Virus record (IMG/VR): IMGVR_UViG_3300025597_000012 | DNA from: a virus | Length of the DNA stretch: 64,000 bases | Reading direction: 5' to 3' (one strand) | Shown: piece after piece, positions 1-64,000 of the stretch | Numbering within the stretch: position 1 is the stretch's first letter | Layout of the letters: each line of letters starts with the position of its first letter | Made by a program: the position numbers and the translations under genes | The notes under the pieces: model-generated | What the model saw: the letters and a program-made list of their open reading frames with translations, nothing else | Told to the model about the DNA's origin: nothing | Databases searched by the model: none

Positions 1-1979
1 GCTACACCAGTATAAGCATCAGCTAATACAAGTGTATAGTTTGTTGTTTGTGTTGTAAAAATAAGTGAATTAAGTCCTGATGTACCTGCTGTTCCAGATG
101 TACCTGAAACACCAGATGTACCATTTGCACCATTTACTCCACTTGTACCTGAAACACCAGATGTACCTGAAACACCAGATGTACCATTTACACCATTAAT
201 TCCAGAGGTTCCATTTACTCCAGAAGTTCCATCTATACCATTCACACCAGAAGTTCCATTTGCGCCATTTACTCCAGATGTACCATTTACACCATTTACT
301 CCAGATGTTCCTGAAACACCACTAGTTCCAGATACACCACTTGTGCCACTAATACCCGATGTTCCATTAATACCATTAACTCCAGAAGTTCCATTTATAC
401 CATTAACTCCAGATGTACCATCAATTCCAGAAGTTCCATTTATACCATTAACTCCAGATGTACCATCAATTCCAGAAGTTCCATTAACACCATTAATCCC
501 AGATGTGCCGTTAACTCCAGAAGTACCACTCACACCAGAAGCACCAGATGTACCACTAGTTCCATTTATACCAGATGTGCCACTAGTTCCATCAGCAGCA
601 GAACCATTAAGTACAATTCTACCTGCAAATCTATCATCAGGTGAAGAAGGTACTTTTATTGTTACATTATTAGCATCAGTCTGTTCTACTATATCAACAT
701 TTACTTGAACAGGAGTTGAAGTAGTATCCCATAATTCTATTGTATAATTGAAAGTACCAAGTAAGTGATTAAAAGTTATAAAATAATAACCACTTATAGG
801 GCCACTCCAATCTGTAGTTGCATTAAAAATTTGATTAAAGCCAATAGCAGAAAGTCCAGAAGTACCAGAACTACCGAAAAAAGTACCATCAAGTCCTGAA
901 GTTCCTGATACACCAGAAGAACCAGATGTTCCAGAAATTCCAGAAGTTCCTGAAACACCACTAGTTCCAGAAATTCCAGAAGTTCCTGATACTCCAGATG
1001 TACCTGAAACACCAGATGTACCATTGAGACCATTAATACCCGAAGTACCAGATAAACCTGATGTACCATTAATTCCAGAAGTACCATTTATTCCAGAAGT
1101 TCCTGACACACCACTAGTTCCAGATATACCGCTAGTACCATTAATACCATTTACTCCACTTGTACCTGAAATACCAGATGTACCATTTACACCACTTGTA
1201 CCATTTATACCTGACGTTCCGTTTACACCTGACGTTCCATTTATACCTGAAGTACCAGATGTGCCATTTACTCCAGAAGTTCCATTTATACCATTTGCAC
1301 CATTTATTCCAGAAGTTCCATTTACTCCACTTGTACCATTAACACCACTAGTGCCATTAACTCCACTAGTTCCTGAAGTTCCGTTCACACCTGAAGTTCC
1401 GTTCACACCTGAAGTACCAGATGTTCCAGATATACCACTAGTTCCTGATAGTCCACTAGTACCTGATACTCCACTAGTTCCAGATATACCGCTAGTACCA
1501 TTAATACCATTAATACCCGAAGTACCATTTATTCCAGAAGAACCGGAAGTACCATTAATACCTGAAGTTCCTGATATACCAGAACTACCTGAACTACCAC
1601 TAGTTCCAGATATACCGCTGGTACCATTTAATCCAGAAGTTCCTGATATACCAGAACTACCAGATGCACCAGATGAACCTGTAATTCCAGAAGTACCAGA
1701 TGAACCAAAAAATATACCATCAACACCTGAAGTACCAGATGAACCAAAAAATGTACCATCTAAACCAGATGTACCTGATATACCAGAAGAACCAGATGTA
1801 CCAGCTATACCAATACCAGAAGTACCTGAAGTACCTGCACTACCTCTACTACCAGAAGTACCTGCAGTACCAGAAGTACCTGCTGCGTATTTCAGAAGAT
1901 TAACCTCTTTCCAAAGATTATCAATCTGTTTTTCGCAGTTAGTTAAATTAAACTTTATATTTAAATCACCAAGACCCAT
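1..1979 (-). CDS. Collagen-like (Gly-X-Y) repeat fibre protein, 3' end cut by the window edge
   Basis: Absent from the ORF track because it runs off the left edge. Hand translation from the ATG at 1979 gives MGLGDLNIKFNLTNCEKQIDNLWKEVNLLKYAAGTSGTAGTSGSRGSAGTSG... The ATG overlaps the upstream stop as TAATG. Long G-T-S / G-x-N triplet runs flank a non-repeat insert at about 600-850 (...FNATTDWSGPISGYYFITFNHLLGTFNYTIELWD...). I checked codon by codon that the frame is open at 3-104 and 540-866. Confidence 0.8.
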   Translation of the reverse strand, partial: MGLGDLNIKFNLTNCEKQIDNLWKEVNLLKYAAGTSGTAGTSGSRGSAGTSGTSGIGIAGTSGSSGISGTSGLDGTFFGSSGTSGVDGIFFGSSGTSGITGSSGASGSSGISGTSGLNGTSGISGTSGSSGSSGISGTSGINGTSGSSGINGTSGINGINGTSGISGTSGVSGTSGLSGTSGISGTSGTSGVNGTSGVNGTSGTSGVNGTSGVNGTSGVNGTSGINGANGINGTSGVNGTSGTSGINGTSGVNGTSGINGTSGVNGTSGISGTSGVNGINGTSGISGTSGVSGTSGINGTSGINGTSGLSGTSGINGLNGTSGVSGTSGVSGTSGISGTSGVSGTSGISGTSGSSGVSGTSGLDGTFFGSSGTSGLSAIGFNQIFNATTDWSGPISGYYFITFNHLLGTFNYTIELWDTTSTPVQVNVDIVEQTDANNVTIKVPSSPDDRFAGRIVLNGSAADGTSGTSGINGTSGTSGASGVSGTSGVNGTSGINGVNGTSGIDGTSGVNGINGTSGIDGTSGVNGINGTSGVNGINGTSGISGTSGVSGTSGVSGTSGVNGVNGTSGVNGANGTSGVNGIDGTSGVNGTSGINGVNGTSGVSGTSGVSGTSGVNGANGTSGVSGTSGTAGTSGLNSLIFTTQTTNYTLVLADAYTGV
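60..1890 (-). repeat. Triplet (GGT-ACT-TCT type) coding repeats of the collagen-like gene, interrupted at about 600-850
   Basis: The antisense reading gives PEVPDVP-type shadow ORFs (track ORFs 343..708+, 1024..2037+). The sense reading is G-X-Y. Confidence 0.8.
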
Positions 1980-4900
1980 TAATATTTATTTAATAGTCTA
2001 TAATATTGTAATTGTTCTTCCGGTTGCATCATGTTAACAGCTTGTCTTACAATCGGAATTGCTTTAAAGAGTTTGGCTTTTAATATAGAGTCTCCTTTAT
2101 CAAAGGCTCCTGTTTTTCTTTTATATACTTCTGTAGGATTAGTTACTAATTGAGTAAAGAAATCAGTATATCTTGTAGCTGTAAGAATTACGGCTGAAGG
2201 ATTTTGAAGCACCTGCATAATATCAGTAGCTCCAAAGATACTATACATACCTATATCTTTTCTAAGTCTAAGCATTTGAAGAGTAAGGGTATTTTGTAAC
2301 CAAGATTTATCCTTATCATCTCCTGAAGCATTAGCTAAAGCTATTGTTAAAATACCCATTCCTACAAGTAATGAGAGTTCAAACATAGTTTTATTATAGG
2401 CATACTTTTCATCAGCAGACCAACCTTTTCTATTAAAGAAGTTAGCTGCAGCGTTGAATTTCATTTCTTTAATATCAGAAGCAACCTTACTGAAGAATTT
2501 ACGATAGTATCCCTCCATTTCATCACCTATCTCATAATCAAAGCGTTGTCTTCCGTATCTTGACCTGAAAGCGTTGTACATGAACTTACGGTAAATTAAC
2601 ATAAGTTTACCATAAAAGGTTCTCTGCAGTTGAACTTTATCGAATTTACTATAGTTACCGTTAAGTATTTTATTTACACCATGTAGTCTTTGAGTGAAAA
2701 GTCTTTCATCTTCAGCAGTCCAGATAATATCATCTCTAAGTCTCAAGAAACCTTTTTCATTAATTTTATGAGCATCAAATAGAGATATAGTTTCTCCAGA
2801 CGTAGTTTTAACTTTGGTAGCGTTCATTAAAGAAAGCATACCTACAAGCTGAATCTGGTGTTCTGCTGCGTGGTTAATAATAAAGATAGTATCGGCATTT
2901 GCGTATCTTTGTGTAGCATTACCAACAAACTTTTTACCATATTTATCACGGAACTCACCTTGGATAGCATCGTATTTAATACCTAACTGAGTAATCTTTG
3001 ATTTCTTAAGATTAAAGGCATCCTTCATAAACTCATTAAAGTTACTGAAGTATTGTCCTTGAGCTTTTCTCCAGTCAGCAGGTGTATAATATTTAGCACC
3101 AAGAGATTCTCCAAGTGTCATAATATTACCGATACTTACGTTACCTATACCTGCTGTTACGTTGAAAGCCATGTTATTAAGAGCAGTAAGAAAGGCAAAG
3201 TTTCCACCAAGTTTATTTAAATCTACAGCTCTGCCAAAAATTCTAGCAGTATCTTGTAATTCTTCTTGACCATATACTACATCATCTAACCAGCTAAGTA
3301 GTTGTTTATTAAGACGTTCTGCTGTAGTTTTCTTAGAAGGAAGTTTAAGGAATCTATCAAAAATAGTTTTTCTATCAGATGTAACAGGAATTATTTTTCT
3401 TGCTTCCATCTTAAACTGAGCATTACCTTCAAGAACCATTCTTAAAGTTCTTACATTAGGTTCAACTTCTCTCATCATTTCAACAAGATTAGCTGCACCT
3501 GCAAACTTAAAGATTGTTTCGGGGAGAACTAAGCTTACATTAGAATCATCAATAGATTGTACATAAGGAGTTTTAATTCTCTTGTACATACTACCATCAA
3601 GATTTATGTCATTTTGTGCTGTAGTACTTTCTTCAGCTTTAGGTAAAAAGAAATTCAATACTTTATTACCTACTACTTTTGCTTTATTACCAGCACCTTC
3701 AGCAGTTTTAACATCTTGAATTTGACTGGGTTTGTCAAATACCTGAGGTACTATACCAAATTGAAGTCTTTCTTCTTCTCCATATTTATCATTACCTTCT
3801 TTATAGGTATCATACATTTTTGTAAAGAACTCGTCTTTATTGTAGAGTCTATCAAATTCTGCATTTTTATACTTATCAGCAGGTTTTGAAAGGCTACCAT
3901 TCTGTTCTTCCCAAGCAAAAATTTTATCTACATAATTTTGATATAAAGCTCTTTCTGCTGCTGTAGAATTTTCACTTGGCGCATCAGGCATTTCTCCTAA
4001 TGTTTCTAAGAAGGCAGCTTTATCTTTAGTATAAAGGTCATAGAAGTAAGGTTGGTGCAAAGCCCATTTCTGAGTGTAAGCCCATTTGAATTTACCTTCA
4101 TCATCTTTCTCTTCAGTTTTCTGAAGGATAGTAGCTTTTCTTAAGAAATTTTTCTTGTAGTATTCTACAGTACTTTTAGTTTCATTAGCTAAACCTTTTG
4201 CTTTCAAGAATTTAGCATAATCAATTTTAATTTCTTCACCAAGTTTTGCTTCATATAAATGGTTATCTTCCATTACATCAAATAAGGCTGTTCTTGTAAT
4301 AGCAGAAACAGGGTCATTATTTGAGCCAACAGAACCTAAATGGAACTGTAAGAAGCTTAAATCTTCATCAGCATTATACAGTTTATTTTTAAACTGCTCT
4401 TTTGTAAGTACATAACTAGGGTACTTATCTTTAATTCTTTCATTAACTTCCTCAATGTAAGGGAATAACCATTCAGCAGTAAGGTCTATTGAACGTGCCT
4501 TAATCTTATAGTCAGCTATATTTCTAGCTTCTGCAAGAGTTATTTGCATAGCTTTATATGCTTCAGGGGCAAGGTCTTGTGCTACTCTACCAAATAAACC
4601 ATGTACATCTTCGTACATAGCTAAAAGGTTTCTAACTAAGTCAAGGTCTCTATGAAGTTGTTTTACATCTTTCTGAGTAAGCTTATTTTCTTTATCAGAA
4701 AGCTTACCACTAATTCTCTTGAACTCATCACTAGCATAACGAAGACCATCTATACCTTGATAGATATATTGGTTAATACTTTCAAACTCATCATAGTTTT
4801 TAAGTAAAGACCTAACAGCTATAAGTTCAGAAAGAAGTTCAGGAGAAGGTGTTCTTCTTCTGGCTGTATCATCTAAAACAGCTAGTCTTCTTTTAATTCT

Positions 4901-7900
4901 TTCTATAAGTTTCTGGTCGTCAGTCTTTTCTGTAGCATCTGCTTGGAAAGCTTTAACGGCAGTAATTAAGTCTTTTCTTTCAGTAAAGTCAAAAGGCATA
5001 CCATTACTTGAAGTAAGGTCGGCAAACTCGGCAAGATTCATAGCCGGAAGATATTTTATTTTAGCAACTCCTTGTTCACCTGCTTTTGCACCTTTTACAT
5101 TAGCTTTTAAAGCTCCATAAAAACCACTAAGTACACTTACAAACCAATCAAAGAATTTTCTAGCTAAACTAGCTCCAGATTTATGATATTTATCATAAAG
5201 GAATCTACCAGTTCTGTCAAAATTTCTAGCTCCAAGTTTACCTAAATAGTTAACTAAAGCTTCGTCTTGGATTTCTTCTTTATTTTTACCTTTATATAAA
5301 GGACTCTTTAAAGTTTCAGACATAGCTTCACCAGCTATATCATCGTTCTCAAGTACAAGAGCTTTATACTCCTCCATTAAGCTTGTATATAGAGCATGGT
5401 TATCTACTTTAAGTACAGCCATAAATGGGTGAAGATATTCGTGAAATGGTGTATCTCTTGATACTCTACTTAAGTTAATAACAGCTACACTATTTTCAAA
5501 TTTACCTTTCCAATCTTCATCAACATCTACTACTTGATAAGGTATATTATATTTTTGTTTAAGATGCTCAAGTATAACTTTAAGACCAACATAATCAACT
5601 GTTAAGTTATCTTCATCTTCTGTAGATACAGTAAAAGGTTCATTTTGTTTACCATATTCAGTTTTATGATTTTCTGAATAATCTGTATCATAAGATTTAG
5701 GTATAACTATTTCTTTAAGAACACCTTCATCAAAAGGTTCTTCTGTTTCTTCTTGAATTTCAGGAGCAACTTTAGTAAGTTTATCTGAAGCAACAATTTG
5801 TTCACCATACTTTGTACCATCAGTAATAGTAACAAAAGTAGTTCCTTTTACAGTTCCGAAAGGTGTTTCTTTATCAAGACCTTCATTAACTTCAGTAACG
5901 GTAAGTTCTTTACCATTATACATAACTTTAGAACCTACATCTTCCTTAGTGAATACTTCAGGAATACGTTCTTCCTCAGGTTGAGGTTGTTCTTCAGTCT
6001 GTTGTTCAACTGGTTCAGTTTGTTGAGTTTCAGTTTCTTGTGCAGGAGTTATTTCTTTTTCTTGTGTATTTCCTGCATTTAATTTATCAATGATTGACTG
6101 AATAGCCTCATCTTTATTTAAACCTATTGCATCACCAGCTTCATCATACCAAGCACCATCAAATTCATCAATAGTATTGATAAGAGTACCATTATGTTTT
6201 ATCTCTACAAGACCATCTCCTGTAGTACGAATACTTAATTCTTTACGAGTTATAGCTTTAGTAGGTACTGGAGCAGGTTCTTCGGCTTGTGCTTCTTCAA
6301 CCTTTTTCTCTTCTTCCTGTTCAGTTTTTACCTCTTCTTTAATAACAGTCTCATATTTTTCACCAAGCATAGCAGCATAAATCTTTTTCATGCTGTCATT
6401 AAGGGTTACGTCAATATCAGAACCTACGATACCTTTATAAATATCAGTTAACCATTTCTTAAAATTATCAAAGAGTTTTTGTAATGTAGAAGTAGGAGCT
6501 TCACCATCAGCAAGGTATTTCTCAAAACCTCTAGCAAATTTCTCAGATGTTTCTCTACTCCAATCTTCAGTTCCAGCCCATTCTAATACGTCAGCTCTCT
6601 CAGTATCAGTAAGTTGTCCTTCCCAATAGTGAGCAAGTTCATGTAAAGGAGTTGATACATCAGGATTAGTTAATGAATAAATAATAGCCTGACTATCACC
6701 TAAAAGTCTTATAGCACCTTTTGGGCCTTGATTAAACTGTACATTAGTCCAATTAGCAATTTTAGAAGTATCGTTTCTTTTTAAATCATTATCTGAAAAT
6801 TCAGGACGACCTGAATAAGTAGGTTTAAGTAGTCGTGTAAATCTGTGTTCTGAATTTTTTAATTTTTTAATTTGTTCTTTTATTTCACTTAATTTTGCCT
6901 CTATATTATTTTTAAATTCAAGATATTCAGTTATAGAATCAAAATCGTCTTCAGTTACACTATCTAAATTATTTTTAACTAGGTTATATAGTTGTATTGC
7001 CCCTTTATATTTATCTTCTCTAGTACGAGTATTTGTACCACCTTCTATATTTAAATGATTTTTAAGTTGATTATATATAGAATTAGATAATCTATCTTCT
7101 ATTACTTTTTGTTCATCTGATGTAATATTAGATATTAATTTAGAAATATCTTGAACTTTTCTAAAAGTTTCAGTCTGGTCTACTTTTAATAATTTTTTAT
7201 ATAAACTTGCTTCAGCTAAAATATAATGTACATTATCATCTCTTACAAAAGGAGAATTTATAATTTTATCTTCATAAGAATTATTTTCAATATCTTTATC
7301 TGTAACATTAAATTCACGAAGTATGCTTCTTAATCGAGTTACAAAAGAACCTATTTTTATATTTGTTAAAGTAGCTTCTTTATCTAACCCTCCATGACCG
7401 TTATTAAATCTATTCCAAAGTCCTGAAAGTCCTACTTTTATAGAATCATATTGTTGTGTTATTCCATTAAGTGCTTCAATCTCAGCGTCTGTTAAGTTAA
7501 AGATTTGTTTAAATTGAGATAAAGTTTCTTTATCAATATAGTCTACAATACGACCAAAATTTGATATAAGTTGATTTTTATATTCCTCTTCTGTAACAAA
7601 TTCTGTTCCATCACGAAAAACTTTAAGACCTTTGGAAATATCAGTAATAAAGTTTGTAGGATTTTTTATTTTAGAGATATTTTCTAAAATATTAGCTACA
7701 GGTATTCTTAATTTAGACTCAACTGATTGATTTTGAAATAAAAGATTACCTTCATTTATGAAAGGATTAACAGTTCCGTGAGTTGCCTCATATACGAATT
7801 TAAGGGTATTACCATATCCATTATCAGCAAGCCACTTGTTAATTTTCTTAGCAAGTTCGGGGGTAGCTTTACCATTCTTAGTTTGGAAGGCAAGGTTACC

Positions 7901-10900
7901 AAAGCTTTTAGCTTTTTGAAGCTCAAAGCCTTTTACCACGTTTGCTATCATAGCAGAATTAGAATACTGATAATAAATATCAGGATTCTCTGTAGAGAAT
8001 GTGGCATTTCTACCAGAGGCATCTTTAACTTGGTCTGCTTCGTAAACAGCTAAGTTCTTGATTCCCTGTTCTTTAACATAGTAACCATCATAACCATTAT
8101 CTTTGATAAGCTTTTGGAAAGCTTTATCTTCTAAGACTTGCCAGTTATGTTCTTCAGAAAGGTAGAAATTACCATTCTCATCTTCACCACCTGTTAGTCT
8201 GCTATATATAGTTTTATTGTGTTCTTTTAGGAAAGCAAGGTCTTGTTTATTCTCATAGTCAAAAGGTTTATTTGCTTTTACAAATAAAGATAAAACATTG
8301 TTACCTCTTGTCACCATAGCATAGTCTTCAGAAAAATCATACTCTGGTGATAAGAACAGACCCATTCCTCTACCTTGTGTTTTGTCAAAGATACTCCAAT
8401 TTTCAGGAGTACCATGAAACATAACCATAGGCTCACCATTAACATCAAGAACTTTAGAGTTACCAAACCAGTTCTTAAATGCTTTAGTCTTAGTTAAAAG
8501 CCATGTATCTTCATCAAGTAATGAAGGTCTTCCGTTTGGAGCTTTTCTGAAAGTACCATTCTTTTTAGCAGCTTCTTTGATTTGAGCTTTTTCCTGCTCA
8601 ATAGATGGATTCTGCCAAATAGTATCTTCTGAACCTTGAAGACTTTCAGGAGTTGTTTTTCTGAAAGTTATGGATTTATAGAAGTCTTCTTTGGTCTTAC
8701 CATTTCTTAAAGCCCAAGTAGTAGCTACTCTATCATAGATTTCAGATACAGCTTTAGCCTGAGTTGATTTAAGGCTGAATAATGTCTCCATTACTTTAGC
8801 CATACTTTTCTTATCGGCAGCCACTTGGACTGTTTCAAAAGCTCTTTTTTCAGCTTCAGCAGCTTCAGGAATAAGTCTTACCAGTGCATCAGAAACCTTT
8901 TTACCAAAGATATTCTTACCTGCTTCTGGATTATCTATGTATTGAGATACGACTGCATTAAATACATCCTCATCATTAGAGCCGGCAATACCACTCTTAT
9001 AAGGTTCTTTAATGTCAGTTAAGTTCTCTCTAACTATACTTATAAACTCTTCTTTAGGAGTTTGAATTTTCTTTTCTTCAATTCTAGCTTGCTTAACTGC
9101 TTTAGCTGCAGCGGGTTCTTGCTTAGGTTGAGGTTTTACCTCTTGTTTAGCTTCAGTAGGAGCTGAAGGTTTAACAGCAGCTTTCTGACCTTTTTGTAGA
9201 GGGAATACTCTTAAAGAAAACTGTTTGAATACATCAGGTTGAGCTGCTATTGAAAGAGAGTTATTAAGTTGGTCTTGAGTAACTTCTGCGTCATTCAAGA
9301 TACCTGATTTAAAGTCTTGTTTAGCAAGTGAAAGATTAAGTTTGTCTATACTCTTAGTTTCGTAAGATACTTTTCTAATCTTTTCATCAATAGCTCTAAC
9401 CATTCCGTCAAAGTCTTTGGCTTGCTTTATCTCATTAACTTTAACTCTTTTATGTATAGGATTCTCAGGGTCAACTGTTTTATTGAATACATTAAGATAG
9501 ATATTGCCTTGAGTATCAACAGTTAATTTAAGGTCAGTTCTTCTTTCATCTCTATTTCTAGAGTCTGCAATATAAAGTTTTTCTGTAAGTTCAGAATTAA
9601 TTTTATCTACCTGTGCTTTTGTTAAAGTATTAGGAAGATTTTTAAGTTCATTATATACTTCATTAAGAATCTTTTCATCAGCCGCAGAAGGTCTTGCTAC
9701 AAGATGTCTGAAAGTACTGTCAGGCATTTTCATAACATAAAGATAGCGTCTATCAAAAGATTGAATATTCTTCAGATTATTAGCAACATAAGTTACAATA
9801 TCTGTAATTTCATCTTGAGAAAGTTCTGCTTTATTAAGAATAGTAGGTTTAGTACTTCTTTCGTATTGTTTATTTTCTTTGTTATAAACAACTGGGAATG
9901 AAAGTATTGCACTACCTTTTTGACCTTTGTATGTAAGATTTTTAAGTAATGTAGAAGAAGATTCTGATTTTGAATAATTTATACCGCCATAAGAAGTTAC
10001 AATATCAAATAAAGCCTTAAGCTCCTGATTAGTAAATTCAGTTTTACCTGATTTAAATTGAGAATAGAAATGCTCACTAAGTGCTTTATAATCAGTCATT
10101 TGCTGAATAAAGTCAGAATAAGTTGAAGGTTCATTACCTGTAATTCTTTCATATTCTTCAGGAGCAATCTCAATTAACGGAGTATATTTTTCACCTCTTT
10201 TAAAATAAAGTCTATCAGCGTCACTAAGAAAACCAATAGTCTCACCTTCAAATTTTAATTCAATTTGAGTATGTGAACCTGTGTAGTAAACACCCGGAAT
10301 ATTTTTAAAACCTTGATATGCACCATGAGGAAGCCCTTTAGTGCTTTCTGCTACAGTAGCAGTAAGACCATCATAAATTTGTTGAGGTGTTTTACTGAAT
10401 AAAACTTTTCTAAGATTGTCATTATTTTTTTGACCATCTTGATAGTTTACAGAGTTAATCTTGTTAAATAAAACTGAAGGGTTAGCAACCATTTGGATGC
10501 TATTAGTCTTCACACCTTTTCTTTTCTTATCAGCTTCTTTTACACCTTCTTGAATTTCTGCAACATCCTCAGAATCAAATGTTTCGTGAGTAGGAGTATT
10601 GTCTATAAAAGTAACTGGGCCAGCAGAAGTTTGAACTTCTTTAGAAGTATTTTCTTCTAATGTAGCCAGTTCTGCATCATATTTAGCATTAATTTTTTTT
10701 GAATAAGCGTTTAAACTGGATTCCTCCCCTGTTCTTTCTCCTGTTTTAGAGTATTTACCAAAAGAAGTTTGAGAATACGCAACTTTTAAGTAATCTTCTG
10801 TTGTTTGTTCTTTACTGATTTCAAAAGGAGAGTTATCATTAACATTACCATATTTATTTTTTTCAATACCTTGGTAAGCCATTCTTTTTCCATCAGGATA

Positions 10901-13858
10901 CGTTCTTATTTGAACATAAGTAATATCTCCATCATCATTAGTAAATGTAAATTCTTCTACTTTAGACGCATCTTTATCTTTATATTCATTTAATTCTTCC
11001 TGTCTTCTTTTTTCTATATCAGCTTTCTTAGCTTCTATATCAGTAGCTTTATTTTTATTTTCAGCTCTTTGAGCTTGTGCTTTCTTAGTTACTTCTGCTT
11101 TTACTTTAGAAGAAACTTTACCTTTTACTTCTTTACCGTTTTTATCAACGGCTGTAACTTCCCCATTAGGTTTAACTATATAAGTCTTACCTTCATTTTT
11201 TACAAGTACGTCTTTAGTTTCTTTCTTAGTTTCAGCAGGTTTAGCCTCAGTAGCTTTAGTAGCTGCTGCAGCTTTAGGAGCTGGTTCATCTACAACGTCT
11301 TCTACATCAGCACCATTAACATCACCGGGTTTAACTTCAGTATCTAAGAAAGGTGATTTATCAAAGTTATCTTCAGCTCTTTGATATTCAGCCATTACAT
11401 CAGCAAAGAATTTATTATATCCGTTCTTATTTGTAAGTTGCTGATAATGATAAATAGCACCATCTGTAGCACTTATAAGTTTAAATCCATCTTGTGCTTT
11501 GTTTAAAATATCATAAGCATCAATAGGATTAATTATTTTTTCATTACTAAAAGTTTTGTTATTAGCATAATAATTTAATAACTCTGTAGCAGTTTTTGTA
11601 TAGTTTCCTTTATAATCATCAGCTAAAGCATCTTTAAGTTCTTCAACTTTTTTATTTAAAAAGTCTCTTTCTTTTGTTTGCTTTTTATATAAATCGGAAT
11701 CCTTATCTTCAACATCTTTTGTTAATTCATCAATCTCTTTAACTCTTTTTTCAAATCTATTTATAGTATCTTGTACACCTTTATCATTAGTTAAATTAAT
11801 TACTTCATCAACATTAGCACCAGTGGATTGAGCTATCTCTGTAGATATTTTAGAAAGTCTTCTTTTATTATCATTAATTTCTGATAAGTTAAGACCTAAC
11901 TGTGTTTTATATTCATCAAATACAAAATAATTATTAGTTCCTTTTTTATAAGGATTAGGGAAAACTTTTTCTACTTTATCAATATTATCTTTAATATCGT
12001 GAGCTTTTTTGATAATATTATCAACAAAAGCATCTGTAGTTTTTTTGTTTTCTTCTGAGAAATTTATACCAAACATATTTTGGAACTCTTCAGGCTTAAG
12101 TTCTTTAAGCATATTAAGTTGTTCCATTCTTAAATCAAAGCGATTAGCTCTGACTCCACTTTCAACAAAGTTAAATAATTGTTGAAATTTAAGATTTTTA
12201 TGTTCAAAAATATCACCTTTAGCTAAAGCTTCATCCATAGAAGACTTAATAGATTGAGCTACTACAGCTTCATCATAAGTATTTCTAAATAAACCAGAAA
12301 GTCTTTGACTATTAAGTAAAGAAACGGCAGAATTAATTATTTGATTTTTTCCACCATCAATACCTTTTCTACGCTCAAGAGCACCTCTACCAACATGAAT
12401 AACAGCACCGCTAAGAATACCTAAGAATACATTCTCAAGACCTTCTCTTGTAGTTAGTACTTCTTTTAATCCTGTTGCTAAAGATTGGGTAAAATTATCA
12501 ACAGTATCAATATCCTTATTAGAGAATTTACGCTTATAATAATCTTCGGCAGTTCTTTGAATTACAAATTGAGAACCTTCTTCAAATCCTTCAGTAAGAC
12601 TTGTAGTTATAGGTCTAGCTATTTTACCTGCTGATTTAAATAAATCAAATTTTGTACTATTCTTTAATGTATTTTCAAATACATCCATAGATGCTTTAGA
12701 TAATGCAATATCCGCATCACTCATTACTTCAGATTGTACTGCTTTTCTAGCTGCATTTGTAGGACTAAATAGTGAACCAAAAATTTGTGAATTTGTAAAA
12801 GTAAGAAGAGCTACGTTAGCAAGCATACCAGCATTACCACCACCTCTTGCATATTCCTTAATCTGTTCTAAATCATAACCAGATGGGTCACGATGATATG
12901 TATTTCTATAATCTTCTGTTAAATTTTTTTCAATATTACGATATGTTTGATTTGCCTCAAATGTACCTTCAGCAATAGCAGAAGTACCTATAGCCAGACC
13001 ATATCTGAATTTATCAACAATATTTTTTGTTTTATTAGCTGCATTTATAGTAGCAAGAAGTTCATCGGCCTTATCTAAAGATTCAATAACAGCAGTTGAA
13101 ACTCTTTTTTCAGCAGTAAAGTATTTTCCTATTTTACCAAAAGCACTCATTATTTGAGAGCTTACTAATGGAACATCACCAACACCTCCAGTTAAAACTC
13201 CAACTACAGCATCTTCAGCAATAGCACCACCAATAGCACCTGCAGTGAAGCCAAGGTTATTTAATAAAGTACTCCAGTTATTAGCAGAACCATTAGTAAA
13301 AGGAATCCAACTAGCAATAGGATGTAACTGATTAGCAGTAGATTGATATGTAGGATGACTTATTTCTAAATTTTCCATCATATCTGCAATAGAATTTGCT
13401 AATTTTCCATTATATGTTTTATCTATATCTCCTGATGATAAAGCATCTAAAGTTTGGGGAACAGCAACAATAGCTTGTGCAAAAGAACCTGTAGTATTAC
13501 CTAAAAATTTTAAAATATTATTTCCCCATGTAGTCCAAGCACTTTGTCTATCACCATATTGAGCTTCTTGATTTGTATTATATGGGTCAAATCCATAAAT
13601 AGGTGACTGATATCTTAGAGTTTGTTCAAGAGGTGTTCTAACAGGCTGATTTATTTCTAAAGAAGATGACCAAGGTGCAGATTCAGTTCTTACTTTATCA
13701 AAGATACTTGATAAGATTTCTTTAGGAGAAGGAGTAACCTGAGCACCCGGAACATTAGGCATAGGCTGAGTATGTAACTCAGGACTAACTAAGTTATTCA
13801 TTCCTGTATTCAGGAAATCCAAGTTTCTGTTATATGTACCATTTGGAACGTCAGGCAT
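1979..13858 (-). CDS. Giant 3959-aa virion-associated polyvalent protein (two zincin HExxH motifs plus an ART-like domain)
   Basis: Single uninterrupted ORF. HELAH lies at nt 6629-6643 and HEYLH at nt 5429-5443. An ART-like segment at nt ~8040-8480 reads GEPMVMFHGT...LFLSPEYDFSEDYA...LAVYEADQVK. The N-terminus is Gly/Ala-rich and hydrophobic, and there is a hydrophobic segment near the C-terminus. K/E/Q/P low-complexity linkers are present. The gene sits in the tail/virion module. Confidence 0.6.
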   Translation of the reverse strand: MPDVPNGTYNRNLDFLNTGMNNLVSPELHTQPMPNVPGAQVTPSPKEILSSIFDKVRTESAPWSSSLEINQPVRTPLEQTLRYQSPIYGFDPYNTNQEAQYGDRQSAWTTWGNNILKFLGNTTGSFAQAIVAVPQTLDALSSGDIDKTYNGKLANSIADMMENLEISHPTYQSTANQLHPIASWIPFTNGSANNWSTLLNNLGFTAGAIGGAIAEDAVVGVLTGGVGDVPLVSSQIMSAFGKIGKYFTAEKRVSTAVIESLDKADELLATINAANKTKNIVDKFRYGLAIGTSAIAEGTFEANQTYRNIEKNLTEDYRNTYHRDPSGYDLEQIKEYARGGGNAGMLANVALLTFTNSQIFGSLFSPTNAARKAVQSEVMSDADIALSKASMDVFENTLKNSTKFDLFKSAGKIARPITTSLTEGFEEGSQFVIQRTAEDYYKRKFSNKDIDTVDNFTQSLATGLKEVLTTREGLENVFLGILSGAVIHVGRGALERRKGIDGGKNQIINSAVSLLNSQRLSGLFRNTYDEAVVAQSIKSSMDEALAKGDIFEHKNLKFQQLFNFVESGVRANRFDLRMEQLNMLKELKPEEFQNMFGINFSEENKKTTDAFVDNIIKKAHDIKDNIDKVEKVFPNPYKKGTNNYFVFDEYKTQLGLNLSEINDNKRRLSKISTEIAQSTGANVDEVINLTNDKGVQDTINRFEKRVKEIDELTKDVEDKDSDLYKKQTKERDFLNKKVEELKDALADDYKGNYTKTATELLNYYANNKTFSNEKIINPIDAYDILNKAQDGFKLISATDGAIYHYQQLTNKNGYNKFFADVMAEYQRAEDNFDKSPFLDTEVKPGDVNGADVEDVVDEPAPKAAAATKATEAKPAETKKETKDVLVKNEGKTYIVKPNGEVTAVDKNGKEVKGKVSSKVKAEVTKKAQAQRAENKNKATDIEAKKADIEKRRQEELNEYKDKDASKVEEFTFTNDDGDITYVQIRTYPDGKRMAYQGIEKNKYGNVNDNSPFEISKEQTTEDYLKVAYSQTSFGKYSKTGERTGEESSLNAYSKKINAKYDAELATLEENTSKEVQTSAGPVTFIDNTPTHETFDSEDVAEIQEGVKEADKKRKGVKTNSIQMVANPSVLFNKINSVNYQDGQKNNDNLRKVLFSKTPQQIYDGLTATVAESTKGLPHGAYQGFKNIPGVYYTGSHTQIELKFEGETIGFLSDADRLYFKRGEKYTPLIEIAPEEYERITGNEPSTYSDFIQQMTDYKALSEHFYSQFKSGKTEFTNQELKALFDIVTSYGGINYSKSESSSTLLKNLTYKGQKGSAILSFPVVYNKENKQYERSTKPTILNKAELSQDEITDIVTYVANNLKNIQSFDRRYLYVMKMPDSTFRHLVARPSAADEKILNEVYNELKNLPNTLTKAQVDKINSELTEKLYIADSRNRDERRTDLKLTVDTQGNIYLNVFNKTVDPENPIHKRVKVNEIKQAKDFDGMVRAIDEKIRKVSYETKSIDKLNLSLAKQDFKSGILNDAEVTQDQLNNSLSIAAQPDVFKQFSLRVFPLQKGQKAAVKPSAPTEAKQEVKPQPKQEPAAAKAVKQARIEEKKIQTPKEEFISIVRENLTDIKEPYKSGIAGSNDEDVFNAVVSQYIDNPEAGKNIFGKKVSDALVRLIPEAAEAEKRAFETVQVAADKKSMAKVMETLFSLKSTQAKAVSEIYDRVATTWALRNGKTKEDFYKSITFRKTTPESLQGSEDTIWQNPSIEQEKAQIKEAAKKNGTFRKAPNGRPSLLDEDTWLLTKTKAFKNWFGNSKVLDVNGEPMVMFHGTPENWSIFDKTQGRGMGLFLSPEYDFSEDYAMVTRGNNVLSLFVKANKPFDYENKQDLAFLKEHNKTIYSRLTGGEDENGNFYLSEEHNWQVLEDKAFQKLIKDNGYDGYYVKEQGIKNLAVYEADQVKDASGRNATFSTENPDIYYQYSNSAMIANVVKGFELQKAKSFGNLAFQTKNGKATPELAKKINKWLADNGYGNTLKFVYEATHGTVNPFINEGNLLFQNQSVESKLRIPVANILENISKIKNPTNFITDISKGLKVFRDGTEFVTEEEYKNQLISNFGRIVDYIDKETLSQFKQIFNLTDAEIEALNGITQQYDSIKVGLSGLWNRFNNGHGGLDKEATLTNIKIGSFVTRLRSILREFNVTDKDIENNSYEDKIINSPFVRDDNVHYILAEASLYKKLLKVDQTETFRKVQDISKLISNITSDEQKVIEDRLSNSIYNQLKNHLNIEGGTNTRTREDKYKGAIQLYNLVKNNLDSVTEDDFDSITEYLEFKNNIEAKLSEIKEQIKKLKNSEHRFTRLLKPTYSGRPEFSDNDLKRNDTSKIANWTNVQFNQGPKGAIRLLGDSQAIIYSLTNPDVSTPLHELAHYWEGQLTDTERADVLEWAGTEDWSRETSEKFARGFEKYLADGEAPTSTLQKLFDNFKKWLTDIYKGIVGSDIDVTLNDSMKKIYAAMLGEKYETVIKEEVKTEQEEEKKVEEAQAEEPAPVPTKAITRKELSIRTTGDGLVEIKHNGTLINTIDEFDGAWYDEAGDAIGLNKDEAIQSIIDKLNAGNTQEKEITPAQETETQQTEPVEQQTEEQPQPEEERIPEVFTKEDVGSKVMYNGKELTVTEVNEGLDKETPFGTVKGTTFVTITDGTKYGEQIVASDKLTKVAPEIQEETEEPFDEGVLKEIVIPKSYDTDYSENHKTEYGKQNEPFTVSTEDEDNLTVDYVGLKVILEHLKQKYNIPYQVVDVDEDWKGKFENSVAVINLSRVSRDTPFHEYLHPFMAVLKVDNHALYTSLMEEYKALVLENDDIAGEAMSETLKSPLYKGKNKEEIQDEALVNYLGKLGARNFDRTGRFLYDKYHKSGASLARKFFDWFVSVLSGFYGALKANVKGAKAGEQGVAKIKYLPAMNLAEFADLTSSNGMPFDFTERKDLITAVKAFQADATEKTDDQKLIERIKRRLAVLDDTARRRTPSPELLSELIAVRSLLKNYDEFESINQYIYQGIDGLRYASDEFKRISGKLSDKENKLTQKDVKQLHRDLDLVRNLLAMYEDVHGLFGRVAQDLAPEAYKAMQITLAEARNIADYKIKARSIDLTAEWLFPYIEEVNERIKDKYPSYVLTKEQFKNKLYNADEDLSFLQFHLGSVGSNNDPVSAITRTALFDVMEDNHLYEAKLGEEIKIDYAKFLKAKGLANETKSTVEYYKKNFLRKATILQKTEEKDDEGKFKWAYTQKWALHQPYFYDLYTKDKAAFLETLGEMPDAPSENSTAAERALYQNYVDKIFAWEEQNGSLSKPADKYKNAEFDRLYNKDEFFTKMYDTYKEGNDKYGEEERLQFGIVPQVFDKPSQIQDVKTAEGAGNKAKVVGNKVLNFFLPKAEESTTAQNDINLDGSMYKRIKTPYVQSIDDSNVSLVLPETIFKFAGAANLVEMMREVEPNVRTLRMVLEGNAQFKMEARKIIPVTSDRKTIFDRFLKLPSKKTTAERLNKQLLSWLDDVVYGQEELQDTARIFGRAVDLNKLGGNFAFLTALNNMAFNVTAGIGNVSIGNIMTLGESLGAKYYTPADWRKAQGQYFSNFNEFMKDAFNLKKSKITQLGIKYDAIQGEFRDKYGKKFVGNATQRYANADTIFIINHAAEHQIQLVGMLSLMNATKVKTTSGETISLFDAHKINEKGFLRLRDDIIWTAEDERLFTQRLHGVNKILNGNYSKFDKVQLQRTFYGKLMLIYRKFMYNAFRSRYGRQRFDYEIGDEMEGYYRKFFSKVASDIKEMKFNAAANFFNRKGWSADEKYAYNKTMFELSLLVGMGILTIALANASGDDKDKSWLQNTLTLQMLRLRKDIGMYSIFGATDIMQVLQNPSAVILTATRYTDFFTQLVTNPTEVYKRKTGAFDKGDSILKAKLFKAIPIVRQAVNMMQPEEQLQYYRLLNKY

Positions 13859-16488
13859 TATTTATAATTTCTTAATTCTTCTATAAATTGTTCGTGTGTA
13901 AGTCCTTGTTGCGATGCAAGTTTAACTACTTGTTTTGCTTTATTATAAGCATCAGAAGGACTTAAACCATTGGTTGCTGGTATTGTAATTCTATCTACTC
14001 TATTTGTTTTATTACCATTTTCATCTAAATAATAAACTACAGCTTGTGCATAAGAGTTATTATCATTTAAATCTGATGAATTTCTATCTACTATATTTAC
14101 AAAGATAGACATATCTTTATTTCCATAAATAGGTAAATCAGAACTTCTACCGTTTATTTTTACACTATAGTTAAGTGAGTTTTCATAAGGGTCTCTTACA
14201 ATTCCCATTTTAGCAGCTTGACTATCACTAATAAAAGTTTTATATTTAGTTTTTACTGTTTTATCACCATTACCTACTTCAATATCAGATATAACAAAGT
14301 AACGTCCAGTACCATCAGATGCTTTTCCTATCATTGTAGGAGTAATCTTTTTTTCTACTGTTAAATCACTATTGCTAAGTTTAGGAGAATCTCTATAAGG
14401 TTCTGATTTTCCATTTATTAATTCTGTACTTATTAAATTAGATAATTGTCCATCACTAACAAAAGGGTCTTTATTTGAAATAGTTCTTAAACCATAAACA
14501 TCTCTTGTTTTTGTAGTTTTAAGACCTTCATTAATATTTTGTATGACTGTAGTTAAATAATCTCCAAATTCAGAATTTGCATAACCGGGAGTTACAAAAC
14601 CAAGAGCAGCAAGTCCATTTTGAATTATTGAAGCTGCTTCATTTGTGCTTTTTGAACTAAGTTCTGGATGTTTATTAATAAACTCAGTTATTTTTTCTCT
14701 AGCTGCTTCTGGAATGTTAAAATCATCATAAACTTTATTACGAACAGCTTCTACTTTTTTATTGTTAGCTTTGATAACTTCATTGTTCATTAATATCTTC
14801 TCAACATCAGCATCAAAACCATCTATTAAATCGGGAGTTACTGAACCTTTTCCTAAAGCTAAAGCTTCATAGTTCTTATATTGATTAGCAATAAATTGTA
14901 ATTGAGAACTATTTAAATTTGCTAAATGACCATATTGCTGAACTACAGCGTCATGTTTATAAACAGGTTTTCCATCAGGGCCTGTTGTCGTTTCAAACAT
15001 AGCTAAGTCATCTGCTTGTAATCCGGGTTGACCATTAAAATCTTCTATAAACTTCTGATTCTTAAGAAGTCTGGCTGTTCCTTTACCTATAGTTGTTACT
15101 TCTGTAACACCAACTTCAGGGTGTTCACCAACTAGCTTGTTTATAATAGATGCGGATATTTGGTCATTTTCTAGCTTTAATGCTGTATTTTCATCTGTAA
15201 TTTTAGCTAATGTTGGAATAGATGCTTCTTCTGTATTAGGGTCATCTGTTACTAAGTGGTTATCTCCTGTTGGTAAATCAAGTAATTCAATTTCTCCTGT
15301 TATAGGATTAACATGTCTATACTTACCTGCAGCAGCTAACTTAACTTGAAGCTCTCCCTCTTTAATATCAAGCTCTCTATTTTTTAATTCTACTGTTTTA
15401 GCAAAATGTCTATCAGCTTGTTCCATCTTATCAGTGAACATCTTAGCTTGGTCAAATTGTATAGTTCTGTCTGTTCTATTAACTGAGAATCTATTACCTA
15501 ATCCTCTAAAATAATCATCTGCATATAGATTGTAATAGACTTCATCAGGGTTAGATTGAAGTGCTTTACCAAAATTCTGTGAGAATTGTGACTTAGCCGA
15601 GGCAATAGAAGATACTACTTTAGCTTGTTCATCTGCTAATTTATTGTAATTTTTTCTAGCTTGGGGGTCATTAACTGCTTGAGCAGCAAGGTCTTCGTAT
15701 TCTCTTTGAAGTCTTACAGCATCATCAACTTTAGTTTGATATTGTGCTTCTCCTTTTTGCATAAGAGCCTTAGGGTCAGCTCCTCTGTATAAAAACCAAG
15801 CATCTCTTTTCATTTGTTCTCTTTCCTGAGGAAGCATATTATCAGCAGCAATAGCCATTATTCTGTCTGGACTAATTCTTTCACCTGTTTCCTTAGTTAT
15901 GTAATATCCATTTTGCATGATATTAGTAGTAAGGTCAGATTTAATTTTATCAAATAACTTATAGTGAGCATCACGATAAGCTACATAAGGAGTAGCCTCA
16001 GATGGGCCATTATAACTACTTCCAATAGTTTTATCATTCATGTAAGCATTAACACTTTGCATGTCATATGCTTCATTTACTTGGCTATAAAGTTTTGAAA
16101 GTTTAGGGTCTGTTTTAAATTTTTCATAAGAACTCATTAAATTTCTAACTTTCTTTGTTGAAGCAAGTGCAGAAAGAACTTTATTATCAGAATAAATATC
16201 AGAACCTAAACCTTCTACTTGTGCTGTTACACTTTGGTCAGATAAGTCAATTCCACCATATGTATTTAAAGAACTAACAAGATTATTAATCTTACCGTTA
16301 AGATAGTCTCTATCTTCTGTCTTTAATACATCTAAGCTACCAAGTTGGTCTATATCAGATTGTATCTTTTGGCCTGCCTTATCAAACTGTTCTTGCTTGA
16401 TACTCAACACTTTAGAGAAAAGGTTGAGGTCAAGTGGTAGCTCGTAAGGGCTAGACTTAAAAGGTGTACTTAAATAACTTATCGCCAT
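13858..16488 (-). CDS. 876-aa virion structural protein (function unassigned)
   Basis: Long ORF. Its stop overlaps the giant gene's start. A promoter-like site lies upstream. No diagnostic motif recognised. Confidence 0.5.
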   Translation of the reverse strand: MAISYLSTPFKSSPYELPLDLNLFSKVLSIKQEQFDKAGQKIQSDIDQLGSLDVLKTEDRDYLNGKINNLVSSLNTYGGIDLSDQSVTAQVEGLGSDIYSDNKVLSALASTKKVRNLMSSYEKFKTDPKLSKLYSQVNEAYDMQSVNAYMNDKTIGSSYNGPSEATPYVAYRDAHYKLFDKIKSDLTTNIMQNGYYITKETGERISPDRIMAIAADNMLPQEREQMKRDAWFLYRGADPKALMQKGEAQYQTKVDDAVRLQREYEDLAAQAVNDPQARKNYNKLADEQAKVVSSIASAKSQFSQNFGKALQSNPDEVYYNLYADDYFRGLGNRFSVNRTDRTIQFDQAKMFTDKMEQADRHFAKTVELKNRELDIKEGELQVKLAAAGKYRHVNPITGEIELLDLPTGDNHLVTDDPNTEEASIPTLAKITDENTALKLENDQISASIINKLVGEHPEVGVTEVTTIGKGTARLLKNQKFIEDFNGQPGLQADDLAMFETTTGPDGKPVYKHDAVVQQYGHLANLNSSQLQFIANQYKNYEALALGKGSVTPDLIDGFDADVEKILMNNEVIKANNKKVEAVRNKVYDDFNIPEAAREKITEFINKHPELSSKSTNEAASIIQNGLAALGFVTPGYANSEFGDYLTTVIQNINEGLKTTKTRDVYGLRTISNKDPFVSDGQLSNLISTELINGKSEPYRDSPKLSNSDLTVEKKITPTMIGKASDGTGRYFVISDIEVGNGDKTVKTKYKTFISDSQAAKMGIVRDPYENSLNYSVKINGRSSDLPIYGNKDMSIFVNIVDRNSSDLNDNNSYAQAVVYYLDENGNKTNRVDRITIPATNGLSPSDAYNKAKQVVKLASQQGLTHEQFIEELRNYK

Positions 16489-16505
16489 ATCAAATGTAAG
16501 TTAAG

Positions 16506-16537
16506 CAAAGGTAGTGATTTTCATTGATTTAATGAAA
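16506..16537 (-). promoter_or_regulatory. Bacteroidota-type promoter (weak -33 TTTC) before the 876-aa and giant genes
   Basis: Minus strand reads TTTC-N20-TACCTTTG. Confidence 0.35.
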
Positions 16538-16563
16538 TCTCTAATGGATTGCTGTTAAAATTA

Positions 16564-18651
16564 TTATTTTTTAGGTTTAGCAGAAGCAGCAGCCGTAGGT
16601 ATTCCAAGTGGTCTTCTGAAAATATACTGTCTTCCGTTGAATTGTCCTTGTTGATTAAAGTTCGGGAATAGCTGCATAAGAAGATTTCCTTCTCTATTAA
16701 GTTTTGCATTTTGTGCAAGACGTTGATAAAGCTCATCCCAAGATGTTCTCTTTTGCTTGCTTTGTGCTTCTAAGCTACCAAGTTGCTTACGTTCAAACAA
16801 TTCTCTTGCTTGTTGGTCAGCTTGAGATTGTTGTCCTCTTGCTGTAGCATTATACATTGTTTCTTTATTCTTAATATCTTTATTTACATTCTCATCATTA
16901 CCAAGTATTTGATTATCAAGGGAATACTTGCTTGTAAAGATATTGGCTAGATTAGCATATCCTTGCCCGTTTGCAGGTAAAAGCTTTAATGCAGCATTAA
17001 AAGCAGCCTGACCTGATTGTAACGCAGGTGTAGGATTTTGTCTATTTAATCTTATTTGCGGAACCTCAATAGGATTATACTTTACAGGTATTCTTTGTGA
17101 AGCATCTAATAATCCTTGAAGCGGGCCAGCTACATCATACCAATTAAGAGGTTGATTAAATCTACTATCAGAACTACCATCACCATTTGCAGTATTAGCC
17201 GCAGTTGGTGTACCTTGACCTAAAGAACCACTAGCACCATCAGGATTTCCTGAAGTATTAGCAGCAGATACCCCATTTTCATTTCCTGTAGGTAATGTAG
17301 GAATTGGTGAATCTGGCATATACCAGTTATAATTTGGATTATTATCCGGTGTTAATTGAGGGCCAACACCAAGTCCATTACCCTGATTACCATGAGAGTA
17401 AACAGTAACATTACCTAATGTTTTTGACTTTGCTAAATTTCCAGTAGGTTCATCTGAACCAGCAGGAATATGATACCATTTACCATTAATATATTGCCAG
17501 TCATTAGGATTAAAATTAGGGTTTCTTCTATTAGGTCTCCAGTTATGACCTACACCAACTTGTGCTTTTGATACTTTATATTTACCACCGCATTTAGCTT
17601 TAGGTTGCTCTATACCAGCCATTTGTTTTATAAACTCTTGATGGTCAAATAGTTTATCAAAAAGTTCACCTTCTGTTGGTACAGTTTGGAGATGTTGTAA
17701 ATTCATATCCATTGAATTTTGTGCAAACTTATTGTTAGGAGTTTGTGTAAGTGATTTTACATTACTCTTTAACTTAGCTTGTAATTTATTTATATGTTTA
17801 TTATTTTTTTCAAGAGCTAATTCTAGAGCTTTTGAGTGTGAAACTTCTTTACCCGGATTATGACCAGTAAGAAGTTCTGCCATCATAGGACTAAGTTTAA
17901 GATGTTGAGAATCAGTATCTTTTCTCATAGTGCTTGTATTTTCAAGTACTCTTGATACATCTTGTAAAAGCTCTCCTCCTTGTTCATGTGTATTACCATT
18001 GTCTGAAACCTTCTTTATTTGCCCTGTAGCTTCCTGAAATACTTCACCCTTCTCTGCCTCTACATTAGGATTATCATCCTTAGAAACGCCTTTAACGGCC
18101 TCTAGACCATACTCAGCTTTCTTTGGCATTTTAGAATCAATCATTTTTCTTGCAGCTTCTGGACTTTTACCTCTTGCAACAAGTCTAAGAAAGGCAGCCT
18201 GTCTTGATGTAATTTTATGACCATATACAGTTCCTTGATTAAGTAAAGCGGATGCCTCACCTTTATCTAAAGCTCCACCGTTTTTAGCATACATAGGTAA
18301 ATCACCAATACCATCTTCTTGTCCACTTTCATAACTAGGTGATTGTAAAGCTTTTAGGTATTGTTCTTGCTCTTGTTTTCTATTTTTAATTTCTTGTATA
18401 TCATTTGCTGTCTTAGTTATAATTCTAGCAGCAGGATTGATTATATTAAACGGATTATTATTTCCAATATTTCCTATACCATTAGCAAGAGAAATAATGT
18501 CATCAATACCGCCACTGCCAGCAAGACTTAAACTATTCAAATCATAACGCCCTGTATTACGTACATCTATTCTTTTATCGGAAATAGAAGGAATAGGTAT
18601 ATCTTTATATAAACCAACTTGAGCTTTTTTTACTGTATATTTTTTAGCCAT
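16564..18651 (-). CDS. 695-aa virion protein, Gly/Asn/Gln-rich (function unassigned)
   Basis: Long ORF, start/stop coupled with its neighbour. Repeated K-A-Q-V-G motifs are shared with the next gene. Confidence 0.45.
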   Translation of the reverse strand: MAKKYTVKKAQVGLYKDIPIPSISDKRIDVRNTGRYDLNSLSLAGSGGIDDIISLANGIGNIGNNNPFNIINPAARIITKTANDIQEIKNRKQEQEQYLKALQSPSYESGQEDGIGDLPMYAKNGGALDKGEASALLNQGTVYGHKITSRQAAFLRLVARGKSPEAARKMIDSKMPKKAEYGLEAVKGVSKDDNPNVEAEKGEVFQEATGQIKKVSDNGNTHEQGGELLQDVSRVLENTSTMRKDTDSQHLKLSPMMAELLTGHNPGKEVSHSKALELALEKNNKHINKLQAKLKSNVKSLTQTPNNKFAQNSMDMNLQHLQTVPTEGELFDKLFDHQEFIKQMAGIEQPKAKCGGKYKVSKAQVGVGHNWRPNRRNPNFNPNDWQYINGKWYHIPAGSDEPTGNLAKSKTLGNVTVYSHGNQGNGLGVGPQLTPDNNPNYNWYMPDSPIPTLPTGNENGVSAANTSGNPDGASGSLGQGTPTAANTANGDGSSDSRFNQPLNWYDVAGPLQGLLDASQRIPVKYNPIEVPQIRLNRQNPTPALQSGQAAFNAALKLLPANGQGYANLANIFTSKYSLDNQILGNDENVNKDIKNKETMYNATARGQQSQADQQARELFERKQLGSLEAQSKQKRTSWDELYQRLAQNAKLNREGNLLMQLFPNFNQQGQFNGRQYIFRRPLGIPTAAASAKPKK

Positions 18652-19925
18652 TACGGATTCTTTTTAAATCGTGGAGAATAGAAGTTTTGTTTTTGTGTGT
18701 ATTGTATATCACCTGAACTAGGGTCAATATAATAAGGCAAATTTAATTTTTCATCCCAAAATAACTCATTTACTTGTTGAGGAACATAAGGAGAAACTAA
18801 AGACTTAGGAATAGGACTATAATCAGGAGATAATTTATTTCCATTTATATCTACATAATCAGGTACTCTATTACCAACGGTAGCATTTTCTCCCATTATT
18901 AAATTTCTTTCTACTGCAAATTTTTTAGCCTGCTTATTAGCTTCTGCTATTTGTTCTTTTGTATATCCACCAACTTGCATCTTATGTTCCTTTACAACTC
19001 CATACATAGCTACAGTATGATTAGGGCCATGTAATACAGCGGTCTTTCCTCTTTGGTCTGTTACCTTTATAGGTCTTCCAGAATCTAATCCGCGTATAAG
19101 ATTATACTGCGGTGGTAAATCAAGCGTCATACTTTGTAAAGAACTACCGTTCAATCCATTAGCTAGTTCTGTAGGTGTGCTTGCTACTCCACCCATTTGT
19201 CTTTTAGCGGGTTCTATATGCCAGTGAGGGCCAACTCCTTTTACATTTCTTTCATCAATTATTTCATAACCTTGACTTTGCATATATGCTCTTCCTTCAG
19301 GAGAAGCAAAAAAAGCATCTGTCTTAGGCTCTGTTCTAATATCGGCAGCTCTACCAGTTAAGTGAAACGAGTTCTTTGCAGAACCAGTTATCTTACTATT
19401 TTCTTGAGGTGTTCTAAGTCCACTTGTTACTGTAAAATTTCCTATTTTTGATTTAATCCCTGATAATACTCCAGTTAATTGATTAGATAATCCTTGTGAG
19501 CTAACTCCTTGTTTAAAAGATATTCCTTCTGCGCTTGGTGTTCTAGACACATTTGTATTAGGAGTTGAAGCAGGAGTTCCACTAACTTCCTCATCACTAA
19601 AAGTTATAGGCATATTATCATCATCCTGAAAAATAAAATTTAGGAAGGGGTCATTAAAATCCTTACCTATAGTTTGATTTCTTTGTAAACTTTCAAGTTG
19701 GCTAGCAAGGTCATTATATTTACCTAAAAGCTCCTGATAATTATCATCTCCAATATCTGAAGACGTTGTTTCGGCAGCCTCTTCGGTATTATTATCTTCA
19801 CTCTCTTGTTCGTCCTGTTGTGGTTGCTGTTGATTAGCTTGTAAATAACTAGCTACCTGATTAAAAAAATCAGTACTATATAAATCATTTTGACCACCAA
19901 CTTGATATTTAGATTTCTTTCTCAT
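18651..19925 (-). CDS. Virion-associated peptidoglycan peptidase, M15A-like
   Basis: The segment SGLRTPQENSKITGSAKNSFHLTGRAADI...GPHWHIE fits the M15 zinc-ligand pattern HxxxxxxD...H. Located among virion genes. Confidence 0.55.
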   Translation of the reverse strand: MRKKSKYQVGGQNDLYSTDFFNQVASYLQANQQQPQQDEQESEDNNTEEAAETTSSDIGDDNYQELLGKYNDLASQLESLQRNQTIGKDFNDPFLNFIFQDDDNMPITFSDEEVSGTPASTPNTNVSRTPSAEGISFKQGVSSQGLSNQLTGVLSGIKSKIGNFTVTSGLRTPQENSKITGSAKNSFHLTGRAADIRTEPKTDAFFASPEGRAYMQSQGYEIIDERNVKGVGPHWHIEPAKRQMGGVASTPTELANGLNGSSLQSMTLDLPPQYNLIRGLDSGRPIKVTDQRGKTAVLHGPNHTVAMYGVVKEHKMQVGGYTKEQIAEANKQAKKFAVERNLIMGENATVGNRVPDYVDINGNKLSPDYSPIPKSLVSPYVPQQVNELFWDEKLNLPYYIDPSSGDIQYTQKQNFYSPRFKKNP

Positions 19926-22900
19926 TAACTATCCCTTTTAGTTTGGTTCTCTTGTCCAAAATTAAATATAAATTTATAGTTTGAATATTTATCGTTCTCT
20001 AATCTAATTCTAGTTTGTCGTCCAGCAATAGGCTGTTTGTAAACATCTGATTTATAATAGTTAAGAGAAGACGTATTAAGTACTTTGTTTACATTAGAAC
20101 ATTCATTTTTAATAAATGGTACATTATTTGTTTGTGATTTTACAGTATCAAAGAACTGATTAAATCTCCATTTATTATCTCTGTTTGTAACAAGTATCTT
20201 AATTTTGTTATTCTCTACTTTAGGATATTGTATACTAGCAAATAAGTCTTCCTCATTTTTAACTATAAGTTCAAGAGGGCCGCTACATTGTCTATCATTG
20301 TAAATCAATGCTTTATTAAATGTTATGTTTCTTAGATATACAGTATCATATAAATTATGGTATCTAATAACATCACAATCATATTGTACTGAATTTAAAA
20401 CTCCATTTAAAAGCATAGGTTCTGATAACAACTCTATGATAAACGGATATATTTTACCATAGTAAACTTGATAAGATTTATTAGTAAGATTATGTGACCA
20501 AAGAGAACTATGAGTTAAATTATGTTCAAGGTCATTTATACCAGACTGAGTATATTCTACATCATCCACATAAAAGTTAGGTATGAATGAATGGAAAGAT
20601 ACCCATGTCTTAGTCATAAAATTATACGAAGCAGTCCATGATTTATTACAGAAATACTTAGTATTTGTAACTCTAACTACTTGATTATCGTGTATAAATT
20701 CTTTTTGAACTGGGTCATAGATTACGCCTGCATGTATCCTTTTATAGTCAAGTTTAGTTATAAAGAATCTATTAAATCTTTTATCAAAAGAGAAGTGAAG
20801 GCCGATTCCTTTAAAGTTATTATCAATATCTTTCAAGTCAATAGCTGGAAAGTCTTTAATAATCTGGAACGGAAGATTTTCTTTAAACCAGTTTTTCATA
20901 CCTGAAGCACAAAGTTCGTCAAGACTATCTGCATTTGCTCCCATATTGAAAATCTGCCCTCTCTTAGCATCAGCCCAGATATGACCAAATTCAGTATTTA
21001 ATATATCAGAATGCTGAGAACCAGCGTATCCAAGATTTGTAGCACTAAACTGTTTAGGACGAGAAGTGAATAAGCCACCATTACTGATAGCTACCTCTTT
21101 TGCATCTAGCTTTAAGGTATCATAAGAATTAAATATCTGGGATGTATTCTCAAATCTAGCAAGTATTCTATTATTCTCAATACCATCAAGTCCAATGATT
21201 CTACCTAAAGAAGCAGGTGCATCATATAGGTCGTTTGCTTTGAACACCAACCAATTATCATAAGAGTTATCATTATAAGATTCCTGAGAATTAATAATTC
21301 TATAAGGATATACTGTCTTGCAATCTTCCACTTTTATAAAAGGTTGAGTTCCGATTACACTTTCTTTATTTTGTTTAGAATATGTTTTATTATAAAAGAA
21401 GTAATTATCTTCTGTTATAGGTACATTTTTCTCTTGAAACCAGAAATTCAAATCTTGCTGGTGAGGGTAGAAGTCTTTTTCCTTAGCGTTTTCACCGTGT
21501 CTGAAATCACAGTTGACATCAGATTCTGAAAGGAAATAAGGTATTCCGTAATTATATACGTGTATGAATCCACTTTGGTTGAATAATTTTTGTTTCTTTG
21601 CATCCAGTCTTGTATTAGCAACACCGATTAAATCTGCAAAGGATGCAAGTAATTTTGTTATATCGAATGTATTTCCCGATAGTCTATCTAATAGAGGTTC
21701 AGGAGTGTTAAAATAATAGTTAGGATAACCTACATTACCTAAATCACTATATCTTACATCAGCTTCATTGTTAAATCTGAATCTTGTTTGTAAGAAGAAA
21801 GGCATCTTTCTTTTTAAGGCAAATCTAGTTATAAAGGTATCTCCACCATATAATCCATCTTGAGATGTTGTATATGTTTTACTTAAATCAAAAGTACAAC
21901 TATTTGTTTCAAGATAAGCAATATCAGTTATAGCACCGTATTGGTCAGGTACAAAATTCTTAAGTGAAGCATAATAAGAAGATATATCTTTATATACTCT
22001 TTTATTTAAATCATCTTGTTTAAGACCTTCACTATCTAAAGTTATTCTACTTGTATCTTGAGTTATTGTAGAAGGGAATCCTATTTTAGCATTATCAAGT
22101 TTAAGATATACTGAACGCTCTCTATTCCAATTATTTACATATACATTAGTATATTGATTAGCTGTTGTATTTACAGCTTCATTTACTAATTGTATAATAG
22201 GCTCAAGATAAGCACTTCTTTCAATCTTTCTTATTTTGTTACCTGTAGAATTATTTACTAGTCTAAAATTATTATACTTACCAATAGAGTTATACTGAAT
22301 AGCAAAGTTTTTTAAAGAGATAATTGATTTGAATAAATCATTCATTATATCAATTTCCTTTAAGCTCATTACAGCTAAATAAGGTAACTGTTGGAAGAAA
22401 GCACCAGCAGGATTACCAGAAGCAAGATTTAATAATTGGAATGTTTTACCATGACAAGTATTTCTTTGTACTTCTGCTACTTGTAAACTAAGAGGGTCAA
22501 GAACACTTACAGGAAGTACAGGTAATCCTGTAAAATCTTCATATTTCATTACTCCACCGGGGTCAAGAACACTTATTGGTGCATATTGAACTCCTGGAAT
22601 TGCAGGAGCTGTAGTACCTGTACCAGCAACTAAATCAATAGCTTGTGTACTTCTTGATACAATAGTTTTACACTCTTTCTCTTTTTCAGCAGAGAAAGCA
22701 GCAGCTATACCAGCAGCAAAACTTACTAAAGTTGCAGCAGTAGATAAGAACTTATATTTAGCTTGTTCTTCAGCTTCATTGAAGTATCCTTCAGATTTAC
22801 CATATTCTTCAGTCTCAAGTTTAATCTCAGTTCCTATAAAAGGATTATTAAAATGAGTATCAGGAGAATGGAAAGTATATCTTTTAGAAGGAGCAAATGT

Positions 22901-24883
22901 ATTAGGTTTAGGACTTGAGTTATTACCAAAAGTATAAGTATTTGGATTATTACTTATAAGGTTATCAGGTCTTAAATCGTTATAAGGATAATTGGGATAA
23001 TAATATGTATTACCATGCTTGTCATACTTCCACATATCATAGAGCAATCCTTTGGCAACAATAGATTTATTACCTACACGATTACCTCTTACAATACGAT
23101 ATTCTGTTATTTCATCTCTTTCTTCTTGAGTTATAATACCATCTATAACTGCTTGAGTAAGAGCTGCTTTTACAGAATTATGGTCAACTCTAAGACCAAT
23201 AGGATATATAATATTAAGGTCAAAGTAAGACTTAGCACCATTTAACCCATCGTGAATATGTGTTACACGACTGTCTGGGAATTTGTGGTGTCTAATAGGT
23301 TTACCACAAAGGTCACCCCATACTTCAGGGTCATTAGGATATGTTCTGGTTGATTCCCAGTATGAGAATTCACCATACTCCCAAGTACCATCAGATTCAC
23401 AATTAGGAATACTTTCGTGTGGTGTTCCTATAACTGTAGCTGTATTGTATACTTGCCAAAGTTTATTTCTTGTAAGACCACTACAAGTAGTATCTTCTAA
23501 TACATCATTATTAGATACAGTAGCATCTACGTTAATACCATAAGTATTAAGAAATCTCGCTTTACTAGGGCCGGGAATATGGAAAGGCCCAAGTTCTTCA
23601 CCTGTGCCTTTTACAAAAATAATAGCAAAAGGATATACCTCATCTCTTTGGTATCCTCTGAATAAAAATGAATATTTAGGGTCTTTATATATAGTTTCTG
23701 GTACAGCAATAGTCTTCCAGTAAAGAGATACATTATTAGCTACTCTTTGTAGATTAGGTTTACTGAACTCCTCTAAGTCACTGAAAAACAGAATGTTATT
23801 GGAATCAGCAATACCTCCAGCAGTTTTATAAAAAGCACTTTTCGAAAAAACATCTTCAGCAGTAAGGTTTAATAATCCTTGCTCATTACCCGAATAAGTA
23901 ATAAATTTTTGTACAGTCGGGAAAGTTCCTACAAGTTTAAATGAAGTAAAATTGTTTATTGTTTCAGCTACTATTAAATTATAATAGTCATATACTTTAG
24001 GTTCATTTAGATTACTGATTACTAATGAAATAGCTTTGTCAGTTCTGTAATCAGTATCTATAGTAATTTCTTTTGAAAAAATAGGTATTGGATTTGTAGC
24101 AGGAAAAGCATCGCTAAAAGCATTTCCTTTAACATCAGAATATTGTATAATAAACTGATAAGTACCTGCCTGTAAACTACCTCCATAAACTACCTCTGCA
24201 AAATCAATACAAGGCTTGCTTATAAGAGGATGGTAGTTTAGCTTATTACAATCAAGCTCATCTGAATATATAGGTTCGTGACAAGCATCGTTAGTATATC
24301 CAATAATCTTCTTAAAATATTGATTTATAACAAGTTGATTTGATGCATTATAATCAAAGTATAAGAATCTTCTCTGGTTTAATTTATCGGTAAAATAGAT
24401 ATTTAAACTACAATCAGTTATTTTATATCTGATTTTTACAGGATAATTTATATTAAAATTTAAACACTTATTGCTAATGATTGTACGATATACACAATAA
24501 GGTTCTTGAGTTGTTTGTTCTAAAGGAGTAGTTTCTTTTTGTGTTACACAATCTATACAACTACCCATAAGTTTATCATCCTTATTATCATCATAGGGAC
24601 ATTCAATAACTTCACCAAATTCAGAATCTCCTGTTATTGTATTTAAAAGAGCATATATTGTTCTATTTTGCTCATGTATTTTTCTTTTACCTATTACTAC
24701 ATAATTTAAAGGAAAATTTATAGCTAAAATATTACTACCTTCATTTTGAATAGACAATAAGTTTCCTTCCTGTGAATTAGATTCTACAGAACCATTTAAC
24801 ATAAAAGGATATGATGTACCATCTAGATTAGATGGAACTATATCCTTTATCATGCCTTTTCTTGGAACACTGTTAGTTATCAT
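19925..24883 (-). CDS. 1652-aa large structural (tail/host-interaction?) protein
   Basis: Uninterrupted long ORF in the structural operon. No motif recognised. Confidence 0.45.
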   Translation of the reverse strand: MITNSVPRKGMIKDIVPSNLDGTSYPFMLNGSVESNSQEGNLLSIQNEGSNILAINFPLNYVVIGKRKIHEQNRTIYALLNTITGDSEFGEVIECPYDDNKDDKLMGSCIDCVTQKETTPLEQTTQEPYCVYRTIISNKCLNFNINYPVKIRYKITDCSLNIYFTDKLNQRRFLYFDYNASNQLVINQYFKKIIGYTNDACHEPIYSDELDCNKLNYHPLISKPCIDFAEVVYGGSLQAGTYQFIIQYSDVKGNAFSDAFPATNPIPIFSKEITIDTDYRTDKAISLVISNLNEPKVYDYYNLIVAETINNFTSFKLVGTFPTVQKFITYSGNEQGLLNLTAEDVFSKSAFYKTAGGIADSNNILFFSDLEEFSKPNLQRVANNVSLYWKTIAVPETIYKDPKYSFLFRGYQRDEVYPFAIIFVKGTGEELGPFHIPGPSKARFLNTYGINVDATVSNNDVLEDTTCSGLTRNKLWQVYNTATVIGTPHESIPNCESDGTWEYGEFSYWESTRTYPNDPEVWGDLCGKPIRHHKFPDSRVTHIHDGLNGAKSYFDLNIIYPIGLRVDHNSVKAALTQAVIDGIITQEERDEITEYRIVRGNRVGNKSIVAKGLLYDMWKYDKHGNTYYYPNYPYNDLRPDNLISNNPNTYTFGNNSSPKPNTFAPSKRYTFHSPDTHFNNPFIGTEIKLETEEYGKSEGYFNEAEEQAKYKFLSTAATLVSFAAGIAAAFSAEKEKECKTIVSRSTQAIDLVAGTGTTAPAIPGVQYAPISVLDPGGVMKYEDFTGLPVLPVSVLDPLSLQVAEVQRNTCHGKTFQLLNLASGNPAGAFFQQLPYLAVMSLKEIDIMNDLFKSIISLKNFAIQYNSIGKYNNFRLVNNSTGNKIRKIERSAYLEPIIQLVNEAVNTTANQYTNVYVNNWNRERSVYLKLDNAKIGFPSTITQDTSRITLDSEGLKQDDLNKRVYKDISSYYASLKNFVPDQYGAITDIAYLETNSCTFDLSKTYTTSQDGLYGGDTFITRFALKRKMPFFLQTRFRFNNEADVRYSDLGNVGYPNYYFNTPEPLLDRLSGNTFDITKLLASFADLIGVANTRLDAKKQKLFNQSGFIHVYNYGIPYFLSESDVNCDFRHGENAKEKDFYPHQQDLNFWFQEKNVPITEDNYFFYNKTYSKQNKESVIGTQPFIKVEDCKTVYPYRIINSQESYNDNSYDNWLVFKANDLYDAPASLGRIIGLDGIENNRILARFENTSQIFNSYDTLKLDAKEVAISNGGLFTSRPKQFSATNLGYAGSQHSDILNTEFGHIWADAKRGQIFNMGANADSLDELCASGMKNWFKENLPFQIIKDFPAIDLKDIDNNFKGIGLHFSFDKRFNRFFITKLDYKRIHAGVIYDPVQKEFIHDNQVVRVTNTKYFCNKSWTASYNFMTKTWVSFHSFIPNFYVDDVEYTQSGINDLEHNLTHSSLWSHNLTNKSYQVYYGKIYPFIIELLSEPMLLNGVLNSVQYDCDVIRYHNLYDTVYLRNITFNKALIYNDRQCSGPLELIVKNEEDLFASIQYPKVENNKIKILVTNRDNKWRFNQFFDTVKSQTNNVPFIKNECSNVNKVLNTSSLNYYKSDVYKQPIAGRQTRIRLENDKYSNYKFIFNFGQENQTKRDS

Positions 24884-24884
24884 A

Positions 24885-25775
24885 TTATACTTGCTGTGCT
24901 ATAACTTTTACTATATTTGAACTTCTTTGTCTTCTTACTGTATTTATCATATTTTGGAAAGAAGGAAGTCTGTTTATAAATTTGGCTTCTGCAAAATACT
25001 TATTATATTCAGCTTCTGCAAGCTGCCAACGATTTTGTAAATCAGGAACTTCCCCATTGATAAACCACTTTAGCATCAACTGGTAGATTATGTACCATTC
25101 TATAGTTTTTTCTACTTCCTTAATATCAGGAATTAAAGGTACACCATTTTCATCTTTAGCAAGTTCATAGTATTTTATATATACACAATCTTTATTAAAA
25201 TTTGTAAGTAAAAAACCATCATCTATAGTAATCTCAAATGGAGAAGTACCTAAGATATTTTGACAGTCATCTGTACACTTATTTCTTTTTACATTAGGGC
25301 TAAGAGAAAGTAATATAGGACTTGTAAAATTCATTATTACATTCTCTTCTTTTACATACTGTCTTACAGTTATTCTTTCAAGTATTTTATTATCTGAATT
25401 TGCAACACAATTAATATCACAATTTTTTCCAGAATCTAATACTTCCCATGTTACATCGTTATATACAGAAATAGGATTTCCTTGTTGATGAACAAAATCT
25501 TTTCCTTCAAAAACAGGAGTTACTTTATATGCAGCATAAAGTATTGAAAAATTTGCAGGTAGAGGAGCTTTAAAATTATTTACATTTAAAACAGCATCAC
25601 TTTCTTTATACACACCTACACCTAAACTTCTTAATACTTCATTTATATAAATAGGAAATTCACCTTCATCAATTAAGTTTGCAGCATTGTATGAAGATAA
25701 AAATCTTTTTACTTTAGAATACATCTCAGATGCACTCTTAAAAACATTATTACTATCAGGATTAATTATAGACAT
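24885..25775 (-). CDS. Hypothetical structural-module protein (296 aa)
   Basis: ORF tightly packed in the operon. Confidence 0.45.
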   Translation of the reverse strand: MSIINPDSNNVFKSASEMYSKVKRFLSSYNAANLIDEGEFPIYINEVLRSLGVGVYKESDAVLNVNNFKAPLPANFSILYAAYKVTPVFEGKDFVHQQGNPISVYNDVTWEVLDSGKNCDINCVANSDNKILERITVRQYVKEENVIMNFTSPILLSLSPNVKRNKCTDDCQNILGTSPFEITIDDGFLLTNFNKDCVYIKYYELAKDENGVPLIPDIKEVEKTIEWYIIYQLMLKWFINGEVPDLQNRWQLAEAEYNKYFAEAKFINRLPSFQNMINTVRRQRSSNIVKVIAQQV

Positions 25776-25777
25776 TA

Positions 25778-26287
25778 TTAGTCTTTTTTGTATATTTTAT
25801 TAAATCTTCTCTCCATTTTCGTTGAACTCCAAAGGTCTGTATTTTCCCAAGTGAAATATTTTTTACCATCTTTAATACTCTTAGCCACACCTCTTTTAAG
25901 TATTCTATAAGGAACAAATTTATAGATATGTTTGTTAGCACAAATCATTCCTATTCTAAACCATTTTATATGATGTACAAAACCAAAAGAATGTAAATTA
26001 AGAAGTGGTATTTTCTTTTGAAACTTTATAGAGTTAATCCAGTCTGTAGGTACTTTTTTAGATTTATATTTTGTAACAATTACATTTCCTAAATTTTCCG
26101 GTAATTTAATTCCTGCCTCTTCCTCTATAACAGAATTTCTCATTATAGTATTGGTAGTTTTTATTATATTACAGAAAGTTTCATAGTCTATATTTATAAA
26201 AGTTTCATCTATAAACTGCTTATAGAGTTTCTTTCCTAATGGATTATGACGATTTCCTACTGTTAATTTTGAACCTTTTGAGGGCAT
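25778..26287 (-). CDS. Hypothetical protein (169 aa, basic)
   Basis: ORF tightly packed in the operon. Confidence 0.4.
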   Translation of the reverse strand: MPSKGSKLTVGNRHNPLGKKLYKQFIDETFINIDYETFCNIIKTTNTIMRNSVIEEEAGIKLPENLGNVIVTKYKSKKVPTDWINSIKFQKKIPLLNLHSFGFVHHIKWFRIGMICANKHIYKFVPYRILKRGVAKSIKDGKKYFTWENTDLWSSTKMERRFNKIYKKD

Positions 26288-26955
26288 TACTTATTACTTT
26301 GGTTTGGATTTGTATCTTCTACTATTGCTTTATAAGTTCTTGCAAACTCGATAATTGTGTCTTTTTTAACAGGGTCTAAAAGATGTTCAGGACATGGAAA
26401 ATATTGGTCTAATGGTTTAGCACAATCAGCTCCTTTTTCTTCATTTAATTTGTCAACTTCTTCTGGTCTCTCAAAAAGTCCTTGTATACTAACTGCCTCT
26501 ACTTCTGAATCAGGTATATAAACATATTGGTCATCTATCCAAAAATACTTTACAGAAGGGTCAATAATTTCTCTATTTTTTATATCTTTATACTCACTAA
26601 AGCTTACCTGCTTATACTCTTTACTTCCATCTATGGTAAATACTTTTACAATGCTTCCGTAATTGCTATCAAAACTCTGTGGTATTCTTTTTGTGGATTT
26701 CATAAAACATTGACAATGAGGTATATCGAATCCACACTCCATAGGGTCATACGACTTCATATGAAGGCATTTGATTCTTTTCCAGATATTCGTTATTTTA
26801 AATAATCTTCTGGAGTCTAAATCTTGTTTTATCATATTACGAGCCTTATCTTTAGCACGGGATAAAACCAGTCTATTACTGATTCTATCATCAATATTCA
26901 TGCTGCGTAGTTGCCCTATAATATCTGATACTAATTGTCTGTTTGTTAATTCCAT
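26287..26955 (-). CDS. Hypothetical protein (222 aa)
   Basis: ORF coupled to its neighbour. Confidence 0.4.
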   Translation of the reverse strand: MELTNRQLVSDIIGQLRSMNIDDRISNRLVLSRAKDKARNMIKQDLDSRRLFKITNIWKRIKCLHMKSYDPMECGFDIPHCQCFMKSTKRIPQSFDSNYGSIVKVFTIDGSKEYKQVSFSEYKDIKNREIIDPSVKYFWIDDQYVYIPDSEVEAVSIQGLFERPEEVDKLNEEKGADCAKPLDQYFPCPEHLLDPVKKDTIIEFARTYKAIVEDTNPNQSNK

Positions 26956-26973
26956 TGAATTTGATTATTCCGG

Positions 26974-27384
26974 TTAGCGGTTATTAATTATATAGCTAAG
27001 TGCTTTTTCTAATGAAACAACAGAATCTTTAAAATAACCAAGTCCAGTATTGCAATTAGAACATAAAAGACCTCTTACTTTACCTGTTGAATGACAATGA
27101 TCTACACTTAATTTATTTTTTAAATGTGTTTGATGAATACCACAAATAGCACAACTACCATTTTGCATAGTAAACATATCATTGTATTCTGCCATTGTAA
27201 TACCGTATTTATGCTTATAAGCATCTTTCCTTTGTCTTTCTTTTTCTTTATTTCTTCTATGTGCTAAATCTTTTTCAAAACAACTATTACATTTATGGAA
27301 GGGCATATTTGTTTCTGGATGCTTATCAAAAAAGTCTGCACTTTTGTACGTCTCACATTTAAAACAATAAAACTTGTCTTCCAT
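26974..27384 (-). CDS. Recombination endonuclease VII-family nuclease
   Basis: SCAICG...LSVDHCHSTGKVRGLLCSNCNTGLG is the characteristic Endo VII zinc/His-Cys block. Confidence 0.7.
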   Translation of the reverse strand: MEDKFYCFKCETYKSADFFDKHPETNMPFHKCNSCFEKDLAHRRNKEKERQRKDAYKHKYGITMAEYNDMFTMQNGSCAICGIHQTHLKNKLSVDHCHSTGKVRGLLCSNCNTGLGYFKDSVVSLEKALSYIINNR

Positions 27385-27484
27385 ATTAATTAAATAAAGT
27401 TATTTTGAATAGAGCTTTTTAGCGGATTCTCCGCTAAGGTACGAAAAATTAGGCACATACAGAAATGAGTAACCATAATTAATT

Positions 27485-27512
27485 AAAAAAGCCCCATCTA
27501 AAAAGATGAGGC
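27485..27512 (-). terminator. Intrinsic terminator after the metallophosphoesterase gene
   Basis: Minus strand reads GCCTCATC-ttttta-GATGGGGC followed by TTTTTT. Confidence 0.6.
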
Positions 27513-27543
27513 TTACCTGCAAAGTCCCTGTCCGAATCGGGGA

Positions 27544-28815
27544 TTATATCGTGTATGTATATTCTGCTATTAGTCCTTCTTCAGGATGGAATAAGAAGGC
27601 TTTTGCTTGCTTAAGGCTAGCATATCCTTTTCCGGCATGCCAAGCATCGGTTCCACTTAAAGATGGCATAATTTGAATCTGGAAGCCCGGATGCGTGTCC
27701 ACAGATACGAAGTTTGTCTTCTTCTGTTTATGGAAGTGTCCAAGTTGACAGAATCTATACTTAGTACCTGCCCATAAAATAGGCTGCTCTGTGGCAAAAA
27801 TAAGCCCTAAATCAAGGTGTTTTTCACGGTCACCGTGTGTAAACTGGAAACCGTTTTTACCGTATTTGTAATACTTTCTAAGTTTAGGGGCATTATTAAC
27901 GGAGACATTAGGATTCTTGGAATACCAAGCATCTAAGATTTCTCCTATAAGGAATGTAACTGTTGTGTCGTGGTTACCCGGAACAATGAGAACATCAACC
28001 GGGGCTATAAGACTAAGTTCATCAATAGTTTCTATAAGAACCCTTTTTACAGTGGTTACTATTTTATGGAAACGTGTGTCTGCGTCTTGGGGTGTACCAG
28101 CAAAAGTCGTATTTACAATATTATCTACGTGTACCAAGTCATTACCTACAGGGAACAAAATCTTGCGTACAAGCTTGAGATTCACTCTTTTAAGTAGTTC
28201 TCTAAGTGCTGTTTTAAATCTTTTCTCAGCTATTTTAAGGTCGTAATCTTCACCTGTTTCATTCTTATGAGCAAGTTTACCAAAGTGAATATCAAATAAG
28301 CTGATTTCAAGGAGAGATTCTCTATCTTGTTCCTGATTATAGTCTATAGCTTCATAGATAGGAGCATGTTTCTTTAACTCACTGATAATCAATTCCTTCT
28401 GTTTACCAAGGTCAGTATCAAGTTTTCTACGCTCAAGTTTAGCTTTTACTTGGAATAAAGGTTCTACTGTAATAGTTCCATCATCAAGTTTTGCACCAAC
28501 CTCCCATTTGTTACATTCCCATCTTACTATATTCCACTCTTCAGTATCAATATTACATACTCTGATAAGGTCTTCAAGAGTAACAATTCTTTCTTTTACA
28601 AGACTTGTTATTTCAGTAATATCACCTTTAGCTACAAATTGTGATTTTGTTGCTTCATTTTCTACTAAGCCACTTTCTCTGAGTCTTCTATAAATTCTTC
28701 TAATAGTCTCAGTAGGCACTCCAAAATGATTAGCTGCTTTTGCATAGCAGTTGTTTTTTGAACGGTCTACAGGATTTTTTAAAAGATATTCTTTTATTTC
28801 TCTATTTTTTATCAT
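27544..28815 (-). CDS. HTH + calcineurin-like metallophosphoesterase
   Basis: The N-terminus is HTH-like (AANHFGVPTETIRRIYRRL). Phosphoesterase motifs GNDLVHVDN, VPGNHD and GHFH are present. Confidence 0.55.
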   Translation of the reverse strand: MIKNREIKEYLLKNPVDRSKNNCYAKAANHFGVPTETIRRIYRRLRESGLVENEATKSQFVAKGDITEITSLVKERIVTLEDLIRVCNIDTEEWNIVRWECNKWEVGAKLDDGTITVEPLFQVKAKLERRKLDTDLGKQKELIISELKKHAPIYEAIDYNQEQDRESLLEISLFDIHFGKLAHKNETGEDYDLKIAEKRFKTALRELLKRVNLKLVRKILFPVGNDLVHVDNIVNTTFAGTPQDADTRFHKIVTTVKRVLIETIDELSLIAPVDVLIVPGNHDTTVTFLIGEILDAWYSKNPNVSVNNAPKLRKYYKYGKNGFQFTHGDREKHLDLGLIFATEQPILWAGTKYRFCQLGHFHKQKKTNFVSVDTHPGFQIQIMPSLSGTDAWHAGKGYASLKQAKAFLFHPEEGLIAEYTYTI

Positions 28816-29213
28816 AAGTTTTTATTTAAAATTACCCAAATAATAGTAGCTATTACAAAGAAAATACTCTTTTTAAAAGCACCATGCTTTCCAAATATTT
28901 TAATAAATATCTTATCAAACAAAGCTGTACTTCCTAAGTAAGTTACTGACAAGCCTGCCCACTTATTAAAAGCAATATCAAAAACTGCTAATCTAATAAG
29001 TAATGATGTTATTGGTACCTGCCAATATTGATGTGAATAATAAGCAAGTACTCCTGTAAATAAAGCGGCTAGTGCTACACCATCTCTATGCCATCTTTTA
29101 ATCCTCTTAAAATCAAGAGCATCAGCCGTATTTTTATCTTTGAGAAGAAAAGATGTTGCGTCTTTTCCTGCTAAAAATAAAGTAAAAATTAAAAGTAATA
29201 AGCCTTCTGTCAT
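28812..29213 (-). CDS. Multi-pass membrane protein
   Basis: Several hydrophobic segments. 4-nt overlap with its neighbour. Confidence 0.4.
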   Translation of the reverse strand: MTEGLLLLIFTLFLAGKDATSFLLKDKNTADALDFKRIKRWHRDGVALAALFTGVLAYYSHQYWQVPITSLLIRLAVFDIAFNKWAGLSVTYLGSTALFDKIFIKIFGKHGAFKKSIFFVIATIIWVILNKNL

Positions 29214-29473
29214 TATGCTTTGTAATAATCAATAGCTATTGCTATAAGAGAAACTATCCATAGAACGATTGCTACATAAGCTAATTTTGTTGTATCAAGT
29301 TTCCAAAAGGAAATATTCTCTTTGGATTCATGTACACCAAGAACATCGTTAGTATAAGAACCAGATTTTGAAGCTTTAAAAGACTGATATAAAAATATAC
29401 CAGTTATTAATGCAAAAACAGCAGATACACCTAAAGTGAGTCCACCAGTTTTAAAAAGATTAAGTAATGTCAT
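29213..29473 (-). CDS. Small two-TM membrane protein
   Basis: Two hydrophobic helices in 86 aa. Confidence 0.4.
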   Translation of the reverse strand: MTLLNLFKTGGLTLGVSAVFALITGIFLYQSFKASKSGSYTNDVLGVHESKENISFWKLDTTKLAYVAIVLWIVSLIAIAIDYYKA

Positions 29474-29490
29474 ATTTTGAGTTTTAAATT

Positions 29491-29520
29491 AAAAAAGAAA
29501 AGGGTAGGGAAACCCTACCC
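29491..29520 (-). terminator. Intrinsic terminator
   Basis: Perfect 8-bp stem GGGTAGGG-ttt-CCCTACCC followed by TTTTCTTTTTT on the minus strand. Confidence 0.7.
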
Positions 29521-29528
29521 TTAATCAC

Positions 29529-29696
29529 TTAGTTAGACAAATCTTTAATATAACGTCTCTTTACATTTACAAGAGAGCGTTTAACTTGACGAGCAGTTCT
29601 TTCAGAAACACCGAAGTTTTCAGAAAGCCATGAATCGCCTTTTTTCAGATAAGAAGGTTTTGTCTTAAGAATGTTTGTAAAATTTGTGATTGTCAT
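29529..29696 (-). CDS. Small basic DNA-binding-like protein (55 aa; start trimmed to MTITNF)
   Basis: The track ORF starts at 29717, but a -7 box (TACATTTG, 29715-29722) overlaps that start. The next ATG is at 29696. Confidence 0.35.
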   Translation of the reverse strand: MTITNFTNILKTKPSYLKKGDSWLSENFGVSERTARQVKRSLVNVKRRYIKDLSN

Positions 29697-29714
29697 ATTG
29701 ATTAATTTATACAG

Positions 29715-29746
29715 CAAATGTACGACCTTTTCGCCATATAAAAAAA
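29715..29746 (-). promoter_or_regulatory. Bacteroidota-type promoter (weak -33)
   Basis: Minus strand reads TTTT-N20-TACATTTG. Confidence 0.35.
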
Positions 29747-29777
29747 TTTATTAAGTTAAAAGACTGTTAAAGGAAAG

Positions 29778-29802
29778 AAAAAAAAAGGGCGTAGAAACGC
29801 CC
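29778..29802 (-). terminator. Intrinsic terminator after the collagen-like gene
   Basis: GGGCG-tttcta-CGCCC followed by T9 on the minus strand. Confidence 0.65.
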
Positions 29803-29846
29803 GGTAGAAGGAAAACCAATATAACCTTTCTACTATCTTTAATTAC

Positions 29847-30782
29847 TTATACTAGAGTTCCTATGTAATAAGTAAATGTAAACCAATATGTTTCAGCTAC
29901 ACCTGTACCTATTCCTACAGCATAAAATTCAGCTAAATCATCAGCGGCTCTTGCTCGTATAGCAAAGCCTGCTCCTGAGTTACTACCATTACTACAAGCA
30001 GTTCCACCACAGTTTTCTTCTGCTGTAAAATTGGCAGCAATAGGTAAGCTAATTGTCATTTTTGTAACAGTTCCTGCATTTGTAAATACTAATCTAAATC
30101 TACCACTAACAGTAACTACATTACCAACTCTTAAATACTGACATTGGTATGCTGTTGTACTAGTTACGTTACCATCACCAGCTAATGTAGGTGTATATGT
30201 TCCAGCATCTAATGAAAATGAAGGGGATGTTCCAGAGGTACCTGCTGTACCAGAAGTACCGTGTGTTCCAGATGTACCAGAAGTTCCAGCGGCACCATTA
30301 ACTCCTGAAGTTCCGTTTGCTCCAGATGTGCCAGAAGTTCCAGCAGCACCGTTCACTCCTGAAGTTCCAGCAGCACCGTTCACTCCTGAAGTTCCAGCAG
30401 CACCATTTACACCAGATGTTCCATTAACTCCTGATGTTCCTGATGTTCCATTTGAACCAGCAACACCTGCAGCAGAAGTACCTGATGTACCATTTATGCC
30501 CGATGTACCATTACGTCCAGAAGTACCTGATGTACCACTAAAATTATCACCTATTAAGTCATCAATTTTTTCAAGAATTTGCTCAACAGTTGATAAATTA
30601 GGCATTGCAATATTGTTCAGTTTTGTTGGTTTATCATCTTTAGAATGATAAATAACACACTGAGAATCAATTTGCTCTATACATATATTCTGTTCGGTAC
30701 ATTGTTCACAATAGGGAACTTGTGGTTCAGAAATAGTAACTACGCTGCCTCCGGGTAATTCATTGCAATTTAAACAGCTCAT
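29847..30782 (-). CDS. Collagen-like repeat fibre protein with Cys-rich N-domain and globular C-domain
   Basis: GTSGTSGRNGTSGINGTSG...GAAGTSGVNG repeats. The N-terminal block QCVIYHSKD...ILEKIDD is paralogous to the protein at 30793..31254. Confidence 0.7.
   Translation of the reverse strand: MSCLNCNELPGGSVVTISEPQVPYCEQCTEQNICIEQIDSQCVIYHSKDDKPTKLNNIAMPNLSTVEQILEKIDDLIGDNFSGTSGTSGRNGTSGINGTSGTSAAGVAGSNGTSGTSGVNGTSGVNGAAGTSGVNGAAGTSGVNGAAGTSGTSGANGTSGVNGAAGTSGTSGTHGTSGTAGTSGTSPSFSLDAGTYTPTLAGDGNVTSTTAYQCQYLRVGNVVTVSGRFRLVFTNAGTVTKMTISLPIAANFTAEENCGGTACSNGSNSGAGFAIRARAADDLAEFYAVGIGTGVAETYWFTFTYYIGTLV
30232..30540 (-). repeat. G-X-Y triplet coding repeat
   Basis: The shadow ORF 30328..30648+ (PEVPAAPFTPEVP...) is its antisense reading. 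Confidence 0.75.
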
Positions 30783-30792
30783 TTATTATAGT

Positions 30793-31254
30793 TTAGGCGG
30801 GAGTTATCGTAATTTTATAAATTACGTTATTTAAATTTATATGAAGTTCTGATAAGTCGGTTCTAAACCAGTATTGTCCGGGTTTAGAATCACTAAGTGT
30901 ACCATCAATATTTCCTAAATAAAAGGAGTTTTTAATATTACATAGTTCTGTGTCAACTGCTTGTATGAATTGTTGTAGGGTATTTACAACATAGTTTTGT
31001 CTTAAACAAGGCAAATCAAAATCAATTACATTAAGTTGTTTTATTTTTTCATCTATACTTTCTATTACAAGTTCTAGTGTTGCACCATTTGATAAATTTA
31101 ATCCATCAAGTTCAGATACAGCACTATTGCTTTTGTGATAAATCACGCAATCAAAGTCAAGTTGTACGGGACATCCACAATTTGTATTGTAGCTATAGTT
31201 TCCACAACTACATGAATTACATGAATTTCCGCATCTGTTACAATAACAAGACAT
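30793..31254 (-). CDS. Cys-rich fibre-associated protein (paralogue of the fibre N-domain)
   Basis: MSCYCNRCGNSCNSCSCG..., then DCVIYHKSN...VIESIDEKI, shared with the N-terminus of 29847..30782. Confidence 0.5.
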   Translation of the reverse strand: MSCYCNRCGNSCNSCSCGNYSYNTNCGCPVQLDFDCVIYHKSNSAVSELDGLNLSNGATLELVIESIDEKIKQLNVIDFDLPCLRQNYVVNTLQQFIQAVDTELCNIKNSFYLGNIDGTLSDSKPGQYWFRTDLSELHINLNNVIYKITITPA

Positions 31255-31271
31255 TATATATTATTTTAAAA

Positions 31272-32369
31272 TTAAGAATAACAAGGGCCATTATTTGATA
31301 CTACTATATAACTTCCAAGAGGAACTATTCTTGAACATACAGTGTATTGTTGATATTCAGCTACAAATATGGATAAAGGTGCGCTTGTAGTGCAATCTTC
31401 CCATTCTAAAGTAGTTCCACCAGCGTTTGCTTGTATAGTATATGAGTTACAAGTACTAGATGAAACACAAGCATTACAATTAAGAAGAACACTCCAGTTT
31501 CCACTACCAATAGCAAAACCTGTAAAGGTATATACTCCTGCACCGCTATAATCTTGGCATTGTGATACACCGTTGCTATCAGTAACTGTTATAGAGCCTG
31601 CTATACCATCAGCAAATACAAGTAATGTACCTACAGAAGGAGTATTAGCAGTTGTTATAAATGTATTTCCAGAAGTTACTGGGAATGAACCACTTGATGC
31701 TGTAACAGATAATCCATTAAATTTAACATCTGTAATTCTACCAGTTGTTACACAATTTGAATTAGATATAGTACCTACACCACCAGCTACTCCAGAAGTA
31801 CCTGTTGTTCCAGATGTTCCTGAAGAACCTGATGTTCCGTTTGCTCCAGATGTTCCACTATTTCCAGAAGTACCAGAAGTACAATTACATCCAGAAGTAC
31901 CAGATGTTCCACCTCCACCACCATTTTCAATTAAATCACAAATAGCGTCTCTAAAAATAGATAAAATACTTAATAAAGAATAAGTATTTGTTCCTTGAAG
32001 ACAAGGTACTCCTTGAGGAGTAAGACATTTTAAATCTAAAGTTATAAGAGAAGAACCTATATTTAAATCACCAAGGGCTGTTTCTAAATAAGAAAGTCTT
32101 GTTCTTAAATCACAAATTTTATCTATTTCTTCTTGATGTAATTCTTTAATAGTTCCTGTAGCAGGAGTAAAATTAAAGCATTTTGCATCAATATCTGTTA
32201 AATTAGTTCCATCAAATAATTCTTGTAATTTATCATTTGTTAAATTCAATACGTCATCTAACATTGCATCACAATCAAGTGAATCTGCATTTATAAAAGA
32301 TGGTACTACTCCTGTAAAGAGTACGCAACCACTTGGAAAAATATTACCGCAAAATGTTTTGTTACCCAT
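31272..32369 (-). CDS. Collagen-like repeat fibre protein
   Basis: A central GGGGGTSGTSGCNCTSGTSGNSGTSGANGTSGSSGTSGTTGTSG block lies between Cys-containing N- and C-terminal domains. Confidence 0.65.
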   Translation of the reverse strand: MGNKTFCGNIFPSGCVLFTGVVPSFINADSLDCDAMLDDVLNLTNDKLQELFDGTNLTDIDAKCFNFTPATGTIKELHQEEIDKICDLRTRLSYLETALGDLNIGSSLITLDLKCLTPQGVPCLQGTNTYSLLSILSIFRDAICDLIENGGGGGTSGTSGCNCTSGTSGNSGTSGANGTSGSSGTSGTTGTSGVAGGVGTISNSNCVTTGRITDVKFNGLSVTASSGSFPVTSGNTFITTANTPSVGTLLVFADGIAGSITVTDSNGVSQCQDYSGAGVYTFTGFAIGSGNWSVLLNCNACVSSSTCNSYTIQANAGGTTLEWEDCTTSAPLSIFVAEYQQYTVCSRIVPLGSYIVVSNNGPCYS

Positions 32370-32381
32370 TATAAATTTTAT

Positions 32382-32675
32382 TTAACACTTTCCTAAGTTA
32401 ATTAGAGAAAGAATAATTCCATTAATTTCGTCAAGTTGTTTTTTAAAAGGACAAGCATCACCTGTATTTATTGCAGAATCAACTGTTCCTATTGCAAAAT
32501 TTATTTTATATTTTTGTATGTTTAATTGGTCAAATAAATTATTAGTTCTTATACATTCTAATTTAGCTTTCCAAATATACATCAATTCTATAGTATAATC
32601 GCAAGTACTTATAGCTGATTGATTTGTATTAGATACAGGTGCTGATACACTAAATGCTGAAGCACAACCACACAT
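32382..32675 (-). CDS. Small Cys-containing hypothetical protein
   Basis: ORF in the fibre cluster. Confidence 0.35.
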   Translation of the reverse strand: MCGCASAFSVSAPVSNTNQSAISTCDYTIELMYIWKAKLECIRTNNLFDQLNIQKYKINFAIGTVDSAINTGDACPFKKQLDEINGIILSLINLGKC

Positions 32676-32676
32676 A

Positions 32677-33228
32677 TTAGCAAGTTTGCGTTAATTTATT
32701 TAATGTTTTATTTACTAATGAACTTGCTTTTTGGTAAAGTGTTGATGCTTTTTTAACATTTCCTAAAGCCGCATTACTTTTACCAGATTCAATAGCCAAA
32801 ATAATATCAATTATATTATTTTTAAGTTTTATATCTCTTTCAATATCACAGTCAGATAAATCTAAATATTCATATATTTTTGCAAGTCTATTTTCTAAAT
32901 CTACTGTTCTTAAGTGATATTTTTGAATATATACTTCTTCATACGGACATACTTTAAATTTTAATTTCCAAACACCATCTGGTAAATCAGCTAAATCAAA
33001 AGTATTTAATGTTTCTGTTAAACCTATGGTATTAGAATTAAATGTATTTATTTTTCTTGCTGATACATTTAATAAAAAATATTTTGTATATCCCGGAAGT
33101 GTAACTTCTAAAAGAGGACTTTCAGGTTCTTTATAATACTGAGAAGAATCTAAAAATACTAATGTTCTAGGATTCTTTGTTTCAAGTATTTCAAAATCAA
33201 GTAAATGATGTTTTACTCCTAAACTCAT
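32677..33228 (-). CDS. Hypothetical protein (183 aa)
   Basis: ORF packed between the lysis and fibre genes. Confidence 0.4.
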   Translation of the reverse strand: MSLGVKHHLLDFEILETKNPRTLVFLDSSQYYKEPESPLLEVTLPGYTKYFLLNVSARKINTFNSNTIGLTETLNTFDLADLPDGVWKLKFKVCPYEEVYIQKYHLRTVDLENRLAKIYEYLDLSDCDIERDIKLKNNIIDIILAIESGKSNAALGNVKKASTLYQKASSLVNKTLNKLTQTC

Positions 33229-33229
33229 G

Positions 33230-33739
33230 TTATAAATTTAAATAGTGTGTACCGGGAATAAAATCTTTATTTTTATATTTGTTTAAAAGAGTACTAATAG
33301 AATAACCAAAAGATTTTTCAAAGTGAGGATAATCCTTCCATGATGCTCCCCAAGTCCAGCCATATTTGAGAAATATTTTAACTACTTCCATCCAGTCAAT
33401 AGTATTGTCTTTGTCTATGTCTGTATTTCTATCCCAAATAATTTCATCTCCAGAAATATGACCATCATTATTTTTATCACTTATAAGACAAAAATCTATA
33501 GCTAGTCCGTAATTATGATAAGATTTTCCACCGGGCGCATCTGTTACTTTAGGGCCTGGTTTAGTTCTACCTTGAGCATATAGAGCATCTTGTTCTTCAA
33601 AAGTTCTAAATACCTGAACAAAACGACAACCTAGATTTCCTCCTAAAACTGAACAAATTTCATCATATATCTTTAAAAGTTCATCTTTAAGTTTAGGATG
33701 AATATATTGTATTCTGTCTATTGTTACTTTATCTTTCAT
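33230..33739 (-). CDS. Endolysin, peptidase M15 (VanY/L-Ala-D-Glu peptidase-like)
   Basis: QGRTKPGPKVTDAPGGKSYHNYGLAIDF...WGASWKDYPHFE carries the SxHxxGxAxD and D..H zinc-ligand motifs. Confidence 0.75.
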   Translation of the reverse strand: MKDKVTIDRIQYIHPKLKDELLKIYDEICSVLGGNLGCRFVQVFRTFEEQDALYAQGRTKPGPKVTDAPGGKSYHNYGLAIDFCLISDKNNDGHISGDEIIWDRNTDIDKDNTIDWMEVVKIFLKYGWTWGASWKDYPHFEKSFGYSISTLLNKYKNKDFIPGTHYLNL

Positions 33740-34014
33740 TAATCTACAATTTTTTCGTCACTATTAGTTGTTTCACAATGATTCTCATTAAAGTTTTCAG
33801 TTTCTTTAACTATTTGAGACTTAAGAAATTGTCTTATAAAACCTTCAATAGCTCCGGGAGCAAGCAATAGAATACTACCAGTGATAAGTCCAGCAACACC
33901 CTGCCAAACAAAGTCTATATCCTTTGTCCAGATGAGTACTAATGTTATTACCATTGTAATAGTACCTACTATACTTGTAATCCATCCTTTTACTATATTT
34001 GTTTGTACTGACAT
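33739..34014 (-). CDS. Holin candidate (2 TM)
   Basis: 91 aa with two hydrophobic helices and a charged C-terminus, immediately upstream of the endolysin. Confidence 0.45.
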   Translation of the reverse strand: MSVQTNIVKGWITSIVGTITMVITLVLIWTKDIDFVWQGVAGLITGSILLLAPGAIEGFIRQFLKSQIVKETENFNENHCETTNSDEKIVD

Positions 34015-34322
34015 TATTTTATAACAAATTTGAGAATAATCTCCAGACCAGCTATAAGAACTCCAACAAATATCATATTTCTTTGTTGTCTTTTTTCTGA
34101 TTCATCCTGAAGTTTTTTATTAATAGCCATTTCTGTTTCCAGTTGTACTATTCTTTTTGCCTGCTCTGCTAATTCTTTTTGTGTTGTATTGTTTTTTCTA
34201 TAATCATCGAACTCCGTTCTCAAATTATGTAATTCTCTATAAACAAGCTTTAACAATTCCTTTTCAGTGTATTCTGAAGGGTTAAAAATATCTTCCATAG
34301 CCATTTCTAAAACTTTATCCAT
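34014..34322 (-). CDS. Tail-anchored coiled-coil membrane protein (lysis accessory?)
   Basis: Coiled-coil N-terminal part and a single C-terminal TM segment (MIFVGVLIAGLEIILKFVI). Confidence 0.3.
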   Translation of the reverse strand: MDKVLEMAMEDIFNPSEYTEKELLKLVYRELHNLRTEFDDYRKNNTTQKELAEQAKRIVQLETEMAINKKLQDESEKRQQRNMIFVGVLIAGLEIILKFVIK

Positions 34323-34332
34323 TTTTTAAATT

Positions 34333-34638
34333 TTAGGCACAATATACACACTTATTTACAAATATTTCAAGAACAGTTTTAGCTCTGTTTAAAGAAGCTC
34401 TATTAGCAGCGGTATTAGGCATACCATTAATATACATTTTTACTGCTCTAGTCAATGTATTATCTCTAAATGTATGAATATCTACAGGGCCAGTTCCTTC
34501 ACAACATGAAGGATTAAGCTTCTCAGAAATTAATGTGATTGCTTTTTGTATATAAACAAGTGCTACTTTACGTCTAGCAAATTGTCTAACATAAGAATTT
34601 ATAAATACCTCCAGAGGAGATTTTTTTAATACTGCCAT
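34333..34638 (-). CDS. Hypothetical protein (101 aa)
   Basis: ORF. Confidence 0.35.
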   Translation of the reverse strand: MAVLKKSPLEVFINSYVRQFARRKVALVYIQKAITLISEKLNPSCCEGTGPVDIHTFRDNTLTRAVKMYINGMPNTAANRASLNRAKTVLEIFVNKCVYCA

Positions 34639-34651
34639 TTTTGTATTTATT

Positions 34652-34692
34652 AAAAAAGGTGGGTAGGATTCTTGTTAAACCCAAACCCACCT
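34652..34692 (-). terminator. Intrinsic terminator after the 630-aa structural gene
   Basis: AGGTGGGT...ACCCACCT stem followed by TTTTTT on the minus strand. Confidence 0.6.
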
Positions 34693-34714
34693 TTGTGTTA
34701 GAAAATTATTACTA

Positions 34715-36607
34715 TTAGAGAACTACAGGTTCTATATTGATATTAGCACTTGAGATGTATCCGTTAACTGCGGCCTCAAAGTTTTTACCTTGACCAGCAG
34801 GGAAGAATACATGAAGATGATAACTATCAGTATATTGCTCTGACCATCCACCTACTTTATAAGAGAAGTCAAATTCAAGCACATACTCATCGTAGTATTT
34901 GTTCGGGTCAGCTTGGAAGCTATATCCTTCAACTTCTCTGATTACAGGGTCAAAAGAACGCTCTTTTAAAGCATAGCTCTTAGACTCTTTTTCAAGTTTT
35001 CTCACATTAGCTCCAAATCCAGCAGGATGTTGGTAAGCTTGGAGTTTCTTAACAGCCCATGCATCTTCTGTAGGAGCTGCGTTGTAATCAGGATTAAAGT
35101 TAGATACCTGAATATGAATTGTTTCTGCTTCGTAAGGGAAGTAATCAAAAGTACATTCACCTGTTACACGATTTACAAAAGCAACTTCAAGTTTAATACC
35201 ACAAAGACAAGTACCTTCGTCTGCAAGTGTAGTATCTGCTTTCCATTCAACTCCTTCAAATGCTTGAGGAATAGTCCATACTAAATCATCCTTAGAACAT
35301 CCTGCTTTTACTGCATTAGAGTAAACGGTTGTGCTATATGTGTGAACACATGAACCACTAGCATTTACAACAGCTACTGTAAGGTTAGGATAAGCTGCTT
35401 GAATATCAGTAAGACGATTTGTTCCACAAACGCTATCAGCGATTGTAAGTTTAAAAGTTTTACCGTATTTAGTTACAGTACCTGCTCCAAGCCATGCTGT
35501 AGTTGTCGGAGAAGTAAGAACACAAGAGTTTCTAGCTTTACCAAGGAATACAACAGTGTCTGTACCAGAAGCGGTAAGAGCAGTTGTAGAAACTACAACA
35601 TAAGTGGAAGTACCAAACTCATAACTTACTCTTGAAGCAACTTCATCACCAGTAAGACTATAATCAGATTTGAATGTAGTTAATGCACCAGCACTACCAG
35701 CATCAAGTCTTGAAATTTTGTAAGCAAATCCACCAGTTACTAAACTGTAACCAGAAGGACAAGTATCACAATCAGGAACGATTGCAATAGCACTGTTTGA
35801 GAAAGAAGTAGGAGTAGAGTTTGTATCTTTAACTACTTGATATACAGATAGATTTCCTTCAATACCTACTCTTTTTACTACATCATTAGGATATTGTGCT
35901 TGAACAATTCCAAGAGCAATATCATCTTTGGTATCACAAATTCTAAGCTCAAATACATAGTCTGTATCAGTTGTTCCTGCTACGGGAGCAGTACATTGGC
36001 TGATAACACTAGCTTTGATAAGAGGTTGTTTACCATAAGGTTGAGTACCGATAAGCGGGTCAGAGTTGATTTGTTTTACCAAATCAGCAGCTATTAGGCG
36101 GCAATCAACACTAGCACAAGGGTCATCACAATCAGGTGATGTACTACGAACAACTGTAGAGAATTGACGAGTAATACCTTGTCTTGAGAAAAGTTTGTCA
36201 ATAGGGCCACCAGTTAACTTGATATACAAGTTTTTGATTTCACCCGGTTTAGCAAATAAAGTGTTTGTATCAGTTACATCACCAGTGTTACCTACAGCCC
36301 ATACTTCTGTTTGACCAGTTTTTGCTGCTTTACCTCTAAAGTTTTTAAGAAGTTTCCCTTTAATGAGTTTTGAATACTCATTTTCATTAGGAACTCCTGA
36401 CATTAAAGATTTGTTAGGAACATCGGGTGTACCCCATACTAACTGAAATGCTTTTGTTGTCGCATAAGTGGGAGAAGTCAATCCTTTGTGGGTCTTGGCA
36501 TCTACAAAGCCAACTTGACCTACAGCGATGCTCTCAACGGTTGCGCCTTGTGCGAGTAAGGCAGGGTTGTTTGTAACGAACACCTGTCTGAACGATTCGT
36601 GAGCCAT
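34715..36607 (-). CDS. Abundant-looking beta-rich virion protein (630 aa; role unassigned)
   Basis: S/T/G/A/V-rich ORF with its own strong terminator, located three genes downstream of the MCP. It could be a sheath, a major tail protein or a capsid accessory protein. I cannot tell which. Confidence 0.4.
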   Translation of the reverse strand: MAHESFRQVFVTNNPALLAQGATVESIAVGQVGFVDAKTHKGLTSPTYATTKAFQLVWGTPDVPNKSLMSGVPNENEYSKLIKGKLLKNFRGKAAKTGQTEVWAVGNTGDVTDTNTLFAKPGEIKNLYIKLTGGPIDKLFSRQGITRQFSTVVRSTSPDCDDPCASVDCRLIAADLVKQINSDPLIGTQPYGKQPLIKASVISQCTAPVAGTTDTDYVFELRICDTKDDIALGIVQAQYPNDVVKRVGIEGNLSVYQVVKDTNSTPTSFSNSAIAIVPDCDTCPSGYSLVTGGFAYKISRLDAGSAGALTTFKSDYSLTGDEVASRVSYEFGTSTYVVVSTTALTASGTDTVVFLGKARNSCVLTSPTTTAWLGAGTVTKYGKTFKLTIADSVCGTNRLTDIQAAYPNLTVAVVNASGSCVHTYSTTVYSNAVKAGCSKDDLVWTIPQAFEGVEWKADTTLADEGTCLCGIKLEVAFVNRVTGECTFDYFPYEAETIHIQVSNFNPDYNAAPTEDAWAVKKLQAYQHPAGFGANVRKLEKESKSYALKERSFDPVIREVEGYSFQADPNKYYDEYVLEFDFSYKVGGWSEQYTDSYHLHVFFPAGQGKNFEAAVNGYISSANINIEPVVL

Positions 36608-36629
36608 TTTTGTTTAATTTTTGTTTAAG

Positions 36630-37298
36630 TTATTCTTCTGTTAAAATTCTATCTTTTGAAATCTGAAATCCTTCAGCGTTCTCAGATATACCCTGAAATT
36701 CTAAAACACATCTGCTAATTATTTCATTAACAGCTATATCTGGTAAATCAGGATTTATATTCGTTGAATGACTACCATCTATTTTTATGTAGCCTTCAAT
36801 GTCTATACTAATTGGTTCTCTGTAATAAGTTAAATATGTTTCTTTAATTTTAAAGTCATTAAAATAGACTTTTAACTTATTATTTACTGCTGTACAAAGA
36901 CTTTCTTCATAATCAAAAGAGGGTTTAAAATTAGCATCTCTTAAAAGATTTCTGATATTTTTGTCTTTTGTAGGCCAGTTATCAAGTGTTCTAGTACAAT
37001 TACCTCTTGTAGCTATTGAAATACAACTTGATATATCAAAGAAGTCATCAGGGAGTGTGAAATCAAAATGGTCTAAATGCTTGCCCTGAGATTTTAACGA
37101 TAAGTCGTCAACAAGCAAATAGTTTAATTCGTCTAGCTCATTGGTTCCTAGTTTTCTTTTTAATTTCTGTTTAAGCCAGCGTTTAGCTTGCTCATTGTAA
37201 GAAATAACAAATTTACCTTTTGGAACATTTATATTAGAGTTAGAGTCGTTTCTATTCAGTTTAAGAAGAAAGCTGTTATATGCTTCCAGAGAGGTCAT
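36630..37298 (-). CDS. Hypothetical head/tail-joining module protein (222 aa)
   Basis: ORF coupled to its neighbour. Confidence 0.35.
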   Translation of the reverse strand: MTSLEAYNSFLLKLNRNDSNSNINVPKGKFVISYNEQAKRWLKQKLKRKLGTNELDELNYLLVDDLSLKSQGKHLDHFDFTLPDDFFDISSCISIATRGNCTRTLDNWPTKDKNIRNLLRDANFKPSFDYEESLCTAVNNKLKVYFNDFKIKETYLTYYREPISIDIEGYIKIDGSHSTNINPDLPDIAVNEIISRCVLEFQGISENAEGFQISKDRILTEE

Positions 37299-38173
37299 TA
37301 TTCTAATTCTTCTTTAAGTGATAAAAATTCTGTAGCAAATTCAGGTTTCTTGAGATTTTCGTAAACCTCTAAAGGATTTGTACCTAAAGTAACCTGTCCT
37401 CTCTGATAGTAACCTTTGTTAAGTCTGATAATTTTCTTCTTAATAGCACGGTCAACAATAATTTTGAACTGAAGTTCTTCATTTGAGAGACCTACTGCTT
37501 TTACAAAGCGTTTGATATTATCAGGTTCAAGTACTGAAGAAATATAATCAGAGAGCATTTTGTATAAAGTCATTTGCTTCATACCAGCTTTATACTTATC
37601 TCCTTCGAGATACTGTCCTACGATAACCATACGATTTTCGTCTTCTGACAGTTTAAGAAGTTCAGAACGAGCTTTATCTCTGCTCATCTGAGTAGAAACT
37701 TCTTCATCATTTACTTTATCCTCTACAAAACAGTAATACTTTGTAGCCCTATATTCAGGCAATCCAGCTTTATTTTTATCAGGGATTGCATAGTGATTAG
37801 ATACTAAAACATGGTATCTTATTACATCTATAGGATTTGCACGATTAAGAACTAGGTCAGAATCACTAGAAAGTCTTACACCAAATGTTTCCCAAAAAGG
37901 ACTTGTTGCACTAAGGTCTTTACCTGTTAGTTTTTCAAGACTTTCACGAAGAGCTTTAGTTTCTTTTGCTACTTTTTCTCTTTCAAAGTCATCTTTAATT
38001 CTTTGAATTTGAAAACTGTCTTCGTCTATTCCTGTAACTGCCCTTCCACCTTCTATAGCAGGCTGGAGAAAATCTCCAGTTGACGGCATTTTACTTCTGT
38101 TGTACTTATTTAACCCTGTTAATGATGCTACATCATCAGGGATTTGTTTGATAGTTACTTTATCGTATATCAT
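37298..38173 (-). CDS. Hypothetical structural-module protein (291 aa)
   Basis: ORF downstream of the MCP. Confidence 0.4.
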   Translation of the reverse strand: MIYDKVTIKQIPDDVASLTGLNKYNRSKMPSTGDFLQPAIEGGRAVTGIDEDSFQIQRIKDDFEREKVAKETKALRESLEKLTGKDLSATSPFWETFGVRLSSDSDLVLNRANPIDVIRYHVLVSNHYAIPDKNKAGLPEYRATKYYCFVEDKVNDEEVSTQMSRDKARSELLKLSEDENRMVIVGQYLEGDKYKAGMKQMTLYKMLSDYISSVLEPDNIKRFVKAVGLSNEELQFKIIVDRAIKKKIIRLNKGYYQRGQVTLGTNPLEVYENLKKPEFATEFLSLKEELE

Positions 38174-38232
38174 ATTACTGGTTTTTTAAAAGAAATTTGC
38201 GCTTTTTGCGTTATCGCCCAACGACTTATATA

Positions 38233-39900
38233 TTAAGACAATGTATAGGAAGGTCTAGCCTTTTCTATAATAAGAGTCTTAGTTACGTCTTTTACCCAAA
38301 TGTTGGAGAAAGCTTTCATCCAAATTTGATAACCGTCATGGTGGTTAGCAGACATCATACCCTTCATAGCGGCGGGGCCGAGAGGAGAGTGTGTACCTAC
38401 AATGTAACCCCAATAGAGTTCACCATAGTTTTGAGGTTTAACAAGAACGATATTAGCGTTACTATTGAAACCATCATCAACACGGTATTTTACGTTGTCT
38501 ACTCTAGCAGCAGCATTACTTACTTTACCGTCAGTTACGTCCATAATCATATAAGTATATGATTCAATCGGATATTCACCGATAAGACCATCCTGAGTTC
38601 TGCTGTTGTAAACATTATCAAGTGCGGGGTTGATTTCGAACTCAAGCAATCCTGCAACAGGAGAGATGAATTTAACGAATCTGTAACCAAATCCAAGGTT
38701 CATTGAGTCTTTACCGAAAAGAACTCCACCCGGAACATCACCTGTATTTGTTAAGAACGGAACTGTTTGTTTGAATCTATCTTCAAGTTCTTTGGAGATT
38801 TGAATCATACCACCAGTACCAGTCATTACTTTAGTTCTACGTTGCTCAATGGGCACGCCTGATTTTGAGTAAAGGTTGGCTACTGCAGATTCGATAAGGT
38901 TAAGAGTAATCTTGTTATAGATATATCTGTTACCATTACGAAGTTGCTCATAAAGACCAGCACCAATACGGAGAGAACGGCGACCAGAACCTGTAGCGAA
39001 ACCACCTTTAGCCCACATAAGGTCTTTTTCGGTCATCATTTCCATTTCAGCACGAAGTAATACTTCAATAGTAGGCTGCCAAGTTAATGATTTAGGAAGG
39101 GGAGCACCTGTTTTGGGGTCTTTGTTCATATAAACCATTGTAGAACCCATACCTTCAAGACGTTGGTTGATGAAGGCAAGTTGAGGATGCTTAGACTCAT
39201 CAATACGAGCCATATCAGCATAACCTGTAATCCAGTGATTTACAGAACGGTGTCCACCACCAAGTTCCATTTCAAGGTGCATAAAACCAGTACGAAGACC
39301 TTCTGAAGAAATAGAAGATTTTTGAGTATCGTACTCGTTGTTTACGTTAGCTACTTTCATGTACTGAACACCGGGCTGAAGCCAAGCTTTCGGATAGTAA
39401 GTACCTTTACGATTTTTAGAAACGATTTCAACTGTATAAACGAAACCATCAGCTTCTTCTACAATTTCATCTTCTGTTACATATAGCTCGATACCATCAC
39501 GGAAATCGGCTGTAAGACGGTCTGTATTTTGATAGCAGTTTTCATTAAGTTTAAGTTTGAAACGCTGACCATCAAGACCGGGTTTATCGTTGTCTTTTTC
39601 TAAATCCTCAACAACGAAAGGAAGACCCAATTCATAAGGAACACTATAACGGAAACGACCTTCTGTATTAGGAACGTACATTACGTTATTCTTAAGCTCA
39701 GTCATGTTAATCAACGGAGTATTAATAATACTACGCTGGTTCCAAAGAGCGATAAGACCCTTATAAACAGTAAAAGAATCTTTACTGTAGTTGTTATACA
39801 AAAAGTTCAAATCTGTGAACTTCTTTGGGTCGAACTTAGTTTGTCCAACAATAACCGAGTTATTAATTTGATTTAATGTCGGTACTTTAAATTCTGACAT
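38233..39900 (-). CDS. Major capsid protein candidate
   Basis: 555-aa ORF directly after the scaffold-like gene, in portal-scaffold-capsid order. Confidence 0.6.
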   Translation of the reverse strand: MSEFKVPTLNQINNSVIVGQTKFDPKKFTDLNFLYNNYSKDSFTVYKGLIALWNQRSIINTPLINMTELKNNVMYVPNTEGRFRYSVPYELGLPFVVEDLEKDNDKPGLDGQRFKLKLNENCYQNTDRLTADFRDGIELYVTEDEIVEEADGFVYTVEIVSKNRKGTYYPKAWLQPGVQYMKVANVNNEYDTQKSSISSEGLRTGFMHLEMELGGGHRSVNHWITGYADMARIDESKHPQLAFINQRLEGMGSTMVYMNKDPKTGAPLPKSLTWQPTIEVLLRAEMEMMTEKDLMWAKGGFATGSGRRSLRIGAGLYEQLRNGNRYIYNKITLNLIESAVANLYSKSGVPIEQRRTKVMTGTGGMIQISKELEDRFKQTVPFLTNTGDVPGGVLFGKDSMNLGFGYRFVKFISPVAGLLEFEINPALDNVYNSRTQDGLIGEYPIESYTYMIMDVTDGKVSNAAARVDNVKYRVDDGFNSNANIVLVKPQNYGELYWGYIVGTHSPLGPAAMKGMMSANHHDGYQIWMKAFSNIWVKDVTKTLIIEKARPSYTLS

Positions 39901-39923
39901 GATTGTTAATTTTTACTTTAAAT

Positions 39924-41147
39924 TTATTTGAATATTACTGAAAAGTCAGTACCACTTTCTTTGGAAGAACTTGCTGAACCTTTTTCAACGTGATTACTTC
40001 CTTTATTTTTATCAAGAGTTCCGTTTCTTTTTATAAAGTTAAACGTCTTGTCTGTTACTTTATTTTCTACTTCGATAGCTTTTCTTTTAAGATAACCGTC
40101 TTTATCTAATATGAACTCTGCAAGTTCAATATATTTTGAAGGGTCATTTTGCCATTCAGCAAATTTTAAATAGAAATCATTTACTTTAGTTCCATCTTCA
40201 AGTGTTTTAAATTTAAAGATTGAATTTTTCAGTAATTGTTTTCTTTTACTATCGAATTCTTGATTAGAATCAATTACTTTGCTTATATTGCTCTCAAAGA
40301 CTTTTTGTTTTTCTTGTTGAGCTTTATTATAATCAAGCTGTTGTTGTTGAAGTTCTTGTAACTGATGTTTGTAGTTTTCTTCGTACTTACTCTTAATTTC
40401 TTCAGCTTCAGAGTCTAATGCGTTATCTTCTGCTTCTAAAGTATTAAGATATTTATTAATCTTATCGGATTTCCAACCGTGTACTTCTTTATACCACTTA
40501 GTTACAAGGGCTTTTTTAGAATCATCTGTAGAAATGTCAAATTCTTCTATTGCTTTTCTCTCTTTAAAGAGGTCAATTAATTTGTCAGCATCTCCACCGT
40601 TTTCTACATATTCAAGTACGGCTTCACCGAACTCTCCTGTAGATTTTTTTCTGCTTGTATATAGTTCATCAACTTTTGCTTCTACTTGTTTTTCAAGAAG
40701 TTGAGCAAAAATATCATCTGTAACTTCTAATTCTTCACTACCTTCAAAATCCTTAAAAAGACCTTTTTCTATAAGATATTGAACACTTGTTTTAAGAAGA
40801 GCTTTTCTTTCAGCTAGTAAAGTTTCTTCCTGAGCTTTTTCTTCTTCAGTTTTCTCTTCCTCTTTTTTAACCTCTTCAGGTTTCTTTACTTCTTCTACTT
40901 TTTCTACTTCTTCCTCAGTTTTCTCTTCCTCTTTAGGTTTAGTTTCAGTTTTAACTTCATCAAGTTTATCTAAATCTATTGTTTCTACATTAAAATTAGA
41001 TGATGTACTTACTTGAAGTGGTTTATCATTACCAGTAGGAAGGTTCAGATTATTTGCATTTACTTGATTATCAGGTGTTTCTGAGAATAAAGCATCTAAA
41101 CTTTCAGGTGAAATAGTTGCAACAGAAGTGTTTAAATCTCCTATCAT
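39924..41147 (-). CDS. Scaffolding protein candidate
   Basis: Acidic, E/K-rich coiled-coil protein (KPKEEEKTEEEVEKVEEVKKPEEVKKEEEK) between the portal and the MCP. Confidence 0.55.
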   Translation of the reverse strand: MIGDLNTSVATISPESLDALFSETPDNQVNANNLNLPTGNDKPLQVSTSSNFNVETIDLDKLDEVKTETKPKEEEKTEEEVEKVEEVKKPEEVKKEEEKTEEEKAQEETLLAERKALLKTSVQYLIEKGLFKDFEGSEELEVTDDIFAQLLEKQVEAKVDELYTSRKKSTGEFGEAVLEYVENGGDADKLIDLFKERKAIEEFDISTDDSKKALVTKWYKEVHGWKSDKINKYLNTLEAEDNALDSEAEEIKSKYEENYKHQLQELQQQQLDYNKAQQEKQKVFESNISKVIDSNQEFDSKRKQLLKNSIFKFKTLEDGTKVNDFYLKFAEWQNDPSKYIELAEFILDKDGYLKRKAIEVENKVTDKTFNFIKRNGTLDKNKGSNHVEKGSASSSKESGTDFSVIFK

Positions 41148-41185
41148 ATAATTGGTTTTTTTAAGTTCTTGATTGTCAGTGAATA

Positions 41186-41217
41186 CAAAGGTAATTAATT
41201 AAATTGAATTAATAAAA
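41186..41217 (-). promoter_or_regulatory. Bacteroidota-type promoter (weak -33)
   Basis: Minus strand reads TTTT-N20-TACCTTTG. Confidence 0.35.
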
Positions 41218-41246
41218 CGTATGAAAAAGTTTGAGCTATTATGGCA

Positions 41247-43958
41247 TTACTTAGTTTTCTTCTTAATTTTATCAGCTTTTGCCTTCTGTTCAAGCTCTTT
41301 TCCTTTCATTATTTTAGCATAATCTAGTTTCTTTTCTTCTACTTGTAGACCAGCTTCTATCTTCTTTTTATCAAGTTCAAGCTTTTTCATTCTATAATCA
41401 TGTTCTGAAATTGCTTTATCTCTTTCTAAAGAAGTTTTTTCACGTTGAGCTTCAATCTTATCGGAAGCTTCTTGTTGTTTTTGACCAAGTTTATCATACT
41501 CTAGAATATCTGGAGTTTGGTCTGTATTCTGGTCTTTAAGATTATCTTGTTGTCTTCCAAAAGTAGTGATATAAGCCACTTCTTTTTTATTCTCAAGAGT
41601 CTTATCAAGGTCAGCACTTTCTTGTTGCATCTTAAGTTCTTCCAGTTGTTTTTGCTGGTCAATCTTTTGTTGCTCAAGTTGGAATTGTTGGTCAAGTCTT
41701 TGTTGCTGCTTGTCATAAGATTCTTTAAGTTTAATCTTAATTTGAGCAGGAGAATTAGATGTAATAATTTCAGCAAGGTCTACAACCGTTGCATTTGTAG
41801 TATTATTACTTAAAGCAAGTTGTTTTAAACTTTCAAGTTGTCTAATATCTTCTTGAGAATTAGATACATATACGTGGAGGTCTGATAGTAAAAGGTCAGT
41901 TCCAAGTATTTTTACAAAAGCTCTACTTAGGTCAGATTTAACATAAGTAACTGTAACATCTTGTTCTTTAGATTGTACATATTGAGCTATATCCAAGTTC
42001 ATTTTATTACATCTTTGGATATAGTTACTAAAGTTAGTAAAGTAGGATTCTGTTTGTGCAAATGAACGTGTTTGTCCTGCTTCTGCAGTACCAACAGGTG
42101 TTGAATTAGATTGCTGTCCTAAACGATACTGGTTAAAACCAACTTGTTTAAGAGCAAATTCTTCAAATGCTTCTGCTATTTTAAGTCTTGAAAGTATTCT
42201 TGCTGAAGCATCTAAGTCAATTTCTTTAGGATAATGACCACCAGCTATACCAGCAGCACCTTGTACGTTTGCAGGAGAAGTATCTACTACAGTTACTCCA
42301 AGCTCTTTAGCAATAAGCATAAATCTTTCATATGCTTTTGCTCCTCCCCAGTCTTTCTTATCAGGGAACATATTAACATCCATGATAAGGAATTTACCAT
42401 AATCTTTTTGCATTTCAGCATAAGCTTGGTTCATAGCTACGTTATGACCAATTTGGTGAGGCTTTATTAAATCTACAAGTGATTGAGACTGAGAATTTCT
42501 TATGCTAAATACTTGTCCACAAACCGGTAATTTTGAGCCGTATAAATTATTATCTGCTTTAAATTGAAAATCTGTAGGTTTAACATCTACATAAATATCA
42601 GAAGTAAAGCCGGCATGATTTTTAACACAAATTTTAGTTCCTTTCCATGTTCTATTTACCCAAGTCCATGTCACAGTATTTTCTTCATTAGATTCATCAA
42701 ATACAGAATCTATTTCTTTAAAATTAGCCGGAACTACAAAATCTTCATCTACATAGACTTTTCTTATTTGTCCAGTTTCAGGGTCTTTAAATATTAGTTT
42801 GCCAATTTTTTCTTGTGATTTCCAATAACCTTCAACAACAAAAAAATAACCTCTTCTTTCATTAAAATAACGACCACCATATAGACTAGTAAAGAAATTA
42901 CTATCTAAATAAGGTAAATTATTTTCTGGTTGAAGAAATCCTTGTGATTGTCTTACAATGTCATATGCTGGATACCCTTTAAAAGGCATCATATAATTTT
43001 CATAAACATATTCAGTACCAGCAGCATAATTCCAATGTTTATCTTTTGGTTTGGCTAGTTCTTGAAGATGTTCAATATCTTCTTTTTTCATCTTATAACC
43101 GTATCTATCAATAATATCAGATACTGTAAGATAAAATACACGACCCACATAATCTCCATCTTCAATATAGTTTACATCAGGAGATTTATGAAAAAATACA
43201 TTTATAGGGTTCCAAGTTTCTTGGTTATAACCATTAGGTGTTAAGTAAAAGTGTCTAAAGCATCTATCTGCAATTAGCATATCTTCAAATTCAACTTTCT
43301 CTTTTTCTAGAAATTTGAAGCGTTTACGGTCAAGCTCTAACTGATGTTGTCCCCATAGTTCTGCTGAAGAACTCCATGTTGTCTTCATGTATTCAGAAAT
43401 TTGTGGGGGAGTAAGCTGTTGCTTTAACTGTTCTACTTGCTTTTGATAAGCTTGCATTTCTTCATCAGAGTTGAAATCTTGTTTATTCTCATCAACTCCC
43501 ATCTCAAGTAATTTACGACTTACTTCGGCATTTATCTTAGCCATTACATATTTCTGTAATAGGTCAGTTTGAGTTCTTTGATACTCATTTCCAGTCTTTT
43601 CATCATGAGCTTTAACTCTAAAAAAATCTGGTCTTGTTTGCCATTCACCAGATAGTGTGTTTACTACCTTTGATGCAATATCATAATGTCTTAAGTATGA
43701 AGGAATTGCAAACTCTTTTGTAAGTTGACCAATCATATCAGAGTAGTCATCTTCTTCAAAATAGTGCTTATATATAAAACGTCCTTTTACAAGTTCGTAG
43801 TTTTCTACGAATCTCATATTTTGTATAAACTGGCTTCTGCCCACAGACTCCAGTGCATCCATACAGTTTTGCCACCACTCTTCATTCTTTTCACTTTTCT
43901 TTAACATCTGCGGGGGCAGCATTGCTAAGATGGACGATGTATAAAACGCGTTGTACAT
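41247..43958 (-). CDS. Portal protein candidate
   Basis: 903-aa ORF directly downstream of the large terminase, with a Q/K/E coiled-coil C-terminus. Confidence 0.6.
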   Translation of the reverse strand: MYNAFYTSSILAMLPPQMLKKSEKNEEWWQNCMDALESVGRSQFIQNMRFVENYELVKGRFIYKHYFEEDDYSDMIGQLTKEFAIPSYLRHYDIASKVVNTLSGEWQTRPDFFRVKAHDEKTGNEYQRTQTDLLQKYVMAKINAEVSRKLLEMGVDENKQDFNSDEEMQAYQKQVEQLKQQLTPPQISEYMKTTWSSSAELWGQHQLELDRKRFKFLEKEKVEFEDMLIADRCFRHFYLTPNGYNQETWNPINVFFHKSPDVNYIEDGDYVGRVFYLTVSDIIDRYGYKMKKEDIEHLQELAKPKDKHWNYAAGTEYVYENYMMPFKGYPAYDIVRQSQGFLQPENNLPYLDSNFFTSLYGGRYFNERRGYFFVVEGYWKSQEKIGKLIFKDPETGQIRKVYVDEDFVVPANFKEIDSVFDESNEENTVTWTWVNRTWKGTKICVKNHAGFTSDIYVDVKPTDFQFKADNNLYGSKLPVCGQVFSIRNSQSQSLVDLIKPHQIGHNVAMNQAYAEMQKDYGKFLIMDVNMFPDKKDWGGAKAYERFMLIAKELGVTVVDTSPANVQGAAGIAGGHYPKEIDLDASARILSRLKIAEAFEEFALKQVGFNQYRLGQQSNSTPVGTAEAGQTRSFAQTESYFTNFSNYIQRCNKMNLDIAQYVQSKEQDVTVTYVKSDLSRAFVKILGTDLLLSDLHVYVSNSQEDIRQLESLKQLALSNNTTNATVVDLAEIITSNSPAQIKIKLKESYDKQQQRLDQQFQLEQQKIDQQKQLEELKMQQESADLDKTLENKKEVAYITTFGRQQDNLKDQNTDQTPDILEYDKLGQKQQEASDKIEAQREKTSLERDKAISEHDYRMKKLELDKKKIEAGLQVEEKKLDYAKIMKGKELEQKAKADKIKKKTK

Positions 43959-43973
43959 AAATTAATTAAAAAG

Positions 43974-44005
43974 CAAATATACGCAAAAATCAGGATTCAT
44001 TAAAA
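43974..44005 (-). promoter_or_regulatory. Bacteroidota-type promoter (weak -33)
   Basis: Minus strand reads TTTT-N20-TATATTTG, 16 nt before the portal ATG. Confidence 0.4.
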
Positions 44006-44032
44006 TTTTGTGAAAATTTTAATCAATTCTAA

Positions 44033-46072
44033 TTAAAATGGTGAAGTATTAGTTCTAAATGTAGAAGCTCTACTTAATCTAAACGGAGAGCGTATAGGTT
44101 TAAACTCTTTAGTAGGTTGAGGAGTATCTGAATGATTTACTAAAGGACTTGTTTTTTGTAGGTGAGAATCATATGCTAAAGCGTGTCTAAATGCCACAAT
44201 TCTATCCACATTTACTGTACTACTATAATTAAGCATTTCTACAAGAAGCATTTTATCTGGGATTCTTGTTACTCCAAGTTTTTTGATTACTCTTCCATCC
44301 TCTAGAACAGTAGTCAATTCTTCTTTACAGTATTGGTAAAGTAGAGCCATACAGTGATTTATAACTCCTACTGTAGGAGGTAAACCCTTTGGTTTGTTTC
44401 TAATAGATGTATTTGGTGAAATCTGTACTAGCAAGTTATAGCCATCAGCAAGGTAGTGAGCCTTATTTTTGGCATCCATATACTCTATGAAGTTAGTACC
44501 TACGTTTTCTATCATCAGAGTTGCGTTGTATAATTCCAAGAGCATCTCTACTATATTATGCCACTCTTTCATTTGTGTTGGACGAGCTGCATAACTTGCT
44601 ACAATAGAGTTTTGGTATGTTCCGTTTACAGGGTCATAAAGTCTTTTATATATACAAACTGTACCTAATGAAGGACTATTGTTTGATGTACTTTGGTTAT
44701 ATGGGTCACCTCCCGCTATATATAAAAGAGGTGTAATATTTTCAGGTTCAGCTACAGGAGGCTCAAACATCATAATAGGAGCATCTTTAATAGTAGCTCC
44801 TGTTACAGGGAAATCTGTAATTTCTTTTAAAGATGTATTAAATGTATATTTTACTTTTCCTAATTGGTCTCTATAAAGTTCTACAGGAGTACCGCTTTTT
44901 TCTAAACTATTCAAATAAGCAAGATGCTCTCTAATAGCTTCAATAGGAAATTCATTTACTTCATCACTTAAGAAACAATCTTCTGGTTCCTTCGGAAAAT
45001 ACATTCTAGCTTTAAGAGCAGCTTTTGGGTCTTTAGCATTTTGAGCATCTGCTATTTCTCTATCTGTTACAGAATCTGCTAATGCTTTATCTGATTCATA
45101 AAAAGGAAGATTTAATAATTCAGAATCTTCTGGAAGTAATATATTATTTTTTCTTACAAAATTTCCAAAAGTTGTTTTAACTTTTCCTTCCATTCTATAA
45201 CTACCCGGAACAAAAAGACCATATTTTTTGGATTTACCCGGCCATTCTACACCTAAAAAACCATATGCTTCAGGGTCTGTAAATAGTTTTTCTGCATCTG
45301 AATTAGGGATGAAAGTACCACCTGTACCAGTTAGAATAGGTACACAACGCCATCCAAAGGGAGATGTAAAACCGGGTTTAGCAGCTTCAAAAGCTTCAAT
45401 AATTTTTTCAGCTTTACCAATCTCATCTATTACAAGAGTTTTAGGAGTAGTACCTGCAATAGCTTCCGTTTTTCTACCTTCTTCAAGGTTACGAATAAGT
45501 ATTTTAGACCATTCTACTTTCTCACCAGATTTCTTTTTAAGACCAAGAGAAACCTCTTTTCTCCAGTCATCTAATAGTCTATCAAATTTAAAATAAGGAT
45601 TTAATGATGCTAATCCTCTATCTGTAGAAGCAGCAATAATTTTAATATCAGATTCTGTAGTACTAGAAATGATATTTTGAGAACCTTCATAAATAGTAGC
45701 ACCTCTTCCAATCCAAGAGGCTTCAAATTCAGTCTTTGCAAAACGGCGTGTACCAAAAATTAATAGTCCTTTATTTTTTGCATCTTCCGCTTTCTTAATA
45801 TATTCTGCTATAAGCCACTCATTATCACGAAAATCAGGGTTTTTAAATACACGAATAATATCTTGTGGTCTATTTGGGTCTTCTTGGTCAAGATAAATTT
45901 TCCAGTGATTCAAATGCCAATATAACCAACCATGTATGTAAATACCATTAATTGTTACACCATATTTTATCTTTTTTAACTCTTCCTGAAAAAAAGGATG
46001 CCATTCCTCAGATTTCTCATCTGGAATGGCTTTCATATTAATAAATAATTCAGGACTTGTACTTAGGCTCAT
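44033..46072 (-). CDS. terL: Terminase large subunit
   Basis: Walker A-like LIFGTRRFAKTE and Walker B-like TLVIDEIG. Its size and its position next to the portal fit. Confidence 0.7.
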   Translation of the reverse strand: MSLSTSPELFINMKAIPDEKSEEWHPFFQEELKKIKYGVTINGIYIHGWLYWHLNHWKIYLDQEDPNRPQDIIRVFKNPDFRDNEWLIAEYIKKAEDAKNKGLLIFGTRRFAKTEFEASWIGRGATIYEGSQNIISSTTESDIKIIAASTDRGLASLNPYFKFDRLLDDWRKEVSLGLKKKSGEKVEWSKILIRNLEEGRKTEAIAGTTPKTLVIDEIGKAEKIIEAFEAAKPGFTSPFGWRCVPILTGTGGTFIPNSDAEKLFTDPEAYGFLGVEWPGKSKKYGLFVPGSYRMEGKVKTTFGNFVRKNNILLPEDSELLNLPFYESDKALADSVTDREIADAQNAKDPKAALKARMYFPKEPEDCFLSDEVNEFPIEAIREHLAYLNSLEKSGTPVELYRDQLGKVKYTFNTSLKEITDFPVTGATIKDAPIMMFEPPVAEPENITPLLYIAGGDPYNQSTSNNSPSLGTVCIYKRLYDPVNGTYQNSIVASYAARPTQMKEWHNIVEMLLELYNATLMIENVGTNFIEYMDAKNKAHYLADGYNLLVQISPNTSIRNKPKGLPPTVGVINHCMALLYQYCKEELTTVLEDGRVIKKLGVTRIPDKMLLVEMLNYSSTVNVDRIVAFRHALAYDSHLQKTSPLVNHSDTPQPTKEFKPIRSPFRLSRASTFRTNTSPF

Positions 46073-46404
46073 GTGGTTTCTTCTAGTTTGGAACTCATCA
46101 TTCCATTTATATTAGACCCTTTTCTTACTTGGGCTTCTACTTCTGCTTTTGTTTCTCTTGCTTCTTCTACTGCTTTTAAAAGTGATGCAAATTCTTTAAG
46201 AGCTAAAATCCAACCTTTTAAAGCAGCTTCTTTAGTAGCAATAATTTTAACTACAGGCTGACCTTTAGAAGAAGTAACTGTTTCAATTCTATCATCTATA
46301 TCTTCAATAGGATTATTATCTATAAATGTTTTAAGGCTTGCAAGTTTACTTTCAAGCCAATCAATTTCAAATTGTGTATATAAATGGTCTTTCTGTTTAG
46401 TCAT
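46069..46404 (-). CDS. Small coiled-coil protein (small terminase candidate)
   Basis: 111 aa with a 4-nt overlap onto terL. Call is from position only. Confidence 0.3.
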   Translation of the reverse strand: MTKQKDHLYTQFEIDWLESKLASLKTFIDNNPIEDIDDRIETVTSSKGQPVVKIIATKEAALKGWILALKEFASLLKAVEEARETKAEVEAQVRKGSNINGMMSSKLEETT

Positions 46405-46936
46405 TTTTTACTGGTTCAACTTCGTTAAATATTCTTACTGAAGGTATGAGACCAATATCAGTCATTGTAAACTTCTCAATTTCAATACCCCATTTTTTTA
46501 CTTCTACTCTTAATTTCTTAGCAATAATATTGTCAATCTCATTATCATTACATTCTTGCCAATCTCTTTGTATAATTTGCTCTTTAATAATGGCTTGTGT
46601 TGTATCTGAAAGAGCATCTTTACTATCTGATACTTTTAAAAGGAAAGGAGTTACATCAGCTATGTTATATTTGATTACTCCTTTAACAACTACTTGTTTT
46701 TTATCTTTAGTCGTTAAGGATTGTGATGGTGTAGATAATGTAGTTGTTACAACACTTTGTGTAAAGATTTCATCTAAAAAAGGTATTTTAAGATAAAATC
46801 CGGGAGATAATGTTTTAATATAAGTACCACCTCTTAGACGTATTCCAGCTTCCCACTGTTTTATCATCCAGAAAGGAATTACTTTATCTATTATACCAAT
46901 TATCCATTGTATAAGAGAATCAAGCATTTGATGCAT
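46397..46936 (-). CDS. SPFH/band-7 (prohibitin-like) domain protein
   Basis: N-terminal TM segment, then IKQWEAGIRLRGGTYIKTLSPGFYLKIPFLDEI...VKGVIKYNIADV, the typical SPFH core pattern. Confidence 0.55.
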   Translation of the reverse strand: MHQMLDSLIQWIIGIIDKVIPFWMIKQWEAGIRLRGGTYIKTLSPGFYLKIPFLDEIFTQSVVTTTLSTPSQSLTTKDKKQVVVKGVIKYNIADVTPFLLKVSDSKDALSDTTQAIIKEQIIQRDWQECNDNEIDNIIAKKLRVEVKKWGIEIEKFTMTDIGLIPSVRIFNEVEPVKND

Positions 46937-47177
46937 CCTCCTCGCCTAATGTCAGCTCTCTATCTAACTCATCTTTATAATCCTCTATTTTTTTCAATAG
47001 TTTATCATTATTCCAATGATAGGATTCTTCAGAATCTTCTTTCTTTCTGAGAATATGACATAAGTGTTGAGAAATAGTATATTGAGGAAATTGTTGTACA
47101 ACTTGCATAAAGTTGTAAAAAATTTGCTCTTCTATCTGTTTTCTCTTCTTGTCTATTGGTTTTTGAATGTTAATCAT
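46920..47177 (-). CDS. Hypothetical protein (85 aa)
   Basis: ORF. Confidence 0.35.
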   Translation of the reverse strand: MINIQKPIDKKRKQIEEQIFYNFMQVVQQFPQYTISQHLCHILRKKEDSEESYHWNNDKLLKKIEDYKDELDRELTLGEEDASNA

Positions 47178-47538
47178 GTTTTTTATTTTTATCGTATGCT
47201 GTCCATTTTAACTCCATTTTATTATCTTTATTTGAAGCGTTAAATATTTCAATTCCACAATTTGAAGAAAGAGATGCCGTCTTTTTTACTATAGGACAGC
47301 CACACTGAATACAGTGTTCATCTTTTCTCATAGTTACATAATTGCCGGCAGCTACTGCATTCTTACTTAAAAAAGGACATCCTTCACAGATAGCTCTTCT
47401 TCTTACTATCTCTTTAACTTCATCTTCTTGTAGGTCTCCTGCTTCTAATTTAATATCATTAAGCCATCCTTCAAGTATTTTATCAGCATTAGTCAATGCT
47501 CTCGGTATCAATTTCAGGTATTCCAAAAGTGCGCTCAT
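47170..47538 (-). CDS. Cys-cluster (zinc-binding?) protein
   Basis: CEGCPF...CIQCGCP motifs. Confidence 0.35.
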   Translation of the reverse strand: MSALLEYLKLIPRALTNADKILEGWLNDIKLEAGDLQEDEVKEIVRRRAICEGCPFLSKNAVAAGNYVTMRKDEHCIQCGCPIVKKTASLSSNCGIEIFNASNKDNKMELKWTAYDKNKKHD

Positions 47539-47893
47539 CTTTTAATTTTTTCTGTTCTAATCTATAAATTGCTAAGTCGTTTCTTTTCTTTAATAACTTT
47601 CTAAGATTTTCATATTTATAATCTAAGATTAAATTTTTCTTTTTTTCTGTAAACTTAGGTGAATAATATATGTTTCTTATTTTAGCTATTTCATCTTTTA
47701 TTTCAAAATAAAGTTTTTTAGGACTTACACAAATAGTTCCAAAATTCTTTATATAGATAGCATCATAAACTACATTAGCCAGTTGTTTTTTAATTCCTTC
47801 TTTCCAATAAAAAGCATTTACTTTCTTAACTAGATTAACTGGTAGATTTAGTTCTTCGGCTGCCTGTTTATAATAATTATCGGGTGTCTTCAT
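47489..47893 (-). CDS. Hypothetical basic protein (134 aa)
   Basis: ORF. It overlaps the next gene by 50 nt, so one of the two boundaries is uncertain. Confidence 0.35.
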   Translation of the reverse strand: MKTPDNYYKQAAEELNLPVNLVKKVNAFYWKEGIKKQLANVVYDAIYIKNFGTICVSPKKLYFEIKDEIAKIRNIYYSPKFTEKKKNLILDYKYENLRKLLKKRNDLAIYRLEQKKLKDERTFGIPEIDTESID

Positions 47894-48234
47894 TAACTAT
47901 TATCAACTTTAATTAAAACTCCTATAGCTGCGTCAGATTGAAAATTAATTTTATCGTTTATATGATATTCTTTAAGAGATGTTGATTTTTTAAGCAAACC
48001 AACTCTTTTAAGTTTAGAAATTGTATTGTTTAAAGAATCTTCGCTTTTCAAAAGTTCACTTTTTAATATCAGTTGTCTTGTGCTCTCACTATCTTTATAA
48101 ACTAAAAAATAAGCTAATACGGTAAGTTCCGTATCTGAAAGTTTAATATCAGACAATAAACAAAAAATTGAAAGAACAACTTTTGCCTGTTCAATCTTTC
48201 CGTAGCTCTTTTTTTCAATCTTTATAAGTTGCAC
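47893..48234 (-). CDS. Hypothetical protein (113 aa, HTH-like?)
   Basis: First ORF after the promoter at 48254-48284. Confidence 0.35.
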   Translation of the reverse strand: MQLIKIEKKSYGKIEQAKVVLSIFCLLSDIKLSDTELTVLAYFLVYKDSESTRQLILKSELLKSEDSLNNTISKLKRVGLLKKSTSLKEYHINDKINFQSDAAIGVLIKVDNS

Positions 48235-48253
48235 AACTAATTGGTTTTGAGGA

Positions 48254-48284
48254 CAAAGATAAGTATTTTATTTGAAATAACAAA
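48254..48284 (-). promoter_or_regulatory. Bacteroidota-type promoter of the morphogenesis operon
   Basis: Minus strand reads TTTG-N19-TATCTTTG. Confidence 0.6.
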
Positions 48285-48322
48285 ATTTTATATAAGACTT
48301 TAACATTTTGGTAACAAACAGG

Positions 48323-48358
48323 AAAGGCCGACTTACAACTAGTTGTAAATCAGCCTTT
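48323..48358 (-). terminator. Long near-perfect hairpin closing tRNA array 1
   Basis: AAAGGCCGACTTACAACT/AGTTGTAAATCAGCCTTT palindrome. The T-tract is clear on the plus strand and weaker on the minus strand. Confidence 0.45.
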
Positions 48359-48408
48359 TAATTTAACCCTCCACCTTAGTCCTGTACCAGCGGGATTGGG
48401 GGAATACG

Positions 48409-48480
48409 CACGGGCTGTGGGCATCGAACCCATCTCCATGCAAGGTTTTGGAGACCTGCTGCTTCCTAAAGCTAGCCCGG
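48409..48480 (-). tRNA. tRNA-Trp(CCA), non-canonical
   Basis: Anticodon loop CTCCAAA and T-arm ATGGG-TTCGATG-CCCAC. Irregular features are a tiny D-loop (GCTT-TAGG-AAGC), a C1.U72 mismatch and an 8-nt variable region. The TGG codon in the upstream leader supports the call. Confidence 0.5.
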
Positions 48481-48485
48481 ATAAG

Positions 48486-48558
48486 TACACTCTAAAAGAT
48501 TCGAACTTTTATTTCTTGGTTCGTAGCCAAGTGTCCTCATCCATTGGACGAAGAGTGC
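48486..48558 (-). tRNA. tRNA-Arg(ACG)
   Basis: Cloverleaf with anticodon loop CTACGAA and T-arm AAAAG-TTCGAAT-CTTTT. Confidence 0.8.
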
Positions 48559-48563
48559 AAAAG

Positions 48564-48636
48564 TGTGAATGACCAGACTCGAACTGGTACTTAGTAGCTC
48601 CACAAACTACCGCTCTACCATTAAGCTACATCCACC
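48564..48636 (-). tRNA. tRNA-His(GUG) with encoded G-1
   Basis: Anticodon loop TTGTGGA, an extra 5' G before acceptor GTGGATG, and T-arm ACCAG-TTCGAGT-CTGGT. Confidence 0.8.
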
Positions 48637-48643
48637 ATATGAG

Positions 48644-48714
48644 ATGCCTCTAAAGGACTCGAACCTGTAACTCTTGACCCAAAATCAAGCGTGTTGCCAT
48701 TACACTAAGAGGCA
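48644..48714 (-). tRNA. tRNA-Gln(UUG)
   Basis: Acceptor TGCCTCT/AGAGGCA (U1:A72) and anticodon loop TTTTGGG. Confidence 0.8.
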
Positions 48715-48719
48715 AAAAG

Positions 48720-48791
48720 CGTGGAAGGTGGATTCCGAGACCACAACACCTTGCTCTTCAGGCAAGTGCTCTACCTTTGAGCTACATCCAC
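48720..48791 (-). tRNA. tRNA-Phe(GAA), unusual T-loop
   Basis: Anticodon loop CTGAAGA. The T-loop is 9 nt (TCTCGGAAT) and there is one acceptor mismatch. Confidence 0.6.
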
Positions 48792-48798
48792 ATAATTG

Positions 48799-48872
48799 AG
48801 CCTGAGAAGGGAATCGAACCCTCAACCGCTAGTTTACAAAACTAGTGCTCTACCGATTGAGCCACTGCAGGC
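48799..48872 (-). tRNA. tRNA-Thr(UGU), bulged acceptor stem
   Basis: Anticodon loop TTTGTAA. The acceptor GCCTG(C)AG/CTCAGGC needs a 1-nt bulge. Confidence 0.6.
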
Positions 48873-48876
48873 ATAG

Positions 48877-48948
48877 TCTAGTTGACAGGGTTCGAACCTG
48901 CCTAGTCTTGCTCCCAAAGCAAGTGCCTAACCAATCGGCCACAACTAG
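48877..48948 (-). tRNA. tRNA-Pro(UGG)
   Basis: Perfect acceptor CTAGTTG/CAACTAG and anticodon loop TTTGGGA. Confidence 0.85.
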
Positions 48949-48952
48949 AAAT

Positions 48953-48977
48953 AAAAAACCCCGCTTTATAGGCGGGG
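48953..48977 (-). terminator. Intrinsic terminator (attenuator) immediately 5' of tRNA array 1
   Basis: Minus strand reads CCCCGC-CTATAAA-GCGGGG followed by TTTTTT. It ends 4 nt before tRNA-Pro. Confidence 0.7.
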
Positions 48978-49003
48978 CTTTAAGTATAATAATTGAGTTT
49001 CAA

Positions 49004-49078
49004 TTAGTTACACGTAGTGCATCCGCCACCAGATATTGTGGGCGTAAACCAAAAGCGTGTATGTTGAAACTGTTTCAT
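49004..49078 (-). CDS. Leader peptide L1 (24 aa) MKQFQHTRFWFTPTISGGGCTTCN
   Basis: Hand-translated, and below the ORF-track size cutoff. Codons 3-14 (Q F Q H T R F W F T P T) use only the 7 amino acids whose tRNAs follow, and they use all 7. It lies between the promoter and the terminator. Confidence 0.6.
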   Translation of the reverse strand: MKQFQHTRFWFTPTISGGGCTTCN

Positions 49079-49139
49079 ATTTAAAAAAGACCAATTCTAA
49101 GCGCGCTGTTCTATAGGAAGCGGAACTGGTATATTGATG

Positions 49140-49171
49140 CAAACTTACGAAGAATTTTTCAATCCTCCAAA
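49140..49171 (-). promoter_or_regulatory. Bacteroidota-type promoter of leader L1 / tRNA array 1
   Basis: Minus strand reads TTTG-N20-TAAGTTTG. Confidence 0.65.
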
Positions 49172-49204
49172 TTTATTTTGTTAAAATAACTAAAAAGAAT
49201 TAAT

Positions 49205-49741
49205 TTAACTTCCTAACTCATTGTCTAACAGACGTAAAGCTATTTTATCTGTACCAAAGGCAGCTAATCTATCCATAAGATTTTGAGTCTTTTCATGCTC
49301 TTCTATTTGTTCTTGTAAATATTTCATACCTAAAGTATAGAGCATAAAATCTGCTTCTTTTAAAGCATTAGCTGTCAATTCTTTACATTGCTTAGTTATA
49401 TCAATTTCATGTTGATAAGACTGTTTAATTATATCCGGTAAACCTGCAAATGTTTGTTTAGGTGAGTCTAGTTTTGGAGTTTCAGGTTGAACACCCATAG
49501 CTAAGAGATACTCTCTAGACCATTCTGCGTGTTTTAGCTCTTCCTCTGAATATTTTCTCCAAAGCTTTGCTGAACCTAGATAACCATTATTATTTAACCA
49601 CAGACTCATGGCTAAATATAGACGAGAAGAAAGCTCCTCTTGTTGGATTCTATTATTTAAAAATTGAACACATTTATTAGATAATAGTTCATTTTTACCT
49701 GTAAGGGAAATAGAATCTGTAGTTTTAAAATTAAGTTCCAT
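49205..49741 (-). CDS. Ferritin-like iron-storage protein
   Basis: IQQEELSSRLYLAMSLW...GSAKLWRKYSEEELKHAEW...SYQHEIDIT...LQEQIEEHE reproduces the spacing of ferroxidase-centre E/H residues in bacterial Ftn (compared from memory with E. coli FtnA). Confidence 0.7.
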   Translation of the reverse strand: MELNFKTTDSISLTGKNELLSNKCVQFLNNRIQQEELSSRLYLAMSLWLNNNGYLGSAKLWRKYSEEELKHAEWSREYLLAMGVQPETPKLDSPKQTFAGLPDIIKQSYQHEIDITKQCKELTANALKEADFMLYTLGMKYLQEQIEEHEKTQNLMDRLAAFGTDKIALRLLDNELGS

Positions 49742-49754
49742 TAAAAATTTTTCA

Positions 49755-49786
49755 CAAATATAACACTTTTTTGTGAAATTACCAAA
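49755..49786 (-). promoter_or_regulatory. Bacteroidota-type promoter of the ferritin gene
   Basis: Minus strand reads TTTG-N20-TATATTTG, 13 nt before the ATG. Confidence 0.65.
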
Positions 49787-49790
49787 TTTG

Positions 49791-49875
49791 TGAGAGTGGC
49801 TGGAGTCGAACCAGCACCCTTGCGGGACTACAGTTTTACAGACTGCTCCACCTAACCGATAGGTAGCTCACTCTC
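49791..49875 (-). tRNA. tRNA-Tyr(GUA), class II
   Basis: Anticodon loop CTGTAAA, variable arm CCC-GCAA-GGG and perfect acceptor GAGAGTG/CACTCTC. Confidence 0.8.
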
Positions 49876-49881
49876 AAATAG

Positions 49882-49967
49882 CGGAAACGAAAGGACTCGA
49901 ACCTTCAACCCAAATTAACGAGTAACGGTTTAGCAAACCGCTGCAGTACCATTATGCTTACGCTTCC
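49882..49967 (-). tRNA. tRNA-Ser(GCU), class II
   Basis: Anticodon loop TTGCTAA, long variable arm and T-arm GAAGG-TTCGAGT-CCTTT. Confidence 0.7.
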
Positions 49968-49972
49968 AATAG

Positions 49973-50056
49973 CGGTAGAGACAGGAATCGAACCTGTACG
50001 GCTATTACACCTTCATGGTTTTCAAGACCAATAAGCCCTCTCATTTGCGCTCTACC
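49973..50056 (-). tRNA. tRNA-Ser(UGA), class II
   Basis: Acceptor GGTAGAG/CTCTACC, anticodon loop CTTGAAA and long variable arm. The D-stem is weak. Confidence 0.6.
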
Positions 50057-50062
50057 AATATG

Positions 50063-50148
50063 TACTCCTGACTGGACTCGAACCAGCACGTCCATTTCTG
50101 GACAAGGGATTTTAAGTCCCTCGTGTCTACCAATTCCACCACAGGAGC
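50063..50148 (-). tRNA. tRNA-Leu(UAA), class II
   Basis: D-arm GTGGAATTGGTAGACAC, anticodon loop CTTAAAA and variable arm GTCC-AGAAAT-GGAC. Confidence 0.8.
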
Positions 50149-50153
50149 ATATG

Positions 50154-50237
50154 TAGCCTCGGAGAGACTCGAACTCTCACGTCCTTACGGACACTAGCTC
50201 CTAAGGCTAGCGCGTCTACCAATTCCGCCACAAGGCC
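50154..50237 (-). tRNA. tRNA-Leu(UAG), class II
   Basis: D-arm GCGGAATTGGTAGACGC, anticodon loop CTTAGGA and variable arm GTCC-GTAA-GGAC. Confidence 0.8.
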
Positions 50238-50240
50238 AAT

Positions 50241-50268
50241 AAAAAACCCCGACTATTGCTCGCCGGGG
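50241..50268 (-). terminator. Intrinsic terminator (attenuator) immediately 5' of tRNA array 2
   Basis: Minus strand reads CCCCGGC-GAGCAATA-GTCGGGG followed by TTTTTT. It ends 3 nt before tRNA-Leu. Confidence 0.7.
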
Positions 50269-50300
50269 TTTGAGGTTAAAGACCGTAGTCTAAAACAAGT

Positions 50301-50369
50301 TTACATAGTATTCCCAGCTCGATTTTTACTCGATAAACTGAGGGAATAATATGTGTTGTTTGTCTTCAT
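50301..50369 (-). CDS. Leader peptide L2 (22 aa) MKTNNTYYSLSLSSKNRAGNTM
   Basis: Hand-translated. Codons 7-14 are TAT TAT TCC CTC AGT TTA TCG AGT (Y Y S L S L S S). They use only Tyr/Ser/Leu and cover both Ser boxes and both Leu boxes, matching the downstream Leu, Leu, Ser, Ser, Tyr tRNAs. Confidence 0.6.
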   Translation of the reverse strand: MKTNNTYYSLSLSSKNRAGNTM

Positions 50370-50386
50370 TGCGTTTGAAAGGAATA

Positions 50387-50418
50387 CAAATATACGAAAA
50401 ATATTTGAAACTACCAAA
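50387..50418 (-). promoter_or_regulatory. Bacteroidota-type promoter of leader L2 / tRNA array 2
   Basis: Minus strand reads TTTG-N20-TATATTTG. Confidence 0.65.
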
Positions 50419-50424
50419 TTTTTA

Positions 50425-52368
50425 TTAATAAATATTTATTGCTAGTTTTTCTTTAAATAACTGCTTTTGGTAAAAGCGTTGTTTTAAAAATGAATATCTA
50501 TCGTAAGATTTGTTAATATCATATAATAAATTAGCTAATAAAGAGTTACCAACAGAAGCTATAAAAGTATTTATTTTTTGAAATAACGCTCTGAAATACA
50601 AGATATTAGTTTCTCTTGTAGGAAGGTGAATCTTTACTGATTTAGGTACTCTTACTGGCGGTGCTTCATTTACTGTTACCTGAACAGTATCTGTTCCTAC
50701 TGCACCATTGTTATCAGTAACTGTTAATGTAAATGTATATATTCCGGCTGCTAAACCGCTAACTATAGTAGTTGGTGAAGTAGGTGTTTCTATTAAATGT
50801 GCTGTAGGCCCACTTGTTTTTGTCCAATTATAAGAAGAAATAGTGCCATCTGTATCAGTCCCGCTACCATTTAAAGTTGCACTATTAGCAGGAAGAGTTA
50901 TAATTTTATCTTCTCCTGCATTTGCAACTGGGGCTATATTTTGTGCAGCAATTACAGTAATTATTACATTAGAACTGCCTGTTGCACCGTTATTATCAGT
51001 AACTGTAAGTCTAAAAGTATATATACCTGTAGATAAAGCACTTACAACCGTTGATGCGGAATTAGGTGATTGTATAGTAGCATTTGTAGGGCCACTAACT
51101 TGAGTCCAAGCATATGAAGAAATAGTCCCATCACTATCCGAACCGGTTCCGTTTAAAGTCACAGAACTTGCTGGTGCTTGTATAGATTGATTATTTCCTG
51201 CATTTGCAGTGGGTGGGGTATTTCCAACACAATTTGTTGTATATACTATTCCCGGTGTAACATCTATATCCGATGGAGAATTATCTGCTAATTTTGTATT
51301 TCCACAAATTATATTATCTGTGTTATATCTATTTGGATAATTTCCTCCATTATCATCAACACTAATATCAAAAGTTTGAAGAGAACCGCGAGAACCTGTT
51401 CTATTATTCTTGATAATAAATGTAGTATTCTCTACAGGAATTGTATTTCTTGGAGAAACAATAATAGCCCAAGGCCATACAAGACTATGGTCTAAACCAT
51501 CTCTTGTAGCTGAAGCAGGAAGAAATCCACTATGATTAATAGTATTATTTTCAATTCTTACATAAGTTCCTCCAAGTGAAGCAATACCCCAAACATAAGT
51601 ATAATCAATATTATTATCATGAATATACACTTTTGAATAAAGTCCTATATTAATACCGTTACCTTGACCATCACTAATTTCAAGACCTGCATTAGTAATT
51701 GTATTATTATAAATTTCACTTATACCAAGTTCAGCATCAGAAAGTTGAATAGCGGCACGACCTGTTTTATCAAATATGTTATGGTGAATTTTAAAATTAC
51801 CAAGGCGTGTCGGTTTATATTGTCCTTGAGTTGCAGGCACTCCATTACAAACAATAGGATTTCTATCTAACCAAAGAGCATTAGGGTCTGTAGAACCACA
51901 GTACATACCTTCGTATGTAATATTTCTTACTCTACAGTGATGAACTTCAATATTATTTATATACCAGTTAGGATATTGTAATGATGGGTCACAACTAGCT
52001 TCATTTTTAATCCAAAAACCAAAGGCTCCACCATCTATATCTATGTTAGAAACTTCTATATCAGAAACTCTTCCATGTAAAGAACATCCTGTTGAAACAA
52101 AACCATAGGTATCTGCTGAACCAGTTCCTAAAATTTTAATATGTGTACAATGTTCAATATCAAATGATACTTGAACTTGTCCGCCTTCATTTATAATGGT
52201 GATAGGCTGGTCAGCAGTACCATGTACTTCTGCCATATAAAAATAACTTCTAGGATTATCTGAAGCTCTAAGTACAATAGTATCTCCCGGATTAAAAATA
52301 CCCGGACTATTGATACCATTAAACATGTAACCGTTGTCTCCCTGTTTACCGGGATAATGTATTGCCAT
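50425..52368 (-). CDS. Right-handed beta-helix (polysaccharide lyase/depolymerase-like) protein with two PKD/Ig-like repeats
   Basis: Beta-helix repeat signatures NNTITNAG, IHDNNIDY and IENNTINHSG. Two repeats follow of the form ANAG.(D/N)..I..P...(V/A)TLNG(T/S)G(S/T)D(S/T)DGTISSY.WT.(V/T)SGPT. Confidence 0.55.
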   Translation of the reverse strand: MAIHYPGKQGDNGYMFNGINSPGIFNPGDTIVLRASDNPRSYFYMAEVHGTADQPITIINEGGQVQVSFDIEHCTHIKILGTGSADTYGFVSTGCSLHGRVSDIEVSNIDIDGGAFGFWIKNEASCDPSLQYPNWYINNIEVHHCRVRNITYEGMYCGSTDPNALWLDRNPIVCNGVPATQGQYKPTRLGNFKIHHNIFDKTGRAAIQLSDAELGISEIYNNTITNAGLEISDGQGNGINIGLYSKVYIHDNNIDYTYVWGIASLGGTYVRIENNTINHSGFLPASATRDGLDHSLVWPWAIIVSPRNTIPVENTTFIIKNNRTGSRGSLQTFDISVDDNGGNYPNRYNTDNIICGNTKLADNSPSDIDVTPGIVYTTNCVGNTPPTANAGNNQSIQAPASSVTLNGTGSDSDGTISSYAWTQVSGPTNATIQSPNSASTVVSALSTGIYTFRLTVTDNNGATGSSNVIITVIAAQNIAPVANAGEDKIITLPANSATLNGSGTDTDGTISSYNWTKTSGPTAHLIETPTSPTTIVSGLAAGIYTFTLTVTDNNGAVGTDTVQVTVNEAPPVRVPKSVKIHLPTRETNILYFRALFQKINTFIASVGNSLLANLLYDINKSYDRYSFLKQRFYQKQLFKEKLAINIY

Positions 52369-52378
52369 TTATTTTAAT

Positions 52379-52744
52379 TTAGGATATTACTTTAGTTGTT
52401 GAATCACTATAGGTTATAGTGACTATTTTTGTATCAAAATCTACTACTACATCATCTATTACTCTAGTAACAGTTACTTTTACACTATCTGAACTAGTTG
52501 CTCCTTTGTTATCAGTAGCAGTTAATTTAAACGTATAACTACCTAAAAGAAGTCCTGTAATTGTAGGAGTAAGGGTATTTTGTCCTGTAATTGTACAAGT
52601 ACCTCCGCTAGTTTTAGTCCAAACTACTGAAGAAATAGTACCATCAGGGTCTGTGGCAGTTCCAGTTAGAACTATTTGATTATTAGGAAGTTGTACTATT
52701 TTATCAACTCCTGCATTTACTATAGGTACTTTATTTATTGCCAT
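52379..52744 (-). CDS. PKD/Ig-like domain protein (start trimmed to MAINKVP)
   Basis: The same repeat type is present (VNAGVDKIVQLPNNQIVLTGTATDPDGTISSVVWTKTSG). The track start at 52780 lies inside the promoter, and the next ATG is 52744. Confidence 0.5.
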   Translation of the reverse strand: MAINKVPIVNAGVDKIVQLPNNQIVLTGTATDPDGTISSVVWTKTSGGTCTITGQNTLTPTITGLLLGSYTFKLTATDNKGATSSDSVKVTVTRVIDDVVVDFDTKIVTITYSDSTTKVIS

Positions 52745-52749
52745 ATTTA

Positions 52750-52781
52750 CAAATATACAAAAAAAAAACCATATTGCCAAA
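52750..52781 (-). promoter_or_regulatory. Bacteroidota-type promoter
   Basis: Minus strand reads TTTG-N20-TATATTTG, 5 nt before ATG 52744. Confidence 0.6.
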
Positions 52782-52784
52782 TTT

Positions 52785-53243
52785 CTAGTTTCGGCAAATA
52801 TGGTCTGCTGCTTTTGAAGCTATCATCTCGTCTGGTTTTACTAAAACATTATATCCTAGTGATTTAACCCAACCGGTAATAGCTGGAACAAGATTTGTTG
52901 ATTTTGTTATTTTTGCATTATTATAATCGAACTCAAGGGCTTCAAATTGGACTGGAACTTCTGCATTTATAGTTTGAGCTGTATCTATTGTTATTTCAGC
53001 TTCCTTCCATAAACGGCTAAAAGTATCCCTTATCCTAGGGATTCTTTGCTTTCTATATACAAAGTGTGCTCCCCTAAGTCCATATCTGAACACAACCGCC
53101 GTAGCGTAAACTGTATTCGACCCGTAATTCTGTGAGTCAGTAGCTATGTAAATCTTTAGGTTTGGATTCTGCTGTATTTGTTCTACAACGTGTTCCACTA
53201 TGTTTACTAACTTTCCTTCCTCTGTCCGAAAGTATTTGTCCAT
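52785..53243 (-). CDS. YkuK/DUF458-like RNase-H-fold protein
   Basis: The pattern LKIYIATDSQNYGSNTVYATAVVFRYGLRGAHFVYRKQRIPRIRDTFSRLWKEAEITI matches, from memory, the ..GTDSQ....tiv.H..g.Ga.f.Y.k signature of this family. Confidence 0.5.
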   Translation of the reverse strand: MDKYFRTEEGKLVNIVEHVVEQIQQNPNLKIYIATDSQNYGSNTVYATAVVFRYGLRGAHFVYRKQRIPRIRDTFSRLWKEAEITIDTAQTINAEVPVQFEALEFDYNNAKITKSTNLVPAITGWVKSLGYNVLVKPDEMIASKAADHICRN

Positions 53244-53255
53244 TGGTTTTATTTG

Positions 53256-53331
53256 TGGAATCTATGGGCATCGAACCCATCTGGTATTCTGCTTGCAAGG
53301 CAGACGACCACTCCAAGCAGTCCCAGACCCC
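53256..53331 (-). tRNA. tRNA-Ala(UGC)
   Basis: Acceptor GGGGTCT/AGATTCC includes the G3.U70 pair. Anticodon loop CTTGCAA and T-arm ATGGG-TTCGATG-CCCAT. Confidence 0.7.
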
Positions 53332-53456
53332 AAATGCGGGGGACTACGGCCCCCTAAAGATGTCTTATTAGGTTTCATCTCTGTCCCGGATTACGCTAGC
53401 GAGCTACCGGGGAAACCACGCTACATACTTTCGTAGAGGTTATGCGGGTTACACTG
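53332..53456 (-). other. Structured 125-nt spacer inside the tRNA array (not foldable as a tRNA)
   Basis: Nested stems GGTTTC/GAAACC and CCCGG/CCGGG, hairpin GGGGG-CCGTAGT-CCCCC and hairpin TAC-GAAA-GTA. No T-loop. Confidence 0.35.
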
Positions 53457-53529
53457 TGCTCACGCTAAGACTCGAACTTAGACTCTCTCGCGTATCAGGC
53501 GAGAGCTTTAACCATTAAGCTACATGAGC
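53457..53529 (-). tRNA. tRNA-Ile(GAU)
   Basis: Anticodon loop CTGATAC and T-arm CTAAG-TTCGAGT-CTTAG. Confidence 0.8.
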
Positions 53530-53581
53530 TGGAGAGGGACAGGTTATTTATACCTTCAAAGGACTCCCTCAGACCTCTTCG

Positions 53582-53654
53582 TACTCTCAAAGGGATTCGA
53601 ACCCTAAATTGCCTGTGTATAAGACAGGAGTTTTCACCGTTAAACTATGAGAGC
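53582..53654 (-). tRNA. tRNA-Ile(UAU)
   Basis: Anticodon loop CTTATAC and T-arm TAGGG-TTCGAAT-CCCTT. AUA codons are used three times in leader L3. Confidence 0.7.
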
Positions 53655-53801
53655 AAGTAAAGAGAGTGGGATTAGATTTCCGGGGATTGACCCAACCTGT
53701 GTCCTAATCTTATTTATCCTTGTACGGAGGCACACTCTCTTTGAATGGTCGGGCGGATTGCTTCTTTCAGCCTCAGACATTAATTACAATGTTGCCCGAT
53801 G
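53655..53801 (-). other. Structured 147-nt spacer inside the tRNA array (tRNA-like stems but no canonical cloverleaf)
   Basis: Acceptor-like pairs TCGGGC/GCCCGA and GAGAGTG/CACTCTC. Internal hairpins ACATT-GTAATTA-AATGT and GATTAG...CTAATC. No TTCGA T-loop. Confidence 0.3.
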
Positions 53802-53874
53802 CGGTCTATCACGGATTCGAACCGAGACTACCGCATAGACAGTGCGGCGTGTTCAACCATTACACTAATAGACC
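53802..53874 (-). tRNA. tRNA-Asp(GUC)
   Basis: Perfect acceptor GGTCTAT/ATAGACC and anticodon loop CTGTCTA. Confidence 0.8.
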
Positions 53875-54504
53875 ATAAACTTTATCCATGTTTGTTTTTC
53901 CGTTGCCATGAATAATCAACGGCTGAGTACCAGTTTTTTTATTAATCAGGATTCCATGTCTGTACTCAAAGTCATCTTCTGATTCAAAAGCTACAGATTG
54001 AAATAAATCACAGTTGGTATCCAACTTCATGTTATATTTATCTCTGTGCTTCAGATAAATTTCTGCTAAGTTAACTTGGTCATTATCACTATGTTTTATT
54101 GGATAATCCTCAAACATCTTGATAAATAAATCTACATTAACAAAGCATGCACCACCATTCAGATATTTCCAATCACTTTTTACTTTAGGATATTTTTCTG
54201 CCCAATCTGAATAAGGCCAGCATCCTTTTTCTGCGTTAAATATAATAGAATCAATATCATCTATTCTATCTATTGCTTGTTGCATTGTACCCAAAACTAT
54301 GATGTCATAAGTGTCTAGGATAAACAAGTGAGTACAATCTGTTTGCTTTGCATAGTTATAAGCGTTAACCATTTTACTACCATAAGCTTTATAGGTATCA
54401 GTCAGAATATCATAATTCCAATCAAACCTATCAAGTGAATCTTTAAACTGTTTAAACCCTTCGTGGTTTAAGTTGGTTGCTGTTCCTATTACGTTTACTT
54501 TCAT
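53860..54504 (-). CDS. GT-A glycosyltransferase resembling the collagen (LH3/PLOD-type) glycosyltransferase domain
   Basis: LFILDTYDIIV (DxD-like), FNAEKGCWPY, KYLNGGACFVNV and PLIIHGNGKT. From memory, these parallel VDSYDVI / FSAE.FCWP / FLNSGGFIG / VHGNGPTK of LH3. The 3' end overlaps tRNA-Asp by 15 nt. Confidence 0.5.
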   Translation of the reverse strand: MKVNVIGTATNLNHEGFKQFKDSLDRFDWNYDILTDTYKAYGSKMVNAYNYAKQTDCTHLFILDTYDIIVLGTMQQAIDRIDDIDSIIFNAEKGCWPYSDWAEKYPKVKSDWKYLNGGACFVNVDLFIKMFEDYPIKHSDNDQVNLAEIYLKHRDKYNMKLDTNCDLFQSVAFESEDDFEYRHGILINKKTGTQPLIIHGNGKTNMDKVYGLLV

Positions 54505-55289
54505 TTGAATGGATTATAATAAATAGATATTGTATTATTCTTATAACCCTGAACGGTTTCGTGATAGGTTTTCCATTGTTCAGAAGCATGGTTTTCTTTC
54601 CATTTCTGGTATGGTGTTCCTCCTGTATCTATGTGTTCTATCTCTATATGAGGTAAGAATACACTTTTAAACCCTGATAGTCTTGCTCTTATAGACATAA
54701 GGACATCATCAAATCCGTATAAACTAGGTTGGTATAAATAACCTATTTTATCAAGTAAAGCTGCTGAGTGCATAACACAAGTACCCATCACATGATTTAC
54801 TTGTTCTACTACTACCCATTTTTCACCGGGCTGGTGTTGAAGCATTAGTAATTCTGACTTATAAAAATCAGTTCTATTTGGTGATTCCCAACAATCTTTT
54901 CTTTTCAAGCCCACCTGTCCAATAGTATTGTCACGGCGAAAAACTTCTTCCATCTGTTCTATCCAACCTGATTGATGTATTACTACATCATCATCAATTT
55001 TAACACAATTCTCTCCGGGTTTTCTTTCTTTCCATGCTAAATTAATAGCTTCAGCAGTTCCTAGATTTTTATCATTCCAGATAACTTTATCAATTACAGA
55101 AAAAATTCCATTTGATTCAGAAAAATCTTCTATTATTTCTTTTGTTCTAGTAGTATAGGAATTTACAGAAAGTATTAATCTGTGTGAATCCCAGTCAACT
55201 GTTTTTTCTAAAGAATCTAATGTTTTATAAAGATATGTATCTTTATCATTATCTTCAGTACAATAAACAGCCATTGCTATTAAAGCCAT
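54501..55289 (-). CDS. Family-2-like glycosyltransferase (start trimmed to MALIAMAVYC)
   Basis: GT2-like N-terminal beta-strand, NLGTAEAINLAW and a KIDDDVVI DxD motif. The track start at 55331 lies inside tRNA-Glu. Confidence 0.55.
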   Translation of the reverse strand: MALIAMAVYCTEDNDKDTYLYKTLDSLEKTVDWDSHRLILSVNSYTTRTKEIIEDFSESNGIFSVIDKVIWNDKNLGTAEAINLAWKERKPGENCVKIDDDVVIHQSGWIEQMEEVFRRDNTIGQVGLKRKDCWESPNRTDFYKSELLMLQHQPGEKWVVVEQVNHVMGTCVMHSAALLDKIGYLYQPSLYGFDDVLMSIRARLSGFKSVFLPHIEIEHIDTGGTPYQKWKENHASEQWKTYHETVQGYKNNTISIYYNPFK

Positions 55290-55304
55290 TGGTTTTATTT
55301 TTAG

Positions 55305-55379
55305 TATTCTGGAAGGGACTCGAACCCTCACTGACCACAGTGAAAGTGTGGTGACTTATTCCAATTTGTCAACCAGAAC
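55305..55379 (-). tRNA. tRNA-Glu(UUC)
   Basis: Anticodon loop CTTTCAC and T-arm GAGGG-TTCGAGT-CCCTT. Confidence 0.8.
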
Positions 55380-55380
55380 A

Positions 55381-55452
55381 TTTGCAGTTTAGTCGGCCTC
55401 TACTATACCTAGGCCGCAGAGAGTATAGACTCGTATTCCATCTACTGCAAAA
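55381..55452 (-). other. 72-nt three-way-junction element between tRNA-Gly and tRNA-Glu
   Basis: Closing stem TTTGCAG(tt)TAG/CTACTGCAAA and hairpins CGGCC-13nt-GGCCG and GAGT-ATAG-ACTC. Its size is tRNA-like, but there is no T-loop and no anticodon arm. Confidence 0.3.
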
Positions 55453-55460
55453 AGGAATTG

Positions 55461-55531
55461 AGCGAGTAGTGGGAGTCAAACCCACGCCTTAACCTTGGAA
55501 GGGTCATATGCTATCGTAACACTTCACTCGC
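55461..55531 (-). tRNA. tRNA-Gly(UCC)
   Basis: Anticodon loop CTTCCAA and T-arm GTGGG-TTTGACT-CCCAC. The 5' 21 nt overlap the HNH ORF's 3' end. Confidence 0.7.
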
Positions 55532-55942
55532 TAATGCTTCTTTATAATGTAAATCTCTATGACAATTAGCACATAAAACTTTACATTTATTTATTTCTTC
55601 TTGTAATAGTTTTTTAGAACATTTTGTTACAAGTTGTGATACTTCTGAATCTTTTTCATTTGGATTTTTATGATGAAAATCTAAAACCCAATATCTACTA
55701 TCTCCACATGATTCACAAGATAAAGTACTTTTGTATTCAGAAAACCATTTTCTAAAGTCTTGTTTATACTTTACTGCTTTTTGAATATACTTTTCTTTAT
55801 TTTTTTCGTAATGCTTTTTTCTATATTCTTTTTGACAAGCTTTACAATTACTTTGATAAAGTAAATTTTTTCTATCTTTTCTTGTAGCAAACTCCGTTAA
55901 AGGAAGTTCTTTTTTACAAATTGTACATTTTTTAATTTTCAT
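55511..55942 (-). CDS. HNH endonuclease (start trimmed to MKIKKCT)
   Basis: CxxC pairs plus DFHHKNP...CANCHRDLH. The track start at 55978 lies inside the promoter. Confidence 0.65.
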   Translation of the reverse strand: MKIKKCTICKKELPLTEFATRKDRKNLLYQSNCKACQKEYRKKHYEKNKEKYIQKAVKYKQDFRKWFSEYKSTLSCESCGDSRYWVLDFHHKNPNEKDSEVSQLVTKCSKKLLQEEINKCKVLCANCHRDLHYKEALASEVLR

Positions 55943-55947
55943 ATATG

Positions 55948-55979
55948 TAAATATACGAAAAATAATTGATACTTCCAAA
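55948..55979 (-). promoter_or_regulatory. Bacteroidota-type promoter (imperfect -7 box TATATTTA)
   Basis: Minus strand reads TTTG-N20-TATATTTA, 5 nt before ATG 55942. Confidence 0.45.
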
Positions 55980-56001
55980 TTTTATTTTATTTGGAAGGAT
56001 G

Positions 56002-56073
56002 TTGCGTAGGCTGGATTCGAACCAGCGACCTAATGGTTATGAGCCATCCGAGCTACCTCTGCTCTACCACGCA
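56002..56073 (-). tRNA. tRNA-Met(CAU) (elongator or Ile2-type; not initiator-like)
   Basis: Anticodon loop CTCATAA and T-arm GCTGG-TTCGAAT-CCAGC. There is no GGG/CCC anticodon stem. Confidence 0.75.
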
Positions 56074-56183
56074 ATTTATCCCCGGACTAGTGCGCCTTCC
56101 TCCGGGGGTGTTATTGCTTATCTTCTTCGTCAATAACTAAACCCTTTTGGGTCGGCCAACGGATACTATCCGCAGGGGGGGGG
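56074..56183 (-). other. Hairpin-dense 110-nt spacer upstream of tRNA-Met with a C9 (plus-strand G9) homopolymer
   Basis: Stems CGGA/TCCG, ACCC/GGGT, TTATTG/CAATAA and CCCCGGA/TCCGGGG. The G9 run is at about 56175-56183. Confidence 0.3.
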
Positions 56184-56396
56184 CTATCTTAATATCTTTA
56201 AACCGCTGGTAGCAGTCCAAAGAACATAATTGTTTTTCTTTACTTCACCCATTACTATTTTCTTTTCATAATTAGTAACTCGTGAAGTAGGAAGGGTAAC
56301 CAACCAGTGAATGAATTTTTCTCGTTCACCTTTGTATTTTTTAATACTGGCTATCCTACGGTATTCCTTACCGTCTTTTATGACTGTATCATTCAT
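56184..56396 (-). CDS. Hypothetical protein (70 aa)
   Basis: ORF starting 2 nt after the tRNA-Asn 3' end. Confidence 0.35.
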   Translation of the reverse strand: MNDTVIKDGKEYRRIASIKKYKGEREKFIHWLVTLPTSRVTNYEKKIVMGEVKKNNYVLWTATSGLKILR

Positions 56397-56397
56397 G

Positions 56398-56472
56398 CGG
56401 GACAGGATGGACTCGAACCAACGACCTTAGAGTTAACAGCTCTCTGCTCTCGACCAACTGAGCTACAGTCCC
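56398..56472 (-). tRNA. tRNA-Asn(GUU)
   Basis: Anticodon loop CTGTTAA. One mismatch each in the acceptor and T stems. Confidence 0.65.
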
Positions 56473-56513
56473 CTTTTGTATTTTTAACTCCACGCAGAAT
56501 ACTAACTGACCTG

Positions 56514-56587
56514 AAGCCCTGAAAGGAGTCGAACCTTCATCTAATAGTTTAGAAAACTATGACATTCATCCATTATGCTACAGGGCC
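56514..56587 (-). tRNA. tRNA-Arg(UCU)
   Basis: Anticodon loop TTTCTAA and T-arm GAAGG-TTCGACT-CCTTT. Confidence 0.8.
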
Positions 56588-56590
56588 ATG

Positions 56591-56665
56591 TACATCTGGA
56601 ATGAGTCGAACATTCGGTCTCCGTCTTGTAAGGGCGGTGCTTTCAACCAACTAAGCTACAGATGC
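56591..56665 (-). tRNA. tRNA-Val(UAC)
   Basis: Anticodon loop CTTACAA and T-arm GAATG-TTCGACT-CATTC. One C.A mismatch in the anticodon stem. Confidence 0.7.
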
Positions 56666-56720
56666 AAATATAATACTTTATTTAAAGCTTACCAAATAAA
56701 GTATGTTAAAGTTTTGTTAG

Positions 56721-56791
56721 AGGACAAGATAGGAATCGAACCTACGCTGGAGGTGTTGCAGACCTCTGCCTTACCGCTTGGCTACTTGTCC
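56721..56791 (-). tRNA. tRNA-Cys(GCA)
   Basis: Perfect acceptor GGACAAG/CTTGTCC and anticodon loop CTGCAAC. Confidence 0.8.
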
Positions 56792-56794
56792 ATG

Positions 56795-56868
56795 TGCTAC
56801 CGAAGGGACTCGAACCCATAACCTCCTGATTAAAAGTCAGAAGCTCTACACTATTGAGCTACGATAGC
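56795..56868 (-). tRNA. tRNA-Lys(UUU)
   Basis: Anticodon loop CTTTTAA and D-arm GCTC-AATAGTGTA-GAGC. Confidence 0.75.
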
Positions 56869-56872
56869 AAAT

Positions 56873-56897
56873 AAAAAACCCTCCTTTAAGGGGAGGG
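56873..56897 (-). terminator. Intrinsic terminator (attenuator) immediately 5' of tRNA-Lys
   Basis: Minus strand reads CCCTCC-CCTTAAA-GGAGGG followed by TTTTTT. It ends 4 nt before tRNA-Lys. Confidence 0.7.
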
Positions 56898-56920
56898 CTT
56901 CAGTAATATTCGTGGTTAAA

Positions 56921-57013
56921 TTAAACCAGTTCTATATCAGACATAGCTCTCCTGATGATGGTATCTCTACCCACCTCTTTACAAATCATATTTATGGCTA
57001 TGTTCTTTCTCAT
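56921..57013 (-). CDS. Leader peptide L3 (30 aa) MRKNIAINMICKEVGRDTIIRRAMSDIELV
   Basis: Hand-translated. The first 17 residues use exactly the 11 amino acids (K C V R N M G E D I A) of the 12 tRNAs between here and the next leader. All Arg codons are AGA/AGG, and Ile is encoded by ATA three times plus ATT/ATC. Confidence 0.55.
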   Translation of the reverse strand: MRKNIAINMICKEVGRDTIIRRAMSDIELV

Positions 57014-57030
57014 TTTAAATTTAAGTTATG

Positions 57031-57062
57031 CAAACTTACGACAAATATTTGGATTTTCCAAA
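57031..57062 (-). promoter_or_regulatory. Bacteroidota-type promoter of leader L3
   Basis: Minus strand reads TTTG-N20-TAAGTTTG. Confidence 0.65.
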
Positions 57063-57080
57063 TTTATTAATAGAAAATAA

Positions 57081-57281
57081 TTAAATCTTTTGTGAATATC
57101 TTTTCCAGCCTGTAACTTTATTGATAGCGTCTACTAGTTTATTGTAATCTTTACGCCAGTTTTTATAAGCTTTGGAGCGTTTATCTGATGGCTCCTTAGC
57201 GGCCTGTTCAGCTAAAAGTTCATCAGCATGACCTACGTTTACAATAATTATTTCTTTATCGTCAATCATTACTCTTTCCAT
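57081..57281 (-). CDS. Hypothetical protein (66 aa)
   Basis: ORF coupled to its upstream neighbour. Confidence 0.35.
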   Translation of the reverse strand: MERVMIDDKEIIIVNVGHADELLAEQAAKEPSDKRSKAYKNWRKDYNKLVDAINKVTGWKRYSQKI

Positions 57282-57607
57282 TACTTTATTCTTTTAATAA
57301 GTTCACCACTAAGCTCCTCATAAATTCTTGAGAATTTTTCATAACCCATTCTTATTAAGAACATTCCGTAGTTTAAAAATATCTTTACGTGCTCATCATC
57401 TTCTTTACCATAAGCTACAATATCATTTAAATTGACTACTAATGGTTTATATGTAGTTTCTGAATCATCTTCATCTTCTTCATCTTCTTCATATTTATCA
57501 CCTTTAATCAGACGTTTAGCTATTCTTGCAGCTTTGTCTTCTTCTGATTCATTGTTCTTGTCTTTAAAGACTCTTACTTTTACAAAAAATTCTACGCGTT
57601 GTGCCAT
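57281..57607 (-). CDS. Hypothetical acidic protein (108 aa)
   Basis: ORF with an EDEEDEDD tract. Confidence 0.35.
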   Translation of the reverse strand: MAQRVEFFVKVRVFKDKNNESEEDKAARIAKRLIKGDKYEEDEEDEDDSETTYKPLVVNLNDIVAYGKEDDEHVKIFLNYGMFLIRMGYEKFSRIYEELSGELIKRIK

Positions 57608-57620
57608 GTTTTTTATTTTG

Positions 57621-57736
57621 CAGTATGGGAAGGATTCGAACCTTCATAGTTTAATGTATCGTTCACTAGGAATACTTAATACTTATAAACTGCCACCGAG
57701 ACTAGGTGGTGCGTCTGCCAGTTCCGCCACCGTACT
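57621..57736 (-). tRNA. Aberrant 116-nt tRNA-like gene (identity unassigned)
   Basis: Acceptor AGTACGG/CCATACT (one mismatch), a Leu-type D-arm GCGGAACTGGCAGACGC and a canonical T-arm GAAGG-TTCGAAT-CCTTC. The anticodon loop TAGTCTC has A at position 33, and about 46 nt are inserted in the variable region. Its own promoter ends 7 nt upstream. Confidence 0.4.
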
Positions 57737-57743
57737 ATAAGTA

Positions 57744-57774
57744 CAAAGATAGTGAAAAATTTTGAGATTACAAA
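57744..57774 (-). promoter_or_regulatory. Bacteroidota-type promoter of the tRNA-like gene
   Basis: Minus strand reads TTTG-N19-TATCTTTG. Confidence 0.6.
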
Positions 57775-57776
57775 AT

Positions 57777-58544
57777 TTATAATCGACTTCCTAGAAAAAT
57801 TAATCCTCCAAATTCCAGAGCTTTTAACAAAATATTAGGTTTTTTAACAGGAGAATAGATTACTGAATTCTGTCCCATTACGTTAATAAATTGTGAACTA
57901 TGCAATACCTGAACCTGAAATTTAGGTTTAGAGAAAGGATGGAAAAATCCTCTTTTAAGTTTTACTACTCTAATATATTGAGTATCAGCTATTGAGATAG
58001 TTCCAAGATGAAATCCTGTCTTTGTGATTACTCCTGAAAGTCTTATACCTTCCTGATATTTATCTTCAACGCTATCTAAAGTTACAGCTTTAGGAACCTT
58101 AATCATATTGTTCAGGACGTAGTTATATAAAGAGGCTGTGTCTTTATATTTACTTAATTCCTTTCTAACACTGTCTATGGTAGCTGTGTCCTTATAAGGA
58201 ATGAAGGTATTATCTATATGAGCTGAGAGTTGTGCTTCGTAGTAGAATGTGACATCCTTAATTTTCTTCTCATACTTTTTAGTCAGATTAAACTTCTGGT
58301 CAGTAAGGTCTTTAATCTCAGCTTGATTATCTGTGATAATAGAAGTCTGAGTATAAACGGTTTGTTTTAACTCATTTTTAATACTGTCTAATTTTTGGTT
58401 AGCTAAGGTCAAAGAATCCAATGCCACGTTCTGACGAGCTACTTGGGATTCGTAATTACACTTGTTAAGAAAAAGACAAAGAAATAATCCAGCTATTACT
58501 GAGAAATAAATGTAGTCTTTGAAATTAATTTTAGGGAATGTCAT
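57777..58544 (-). CDS. Membrane-anchored / lipoprotein-like protein (255 aa)
   Basis: N-terminal hydrophobic segment ending ...LFLNKC. Confidence 0.4.
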   Translation of the reverse strand: MTFPKINFKDYIYFSVIAGLFLCLFLNKCNYESQVARQNVALDSLTLANQKLDSIKNELKQTVYTQTSIITDNQAEIKDLTDQKFNLTKKYEKKIKDVTFYYEAQLSAHIDNTFIPYKDTATIDSVRKELSKYKDTASLYNYVLNNMIKVPKAVTLDSVEDKYQEGIRLSGVITKTGFHLGTISIADTQYIRVVKLKRGFFHPFSKPKFQVQVLHSSQFINVMGQNSVIYSPVKKPNILLKALEFGGLIFLGSRL

Positions 58545-58558
58545 GTTTTTGATTTGTT

Positions 58559-58591
58559 CAAATATAAGGCATTTGGATACCCAAATCCAAA
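58559..58591 (-). promoter_or_regulatory. Bacteroidota-type promoter
   Basis: Minus strand reads TTTG-N21-TATATTTG, 14 nt before ATG 58544. Confidence 0.55.
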
Positions 58592-58604
58592 TCTTTTAAG
58601 TTAA

Positions 58605-59090
58605 TTAAATGTTAAGGAGTCTACAGATATAGCGGAAGGCAGATTTATCTTTACATTCTCCTTCAAAAAGTATTTTGTCACTATTATGTATTTTAAAAAT
58701 ACTTAGATATGTAGTGTCATCTTCATCTTCTTTTTGTCCATTGAAAAAATGAATAATTCTATTTTCTTTCTCCCAAAGGTATTCTCTCCAATGAATACAT
58801 CTCCATCCCTCAGCTATTATATCTTCCTTGGTAAGATAGGGTACTCTAATAAGTCCTCTTTCCAAATTGGAGGCTAAAGTTGGGCTTCCGTCTGATAAGA
58901 ATGTTTCTTTAACCCAGTTGTCCTCAAGTACCCAGTCTGCTACAGGTTGGGGATAATCCATTTTAATTAGCTGTTCCTTAGGTATATATCTAAGGAAATT
59001 TTGTTCATACTCGTACCCGTAAATAAAGTCTTCCAGTTTAGGAGTGAAATACTTACTGTCCATTGTCTTTGGTTTTATGTGAGCCGTCAC
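58605..59090 (-). CDS. Hypothetical protein (161 aa; start may be the internal MDSKYF at 59063)
   Basis: ORF. The first ATG overlaps the upstream gene by 38 nt. Confidence 0.4.
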   Translation of the reverse strand: MTAHIKPKTMDSKYFTPKLEDFIYGYEYEQNFLRYIPKEQLIKMDYPQPVADWVLEDNWVKETFLSDGSPTLASNLERGLIRVPYLTKEDIIAEGWRCIHWREYLWEKENRIIHFFNGQKEDEDDTTYLSIFKIHNSDKILFEGECKDKSAFRYICRLLNI

Positions 59091-59271
59091 AGAAGATACC
59101 GTCTTTACTTTTCCCGCAGCGGCACAGGGCTATTGTTCCGTTTTTTGAAGTATTGAAGATTCCTTGGATACCTTGATTAGGTTGTTTATCCTTAGGGTGA
59201 AGTTCAATTTCGTAGTCGGTGCATGCTATAAGAGCAGGGCCACCTTCGAGCAGTTTAATCTTTAATGCCAT
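59053..59271 (-). CDS. CDGSH-type iron-sulfur domain protein
   Basis: CRCGKSKDGIFCDGSH fits C-X-C-X2-S-X3-(P)-X-C-D-G-S-H, with Ile at the usual Pro position. Confidence 0.65.
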   Translation of the reverse strand: MALKIKLLEGGPALIACTDYEIELHPKDKQPNQGIQGIFNTSKNGTIALCRCGKSKDGIFCDGSHKTKDNGQ

Positions 59272-59295
59272 AATATATTGGTTTTTTTAGGGGTT

Positions 59296-59544
59296 TTACT
59301 GTTTTGATGTCTTCATTGATTGATTATAAGAAGGGCCAAAAAAGGAGAAGCTTGGCTTAATGTAGGAGGAGCCTTTAACGGCGTTGCCTTCCTTCTCGAT
59401 AAACTCAACAGCTTGTCTGGCCTCTTCGTTATCCCTAGAGTCAACTACAGGGATATTAAAAGTCTCACCTTTGGTATTGGTTACCTTCAGTTGGTAGGAG
59501 CGTTCTCCGGGCGTTGTAATCTTTTCGATTTTCGTCTTATTCAT
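59296..59544 (-). CDS. Hypothetical protein (82 aa)
   Basis: ORF. Confidence 0.35.
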   Translation of the reverse strand: MNKTKIEKITTPGERSYQLKVTNTKGETFNIPVVDSRDNEEARQAVEFIEKEGNAVKGSSYIKPSFSFFGPSYNQSMKTSKQ

Positions 59545-59878
59545 TTTCAGGCGTTTTAACGGGGTTAATTGAATCTGGTGTCTCGGTCTGGGGTTCTTGG
59601 GTAGTGTCGGTTAAATCGACCGTAATAGCTTCAGGGATGGTCATAGAGGCTAACTGTTCAGGAGTAATCCTAGATAAAGGGAAAACTCCATTAGGAGTAT
59701 GAACGAATATATGGTTCTCTAGGATGGCATCCTCTATATGTAATCTGCGGCATACCTGTACATAATCTATAAAGGCTTTATAGTCGGAAGTGTACTGGAT
59801 TGTATAGGTCTTGTCAATTACACCACCTGCCTGCCCAACACTATAAGCAAATCCGGGTATTAGTTTGTCTGTAATCAT
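59537..59878 (-). CDS. Hypothetical protein (start trimmed to MITDKL; possibly leaderless)
   Basis: The -7 box ends at 59884, so the ATG at 59878 is about where transcription should start. Confidence 0.35.
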   Translation of the reverse strand: MITDKLIPGFAYSVGQAGGVIDKTYTIQYTSDYKAFIDYVQVCRRLHIEDAILENHIFVHTPNGVFPLSRITPEQLASMTIPEAITVDLTDTTQEPQTETPDSINPVKTPENE

Positions 59879-59883
59879 AACCA

Positions 59884-59915
59884 CAAAGGTAGTGTTTTTC
59901 TCTCACTTAACCAAA
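59884..59915 (-). promoter_or_regulatory. Bacteroidota-type promoter, first of the leftward transcription units
   Basis: Minus strand reads TTTG-N20-TACCTTTG. Confidence 0.6.
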
Positions 59916-61435
59916 TTTAATTTGTTAAAATAGGCCCCCGGTATTTAACATTTGAAAAAGATACCCCCGTACTTACCTAAAGGGGAAATAAGGGGAGGCT
60001 CTCACTCTTAGGAACCCGGTTATAACTCCTCCCCCGCGTTCCCTTAGTCCGTGACCTATCCCCCTGCTTAAAGCCGTAACGAATTGAGAACCAGCGACTT
60101 ACAACTATTTTCAAAGTTTTTGCCCTGAATAGTTGGAAACGGTCAGCAGGATGACCTACTTTTGTCTGGTAATCCTACCACACAGCCCAAAGGGGCAAAG
60201 CAAAGTAAGGCAAGCCGCAAGGCCATCCCTGAACTGTTCGTGGCGTGATTACCCTGCATATAAACTATAGGCAAACTTTGCCTACAGTCCAAAGTATGGA
60301 ATGTCGGAATAACTGATGTTTATTGGTGTCTATGTAGCATCCAACTCAGGTGTTAGTCTACATAGGATTAAACAGTAGGCCAGTTGACCAGTCGGGGTAT
60401 TTTTATACCTAACTGCAAACCATTGGTTAATCCAAAAAACCCGTCCTTTACGCGGGCTTGCTAAAAACAGGCTCTTAAATTGGACTCCCTAAGGGGATAT
60501 GCTTATACGATTGTGTCTGCTCATGCAGGTACATCGGTCAAGGGCAAAGTGTTACCGTCATCAGAATACAGGAACAAACCTGTATACGGTAGGGGTATAT
60601 CCCAACGCAGCCGGCTTGGTACGGACTTGGCAAGTCCAAACCATGACAATACTCGGTCAAACAACCCTGCTGTCCTAAATGGGCATCATATAGGCAGGGA
60701 CTGCGAAGCAACGTAGTGGACAACTCCCTGCTTAGGGTAGGGGTATATAGTGTCCGGTGCGTAGTGTAAAGGTGGCTATTGTTACCTGAAAGCGTAACGA
60801 AAGGAATAAACTGCAAAGTTTTTGAGGCTCGTCATGTACTAACGGGCTATTTTGCGTGTAGAATAATATTCAACCACGTTTCTGAATAGTACAAAGTAAG
60901 GTAAGCTACCTGCGAAAACGGTCTAAACGGGCTAATTGCACCCGCAAGGATTAGACTAAACTCACAATTATTTCTATAATTGAGTATAAAGCGGAAGCAC
61001 TCTTGTCATTTAGTGACAGGACTAATCTGCAAGTAAGGTATGAGGGTGGCCGCAAGGTTGCACCCTCATGTCGGGGTCAAATCCGGCGGAAGGCTCATAA
61101 CTTTCCGCCTTACCACATTTGGACACGGACGGATAACACAATAGGGGATGGGGCACGTCAAAGCACTACTAATGTAGGCGAGCACGGCACTCATTCCCTT
61201 GTTGTGTTAAAGTTGTGTTACATTTTACGTTATGTAAAGCCAGCAGTGTGCCGCGAGGTTCTTTTGCTGGCTCAATGTACTGAAAGAGAACCGTTTGCGG
61301 GTTGTTCCGTATGGGTCGGTATGTCCATATCTTTTGCTCGTAAATTGTTGATTTTCAATGTTTCAAAGGCTCTCATTAGTTATTACTGGGTCTTTATGGG
61401 GGGTGTGTCGGTACTGTCCTGCACACCCCTTTTCT
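59916..61435 (+). ncRNA. Candidate large structured RNA locus (one or several RNAs), identity unknown
   Basis: About 1.5 kb with no credible ORF and visibly higher GC. More than 20 local hairpins are present. Several are capped by GNRA loops only when read on the plus strand: gcc-GCAA-ggc at ~60212, cc-GCAA-gg at ~60943, GAGGGTG..cc-GCAA-gg..CACCCTC at ~61042-61067, and GCCAGCA..cc-GCGA-gg..TGCTGGC at ~61239-61271. The region ends in an intrinsic terminator. Confidence 0.35.
61398..61435 (+). terminator. Intrinsic terminator (plus strand)
   Basis: GGGGTGTG (61400-61407) pairs with CACACCCC (61422-61429), followed by TTTTCT. Confidence 0.65.
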
Positions 61436-61474
61436 ATTAGGATTATCGTGCCTCTTATGGCATAATGATACAAT

Positions 61475-64000: not shown

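Follow-up and report, generated by a model that had tools for sequence, protein, structure and literature searches.

Probably, the 64,000-nt stretch of viral DNA analyzed here (IMG/VR record IMGVR_UViG_3300025597_000012; the window) carries the tRNA module of a phage that infects Bacteroidota and has Cellulophaga phage phi4:1 and phage Lbo-JY46 among its relatives, a module whose three units are each gated by a ribosome-mediated leader-peptide attenuator. The units, formed by a leader and a terminator, look like an undescribed feedback switch that would allow the tRNAs to be made only when they are short; this mechanism is inferred. No prior description of leader-peptide attenuators on tRNA arrays was found in the full-text literature searched.

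The module includes 24 tRNA genes on the minus strand, which cover all 20 amino acids with two genes each for Arg, Leu, Ser and Ile. This near-complete set had been proposed in a first-pass annotation made from the letters alone, and it is borne out by ARAGORN and Rfam. With default settings ARAGORN called 21 minus-strand tRNAs spanning positions 48485-56868, and relaxed settings added Trp(CCA) at 48408-48480, Ser(UGA) and Gly. The Rfam model RF00005 placed 20 of the 24 genes above its gathering score and two more pass the ARAGORN default; altogether 22/24 pass the default thresholds of one method or the other, and Trp and Ser(UGA) need relaxed ones. Gly(UCC), not found by ARAGORN under default conditions, reached 50.1 bits with RF00005 at 55461-55531. 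The lowest covariance-model scores were those of Trp (19.6 bits, a match to the tRNA-Sec model only), Ala (26.1), Ser(UGA) (35.6) and Tyr (39.2). Many calls below the covariance-model thresholds would have refuted the set, and only Trp and Ser(UGA) fail the default thresholds of both methods. As had also been proposed, the anticodons are mostly of the U34 (13) or G34 (8) type, the other three being ACG, CAU and CCA; the absence of an encoded 3' CCA, noted earlier for a few genes, extends to 24/24 (C74 is followed by something other than CA); and ARAGORN and Rfam place all five class II tRNAs in a single array. Searches of Pfam and PHROGs recovered interleaved protein genes, in line with the earlier description: a ferritin, two PKD proteins, an RNaseH-like protein (PF04308, YkuK), the glycosyltransferases GT_PLOD and GT2, and an HNH protein (phrog_2255).

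The structural departures reported for several tRNAs were found again. The bulge in the Thr acceptor stem is a C located in the 5' strand, and Phe has a 9-nt T-loop (UCUCGGAAU) that is conserved in Lbo-JY46; both genes have good covariance-model scores (55.2 and 50.9 bits, respectively) although they had been flagged as deviant. Trp combines a C1.U72 mismatch with a short D arm, a form common to several relatives, and the weak D-stem of Ser(UGA) belongs to a deviant D arm also present in locus L022, where it is accompanied by compensatory changes in the acceptor. That these genes are pseudogenes, which would have counted against the annotation, is judged unlikely because diverged relatives conserve their odd features or compensate for them, and because each of them has a cognate codon in the leader peptide of its own array. 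Outside the 24, a 117-nt tRNA-like gene (57620..57736, minus strand), whose variable hairpin measures 47 nt and whose anticodon loop is non-canonical, lies directly after a promoter at 57744-57774; its 5' end coincides with position 57736, at which the first-pass annotation closed the region without describing this 25th element.

The first-pass interpretation is thus supported, and incomplete rather than wrong: the tRNA set and the protein genes stand, but the units of leader ORF and terminator before each array were overlooked. Each of the three arrays is preceded by a Bacteroidetes-type promoter, an ORF of 22-30 codons without a Shine-Dalgarno sequence, and a strong intrinsic terminator, with 0-2 nt between its end and the first tRNA. 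The window has 13 copies of the promoter motif TTTG-N17-21-TAnnTTTG where 3.2 are expected, and 0/100 shuffles reach this number. For 24/24 tRNAs a cognate codon (same box) is present in the leader of their own array, and in each unit the 5' arm of the terminator is complementary to the Gly-rich tail of the ORF. The region gave no T-box match, even with a cutoff of E ≤ 10.

Given the general model of leader-peptide attenuation (PMC1183508), these elements suggest the following scheme. The host-type promoter would drive a leader ORF whose central codons (about 6-16, region 1) are cognate to exactly the downstream tRNA species, and region 2, the Gly-rich and G-rich tail, could pair either with the region 1 codons or with the C-rich region 3 of the 3:4 terminator. 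If any charged tRNA of the group were scarce, the ribosome would stall on region 1, leaving region 2 free to pair with region 3, so that the terminator would not form and RNA polymerase would enter the array; if all were plentiful, the ribosome would reach the stop codon and mask region 2, the terminator would form and the array would remain silent. That the leaders are translated, which way the switch works and what it does physiologically are inferred; the evidence is entirely computational, with no data here on leader translation, on 3' ends at the U-runs or on regulated readthrough. To our knowledge, the coupling of transcription and translation is poorly characterized in Bacteroidota.

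All the features of the three units are on the minus strand. The promoter of attenuator 1 (49140..49171), of the Bacteroidetes type, has TTTG at −33 and TAAGTTTG at −7, and is followed by the leader ORF L1 (49004..49078; MKQFQHTRFWFTPTISGGGCTTCN, then a stop), in which the sequence MKQFQHTRFWFTPT... sits ahead of Pro-Thr-Phe-Gln-His-Arg-Trp. Codons 3-14 specify only Gln, Phe, His, Thr, Arg(CGC), Trp and Pro, and this run of 12 residues within the 7-amino-acid set of the array is matched by 0/200,000 real phage protein segments. The predicted region 2 (49023..49032), a G-rich tail of Gly codons (GGUGGCGG), could pair with the Thr-Pro-Thr codons (1:2) or with the terminator 5' arm (2:3), the duplex being weak (−8.4 kcal/mol, z −0.97). 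The intrinsic terminator (48949..48981; 10 bp, 6 GC, U-run) ends 1 nt before tRNA-Pro, the first gene of array 1 (48408..48948), which encodes Pro(UGG), Thr(UGU), Phe(GAA), Gln(UUG), His(GUG), Arg(ACG) and Trp(CCA) and is closed by a terminator at 48323..48358; Lbo-JY46 and L022 keep both the initial Pro and the order of the tRNAs. Rfam also scored 48951-49037 as a weak Trp_leader match, with 33.9 bits (E 7e-4), which is short of the gathering score.

In attenuator 2, the promoter (50387..50418; TTTG ... TATATTTG) precedes the leader ORF L2 (50301..50369; MKTNNTYYSLSLSSKNRAGNTM, then a stop), whose stretch ...YYSLSLSS... sits ahead of Leu-Leu-Ser-Ser-Tyr. Its core, TAT TAT TCC CTC AGT TTA TCG AGT, gives each of the five class II tRNAs a codon box, and 0/200,000 control segments match its run of 8 in {L,S,Y}. 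The predicted region 2 (50312..50319; GCUGGGAA) could pair with the Ser-Leu-Ser codons or with the terminator 5' arm CCCCGGC, and this duplex (−11.1 kcal/mol, z −2.5) beats 100% of the genomic control segments. The terminator (50238..50271) abuts tRNA-Leu(UAG), and array 2 (49790..50237) comprises Leu(UAG), Leu(UAA), Ser(UGA) at 49972-50056, Ser(GCU) and Tyr(GUA), all of class II.

Attenuator 3 has its promoter at 57031..57062 (TTTG ... TAAGTTTG) and the leader ORF L3 at 56921..57013 (MRKNIAINMICKEVGRDTIIRRAMSDIELV, then a stop), with MRKNIAINMICKEVGRD... ahead of the remaining 12 tRNAs. Codons 2-17 of L3 specify only the 11 amino acids of these tRNAs, with Ile(UAU) represented by ATA and Arg(UCU) by AGA; the probability of this in-set run of 16 in controls is P = 0.002. 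Its predicted region 2 (56944..56953) forms a weak duplex (−9.6 kcal/mol, z −0.5), and the terminator (56869..56901) abuts tRNA-Lys. Array 3a (56397..56868) carries Lys(UUU), Cys(GCA), Val(UAC), Arg(UCU) and Asn(GUU), followed by an elongator-type tRNA-Met(CAU) (56001..56073; U1-A72 paired, without the GGG/CCC anticodon stem); downstream of the HNH gene (55511-55978) are Gly(UCC) (55460-55531) and Glu(UUC) (55304-55379), and array 3b (53255..53874) holds Asp(GUC), Ile(UAU), Ile(GAU) and Ala(UGC, G3.U70) separated by GC-rich spacers. Given that the 3.6 kb after attenuator 3 also contain protein genes and promoter-like sites, one before Val within array 3a (56665-56696) and one before the HNH gene, many of the 12 tRNAs could be transcribed independently of this attenuator.

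The same design was found in Lbo-JY46, phi4:1 and IMG/VR loci, and the comparison was made on 23 non-redundant terminator-to-tRNA junctions from 15 related phage loci with TerL proteins 30-63% identical. Leader residues belong to the amino-acid set of their own array in 345 of 568 cases, against 196 expected (z = 14.1; 0/20,000 array swaps reach 345); the match peaks at 0.83-0.96 at codons 8-15, and falls from 0.61 in frame to 0.33 and 0.37 in the other two frames. Of 161 tRNAs called by default, 151 are represented in their own leader. We observed that leaders and arrays have co-evolved, since the composition of the leader shifts when tRNAs move between arrays: the phi4:1 leader QRLHLQELEQP precedes a Pro-Glu-Gln-His-Leu-Leu-Arg array, and the L026 leader NNWHNTFNNFTPDQQD a Pro-Asp-Asn-Thr-Phe-Gln-His-Trp-Cys array. 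Among Pro-type arrays the match is 103/143 against 77.7 ± 6.2 in within-type swaps (0/20,000 reach 103), and amino acids that do not always belong to the same array give odds ratios of 13 (p = 5.5e-15) and 45 (p = 2e-12). Some leaders have codons that lack a detected array tRNA (for example Tyr and AGY-Ser codons in L2 of Lbo-JY46, and the greater part of the L021 leader), which may represent gene loss or undetected degenerate tRNAs. The leaders also show a bias for C-ending codons that could be a structural constraint rather than tuning of decoding speed. Bacteroides phage DAC19, unrelated but with a host of the same phylum, has 3 tRNAs and no such leader.

It is possible, although unlikely, that the attenuators sense amino-acid availability, i.e. 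charging in starvation, tying tRNA output to host nutrition. The architecture is the same as that of amino-acid operon attenuators, whose signal is charged tRNA, and stalling cannot tell an uncharged tRNA from an absent one. However, the Arg codon box follows the Arg anticodon that is present (12:2), an L026 array with both Arg tRNAs has a leader with both AGA and CGC, and for both Leu and Ser the two boxes are invariably present; matching at the isoacceptor level is unnecessary for sensing an amino acid. Extra tRNA, we infer, would not relieve amino-acid starvation either.

Somewhat less likely still, the leader ORFs could matter through a different logic, in which translation promotes readthrough (positive feedback by a ribosome trailing RNA polymerase) or affects precursor processing or stability. 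For L1 and L3 of the window only weak antiterminators are predicted (at the 80th-83rd percentile of genomic controls), the full-length MFE folds always retain the terminator, and the direction of the switch has not been demonstrated. In contrast, across the leaders compared a specific, co-varying 2:3 complementarity was observed that fits the classical model: the terminator 5' arm pairs with its own leader at a mean of −13.5 kcal/mol, compared with −9.0 for swapped leaders (0/20,000 permutations) and −7.6 for genomic segments. Its partner lies within the last ~10 leader codons, where Gly amounts to 17% against 2% earlier in the ORF, and this partner also pairs back to the regulatory codons in 23/23 leaders. 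In addition, the ORF ends 19-34 nt before the terminator stem at 23/23 junctions, a distance at which a terminating ribosome would not cover the hairpin.

An ordinary tRNA cluster, with chance ORFs or unrelated small genes and hairpins that merely end upstream transcripts, is very improbable. AT-rich genomes are rich in short ORFs, and no annotation names these as leaders: one of them is a hypothetical protein (gp075) in phi4:1 and none is annotated in Lbo-JY46. Nonetheless, of the 523 short ATG ORFs (15-45 aa) in the window only the three leaders reach the observed in-set runs, and this explanation is strongly disfavored by the composition match and its dependence on frame and position, the covariation within array types, the constant distance from ORF to terminator and the promoter directly upstream of each leader. 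Finally, a trans-acting role for the leader peptides as small proteins, the codon match being incidental, is hardly credible, even if trans-acting leader peptides such as peTrpL (PMC7298713) exist. Relatives conserve residue composition, which follows array content, and not residue order, whereas the reverse would be expected of a peptide that folds or binds.

We therefore favor ribosome-mediated attenuation of the tRNA arrays, for which the closest known systems are the amino-acid operon attenuators of E. coli and Salmonella (trpL, hisL, pheL, leuL, thrL, ilvL), in which a promoter and a short regulatory ORF are likewise followed by an intrinsic terminator ahead of the controlled genes, and the RNA can form 1:2, 2:3 or 3:4 pairings as alternatives. 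Some of these leaders respond to several amino acids, Thr and Ile in thrL, and Ile, Leu and Val in ilvL. The phage units differ in that they regulate tRNAs instead of enzymes, use single or few codons for up to 12 species instead of runs of one or two, are phage-borne, have codon boxes that match isoacceptors and combine a Bacteroidetes-type promoter with the lack of a Shine-Dalgarno sequence. Ribosome-mediated attenuation of a component of the translation apparatus also has precedents, such as pheM-pheST in E. coli, where a leader peptide controls aminoacyl-tRNA synthetase genes. In bacilli, His-rich leaders lie upstream of hisS/hisZ (PMC2965389). Those leaders concern a charging enzyme and one amino acid, whereas the phage leaders concern tRNA genes and whole groups of amino acids. 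T-box riboswitches likewise direct tRNA-responsive antitermination upstream of translation-related genes, but in these the specifier codon and the T-box sequence themselves bind uncharged tRNA, without translation, whereas the phage units have a conserved ORF inferred to be translated. The tRNA clusters of T4, T5, KVP40 and phi4:1 are similar in their large arrays with small ORFs and homing-endonuclease genes, their U34- and G34-rich anticodons and the lack of an encoded CCA; the literature searched describes no attenuator in any of them, and in phi4:1, with 23 annotated tRNAs, the leaders are present but unannotated or, as with gp075, mis-annotated. If the proposed mechanism is true, these phages would control their tRNA supply by negative feedback, with an OR gate over each group of tRNAs and at the level of the individual isoacceptor.

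The tRNA genes of the window were called with ARAGORN and the Rfam tRNA model. By default ARAGORN reports 21 genes, all on the minus strand and within 48485-56868, and the Rfam model recovers 20 above its gathering score. Gly(UCC) (55461-55531) scores 50.1 bits in Rfam and is absent from the ARAGORN default output, the Tyr and Ala genes are not recovered by the Rfam tRNA model above the gathering score, and relaxed thresholds bring out Trp(CCA) at 48408-48480, Ser(UGA) and Gly. In a permissive Rfam run, four genes were matched by the tRNA-Sec model only, below its cut-off (Tyr, 39.2 bits; Ser(UGA), 35.6 bits; Ala, 26.1 bits; Trp, 19.6 bits). Taken together, the default and relaxed runs of both programs confirm the total of 24 tRNA genes for 20 amino acids that the first-pass annotation had proposed from the sequence alone. 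Reading of the sequence bears out its further claims that an encoded CCA is absent (stated there for five genes, and here true of all, 0/24), that the five class II tRNAs are contiguous (49790-50237), and that several genes deviate from the canonical form: a bulged C in the 5' acceptor strand of Thr, a T-loop of 9 nt in Phe, a C1.U72 mismatch and a short D arm in Trp, and a deviant D arm in Ser(UGA), a gene that we place at 49972-50056. The protein genes said to be interleaved with the tRNAs were also found with Pfam and PHROGs, i.e. a ferritin, two PKD proteins, a PF04308 RNaseH-like (YkuK) protein, GT_PLOD and GT2 glycosyltransferases and an HNH endonuclease. All 24 genes (48408-56868) carry C74 after the discriminator and never C75-A76; this uniform partial CCA suggests a particular route of 3' processing or CCA addition. 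The window is phage DNA and has genes for TerL, the portal and the major capsid protein a short way downstream, on the strand of the tRNAs; it satisfies the description of a phage tRNA cluster as many tRNAs recognized by structure-aware models in a phage genome. Downstream of the structural module there is an ORF of 3,959 codons (1979-13858, minus strand) that would encode a giant protein. The tRNA set as such is ordinary among large phages.

Directly before the first tRNA of each of the three arrays, a strong hairpin followed by a U-run is present (48981-48955, 50271-50244 and 56901-56875). Each has 10 bp with 5-6 GC pairs; they are the strongest tRNA-preceding terminators in 48200-57900, and in an independent terminator scan these three hairpins and the terminator closing array 1 headed the regional list. 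A Bacteroidetes-type promoter (TTTG-N19-TAnnTTTG) is located approximately 100-190 nt upstream of each hairpin; the motif occurs at 13 sites in the window versus 3.2 expected, a count reached by no shuffle. Between promoter and terminator, 13-55 nt downstream of the -7 box, there is an ATG ORF of 22-30 codons. The first of these leaders, L1 (49078-49004, minus strand), encodes the peptide MKQFQHTRFWFTPTISGGGCTTCN and precedes Pro, Thr, Phe, Gln, His, Arg(ACG) and Trp; L2 (50369-50301, minus strand) encodes MKTNNTYYSLSLSSKNRAGNTM and precedes Leu(UAG), Leu(UAA), Ser(UGA), Ser(GCU) and Tyr; L3 (57013-56921, minus strand) encodes MRKNIAINMICKEVGRDTIIRRAMSDIELV and precedes Lys, Cys, Val, Arg(UCU), Asn, Met, Gly, Glu, Asp, Ile(UAU), Ile(GAU) and Ala. 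The 5' untranslated region of L1 measures 55 nt and includes a stable hairpin (49090-49130, minus strand), those of L2 and L3 are 13 nt long and have no such hairpin.

The codons of each leader correspond to the tRNAs that follow it. The core of L2, TAT TAT TCC CTC AGT TTA TCG AGT, offers one codon box for each of the five tRNAs of array 2; L3 carries AGA for Arg(UCU), ATA for Ile(UAU) and ATT/ATC for Ile(GAU), and L1 has a CGC codon for Arg(ACG). For 24/24 tRNAs of the window, a codon of the cognate box is present in the gene's own leader. The runs of residues that belong to the set of the downstream array were reached by only L1, L2 and L3 among the 523 ATG-initiated ORFs of 15-45 codons that the two strands of the window contain, and segments of real phage proteins matched these runs in 0/200,000 trials for L1 and L2, and in 0.2% for L3.

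Close relatives at the DNA level were not found, since a megablast search with the region as query gave only isolated tRNA matches among 50,697 phage records. Among isolates, Leptolyngbya phage Lbo-JY46 (49% identity) and the Cellulophaga phages phi4:1 and phi17:2 (31% identity) come closest in their TerL protein. The tRNA region of Lbo-JY46 is syntenic and contains all three units, with the leaders MKITRQHTQFWFPT..., MKNFNTYYSLSLSLS... and MINSIDIRNIDIVCAEGVNKC...; its second leader keeps the Tyr and AGY-Ser codons, yet no Tyr or Ser(GCU) gene was detected in the array. The arrays of phi4:1 differ in composition and its leaders differ accordingly: MKIQRLHLQELEQP... precedes Pro, Glu, Gln, His, Leu, Leu and Arg; ...QLTKTGITVIDKTKGARAY... 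precedes Ala, Lys, Ile, Gly, Met, Asp, Thr, Val, Arg and Met, up to the third leader; and MKTNYCTYNNSNWSFSY... precedes Tyr, Ser, Ser, Asn, Trp and Phe. In the deposited phi4:1 record (NC_021788.1) the first and third leaders are unannotated; of the genes gp075 and gp076, at 6990-7109 and 9118-9219, the former is a leader ORF annotated as a hypothetical protein and wrongly extended into its own promoter, and the latter overlaps a degenerate Ser(UGA) tRNA gene. The record of Lbo-JY46 (PP438436.1) names a cyanobacterial host; the promoters of its tRNA region conform to the -33/-7 consensus of Bacteroidetes and the phages closest to it have Flavobacteriia as hosts, so that its true host may be a member of the Bacteroidota present in the culture.

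A scan of IMG/VR with a TerL profile yielded 80 loci, from which our pipeline extracted 23 non-redundant terminator-to-tRNA junctions in 15 loci. Ferritin had been dropped as an anchor given the absence of tRNAs in its IMG/VR relatives, and for the YkuK-like protein IMG/VR offered no relatives. An ATG ORF of 18-36 codons is present at 23/23 junctions, ending 19-34 nt before the terminator stem; in one locus (L021) the tRNAs after the leader are mostly undetectable. The design is not universal in Bacteroidota phages, as no leader accompanies the 3 tRNAs of the unrelated Bacteroides phage DAC19.

The correspondence between leader and array was then evaluated over this collection. The amino-acid set of the own array covers 345/568 leader residues versus 196 expected from the phage proteome (z = 14.1), and when arrays were swapped among leaders the coverage was 203 ± 20, with a maximum of 284 (0/20,000 swaps reach 345). 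The match depends on position, rising to 0.83-0.96 over codons 8-15 from about 0.35-0.45 at both ends of the ORF, and on frame (0.61 in the leader frame versus 0.33 and 0.37 in the other two). The own leader represents 151/161 default-called tRNAs, and most of the misses stem from leaders that escaped the detector. Shared ancestry was controlled for by swaps within homologous array types, and the match persists: Pro-type arrays give 103/143, versus 77.7 ± 6.2 in within-type swaps (0/20,000 reach 103). For amino acids of variable membership, occurrence in the leader core follows occurrence in the array (odds ratio 13, p = 5.5e-15), and the same association holds in mixed arrays (odds ratio 45, p = 2e-12). 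The Arg codon box fits the Arg anticodon present in 12/14 informative cases, both exceptions being in the ORF tail, and in the locus L026, which has the only array with both Arg tRNAs, the leader has AGA and CGC.

A bias towards the weakest wobble partners of the phage tRNAs was observed among the regulatory codons of the leader cores from the window and 14 related loci. C-ending codons account for 39% of family-box codons in leader cores versus 7% in long ORFs (chi-square p = 9e-39), and T-ending codons for 91% versus 72% in NNY two-fold boxes. This bias could tune the sensitivity of the leader, or could simply supply the C residues with which the G-rich tail of the ORF would pair.

The leader transcripts can be divided into four regions, namely the regulatory codons (region 1), the G-rich ORF tail (region 2) and the 5' and 3' arms of the terminator (regions 3 and 4). 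Full-length MFE folding with ribosome masks was given up; the very stable terminator was always retained, so that this approach is blind to a kinetic antiterminator. It was replaced by folding without the terminator 3' arm and by duplex tests against shuffled, swapped and genomic controls. From these tests, the C-rich 5' arm of the terminator is predicted to have a complementary partner upstream (mean z of -2.9 versus shuffles, with 20/23 leaders below -1), positioned in the last ~10 codons of the ORF, where G-runs come from Gly codons; Gly makes up 17% of the last ten leader residues versus 2% of the earlier ones. The mean duplex energy is -13.5 kcal/mol for a leader with its own terminator arm, -9.0 kcal/mol for swapped pairs (the own-pair mean was reached in 0/20,000 permutations) and -7.6 kcal/mol for random genomic segments. 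The G-rich segment can instead pair back to the regulatory codons (1:2) in 23/23 leaders. For the window alone, the predicted 2:3 duplex is strong for L2 and weak for L1 and L3. As far as these predictions go, the arrangement of 1:2, 2:3 (antiterminator) and 3:4 (terminator) pairings is that of classical attenuators, and it holds for the family as a whole.

The switching logic of classical attenuators is inferred, as are translation of the leaders, termination at the U-run and regulation itself. A ribosome stalled at a regulatory codon would leave region 2 free to form the antiterminator, and the array would be transcribed; a ribosome at the stop codon would cover region 2 and allow the terminator to form. 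The sensed signal could be the supply of amino acids or that of tRNAs; the latter is more likely, because the codon boxes follow the isoacceptors. We favor, with moderate confidence, the hypothesis that tRNA supply in this phage clade is governed by a demand-driven homeostat, in which multi-codon leaders act as OR-gated sensors of isoacceptor abundance and an array is opened only when one isoacceptor is limiting. A limiting tRNA could arise from a mismatch of codon usage with the host, from host shut-off, or from an anticodon-nuclease defence that cleaves host tRNAs. In the case of the third attenuator, protein genes and further promoter-like sites are found downstream (e.g. 56665-56696, before Val), hence its hold on the distal tRNAs is perhaps partial, or it is the trace of an ancestral contiguous array.

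The deviant tRNA genes might be pseudogenes, which would have refuted the first-pass annotation. Leaders and relatives speak against this, since the deviant tRNAs each have their own codon in the leader and the odd features recur or are compensated in relatives: Lbo-JY46 has an identical 9-nt T-loop in Phe, Trp genes with a short D arm and compensated stems also occur in Lbo-JY46 and in two other related loci (L031 and L051), and in the locus L022 the odd D arm of Ser(UGA) comes with full compensation of the acceptor stem. The G3.U70 identity pair is retained in Ala. The bulged acceptor stem of Thr is peculiar to the window, being absent from Lbo-JY46; judged from sequence, Thr is the best candidate for an impaired gene.

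Other elements accompany the arrays. Directly after its own promoter (57744-57774) there is a tRNA-like gene of 117 nt (57620-57736, minus strand) with a D arm resembling that of Leu tRNAs, a discriminator of the Ser and Sec type (G73) and a variable hairpin of 47 nt; its anticodon loop, UAGUCUC, has no U33 and no anticodon can be assigned. Rfam reports nothing for it at E ≤ 10. Homologs with fully compensatory acceptor and T stems are present in Lbo-JY46 (29042-29142 of its locus, L013) and inside a tRNA array of the related locus L027 (6194-6293). This gene is a real structured RNA, which might serve as a decoy, as a tRNA for recoding or as a signal for processing. The tRNAs of the third unit are separated by GC-rich spacers of 80-146 nt (53332-53455, 53655-53800, 55380-55459 and 56074-56183, minus strand) with modest predicted structure (z of -1.1 to -2.5) and no counterpart in Lbo-JY46, where the same tRNAs are only 3-42 nt apart; they are thus insertions, with small RNAs, remnants of tRNAs and mobile elements as possible identities. 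HNH/homing-endonuclease genes occupy differing positions within the tRNA arrays from one relative to another (55511-55978, minus strand, in the window; 25925-26752 in L013; upstream of the arrays in L031 and the related locus L048), which fits independent mobile insertions splitting formerly contiguous arrays. The PF04308 RNaseH-like (YkuK/DUF458) gene (52785-53243, minus strand) lies directly after the last tRNA, Ala, and its Lbo-JY46 counterpart (L013 24987-25466, annotated as 'KVP40 Orf299') also directly follows the Ala tRNA; as far as gene order can tell, this conserved linkage hints at a role in tRNA processing.

In its inferred logic, the phage design resembles the trpL, hisL, thrL and ilvL attenuators and the pheST and hisS leader peptides (PMC1183508, PMC2965389). 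Those attenuators regulate biosynthetic enzymes or synthetases, whereas here the first downstream genes are tRNAs, so that the phage units fail one defining feature of the known attenuator families. No match to the T-box riboswitch (RF00230) was obtained with Rfam in 47500-58500 at E ≤ 10, and no known RNA family was found in the leaders, where only weak sub-threshold matches to Trp_leader and Phe_leader appeared. Full-text literature searches, which did not extend to subscription-only papers, turned up no account of tRNA genes controlled by leader peptides, whether in phages or in bacteria. We regard the predicted codon-matched attenuators before tRNA arrays as a new form of a known type of regulation.

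To our knowledge, the regulation of phage tRNA genes is largely unknown, and we know of no tRNA genes in general under leader-peptide attenuation. If the homeostat is true, these would be the first tRNA genes under ribosome-mediated attenuation, and each leader would be a readable manifest of what its array decodes, structurally deviant tRNAs included; the leaders would give an internal test of which deviant phage tRNAs function and which codons they read. A direct test is possible with Cellulophaga phage phi4:1 and its host in culture, and the leaders might be used in engineering as compact, codon-specific tRNA sensors. The sensor codons would be read by the regulated product itself, forming a direct feedback loop on tRNA supply, and a shared sensor would account for the grouping of tRNAs into particular arrays. 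For the biology of these phages, it suggests a route for answering host defences that target tRNAs.

Follow-up and report, generated by a model that had tools for sequence, protein, structure and literature searches.

Why do phages carry tRNA genes, and how are these genes controlled? The question is an old and open one, and it is raised by a locus in which a promoter is followed by what looks like a transcription terminator, placed directly in front of a tRNA array. The locus lies in a 64,000-nucleotide stretch of viral DNA (IMG/VR record IMGVR_UViG_3300025597_000012; this whole stretch is the window referred to below), which belongs to a phage of the crAss-capsid type whose promoters are Bacteroidota-style. 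The initial annotation of this DNA had proposed a leader-peptide attenuator whose codons match the array. This proposal is supported by a recurrent architecture, by leader composition that tracks array content, by matching codon boxes and by a complement to the terminator located 3' of the codon run. We put at roughly 85% the probability that the element is a ribosome-mediated transcription attenuator that stands ahead of a phage tRNA array and senses tRNA supply.

Results

Architecture of the locus

The element, which we call unit 3, spans 49171-48949 on the minus strand and consists of a promoter, a leader ORF and a GC hairpin with a U-run, after which the tRNAs begin (Table 1). The TTTG-N20 promoter noted earlier at 49171-49140 is present, with TAAGTTTG as its second half, and the ORF claimed at 49078-49004 translates into MKQFQHTRFWFTPTISGGGCTTCN. 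A hairpin with a U-run is also found where a terminator had been placed (48977-48953), but its stem is longer than first described: it comprises 10 pairs from 48981 to 48955, with the U-run extending to 48953 and a hairpin energy of about -15.6 kcal/mol. tRNA-Pro begins at 48948, 4 nt past the U-run, exactly the spacing initially reported. A strong terminator thus follows the promoter within ~190 nt, and no second promoter can be accommodated ahead of the first tRNA. An arrangement of this kind would make no sense if termination were not regulated. In the window, terminator-like hairpins directly ahead of a first tRNA occur only at the three unit starts.

The proposed tRNA identities hold: ARAGORN at default settings finds Pro, Thr, Phe, Gln, His and Arg(acg), and Trp(cca) emerges at a relaxed threshold only. 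This last gene, at 48408-48480, is missed by both the ARAGORN default settings and Rfam. It forms a cloverleaf with weak D and T stems, occupies the position at which relatives carry a default-threshold Trp(cca), and has the anticodon loop TCTCCAAAAC in common with them.

Table 1. Features of the three tRNA units in the window
Feature	Position	Strand	Evidence
Unit 3 promoter-like site, TTTG-N20-TAAGTTTG	49140..49171	-	Bacteroidota-type -33/-7 pattern; pattern scans
Unit 3 leader ORF, 24 codons, MKQFQHTRFWFTPTISGGGCTTCN + stop	49004..49078	-	translation; best ORF by automated scan
Regulatory run, codons 3-14, QFQHTRFWFTPT	49037..49072	-	chance, small-ORF and codon-box tests
Region 1, CGCCCAC, inside run	49038..49044	-	MFE and centroid folds
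Region 2, candidate antiterminator strand TGGCGGATGCA	49018..49028	-	duplex search, ribosome scan
Unit 3 intrinsic terminator, AAAGCCCCGC-CTATAAA-GCGGGGTTTT + U-run	48953..48981	-	terminator scan
Unit 3 tRNA array	48408..48948	-	ARAGORN, Rfam, comparison with relatives
tRNA-Pro(tgg)	48876-48948	-	ARAGORN default
tRNA-Thr(tgt)	48798-48872	-	ARAGORN default
tRNA-Phe(gaa)	48719-48791	-	ARAGORN default
tRNA-Gln(ttg)	48643-48714	-	ARAGORN default
tRNA-His(gtg)	48563-48635	-	ARAGORN default
tRNA-Arg(acg)	48485-48558	-	ARAGORN default
Trp(cca)-like tRNA	48408-48480	-	relaxed threshold only
Terminator-like hairpin closing unit 3	48323..48358	-	terminator scan
Unit 2 promoter-like site	50387..50418	-	pattern scans
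Unit 2 leader ORF MKTNNTYYSLSLSSKNRAGNTM, run YYSLSLSS	50301..50369	-	ORF, chance, duplex and ribosome scans
Unit 2 antiterminator strand AGCTGGGA (candidate)	50312-50319	-	duplex search, ribosome scan
Unit 2 terminator	50244..50271	-	terminator scan
Unit 2 tRNAs Leu(tag), Leu(taa), Ser(tga)-like, Ser(gct), Tyr(gta)	49790..50237	-	tRNA searches
Unit 1 promoter-like site	57031..57062	-	pattern scans
Unit 1 leader ORF MRKNIAINMICKEVGRDTIIRRAMSDIELV	56921..57013	-	ORF, chance and ribosome scans
Unit 1 terminator	56875..56901	-	terminator scan
Unit 1 tRNAs, with ORFs in between	53255..56868	-	tRNA searches

A codon run restricted to the amino acids of the array

As first described, codons 3-14 of the unit 3 leader (CAG TTT CAA CAT ACA CGC TTT TGG TTT ACG CCC ACA) use only the seven amino acids of the downstream array, and all of them are present (7/7), with a single codon each for His, Arg, Trp and Pro. 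The lone Arg codon is indeed CGC, and codon-box comparison matches it to the Arg(acg) gene of the array. These seven amino acids account for 25% of the residues in this phage's proteins, and the probability of a run of 12 by chance is at most 7e-7 per ORF, which bears out the early judgement that it is very unlikely to be accidental. For the array's own set, the run is the unique maximum among the 374 small ATG ORFs of the window, the next best being 5; in 1.27 Mb of related sequence (8068 small ORFs), only the unit 3 ORF and its L020 homologue reach 12. Low-complexity 12-codon windows as such are not rare in the window's spurious small ORFs. The significance of the run lies in its match to the downstream tRNAs.

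The same arrangement of promoter, short ATG ORF, GC hairpin with U-run and tRNA is found three times in the window. The leader of unit 2 includes the three amino acids of its tRNAs (3/3), while codons 2-17 of unit 1 hold all 11 amino acids of a unit encoding tRNAs for Lys, Cys, Val, Arg(tct), Asn, Met, Gly, Glu, Asp, Ile(tat), Ile(gat) and Ala (11/11). Across the three leaders, each of the 20 amino acids is represented. No strong minus-strand terminator was found within the unit 1 tRNA stretch (53255..56868), and a promoter-like site inside this unit (56696-56665) would let downstream tRNAs bypass the attenuator.

Leaders track array content in related phages

Could the run still be a coincidence, with a hairpin that is no more than a common terminator or a processing signal, and a small ORF that arose by chance and is unconnected to the tRNAs? 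The low-complexity windows in spurious ORFs speak for this, as do the strong hairpins that phage intergenic regions often carry. The comparative data already contradict it. We found 30 further units of like design in 13 related phages, 33 units in total, and the carriers include the cultured Cellulophaga phage phi4:1 and Leptolyngbya phage Lbo-JY46. A unit is defined here as the stretch from one terminator-preceded tRNA to the next; a definition by strictly contiguous tRNAs was rejected because it fails for leaders of the unit 1 type, whose set spans ORF-interrupted tRNAs. An automated scan, with ORFs not picked by hand, detects such an ORF at essentially every terminator-preceded unit of the related phages. 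An intrinsic terminator lies between leader ORF and tRNAs in all units, and the first tRNA follows 4-8 nt past it in the window and in the relatives alike. Every unit has retained its ATG, a frame that stays open across the run, and a stop ahead of the hairpin.

In fact, leader composition tracks array content closely. Pooled over the 33 units, 213/217 tRNA/amino-acid pairs are present in the leader (odds ratio 51) and permuting the leader-array pairing gives z = 9.0, these pooled statistics being inflated by the units' shared ancestry. The cross-match matrix of leaders against arrays is diagonal-dominant. An array of Pro, Gln and His (L023) is preceded by the run HPQPQH, and the phi4:1 U1 array (Pro, Glu, Gln, His, Leu, Leu, Arg) by QRLHLQELEQP, with Glu added. 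The L116 array has gained Asn and lost Arg, and its leader is NTWHNTPFTFQPQN; between L002-B and L099-B, leader Ile and Met appear only where the array carries Ile and Met. The phi4:1 leader even predicted Asn and Cys tRNAs that are listed as 'pseudo' in GenBank. Two units depart from this pattern: L007 keeps a run of L/R/P/S/Y/Q/H, yet the tRNAs detected behind it are limited to Pro-like, Val and Gly, and the leader of the large L117 array covers just 9/13.

The match extends to codons. The Arg codon box in the runs is that of the unit's tRNA-Arg in 11/11 cases, and 6/11 run Arg codons are CGN, against 21% CGN among this phage's Arg codons. For Leu and for Ser, the runs draw on the two codon boxes where both isoacceptors are present. 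By contrast, the same scan yields no matching leaders in unrelated tRNA-rich phages (an uncultured huge phage, Bacillus phage Nate and Streptomyces phage CeilingFan); csAssE-Sib has no matching leader ORFs either. A DNA pattern for FQHTRFWF searched in IMG/VR has L102 as its sole match. Chance would thus have to account for the unique maximum among 374 small ORFs, for 33 units of one design whose leaders track their arrays, for the concordance of all Arg boxes, for the empty scan of unrelated phages and for a promoter and terminator followed 4 nt on by a tRNA array with no other route of expression, and we give it practically no weight.

Homologous leaders keep their composition while the order of residues is scrambled. 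This bears on the idea that the ORFs encode small trans-acting peptides and that their composition was selected for peptide function, for which some leader peptides with functions in trans, such as peTrpL, offer a parallel. What is kept here, however, is the amino-acid set and not the peptide sequence, no conserved peptide motif is seen in the leaders, and their C-terminal halves are G-rich because of an RNA complement to the terminator. A trans-acting peptide is thus a very improbable explanation.

Predicted alternative pairing and modelled ribosome position

The 130-nt leader of unit 3 folds with -36.6 kcal/mol and is more structured than shuffles (z = -3.8). Both pairings proposed at the outset, CGCC:GGCG and GGCGG:CCGCC, are recovered by the MFE fold and the duplex search. 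In the untranslated fold, region 1 pairs with GGCG/GTGGCG at 49029-49024. The 5' arm of the terminator contains AGCCCCGCC, the complement of region 2 (TGGCGGATGCA); the duplex of the two is short (GGCGG:CCGCC plus GC:GC, -10.9 kcal/mol) and has p 0.03-0.09 against shuffles. Over 32 units, a complement to the terminator 5' arm just 3' of the run has a median z of -2.5, with z < -2 in 21/32 and a combined p of 2e-22. Examples are GCCAGGGT:ACCCTGGC, AGGGCTAAC:GTTAGCCCT, and GTTGGAAC:GTTCCAAC against TGGAGCC:GGCTCCA; in unit 1 the complement was not significant in the duplex search against shuffles.

At equilibrium the terminator wins in most units, unit 3 included, wherever the ribosome is placed, and the attenuation model therefore depends on co-transcriptional kinetics. 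Our ribosome-position analysis uses a model of the nascent transcript in place of the equilibrium probability of the terminator. In this model, sequestration of the 5' arm averages 0.74 with the A site in the run versus 0.35 over the next six codons (p = 3e-8), and in 26/31 units it drops no more than 2 codons away from the final codon of the run. In unit 3 it is modelled at 0.78-0.84 for codons 2-14 and at 0.13-0.25 for codons 15-23. In several units the 5' arm is also predicted to be sequestered when no ribosome is present (0.65 in unit 3, 0.83 in unit 1), the opposite of what classical superattenuation predicts.

This no-ribosome state, together with an equilibrium folding that does not tell the states apart, would fit a coupling that is inverted or otherwise different, in which leader translation is needed for read-through, for example through a ribosome that keeps Rho off or opens the hairpin. 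Transcription of the tRNA genes would then rise with tRNA abundance in a feed-forward manner, or the main role of the leader would be a delay in timing. We consider such a coupling unlikely. The stop codon lies ~25 nt before the hairpin, so a terminating ribosome cannot reach it; moreover, the arm complement sits exactly where a ribosome past the run would cover it, and the run ends at that boundary in 26/31 units, which is the geometry of classical attenuators.

Sensing might also do without translation, if the run codons were specifier triplets that bind tRNA anticodons in a T-box-like fashion and stabilise one fold. Run codons do correspond to array anticodons, and the leader region is significantly structured. 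On the other hand, binding 7-12 different tRNAs along one contiguous single strand would be without precedent, the conserved tRNA-acceptor-binding bulge is absent, and no T-box or other riboswitch family was detected (no T-box match even at E up to 10 in a 351-nt region). The conserved ATG, open frame and stop before the hairpin, and a run that is read in one frame only with residue order left free, also argue against direct tRNA binding, which seems to us highly unlikely.

Discussion

Proposed mechanism

The best explanation of the leader sequences is that each leader peptide spells out which tRNAs follow downstream, and the recurring layout suggests that the phage's tRNA genes are transcribed only under a shortage of the tRNAs in question. 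We infer that the leader is translated and that the hairpin terminates transcription, as we infer the direction of the response and its trigger. RNA polymerase would start at the promoter (49171-49140), and a ribosome would translate the 24-codon leader while the polymerase heads to the hairpin at 48981-48955. With the Gln, Phe, His, Thr, Arg-CGN, Trp and Pro tRNAs all charged, the ribosome would pass quickly through codons 3-14 and cover the G-rich segment 49028-49018, the terminator would form, and transcription would stop 4 nt ahead of tRNA-Pro. If any one of these tRNAs were scarce, the ribosome would lag in the run, the G-rich segment would pair with the 5' arm of the terminator, and the polymerase, its terminator blocked, would read through into the seven tRNA genes; RNase P would afterwards cut off the leader. 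The outcome would be a demand-driven negative feedback on tRNA supply, the leader acting as an OR gate for every tRNA species that is co-transcribed in the array. Possible triggers are the depletion or cleavage of host tRNAs, or a codon-usage mismatch. For this mechanism to work, transcription and translation would have to be tightly coupled in the presumed Bacteroidota hosts.

More tentatively, and at slightly less than even odds, we envision on-demand tRNA replacement, in which the three leaders would sample decoding capacity and each would switch on its matching block only when host tRNAs fail. If true, all 20 amino acids would be sampled, with isoacceptor resolution for Arg, Leu and Ser, and the host tRNAs may fail through decay induced by the phage, through cleavage by host anticodon nucleases, or through a mismatch in codon usage. 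The system would then be without known precedent, both as an attenuator of tRNA genes and as a combinatorial-leader sensor of tRNA abundance rather than amino-acid supply. Our literature searches found no earlier description of tRNA-array attenuators, although papers beyond those searched may exist.

Relation to known systems

Classical leader-peptide attenuators include trpL, hisL, pheL and leuL, and the multivalent thrL (Thr+Ile) and ilvL (Ile/Val/Leu). Like them, the phage units have a short ORF rich in regulatory codons and an intrinsic terminator ahead of the regulated genes, as well as candidate terminator and antiterminator pairings that would be mutually exclusive, with ribosome position as the predicted signal. 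The regulatory codons of leuL are rare, and the phage leaders likewise use rare codons (TCC, TCG, CTC, CGC). Unlike in classical attenuators, the regulated genes are tRNAs and not biosynthetic enzymes, and the setting is a phage; thus the variable under feedback would be decoding capacity and not amino-acid synthesis. The phage leaders hold 3 to 12 different amino acids, usually with 1-3 codons each, where classical leaders repeat one or two in tandem, and share no sequence homology with the latter. The pheM leader of the E. coli pheST operon (phenylalanyl-tRNA synthetase), an attenuator with Phe codons, similarly acts on a component of the translation apparatus rather than on a biosynthetic pathway, but it controls a synthetase, has a single amino-acid specificity and is bacterial. 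T-boxes also sense the state of a specific tRNA and choose between terminator and antiterminator upstream of translation-related genes; a single specifier codon lets them bind uncharged tRNA directly, with no translation involved, whereas the phage units contain a conserved, translatable multi-codon ORF.

The Bacteroid-trp motif (RF01692) is read as a Trp-codon leader. An Rfam search did not detect it in the window, and unlike the phage units it is a chromosomal element of bacteria, located ahead of trp genes. This motif is a cis-regulatory RNA of Bacteroidetes (PMC2864571), which suggests that leader-type attenuation operates in the phylum of the likely hosts. Membership of unit 3 in the Rfam family Trp_leader (RF00513) was rejected: the score is 33.9 bits at 48951-49037 against a gathering threshold of 41 and stems mostly from the terminator hairpin, the leader has a single TGG in frame, the UGGUGG of the alignment falls in a different frame from the ATG ORF, and tRNAs lie downstream. 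No other Rfam family scores above threshold in the unit 3 leader region.

Implications

Such a design implies that the phage would gauge decoding capacity directly and express tRNAs by need, which would tie phage tRNAs to the loss of host tRNAs in infection or defence. Attenuation would be extended to a new class of regulated genes, with a new type of leader that is multivalent (up to 12 amino acids) and carries isoacceptor-specific codons. The cultured carriers, Cellulophaga phages phi4:1 and phi17:2 and Leptolyngbya phage Lbo-JY46, make the idea directly testable. For annotation, leaders can predict the tRNA content of arrays, as in phi4:1, where the 'pseudo' tRNAs were flagged as Asn and Cys, and reading small 'hypothetical proteins' such as phi4:1 gp075 as leaders would account for them. 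In synthetic biology, the parts could become compact sensors of tRNA availability.

Genomic neighbourhood and promoters

A neighbouring 647-aa ORF used as a query found no relatives in IMG/VR, and the relatives of a 178-aa ferritin-like ORF were without tRNA arrays. Copies of the window phage in other samples are 100% identical across the region, so population variation gives nothing to analyse. The promoter motif TTTG-N17-21-TAnnTTTG has 13 sites in the window versus 3.2 +/- 2 in shuffles, 11 of them on the minus strand, and the extended motif of the unit 3 promoter, AAATTTGG...TCGTAWRTTTG, also heads units 1 and 2.

Leader and array in unit 3

The initial annotation had noticed that codons 3-14 of the unit 3 leader (the run) are restricted to the amino acids of the tRNA array downstream, and we confirm this observation. 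Promoter, ORF, terminator hairpin and tRNAs were all re-found, and thus the earlier account of the unit was accurate. ARAGORN identified Pro(tgg), Thr(tgt), Phe(gaa), Gln(ttg), His(gtg) and Arg(acg) at its default threshold; the seventh identity, Trp(cca), stood only at a relaxed threshold, and the gene was missed by the Rfam search. It does fold as a cloverleaf, and relatives carry a default-threshold Trp(cca) at the same position. The two-box pattern TTTG/TAnnTTTG is one that we take to be the Bacteroidota promoter type; as TTTG-N17-21-TAnnTTTG it occurs at 13 sites in the window (3.2 +/- 2 in shuffles), 11 of them on the minus strand.

Could the run be due to chance? In the window's long ORFs, one residue in four (25%) is one of the seven array amino acids, and the probability of a 12-residue run in a 23-codon peptide is at most 7e-7. 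When all ATG ORFs of 15-45 codons were scanned in six frames, the unit 3 ORF was the unique maximum among the 374 of the window, with a run of 12 and a next best of 5. Related phage sequence (1.27 Mb) yielded 8068 small ORFs; a run of 12 was seen in none of them except this ORF and its homologue in the phage locus L020. Low-complexity windows are not rare per se among spurious small ORFs of the window; the evidential weight lies in which amino acids form the set, not in low complexity.

Only three strong terminator-like hairpins stand directly before a first tRNA in the window (56901-56875, 50271-50244 and 48981-48955), and the same extended promoter motif and a short ATG ORF precede all three. 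Together the leaders of units 1, 2 and 3 cover all 20 amino acids, with Arg divided by codon box (AGA in unit 1, CGC in unit 3). No strong terminator lies within the unit 1 tRNA stretch (to 53255).

Features of the tRNA units
Feature	Position	Strand	Details
Unit 3, two-box promoter match	49171-49140	-	TTTG-N20-TAAGTTTG; pattern scan
Unit 3, 5' untranslated stretch		-	61 nt, promoter to leader ATG
Unit 3, leader ORF	ATG at 49078, end 49004	-	24 codons, MKQFQHTRFWFTPTISGGGCTTCN
Unit 3, terminator hairpin	48981-48953	-	AAAGCCCCGC-CTATAAA-GCGGGGTTTT + U-run; 22 nt past ORF end
Unit 3, tRNA-Pro	starts 48948	-	first gene of array; ARAGORN
Unit 3, Trp(cca)	48408-48480	-	seventh gene; ARAGORN, relaxed threshold only
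Unit 3, closing hairpin	48358-48323	-
Unit 1, layout	57062-53255	-	leader MRKNIAINMICKEVGRDTIIRRAMSDIELV; codons 2-17 hold all eleven unit amino acids
Unit 1, tRNAs	down to 53255	-	Lys, Cys, Val, Arg(tct), Asn, Met, Gly, Glu, Asp, Ile, Ile, Ala
Unit 2, layout	50418-49790	-	leader MKTNNTYYSLSLSSKNRAGNTM (Leu, Ser, Tyr)
Unit 2, tRNAs	49790-50237	-	Leu(tag), Leu(taa), Ser(tga), Ser(gct), Tyr
phi4:1 (L101, NC_021788.1), sites	15352-15471, 13242-13343, 12975-13063, 12533-12607		gp075, gp076, two 'pseudo' tRNAs

Unit 2 comprises exactly the class II tRNAs with a long variable arm (Leu, Ser, Tyr), a grouping kept in most relatives; because of this arm, two of its tRNAs score best as tRNA-Sec in Rfam. 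Inside unit 1, a promoter-like site between tRNA-Cys and tRNA-Val (56665-56696, minus strand) would let the downstream tRNAs bypass the attenuator. HNH endonuclease ORFs (phrog_2255) lie within tRNA arrays of the window (55511-55978, minus strand), L020 (~6741-7125) and L102 (7604-8038). Upstream of tRNA-Met the window has a GC-rich spacer including a C9 run (56074-56183, minus strand), whose counterpart in L102 (7370-7530) resembles a tRNA that carries ~70 inserted nt.

Leaders and arrays in related phages

The window is a phage: it encodes a large terminase, a P22-type portal and a crAss-type capsid protein, and its sequence is found in three metagenomes. Its relatives' loci have 31-76% TerL identity, and two are cultured, Leptolyngbya phage Lbo-JY46 and Cellulophaga phage phi4:1. 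In an automated scan, a unit was a tRNA after a strong terminator, its set all tRNAs until the next such terminator, and its leader the ATG ORF that scored best within 230 nt upstream; some tRNAs were called only at relaxed ARAGORN thresholds. Essentially every unit had a set-covering leader. In the homologues of unit 3 the amino-acid set is constant and the residue order scrambled. In L023, phi4:1 U1, L099-A, L002-B and L116, differences between leaders parallel differences between arrays, and the array differences serve as natural experiments. The third leader of phi4:1 has Asn and Cys codons; in keeping with this prediction, the two tRNAs that carry the label 'pseudo' in GenBank prove to be Asn(gtt) and Cys(gca)-like.

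Leaders, arrays and terminator-arm complements in relatives
Locus	Array	Run	Complement:arm
Unit 3 homologues		FQHTRFWFTQPT; TRQHTQFWFPT; FQHTQRWFTP
Unit 3 homologues, continued		HTQRFWQPTPQ; TQHTRFWFTPQTFT; RFTTHFWQFTHPQP
L023	Pro-Gln-His	HPQPQH	GCCAGGGT:ACCCTGGC
phi4:1 U1	Pro-Glu-Gln-His-Leu-Leu-Arg	QRLHLQELEQP
L099-A	Pro-Gln-His-Arg-Leu-Leu-Ser-Ser-Tyr	LRPLQHSYSLL
L002-B	Ala-Gly-Asp-Asn-Trp-Thr-Arg(tct)-Phe-Cys	RNNWFNNAAAFTTTDCG	GTTGGAAC:GTTCCAAC
L099-B (homologue of L002-B)			TGGAGCC:GGCTCCA
L116	Asn gained, Arg lost	NTWHNTPFTFQPQN
L020			AGGGCTAAC:GTTAGCCCT
Lbo-JY46			CTGGGCT:AGCCCAG

Of the 217 unit/amino-acid pairs for which a tRNA exists in the 33 pooled units, 213 have the amino acid in the leader (odds ratio 51), and permuting the leader-array pairing gives z = 9.0, pooled figures that are inflated by shared ancestry. 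In all 11 cases, the Arg codons of a run belong to the codon box that the unit's tRNA-Arg reads; six of these are CGN, which makes up only 21% of the Arg codons of the window's phage. Where a unit has both isoacceptors of Leu or Ser, codons of both boxes are used; L002-A, with Leu(tag) alone, has only CTN Leu codons. The reading of the leader as an attenuator is supported by independent comparative evidence from related phages.

There are exceptions. In L007 (6230-6658) the leader MNTFLRPSLSLYSQHLYAGQGNSV has a Leu/Arg/Pro/Ser/Tyr/Gln/His run, and only Pro-like, Val and Gly tRNAs were detected downstream; it may be a relic after partial array loss. Coverage is 9/13 in the large array of L117. 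The large sets of the unit-1 type give only modest run statistics (3e-3 to 1e-1), while their coverage is always 11/11. The design is not universal: no such leaders were found in three unrelated tRNA-rich phages nor in csAssE-Sib.

In csAssE-Sib (L118, OR575929.1) a promoter-like site and a U-run hairpin lie directly before a Met-Gln-Arg-Cys array (5516-5640) and the leader ORF is absent, and so the terminator-before-tRNA arrangement exists without a peptide sensor. The tRNA-Glu of L002 (5533-5601) and L099 (~5910-5975) has its own promoter and a Glu-rich ORF running into the tRNA gene (...EQEIEGEEL..., ...KEEDEEL...), and no terminator intervenes; a single tRNA may here be under another, translation-linked kind of control. 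No Glu-rich ORF lies between the Gly and Glu tRNAs of the window. In phi4:1, gp075 corresponds to the leader ORF, with a TTG within the promoter annotated as its start, and gp076 overlaps a Ser(tga)-like tRNA. The leaders of Lbo-JY46 (L100, PP438436.1; 2337-2483, 3346-3435) imply tRNA-Arg(acg), tRNA-Trp(cca) and Ser(tga)-like genes that are absent from its GenBank record, and ARAGORN at relaxed thresholds finds them.

A candidate antiterminator

The full unit 3 leader folds into a long hairpin, in which the run pairs with its downstream sequence, and the terminator (-36.6 kcal/mol, z = -3.8). In nearly all units, ORF nucleotides 46-77, just 3' of the run, are complementary to the 5' arm of the terminator; against shuffles the median z is -2.5, with z < -2 in 21/32 units. 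The pairings of L002-B and L099-B represent a compensatory change. The alternative pairing proposed earlier for unit 3, TGGCGGATGCA with AGCCCCGCC, was found again, though it is weak (-10.9 kcal/mol, p 0.03-0.09). Every leader has a G-rich tail that does not match its array (ISGGG..., RAGNTM, GTGLG...), which the antiterminator complement sited there would explain.

Equilibrium folding of full transcripts favours the terminator almost everywhere, an outcome to be expected of a kinetic switch, but thermodynamics alone is no proof of one. We therefore used a nascent-RNA model, in which the RNA is cut just before the terminator 3' arm and the ribosome masks A-15 to A+12. Predicted sequestration of the 5' arm averages 0.74 with the A site in the run vs 0.35 in the next six codons (p = 3e-8), and the modelled drop falls within 2 codons of the last run codon in 26/31 units. 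For unit 3 the predicted values are 0.78-0.84 at codons 2-14 and 0.13-0.25 at codons 15-23. Thus, the run marks the positions where a lagging ribosome would permit the antiterminator.

Proposed attenuation of tRNA genes

To explain these results, we propose classical ribosome-mediated attenuation acting on tRNA genes. If charged tRNA were lacking for any run codon, slow decoding would leave the antiterminator free and RNA polymerase would read into the array; fast decoding would lead to termination 4 nt ahead of the first tRNA. Because the whole array would be one transcript, the leader must sample every co-transcribed species, hence its composition as a list. We estimate at about 85% the probability that the array is coupled to the decoding of its own codons by attenuation; both the sense of regulation and what triggers it are inferred. 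The remainder is shared jointly by a coupling of inverted sense, sensing independent of translation, a peptide acting in trans, and a chance match of leader and array. No T-box was detected in the unit 3 leader region, which is a member of no Rfam family. The Rfam Trp_leader model was rejected for 48951-49037 (minus strand): it scored 33.9 bits vs a threshold of 41, mostly from the terminator, the aligned UGGUGG is out of frame, and the out-of-frame UGGUGGCG lies within the candidate antiterminator.

The unit 3 element would work like the trpL, hisL, thrL and ilvL attenuators and, like pheM-pheST, would place a translation component under control. In the full-text literature searched, beyond which a description may exist, no account was found of tRNA genes, in phages or bacteria, that are controlled by a leader peptide; the phage tRNA-array leaders would be a new form of a known attenuation mechanism. 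The design is directly testable in cultured phage-host pairs.

Other observations

Lbo-JY46 has Bacteroidota-type promoters and belongs to the window's clade, whose members have the crAss-type capsid protein; both are unusual given that its assigned host is a cyanobacterium. Several TerL homologues (P0025, P0038, P0041, P0043, P0044) are ~1030 aa long, with intein/LAGLIDADG domains (PF14528, PF14890, PF05204). Near the window start (80-400, plus strand), repetitive low-complexity frames (MYLLFQMYLKHQMY...) suggest tandem repeats. Beyond ~58 kb (58000-64000), GC content rises to 0.44 and the GC skew changes sign.

Follow-up and report, generated by a model that had tools for sequence, protein, structure and literature searches.

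In this viral DNA, why is a strong intrinsic terminator interposed between a promoter and the tRNA genes that lie behind it? The DNA, a 64,000-nucleotide stretch of IMG/VR record IMGVR_UViG_3300025597_000012 referred to below in its entirety as the window, contains three units, all on the minus strand, each composed of a promoter, a short ORF, an intrinsic terminator and a tRNA array. The succession of a promoter and then the region's strongest terminators, ahead of genes that these would block, implies that termination is conditional. For the tRNA genes of bacteria and phages, the promoter and processing are the levels of control that are generally assumed. We conclude that the units are likely (with a probability of roughly 0.8) to be ribosome-mediated transcription attenuators of the trp type, in which a leader peptide controls a phage tRNA array. 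All of the evidence for this conclusion is computational.

Anatomy of the three leader units

Unit 1 precedes array 1 (49790-50237), which encodes tRNA-Leu(UAG), Leu(UAA), Ser(UGA), Ser(GCU) and Tyr(GUA). Its Bacteroidetes-type promoter (50387-50418) consists of TTTG at 50418-50415, a 20-nt spacer and TATATTTG at 50394-50387. The leader ORF (50301-50369) encodes MKTNNTYYSLSLSSKNRAGNTM and then a stop. Codons 7-14 (50328-50351), TAT TAT TCC CTC AGT TTA TCG AGT, specify YYSLSLSS; with Tyr and the two boxes each of Leu and Ser, these eight codons cover 5/5 tRNA species. The region 1 core, TATTCCC (50342-50348), has GGGAATA (50315-50309) as its partner in the absence of a ribosome. Region 2, GCTGGGAATA (50309-50318), falls within leader codons 18-21, and its GCTGGG (50318-50313) can form a helix with CCCGGC (50267-50262) in the 5′ arm of the terminator; the model predicts that this helix is the antiterminator. 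Between the leader stop and the terminator is a small hairpin, AGAC-UACG-GUCU (50280-50291), the counterpart of which in the related contig L020 carries compensatory changes (AUCC-UACG-GGAU). The terminator itself (50241-50268; −15.7 kcal/mol) is formed by CCCCGGC (50268-50262), a loop, GTCGGGG (50253-50247) and T6 (50246-50241), and ranks among the strongest terminator-like sites between 47.5 and 58 kb. tRNA-Leu(UAG) starts at 50237, 3 nt past the T-run. The initial annotation, made from the sequence alone, had described the promoter, ORF, codons 7-14, terminator, tRNAs and pairings of this unit, and all of these statements held. It treated one unit only, and the window was found to hold two more, with runs that match their own arrays.

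Unit 2 has a promoter at 49140-49171 (TTTG, spacer, TAAGTTTG) and a leader ORF at 49004-49078 with the product MKQFQHTRFWFTPTISGGGCTTCN. Its run, QFQHTRFWFTPT, occupies codons 3-14 (49072-49037), and region 2, CTGGTGGCG, is at 49032-49024. The terminator (48953-48978) is GCCCCGC / GCGGGG(T) followed by T6, and array 2 (48408-48948) contains Pro, Thr, Phe, Gln, His, Arg(ACG) and Trp, with a closing terminator at 48358-48323. The promoter of unit 3 (57031-57062) is again TTTG, a spacer and TAAGTTTG. Its leader ORF (56921-57013; product MRKNIAINMICKEVGRDTIIRRAMSDIELV) carries the run RKNIAINMICKEVGRD at codons 2-17 (57010-56963), and 26 of its 29 codons belong to its own array. Behind the terminator (56873-56898; GCCCTCC / GGAGGG(T) and T6) lies array 3 (53255-56868), encoding Lys, Cys, Val, Arg(UCU), Asn, Met, Gly, Glu, Asp, Ile(UAU), Ile(GAU) and Ala, with ORFs and internal promoters interspersed. 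The 24 tRNAs of the window thus serve all 20 amino acids, divided among three leaders. A ferritin-like gene sits between arrays 1 and 2; relatives of this gene (L001-L012) have no tRNAs.

Each leader has a promoter between it and the upstream gene. The window contains 14 copies of the promoter pattern TTTG-N17-22-TAnnTTTG where 4.2 are expected, and no shuffle reached 14. In array 1, ARAGORN calls Leu(UAA), Ser(GCU) and Tyr(GUA). With default settings it missed Trp, Gly and Ser(UGA), which were recovered with relaxed settings; these also gave false calls, removed by hand if they overlapped leaders or lay outside arrays. Ser(UGA) (49978-50061) is called only in this way, and its only Rfam match is below threshold, to the tRNA-Sec model at 35.6 bits. 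It is present at the same array position in relatives.

Leader codons co-vary with the tRNAs behind them

The runs of own-array codons in window units 1, 2 and 3 are 8, 12 and 16 codons long and cover 5/5, 7/7 and 12/12 tRNA species. When random ORFs of the same length were drawn from phage codon usage, runs at least this long were obtained with P=5e-5, P<2.5e-5 and P=1.3e-3, respectively. The coverage of all five species by unit 1 has P=0.037, and the 7/7 coverage by unit 2 has P=6.5e-4.

By way of the crAss-like large terminase, relatives were identified, and 31 such units were catalogued in 14 related crAss-like phage contigs, two of them from the isolates Cellulophaga phage phi4:1 (NC_021788) and Leptolyngbya phage Lbo-JY46. 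Many of these units are homologous and are therefore not independent observations. The initial annotation had named as its decisive comparative test the relation of leader codons to downstream tRNA identity in relatives, and co-variation was found: the leader codons change along with the tRNA grouping, down to the Arg isoacceptor. In a cross-matrix of eight phages, the true assignment of leaders to arrays ranked first, and alone, among 62,208 permutations by run length as well as by coverage. Arg codons within runs are CGN where the array encodes Arg(ACG) and AGA where it encodes Arg(UCU), and L024, which has both Arg tRNAs, uses one CGN and one AGA. The 22 Arg codons that match the Arg tRNA of their own array are all inside runs (22/22), and each of the 11 that do not match either falls in the region 2 segment of its leader or belongs to a leader ahead of an array without an Arg tRNA. 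Both Leu and both Ser boxes, which the run of unit 1 had been noted to sample, are sampled in 7/7 leaders of the Leu/Ser/Tyr type. Homologous leaders retain their codon content while the order of the codons is shuffled, as is expected of a regulatory leader and not of a functional peptide.

Regrouping of tRNAs is accompanied by corresponding changes in the leaders. In L074, L079 and L075, Cys has joined the Pro array and the leaders have gained C; in L024 and L056, where Asp and Asn are in the Pro array, the leaders have gained N and D. L014 and L043 exhibit further regrouping, for instance with the leader RNNWFNNAAAFTTTDCG ahead of Ala, Gly, Asp, Asn, Trp, Thr, Arg, Phe and Cys. The three units of phi4:1 partition the tRNAs differently again: QRLHLQELEQP precedes Pro, Glu, Gln, His, Leu, Leu and Arg, TKTGITVIDKTKGARAY precedes Ala, Lys, Ile, Gly, Met, Asp, Thr, Val, Arg and Met, and NYCTYNNSNWSFSY precedes Tyr, Ser, Ser, Asn, Trp and Phe. 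In phi4:1, the gene gp075, annotated as encoding a hypothetical protein, covers one short leader ORF. The gene gp076, at first a candidate, was rejected as a leader, the true third leader being upstream of tRNA-Tyr. Unit 2 of this phage has only a GTG or TTG start and is the one exception to the ATG start of the units. The start of the first L074 leader was reset to the ATG that it has in common with L079. Two short ORFs returned by the automatic rule (L074 5645 and L056 3522) were dropped, since they had neither a convincing barcode run nor a counterpart in the closest relative.

Exceptions were encountered. The L019 leader is mismatched to its own array because of a deletion, and array 1 of Lbo-JY46 lacks the Tyr and Ser(GCU) tRNAs though its leader retains those codons. 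In the Glu units of L014, L043 and L079, a Glu-rich ORF runs into tRNA-Glu without a terminator.

A blastn search of the locus against 50,697 phage records gave only tRNA-to-tRNA matches, and hence no close relative is deposited among those records. PhiCrAss001 and other Crassvirales present the same setting, in which tRNA arrays, a ferritin/Dps-like gene and genes for HNH endonucleases precede the large terminase. However, the syntenic PhiCrAss001 arrays have no such leaders, nor has the tRNA region of a Lak megaphage such units; in both, unlike in the units described here, promoters lead straight into tRNAs without a leader ORF or terminator. The PhiCrAss001 arrays indicate that phage tRNAs can be expressed without the device. 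With PhiCrAss001 and this one Lak region as the contrast, the attenuator layer is specific to the clade of the window, Lbo-JY46, phi4:1 and their metagenomic relatives.

Region 2, the terminator and predicted folds

The spacing of the elements is similar across the 31 units. The leader ORFs are 20-35 codons long, with a stop 52-71 nt before the first tRNA, and the terminator, a GC-rich hairpin with a U-tract, is located 22-33 nt past this stop and ends 1-7 nt before the first tRNA. The full-length minimum-free-energy fold includes the terminator in nearly all units, and in nearly all, region 2 is found in the 3′ part of the ORF, 1-4 codons past the run. The leaders are too diverged for reliable alignment, and co-variation between region 2 and the terminator was therefore measured by duplex energy. 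Duplexes of region 2 with the terminator arm have a mean energy of −13.3 kcal/mol for native pairs compared with −8.4 for non-native pairs, with a permutation P of about 5e-5 (the floor of 20,000 permutations) and a mean z of −3.1 relative to shuffles.

The leader of unit 1 folds with −41.9 kcal/mol (z=−4.9; 0/200 shuffles), and this minimum-free-energy fold includes the region 1:2 pairing, which the initial annotation had pointed out. The alternative that it proposed, between region 2 and the terminator arm, holds family-wide by co-variation, and co-variation of the unit 1 region 2 with its terminator arm is seen in relatives. For unit 1 alone it is weak: the GCTGGG:CCCGGC pairing forms in a fold from which region 1 and the 3′ arm of the terminator have been omitted, and it is a 6-bp long-range helix with one G-U that is not significant by itself (z=−1.2). 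The fold with ribosome masking, which had been suggested as a check, was carried out, and in silico a stalled ribosome frees region 2 to sequester the terminator arm. In this model the terminator 5′ arm is paired when the ribosome is stalled within the run and free when the ribosome has moved past the run. Arm pairing is obtained with the A site at codons 4-13 in unit 1 and at codons 2-14 in unit 2, and in most units the switch point is at the end of the run.

A further suggestion had been that termination would occur in the absence of translation. Without a ribosome, the fold model gives pairing of the terminator arm of 0.22 for unit 1 and 0.14 for unit 2 and predicts a region 1:2 anti-antiterminator for both. 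No anti-antiterminator is predicted for unit 3, nor for roughly half the relatives. Some half of all units, unit 3 of the window included, let the antiterminator form without a ribosome in the model, from which it follows that these lack a strong 1:2 anti-antiterminator.

The proposed attenuator, its rivals and its known counterparts

In the mechanism that we propose, a host-type promoter would start a transcript, the first element of which is an ORF of 20-35 codons. The early part of this ORF would serve as a “barcode” of codons decoded by the downstream tRNAs, usually representing every species with the isoacceptor boxes kept separate, and its last codons would include region 2, complementary to the 5′ arm of the intrinsic terminator. 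If the charged tRNAs were scarce, the barcode would be decoded slowly and the ribosome would stall upstream of region 2, which could then pair with the emerging terminator 5′ arm; the terminator would be blocked and RNA polymerase would enter the array. With fast decoding, the ribosome would cover region 2, the terminator would form and transcription would end. If stalling gives read-through and fast decoding gives termination, the supply of exactly those tRNAs that an array encodes would act on it as negative feedback. As the leader codons are those read by the tRNAs behind them, an array is probably transcribed only when those tRNAs are short.

The sequence anatomy, the codon-to-tRNA co-variation, the co-variation of region 2 with the terminator and the behavior of the fold model are shown by the present analysis. 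That the leaders are translated, that there is coupling to RNA polymerase, and in which direction and how strongly the units respond, is inferred, with no experiment in support. The attenuation reading advanced in the initial annotation is thus supported computationally, while its leader translation and conditional read-through remain inferences without experimental data. Several points weigh against the model, among them the weak unit 1 antiterminator, the units in which the antiterminator forms without a ribosome, the mismatched leaders of L019 and Lbo-JY46, and the PhiCrAss001 arrays. For many tRNA species, moreover, the leader offers just one codon, and it is not established that one slow codon provides an adequate delay. 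In addition, the internal promoters of array 3 would bypass its attenuator.

Of the rival explanations, the one that survives best, which we nevertheless consider unlikely, is that leader translation does sense decoding speed, but acts through a different output (Rho or polarity, precursor processing or stability of the tRNA transcript) or with the direction of the response reversed. In its favor are the formation of the antiterminator without a ribosome in about half of the units in the fold model, the weakness of the unit 1 antiterminator, and the Glu-rich ORFs of L014, L043 and L079, which enter tRNA-Glu with no terminator, so that translation may affect tRNA transcripts in another way. However, this explanation gives no role to the co-variation of region 2 with the terminator arm. 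A reversed logic of the pyrBI type is opposed by the location of the stop 22-33 nt before the terminator, which is too far for the ribosome to block the hairpin directly.

A T-box-like device, in which RNA senses tRNA directly without translation and the triplets of the run are specifiers that pair with anticodons and alter the terminator, is very unlikely. The triplets do match anticodons at the isoacceptor level, and the output is a terminator/antiterminator pair, as in T-boxes. But nearly every unit has an ATG that opens a frame of 20-35 codons, closed by a stop whose distance to the first tRNA is constant at 52-71 nt, the triplets are contiguous, in frame and not displayed in loops, and region 2 is inside the ORF, where a translating ribosome can mask it. 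Moreover, Rfam gave no T-box match for the window or for relatives even with E-values as high as 1, and no T-box motifs were found. Finally, the notion that nothing regulatory is present, only an ordinary terminator or processing signal with chance ORFs or small protein genes, can draw on the abundance of short ORFs in AT-rich DNA and on the existing annotation of phi4:1 gp075, but is all but excluded by the run and coverage statistics, the 1/62,208 permutation result, the matching of every in-run Arg codon to the array isoacceptor, the promoter between the upstream gene and each leader, and the conservation of codon content without peptide order.

The trp-type attenuator reading invites comparison with known systems. 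The E. coli-type trp attenuator (trpL, Rfam RF00513) similarly has a promoter-proximal short leader ORF with regulatory codons and 1:2, 2:3 (antiterminator) and 3:4 (terminator) alternatives; read-through upon stalling is, for the phage, a prediction. It controls amino-acid biosynthesis genes and senses one tRNA species, whereas the phage units would control tRNA genes and sense 5-13; further, region 2 of the phage units is within the ORF and there is no sequence homology. A match of unit 2 to RF00513 (Trp_leader) was rejected as homology, as it scores 33.9 bits against a gathering threshold of 41 and rests on an out-of-frame UGGUGGCG and a generic terminator. No Rfam family matches the leader units; Trp_leader, Phe_leader, Leu_leader, His_leader and Thr_leader gave no match at gathering thresholds, and the best sub-threshold leader score for unit 1 was Phe_leader at 17.5 versus 55.

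Multivalent attenuators, such as those of thr (Thr, Ile), ilvGMEDA (Ile, Leu, Val) and ilvBN (Val, Leu), mix codons of several amino acids, and shortage of any one relieves termination. The phage leaders resemble these in mixing the codons of several amino acids in one peptide. However, the multivalent attenuators employ 2-3 amino acids with several codons each, while the phage leaders use up to 11, often with 1-2 codons each, distinguish isoacceptor boxes, and precede genes for the tRNAs themselves. The pheM leader controls the synthetase genes pheST and senses one amino acid, and T-boxes, which control aminoacyl-tRNA synthetase genes, bind uncharged tRNA directly without translation. As proposed for the phage units, both place genes of the translation apparatus under premature termination that responds to the charging or supply of specific tRNAs. 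Neither pheM-type attenuation nor a T-box is known to control tRNA genes. The initial annotation knew of no described example of such control, and the open-access literature that we searched (PMC and bioRxiv only) yielded no account of tRNA genes under leader-peptide control, although absence is not thereby proven.

If the attenuator reading is correct, it would represent a new regulatory logic for tRNA genes, with direct feedback of decoding speed on tRNA synthesis, and would explain the dosing of a complete private tRNA set by large phages. It also bears on why phages carry tRNAs, whether for codon adaptation or for replacement of depleted host tRNAs. A bolder reading, which we consider possible but less likely than not, is that tRNA supply is demand-driven, an array being induced as a counter-defence when the ribosome slows on that array's own codons. 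Were this true, the phage would detect and repair the loss of specific host tRNAs, caused for example by host anticodon nucleases or phage-driven turnover, using a programmable “codon barcode” sensor, and these would be the first tRNA genes under leader-peptide attenuation. The units would also provide natural multi-input translational sensors (5-13 tRNA species) that synthetic biology could reuse. Phage phi4:1, which carries the feature, and Cellulophaga baltica form a cultured pair, and the feature is therefore directly testable.

A leader unit ahead of the Leu/Ser/Tyr tRNAs

The initial annotation proposed a trp-like attenuator in front of a Leu-Leu-Ser-Ser-Tyr tRNA array, and its component parts were recovered on the minus strand. 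A Bacteroidetes-type promoter (TTTG at 50418-50415, a 20-nt spacer and TATATTTG at 50394-50387) precedes a leader ORF at 50369-50301 that encodes MKTNNTYYSLSLSSKNRAGNTM, with TAT TAT TCC CTC AGT TTA TCG AGT as codons 7-14. The terminator that follows (50268-50241; hairpin CCCCGGC/GTCGGGG plus T6) is among the strongest terminator-like sites across 47.5-58 kb, and tRNA-Leu(UAG) starts 3 nt past it, at 50237, followed in order by Leu(UAA), Ser(UGA), Ser(GCU) and Tyr(GUA). The promoter, ORF, codon run, terminator and spacing to Leu(UAG) were thus confirmed. The array content was also confirmed, with a weak call for Ser(UGA) (49978-50061, minus strand). This atypical tRNA was missed by ARAGORN at default settings, was recovered solely at relaxed ones, and in Rfam falls below the tRNA threshold (tRNA-Sec model, 35.6 bits). 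The call is backed by the presence of Ser(UGA) at the matching array position in relatives. The Ser tRNAs of several relatives were likewise recovered solely with relaxed settings. Across the window there are 14 copies of the promoter motif TTTG-N17-22-TAnnTTTG, compared with 4.2 expected.

We refer to a promoter, short leader ORF, intrinsic terminator and tRNA array as a unit, and to the one just described as unit 1. Two further units of this layout were found by reading upstream of the window's other tRNA arrays, both on the minus strand. Unit 2 consists of a promoter at 49171-49140, an ORF at 49078-49004 (MKQFQHTRFWFTPTISGGGCTTCN) and a terminator at 48978-48953, and precedes tRNAs for Pro, Thr, Phe, Gln, His, Arg(ACG) and Trp. 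In unit 3 the promoter lies at 57062-57031, the ORF at 57013-56921 (MRKNIAINMICKEVGRDTIIRRAMSDIELV) and the terminator at 56898-56873, and the array comprises Lys, Cys, Val, Arg(UCU), Asn, Met, Gly, Glu, Asp, Ile(UAU), Ile(GAU) and Ala. In total the window encodes 24 tRNAs, representing all 20 amino acids, partitioned among the three leaders.

Each leader contains a run, or barcode, of contiguous codons read by the tRNAs of its own downstream array. In units 1, 2 and 3 these runs are 8, 12 and 16 codons long (P = 5e-5, P < 2.5e-5 and P = 1.3e-3, respectively) and cover 5/5, 7/7 and 12/12 of the tRNA species (P = 0.037, 6.5e-4 and 0.013), based on random ORFs of the same length with codons drawn from the phage's codon usage. 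The correspondence extends to the Arg codons: the run of leader 2 uses CGC and its array carries Arg(ACG), while leader 3 uses AGA and AGG and its array carries Arg(UCU). A weak point is that for many of the tRNA species the leader offers only one codon.

Array 3 also contains internal Bacteroidetes-type promoters, at 56696-56665 before tRNA-Val and at about 55950-55985 before an HNH-like ORF (minus strand). Their positions lead us to infer that downstream tRNAs could bypass the unit 3 attenuator. The HNH-like ORF (55978-55511, minus strand) is Cys-rich and is inserted between tRNA-Met and tRNA-Gly. The 5' untranslated region of unit 2 (49079-49139, minus strand) is unusually long, at 61 nt, and contains a hairpin (-10.3 kcal/mol, z -1.7) with CUUUUUU behind it, immediately upstream of the leader ATG.

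Leader codons and tRNA arrays in related phages

The window encodes a crAss-like large terminase of 679 aa (44033-46072), and the nearest isolates by this protein are Leptolyngbya phage Lbo-JY46 (49% identity) and the Cellulophaga phages phi4:1 and phi17:2 (31%). Alignment of terminase relatives retrieved 71 IMG/VR loci, 13 of which carry tRNA arrays upstream of the terminase gene. A simple rule, requiring a short ATG ORF with its stop 40-90 nt before the first tRNA of the array, succeeded in all of these except L040 and L057, and a terminator follows each leader. Unit 1 belongs to a family numbering at least 31 units on 14 phage contigs, two of them cultured phages.

Leaders of Leu/Ser/Tyr arrays (for example LSYSSLYYLS, YYSLSLLSSL and LLSYYSSSLLL) all include codons from the two Leu boxes and the two Ser boxes, and homologous leaders keep their codon content while its order is shuffled. 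When arrays differ, so do the leaders. Where Cys belongs to the Pro array (loci L074, L079 and L075), C is added to that leader's run (FRHTWFTFCPQP) and is absent from the Lys-array leader (IVDNGIMRGAEK); where Asp and Asn belong to it (L024 and L056), the leaders are NNWHNTFNNFTPDQQD and NNQPSWNHQNTDD. In L014 and L043 the tRNAs are regrouped, and HSYRPQQLLQ and LSLHSSRPYQQLSLL precede Pro, Gln, His, Arg, Leu, (Ser) and Tyr, with RNNWFNNAAAFTTTDCG and MMMNNWFNIIDTAFATRNCGKVG preceding Ala, Gly, Asp, Asn, Trp, Thr, Arg, Phe and Cys (more in L043). For the eight phages with at least two units, the diagonal of the matrix of leaders against arrays was dominant everywhere, and the true assignment outscored every other among 62,208 permutations, whether run lengths or coverages were summed. 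Within the first 20 codons of the leaders, 22 Arg codons fit the Arg tRNA encoded in the leader's own array, and these are the in-run ones. Another 11 do not fit; they lie in the region 2 part (the 3' segment complementary to the terminator 5' arm) or in leaders of arrays that lack an Arg tRNA. In L024, where the array includes both Arg tRNAs, AGA and CGC each occur once.

The three units of phage phi4:1 divide the tRNAs differently again: MKIQRLHLQELEQP... precedes Pro, Glu, Gln, His, Leu, Leu and Arg; ...TKTGITVIDKTKGARAY... precedes Ala, Lys, Ile, Gly, Met, Asp, Thr, Val, Arg and Met; and MKTNYCTYNNSNWSFSY... precedes Tyr, Ser, Ser, Asn, Trp and Phe. The Ala-array leader is annotated as hypothetical gp075 with a TTG start that falls in the promoter; the ORF has no ATG and probably starts at GTG. 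Lbo-JY46 has three units of the window type, and at 5391-5780 (PP438436.1) its array 1 is reduced to Leu, Leu and a Ser(UGA)-like tRNA that lacks an annotation, with Tyr and AGY codons retained in the leader. The cyanobacterial host recorded for this phage is doubtful, since its promoters are of the Bacteroidetes type and its relatives are crAss-like.

One leader does not match its array. In L019 (6230-6660) the codons of leader MNTFLRPSLSLYSQHLYAGQGNSV would suit an array of Pro, Gln, His, Arg, Leu, Ser and Tyr, not the one present there. According to blastn, tRNA-Pro contributes the 5' part and tRNA-Phe the 3' end of a single fused gene, the tRNAs between them are gone, and Val and Gly come next. 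The two tRNA genes could have been joined by a deletion or during assembly. No leader ORF/terminator units were found in PhiCrAss001 (L086; MH675552, 1500-5900), with arrays syntenic with those of the window, or in the tRNA region of a Lak megaphage (L087; LR756502); in both, promoters feed straight into tRNAs. The device is therefore clade-specific and dispensable for phage tRNA expression.

The co-variation of leader codons with tRNA identity, a comparison that the initial annotation had proposed, supports its attenuation interpretation. The entire evidence is computational, and leader translation and regulated read-through are inferred; we consider leader attenuation of the arrays likely (probability about 0.8).

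A model of the proposed switch

The whole unit 1 leader folds at -41.9 kcal/mol (z = -4.9 versus shuffled versions), and the fold includes a small UACG-loop hairpin, the terminator and the claimed pairing of region 1, within the run, with region 2 (TATTCCC/GGGAATA). The claimed alternative, GCUGGG of region 2 with CCCGGC of the terminator 5' arm, appears when the fold omits region 1 together with the terminator's 3' arm. Alone it is a 6-bp long-range helix that is not significant by itself (z = -1.2). Across the family, native duplexes between region 2 and the terminator arm average -13.3 kcal/mol, versus -8.4 for non-native ones (permutation P ~5e-5, the floor at 20,000 permutations; mean z versus shuffles -3.1). 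The pairing is maintained by compensatory changes: GCUGGG with CCCGGC in the window, GCUGGA with UCCAGC in L020, AGCUGGG with CCCAGCU in L079 and ACAGGCUGGGU with GCCCAGUCUGU in L074. The geometry is also shared. The run ends at codon 14-19, and region 2 starts 1-4 codons later, still inside the ORF and close to its 3' end. A gap of 22-33 nt separates the stop codon from the terminator, and only 1-7 nt separate the end of the U-tract from the first tRNA.

We modeled folding of transcripts truncated before the 3' terminator arm, with a ribosome footprint masked around each A-site codon. In unit 1 the terminator 5' arm was sequestered (6/7 nt) with A-site codons 4-13 and free from codon 14 on, as well as without a ribosome; in unit 2 it was sequestered at codons 2-14 and free afterwards. 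In most relatives the modeled switch point coincides with the end of the run. For unit 3 and about half of the relatives the fold model predicted no anti-antiterminator. This behavior follows trp-type logic, in which a stall in the barcode would cause antitermination and transcription of the array, and fast translation of the barcode would lead to termination. A pyrBI-type mechanism, with this logic reversed, is unlikely because the stop codon is too distant for the ribosome to block the hairpin directly.

Relation to known leaders, and neighboring elements

The proposed attenuation of tRNA arrays shares its working principle with the trp, his, leu and thr leader peptides, and the multivalent thr and ilv leaders are closest in logic. 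pheST and T-boxes control translation-apparatus genes and are for that reason closest in the type of gene controlled. At gathering thresholds neither the window nor 12 relatives matched any Rfam leader family or the T-box, and the window units lie outside all of these families. Unit 1 had no noteworthy leader-family match. The best sub-threshold match, Trp_leader on unit 2 (33.9 bits versus a threshold of 41), was rejected, as an out-of-frame UGGUGGCG and the terminator account for it. Open-access PMC and bioRxiv full text yielded no report of leader-peptide attenuation of tRNA genes, phage or cellular, but coverage was incomplete and absence is unproven. The attenuation logic itself is classical; what is probably new, on computational evidence only, is tRNA genes as the regulated class and a multi-tRNA barcode as the sensor.

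Short Glu-rich ORFs occur in L014 (5533-5601, MKVDSHIQEQEIEGEELNALIV, directly preceded by a promoter), L043 (2584-2664, MKTNTLIEDKTEAEEIYAPEAKQVEA) and L079 (5725-5781, MVTRLKEGEELCSHRLIG). No terminator follows them, and each extends into the 5' end of tRNA-Glu. Translation may be coupled in another way here to the control of one tRNA, or a purine-rich motif may be present by coincidence.

Between the unit 1 leader stop codon and terminator lies the small hairpin AGAC-UACG-GUCU (50280-50291, minus strand), possibly a pause site or spacer, its role being unknown. Its counterpart at the same place in L020, AUCC-UACG-GGAU, differs by two compensatory pair changes. GC-rich, ORF-free spacers of 110-146 nt separate tRNAs at 53655-53800, 53332-53455 and 56074-56183 (minus strand). 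Their degree of structure is moderate (z -1.1 to -2.5), and none matched an Rfam family. Genes interleaved with the window's arrays (49205-49741, 52785-53243 and 53860-55292, minus strand) encode ferritin-like (PF00210) and RNaseH-like (PF04308) proteins and two glycosyltransferases (PF25342, PF00535); a Dps/ferritin-like gene is also present among the PhiCrAss001 tRNAs.
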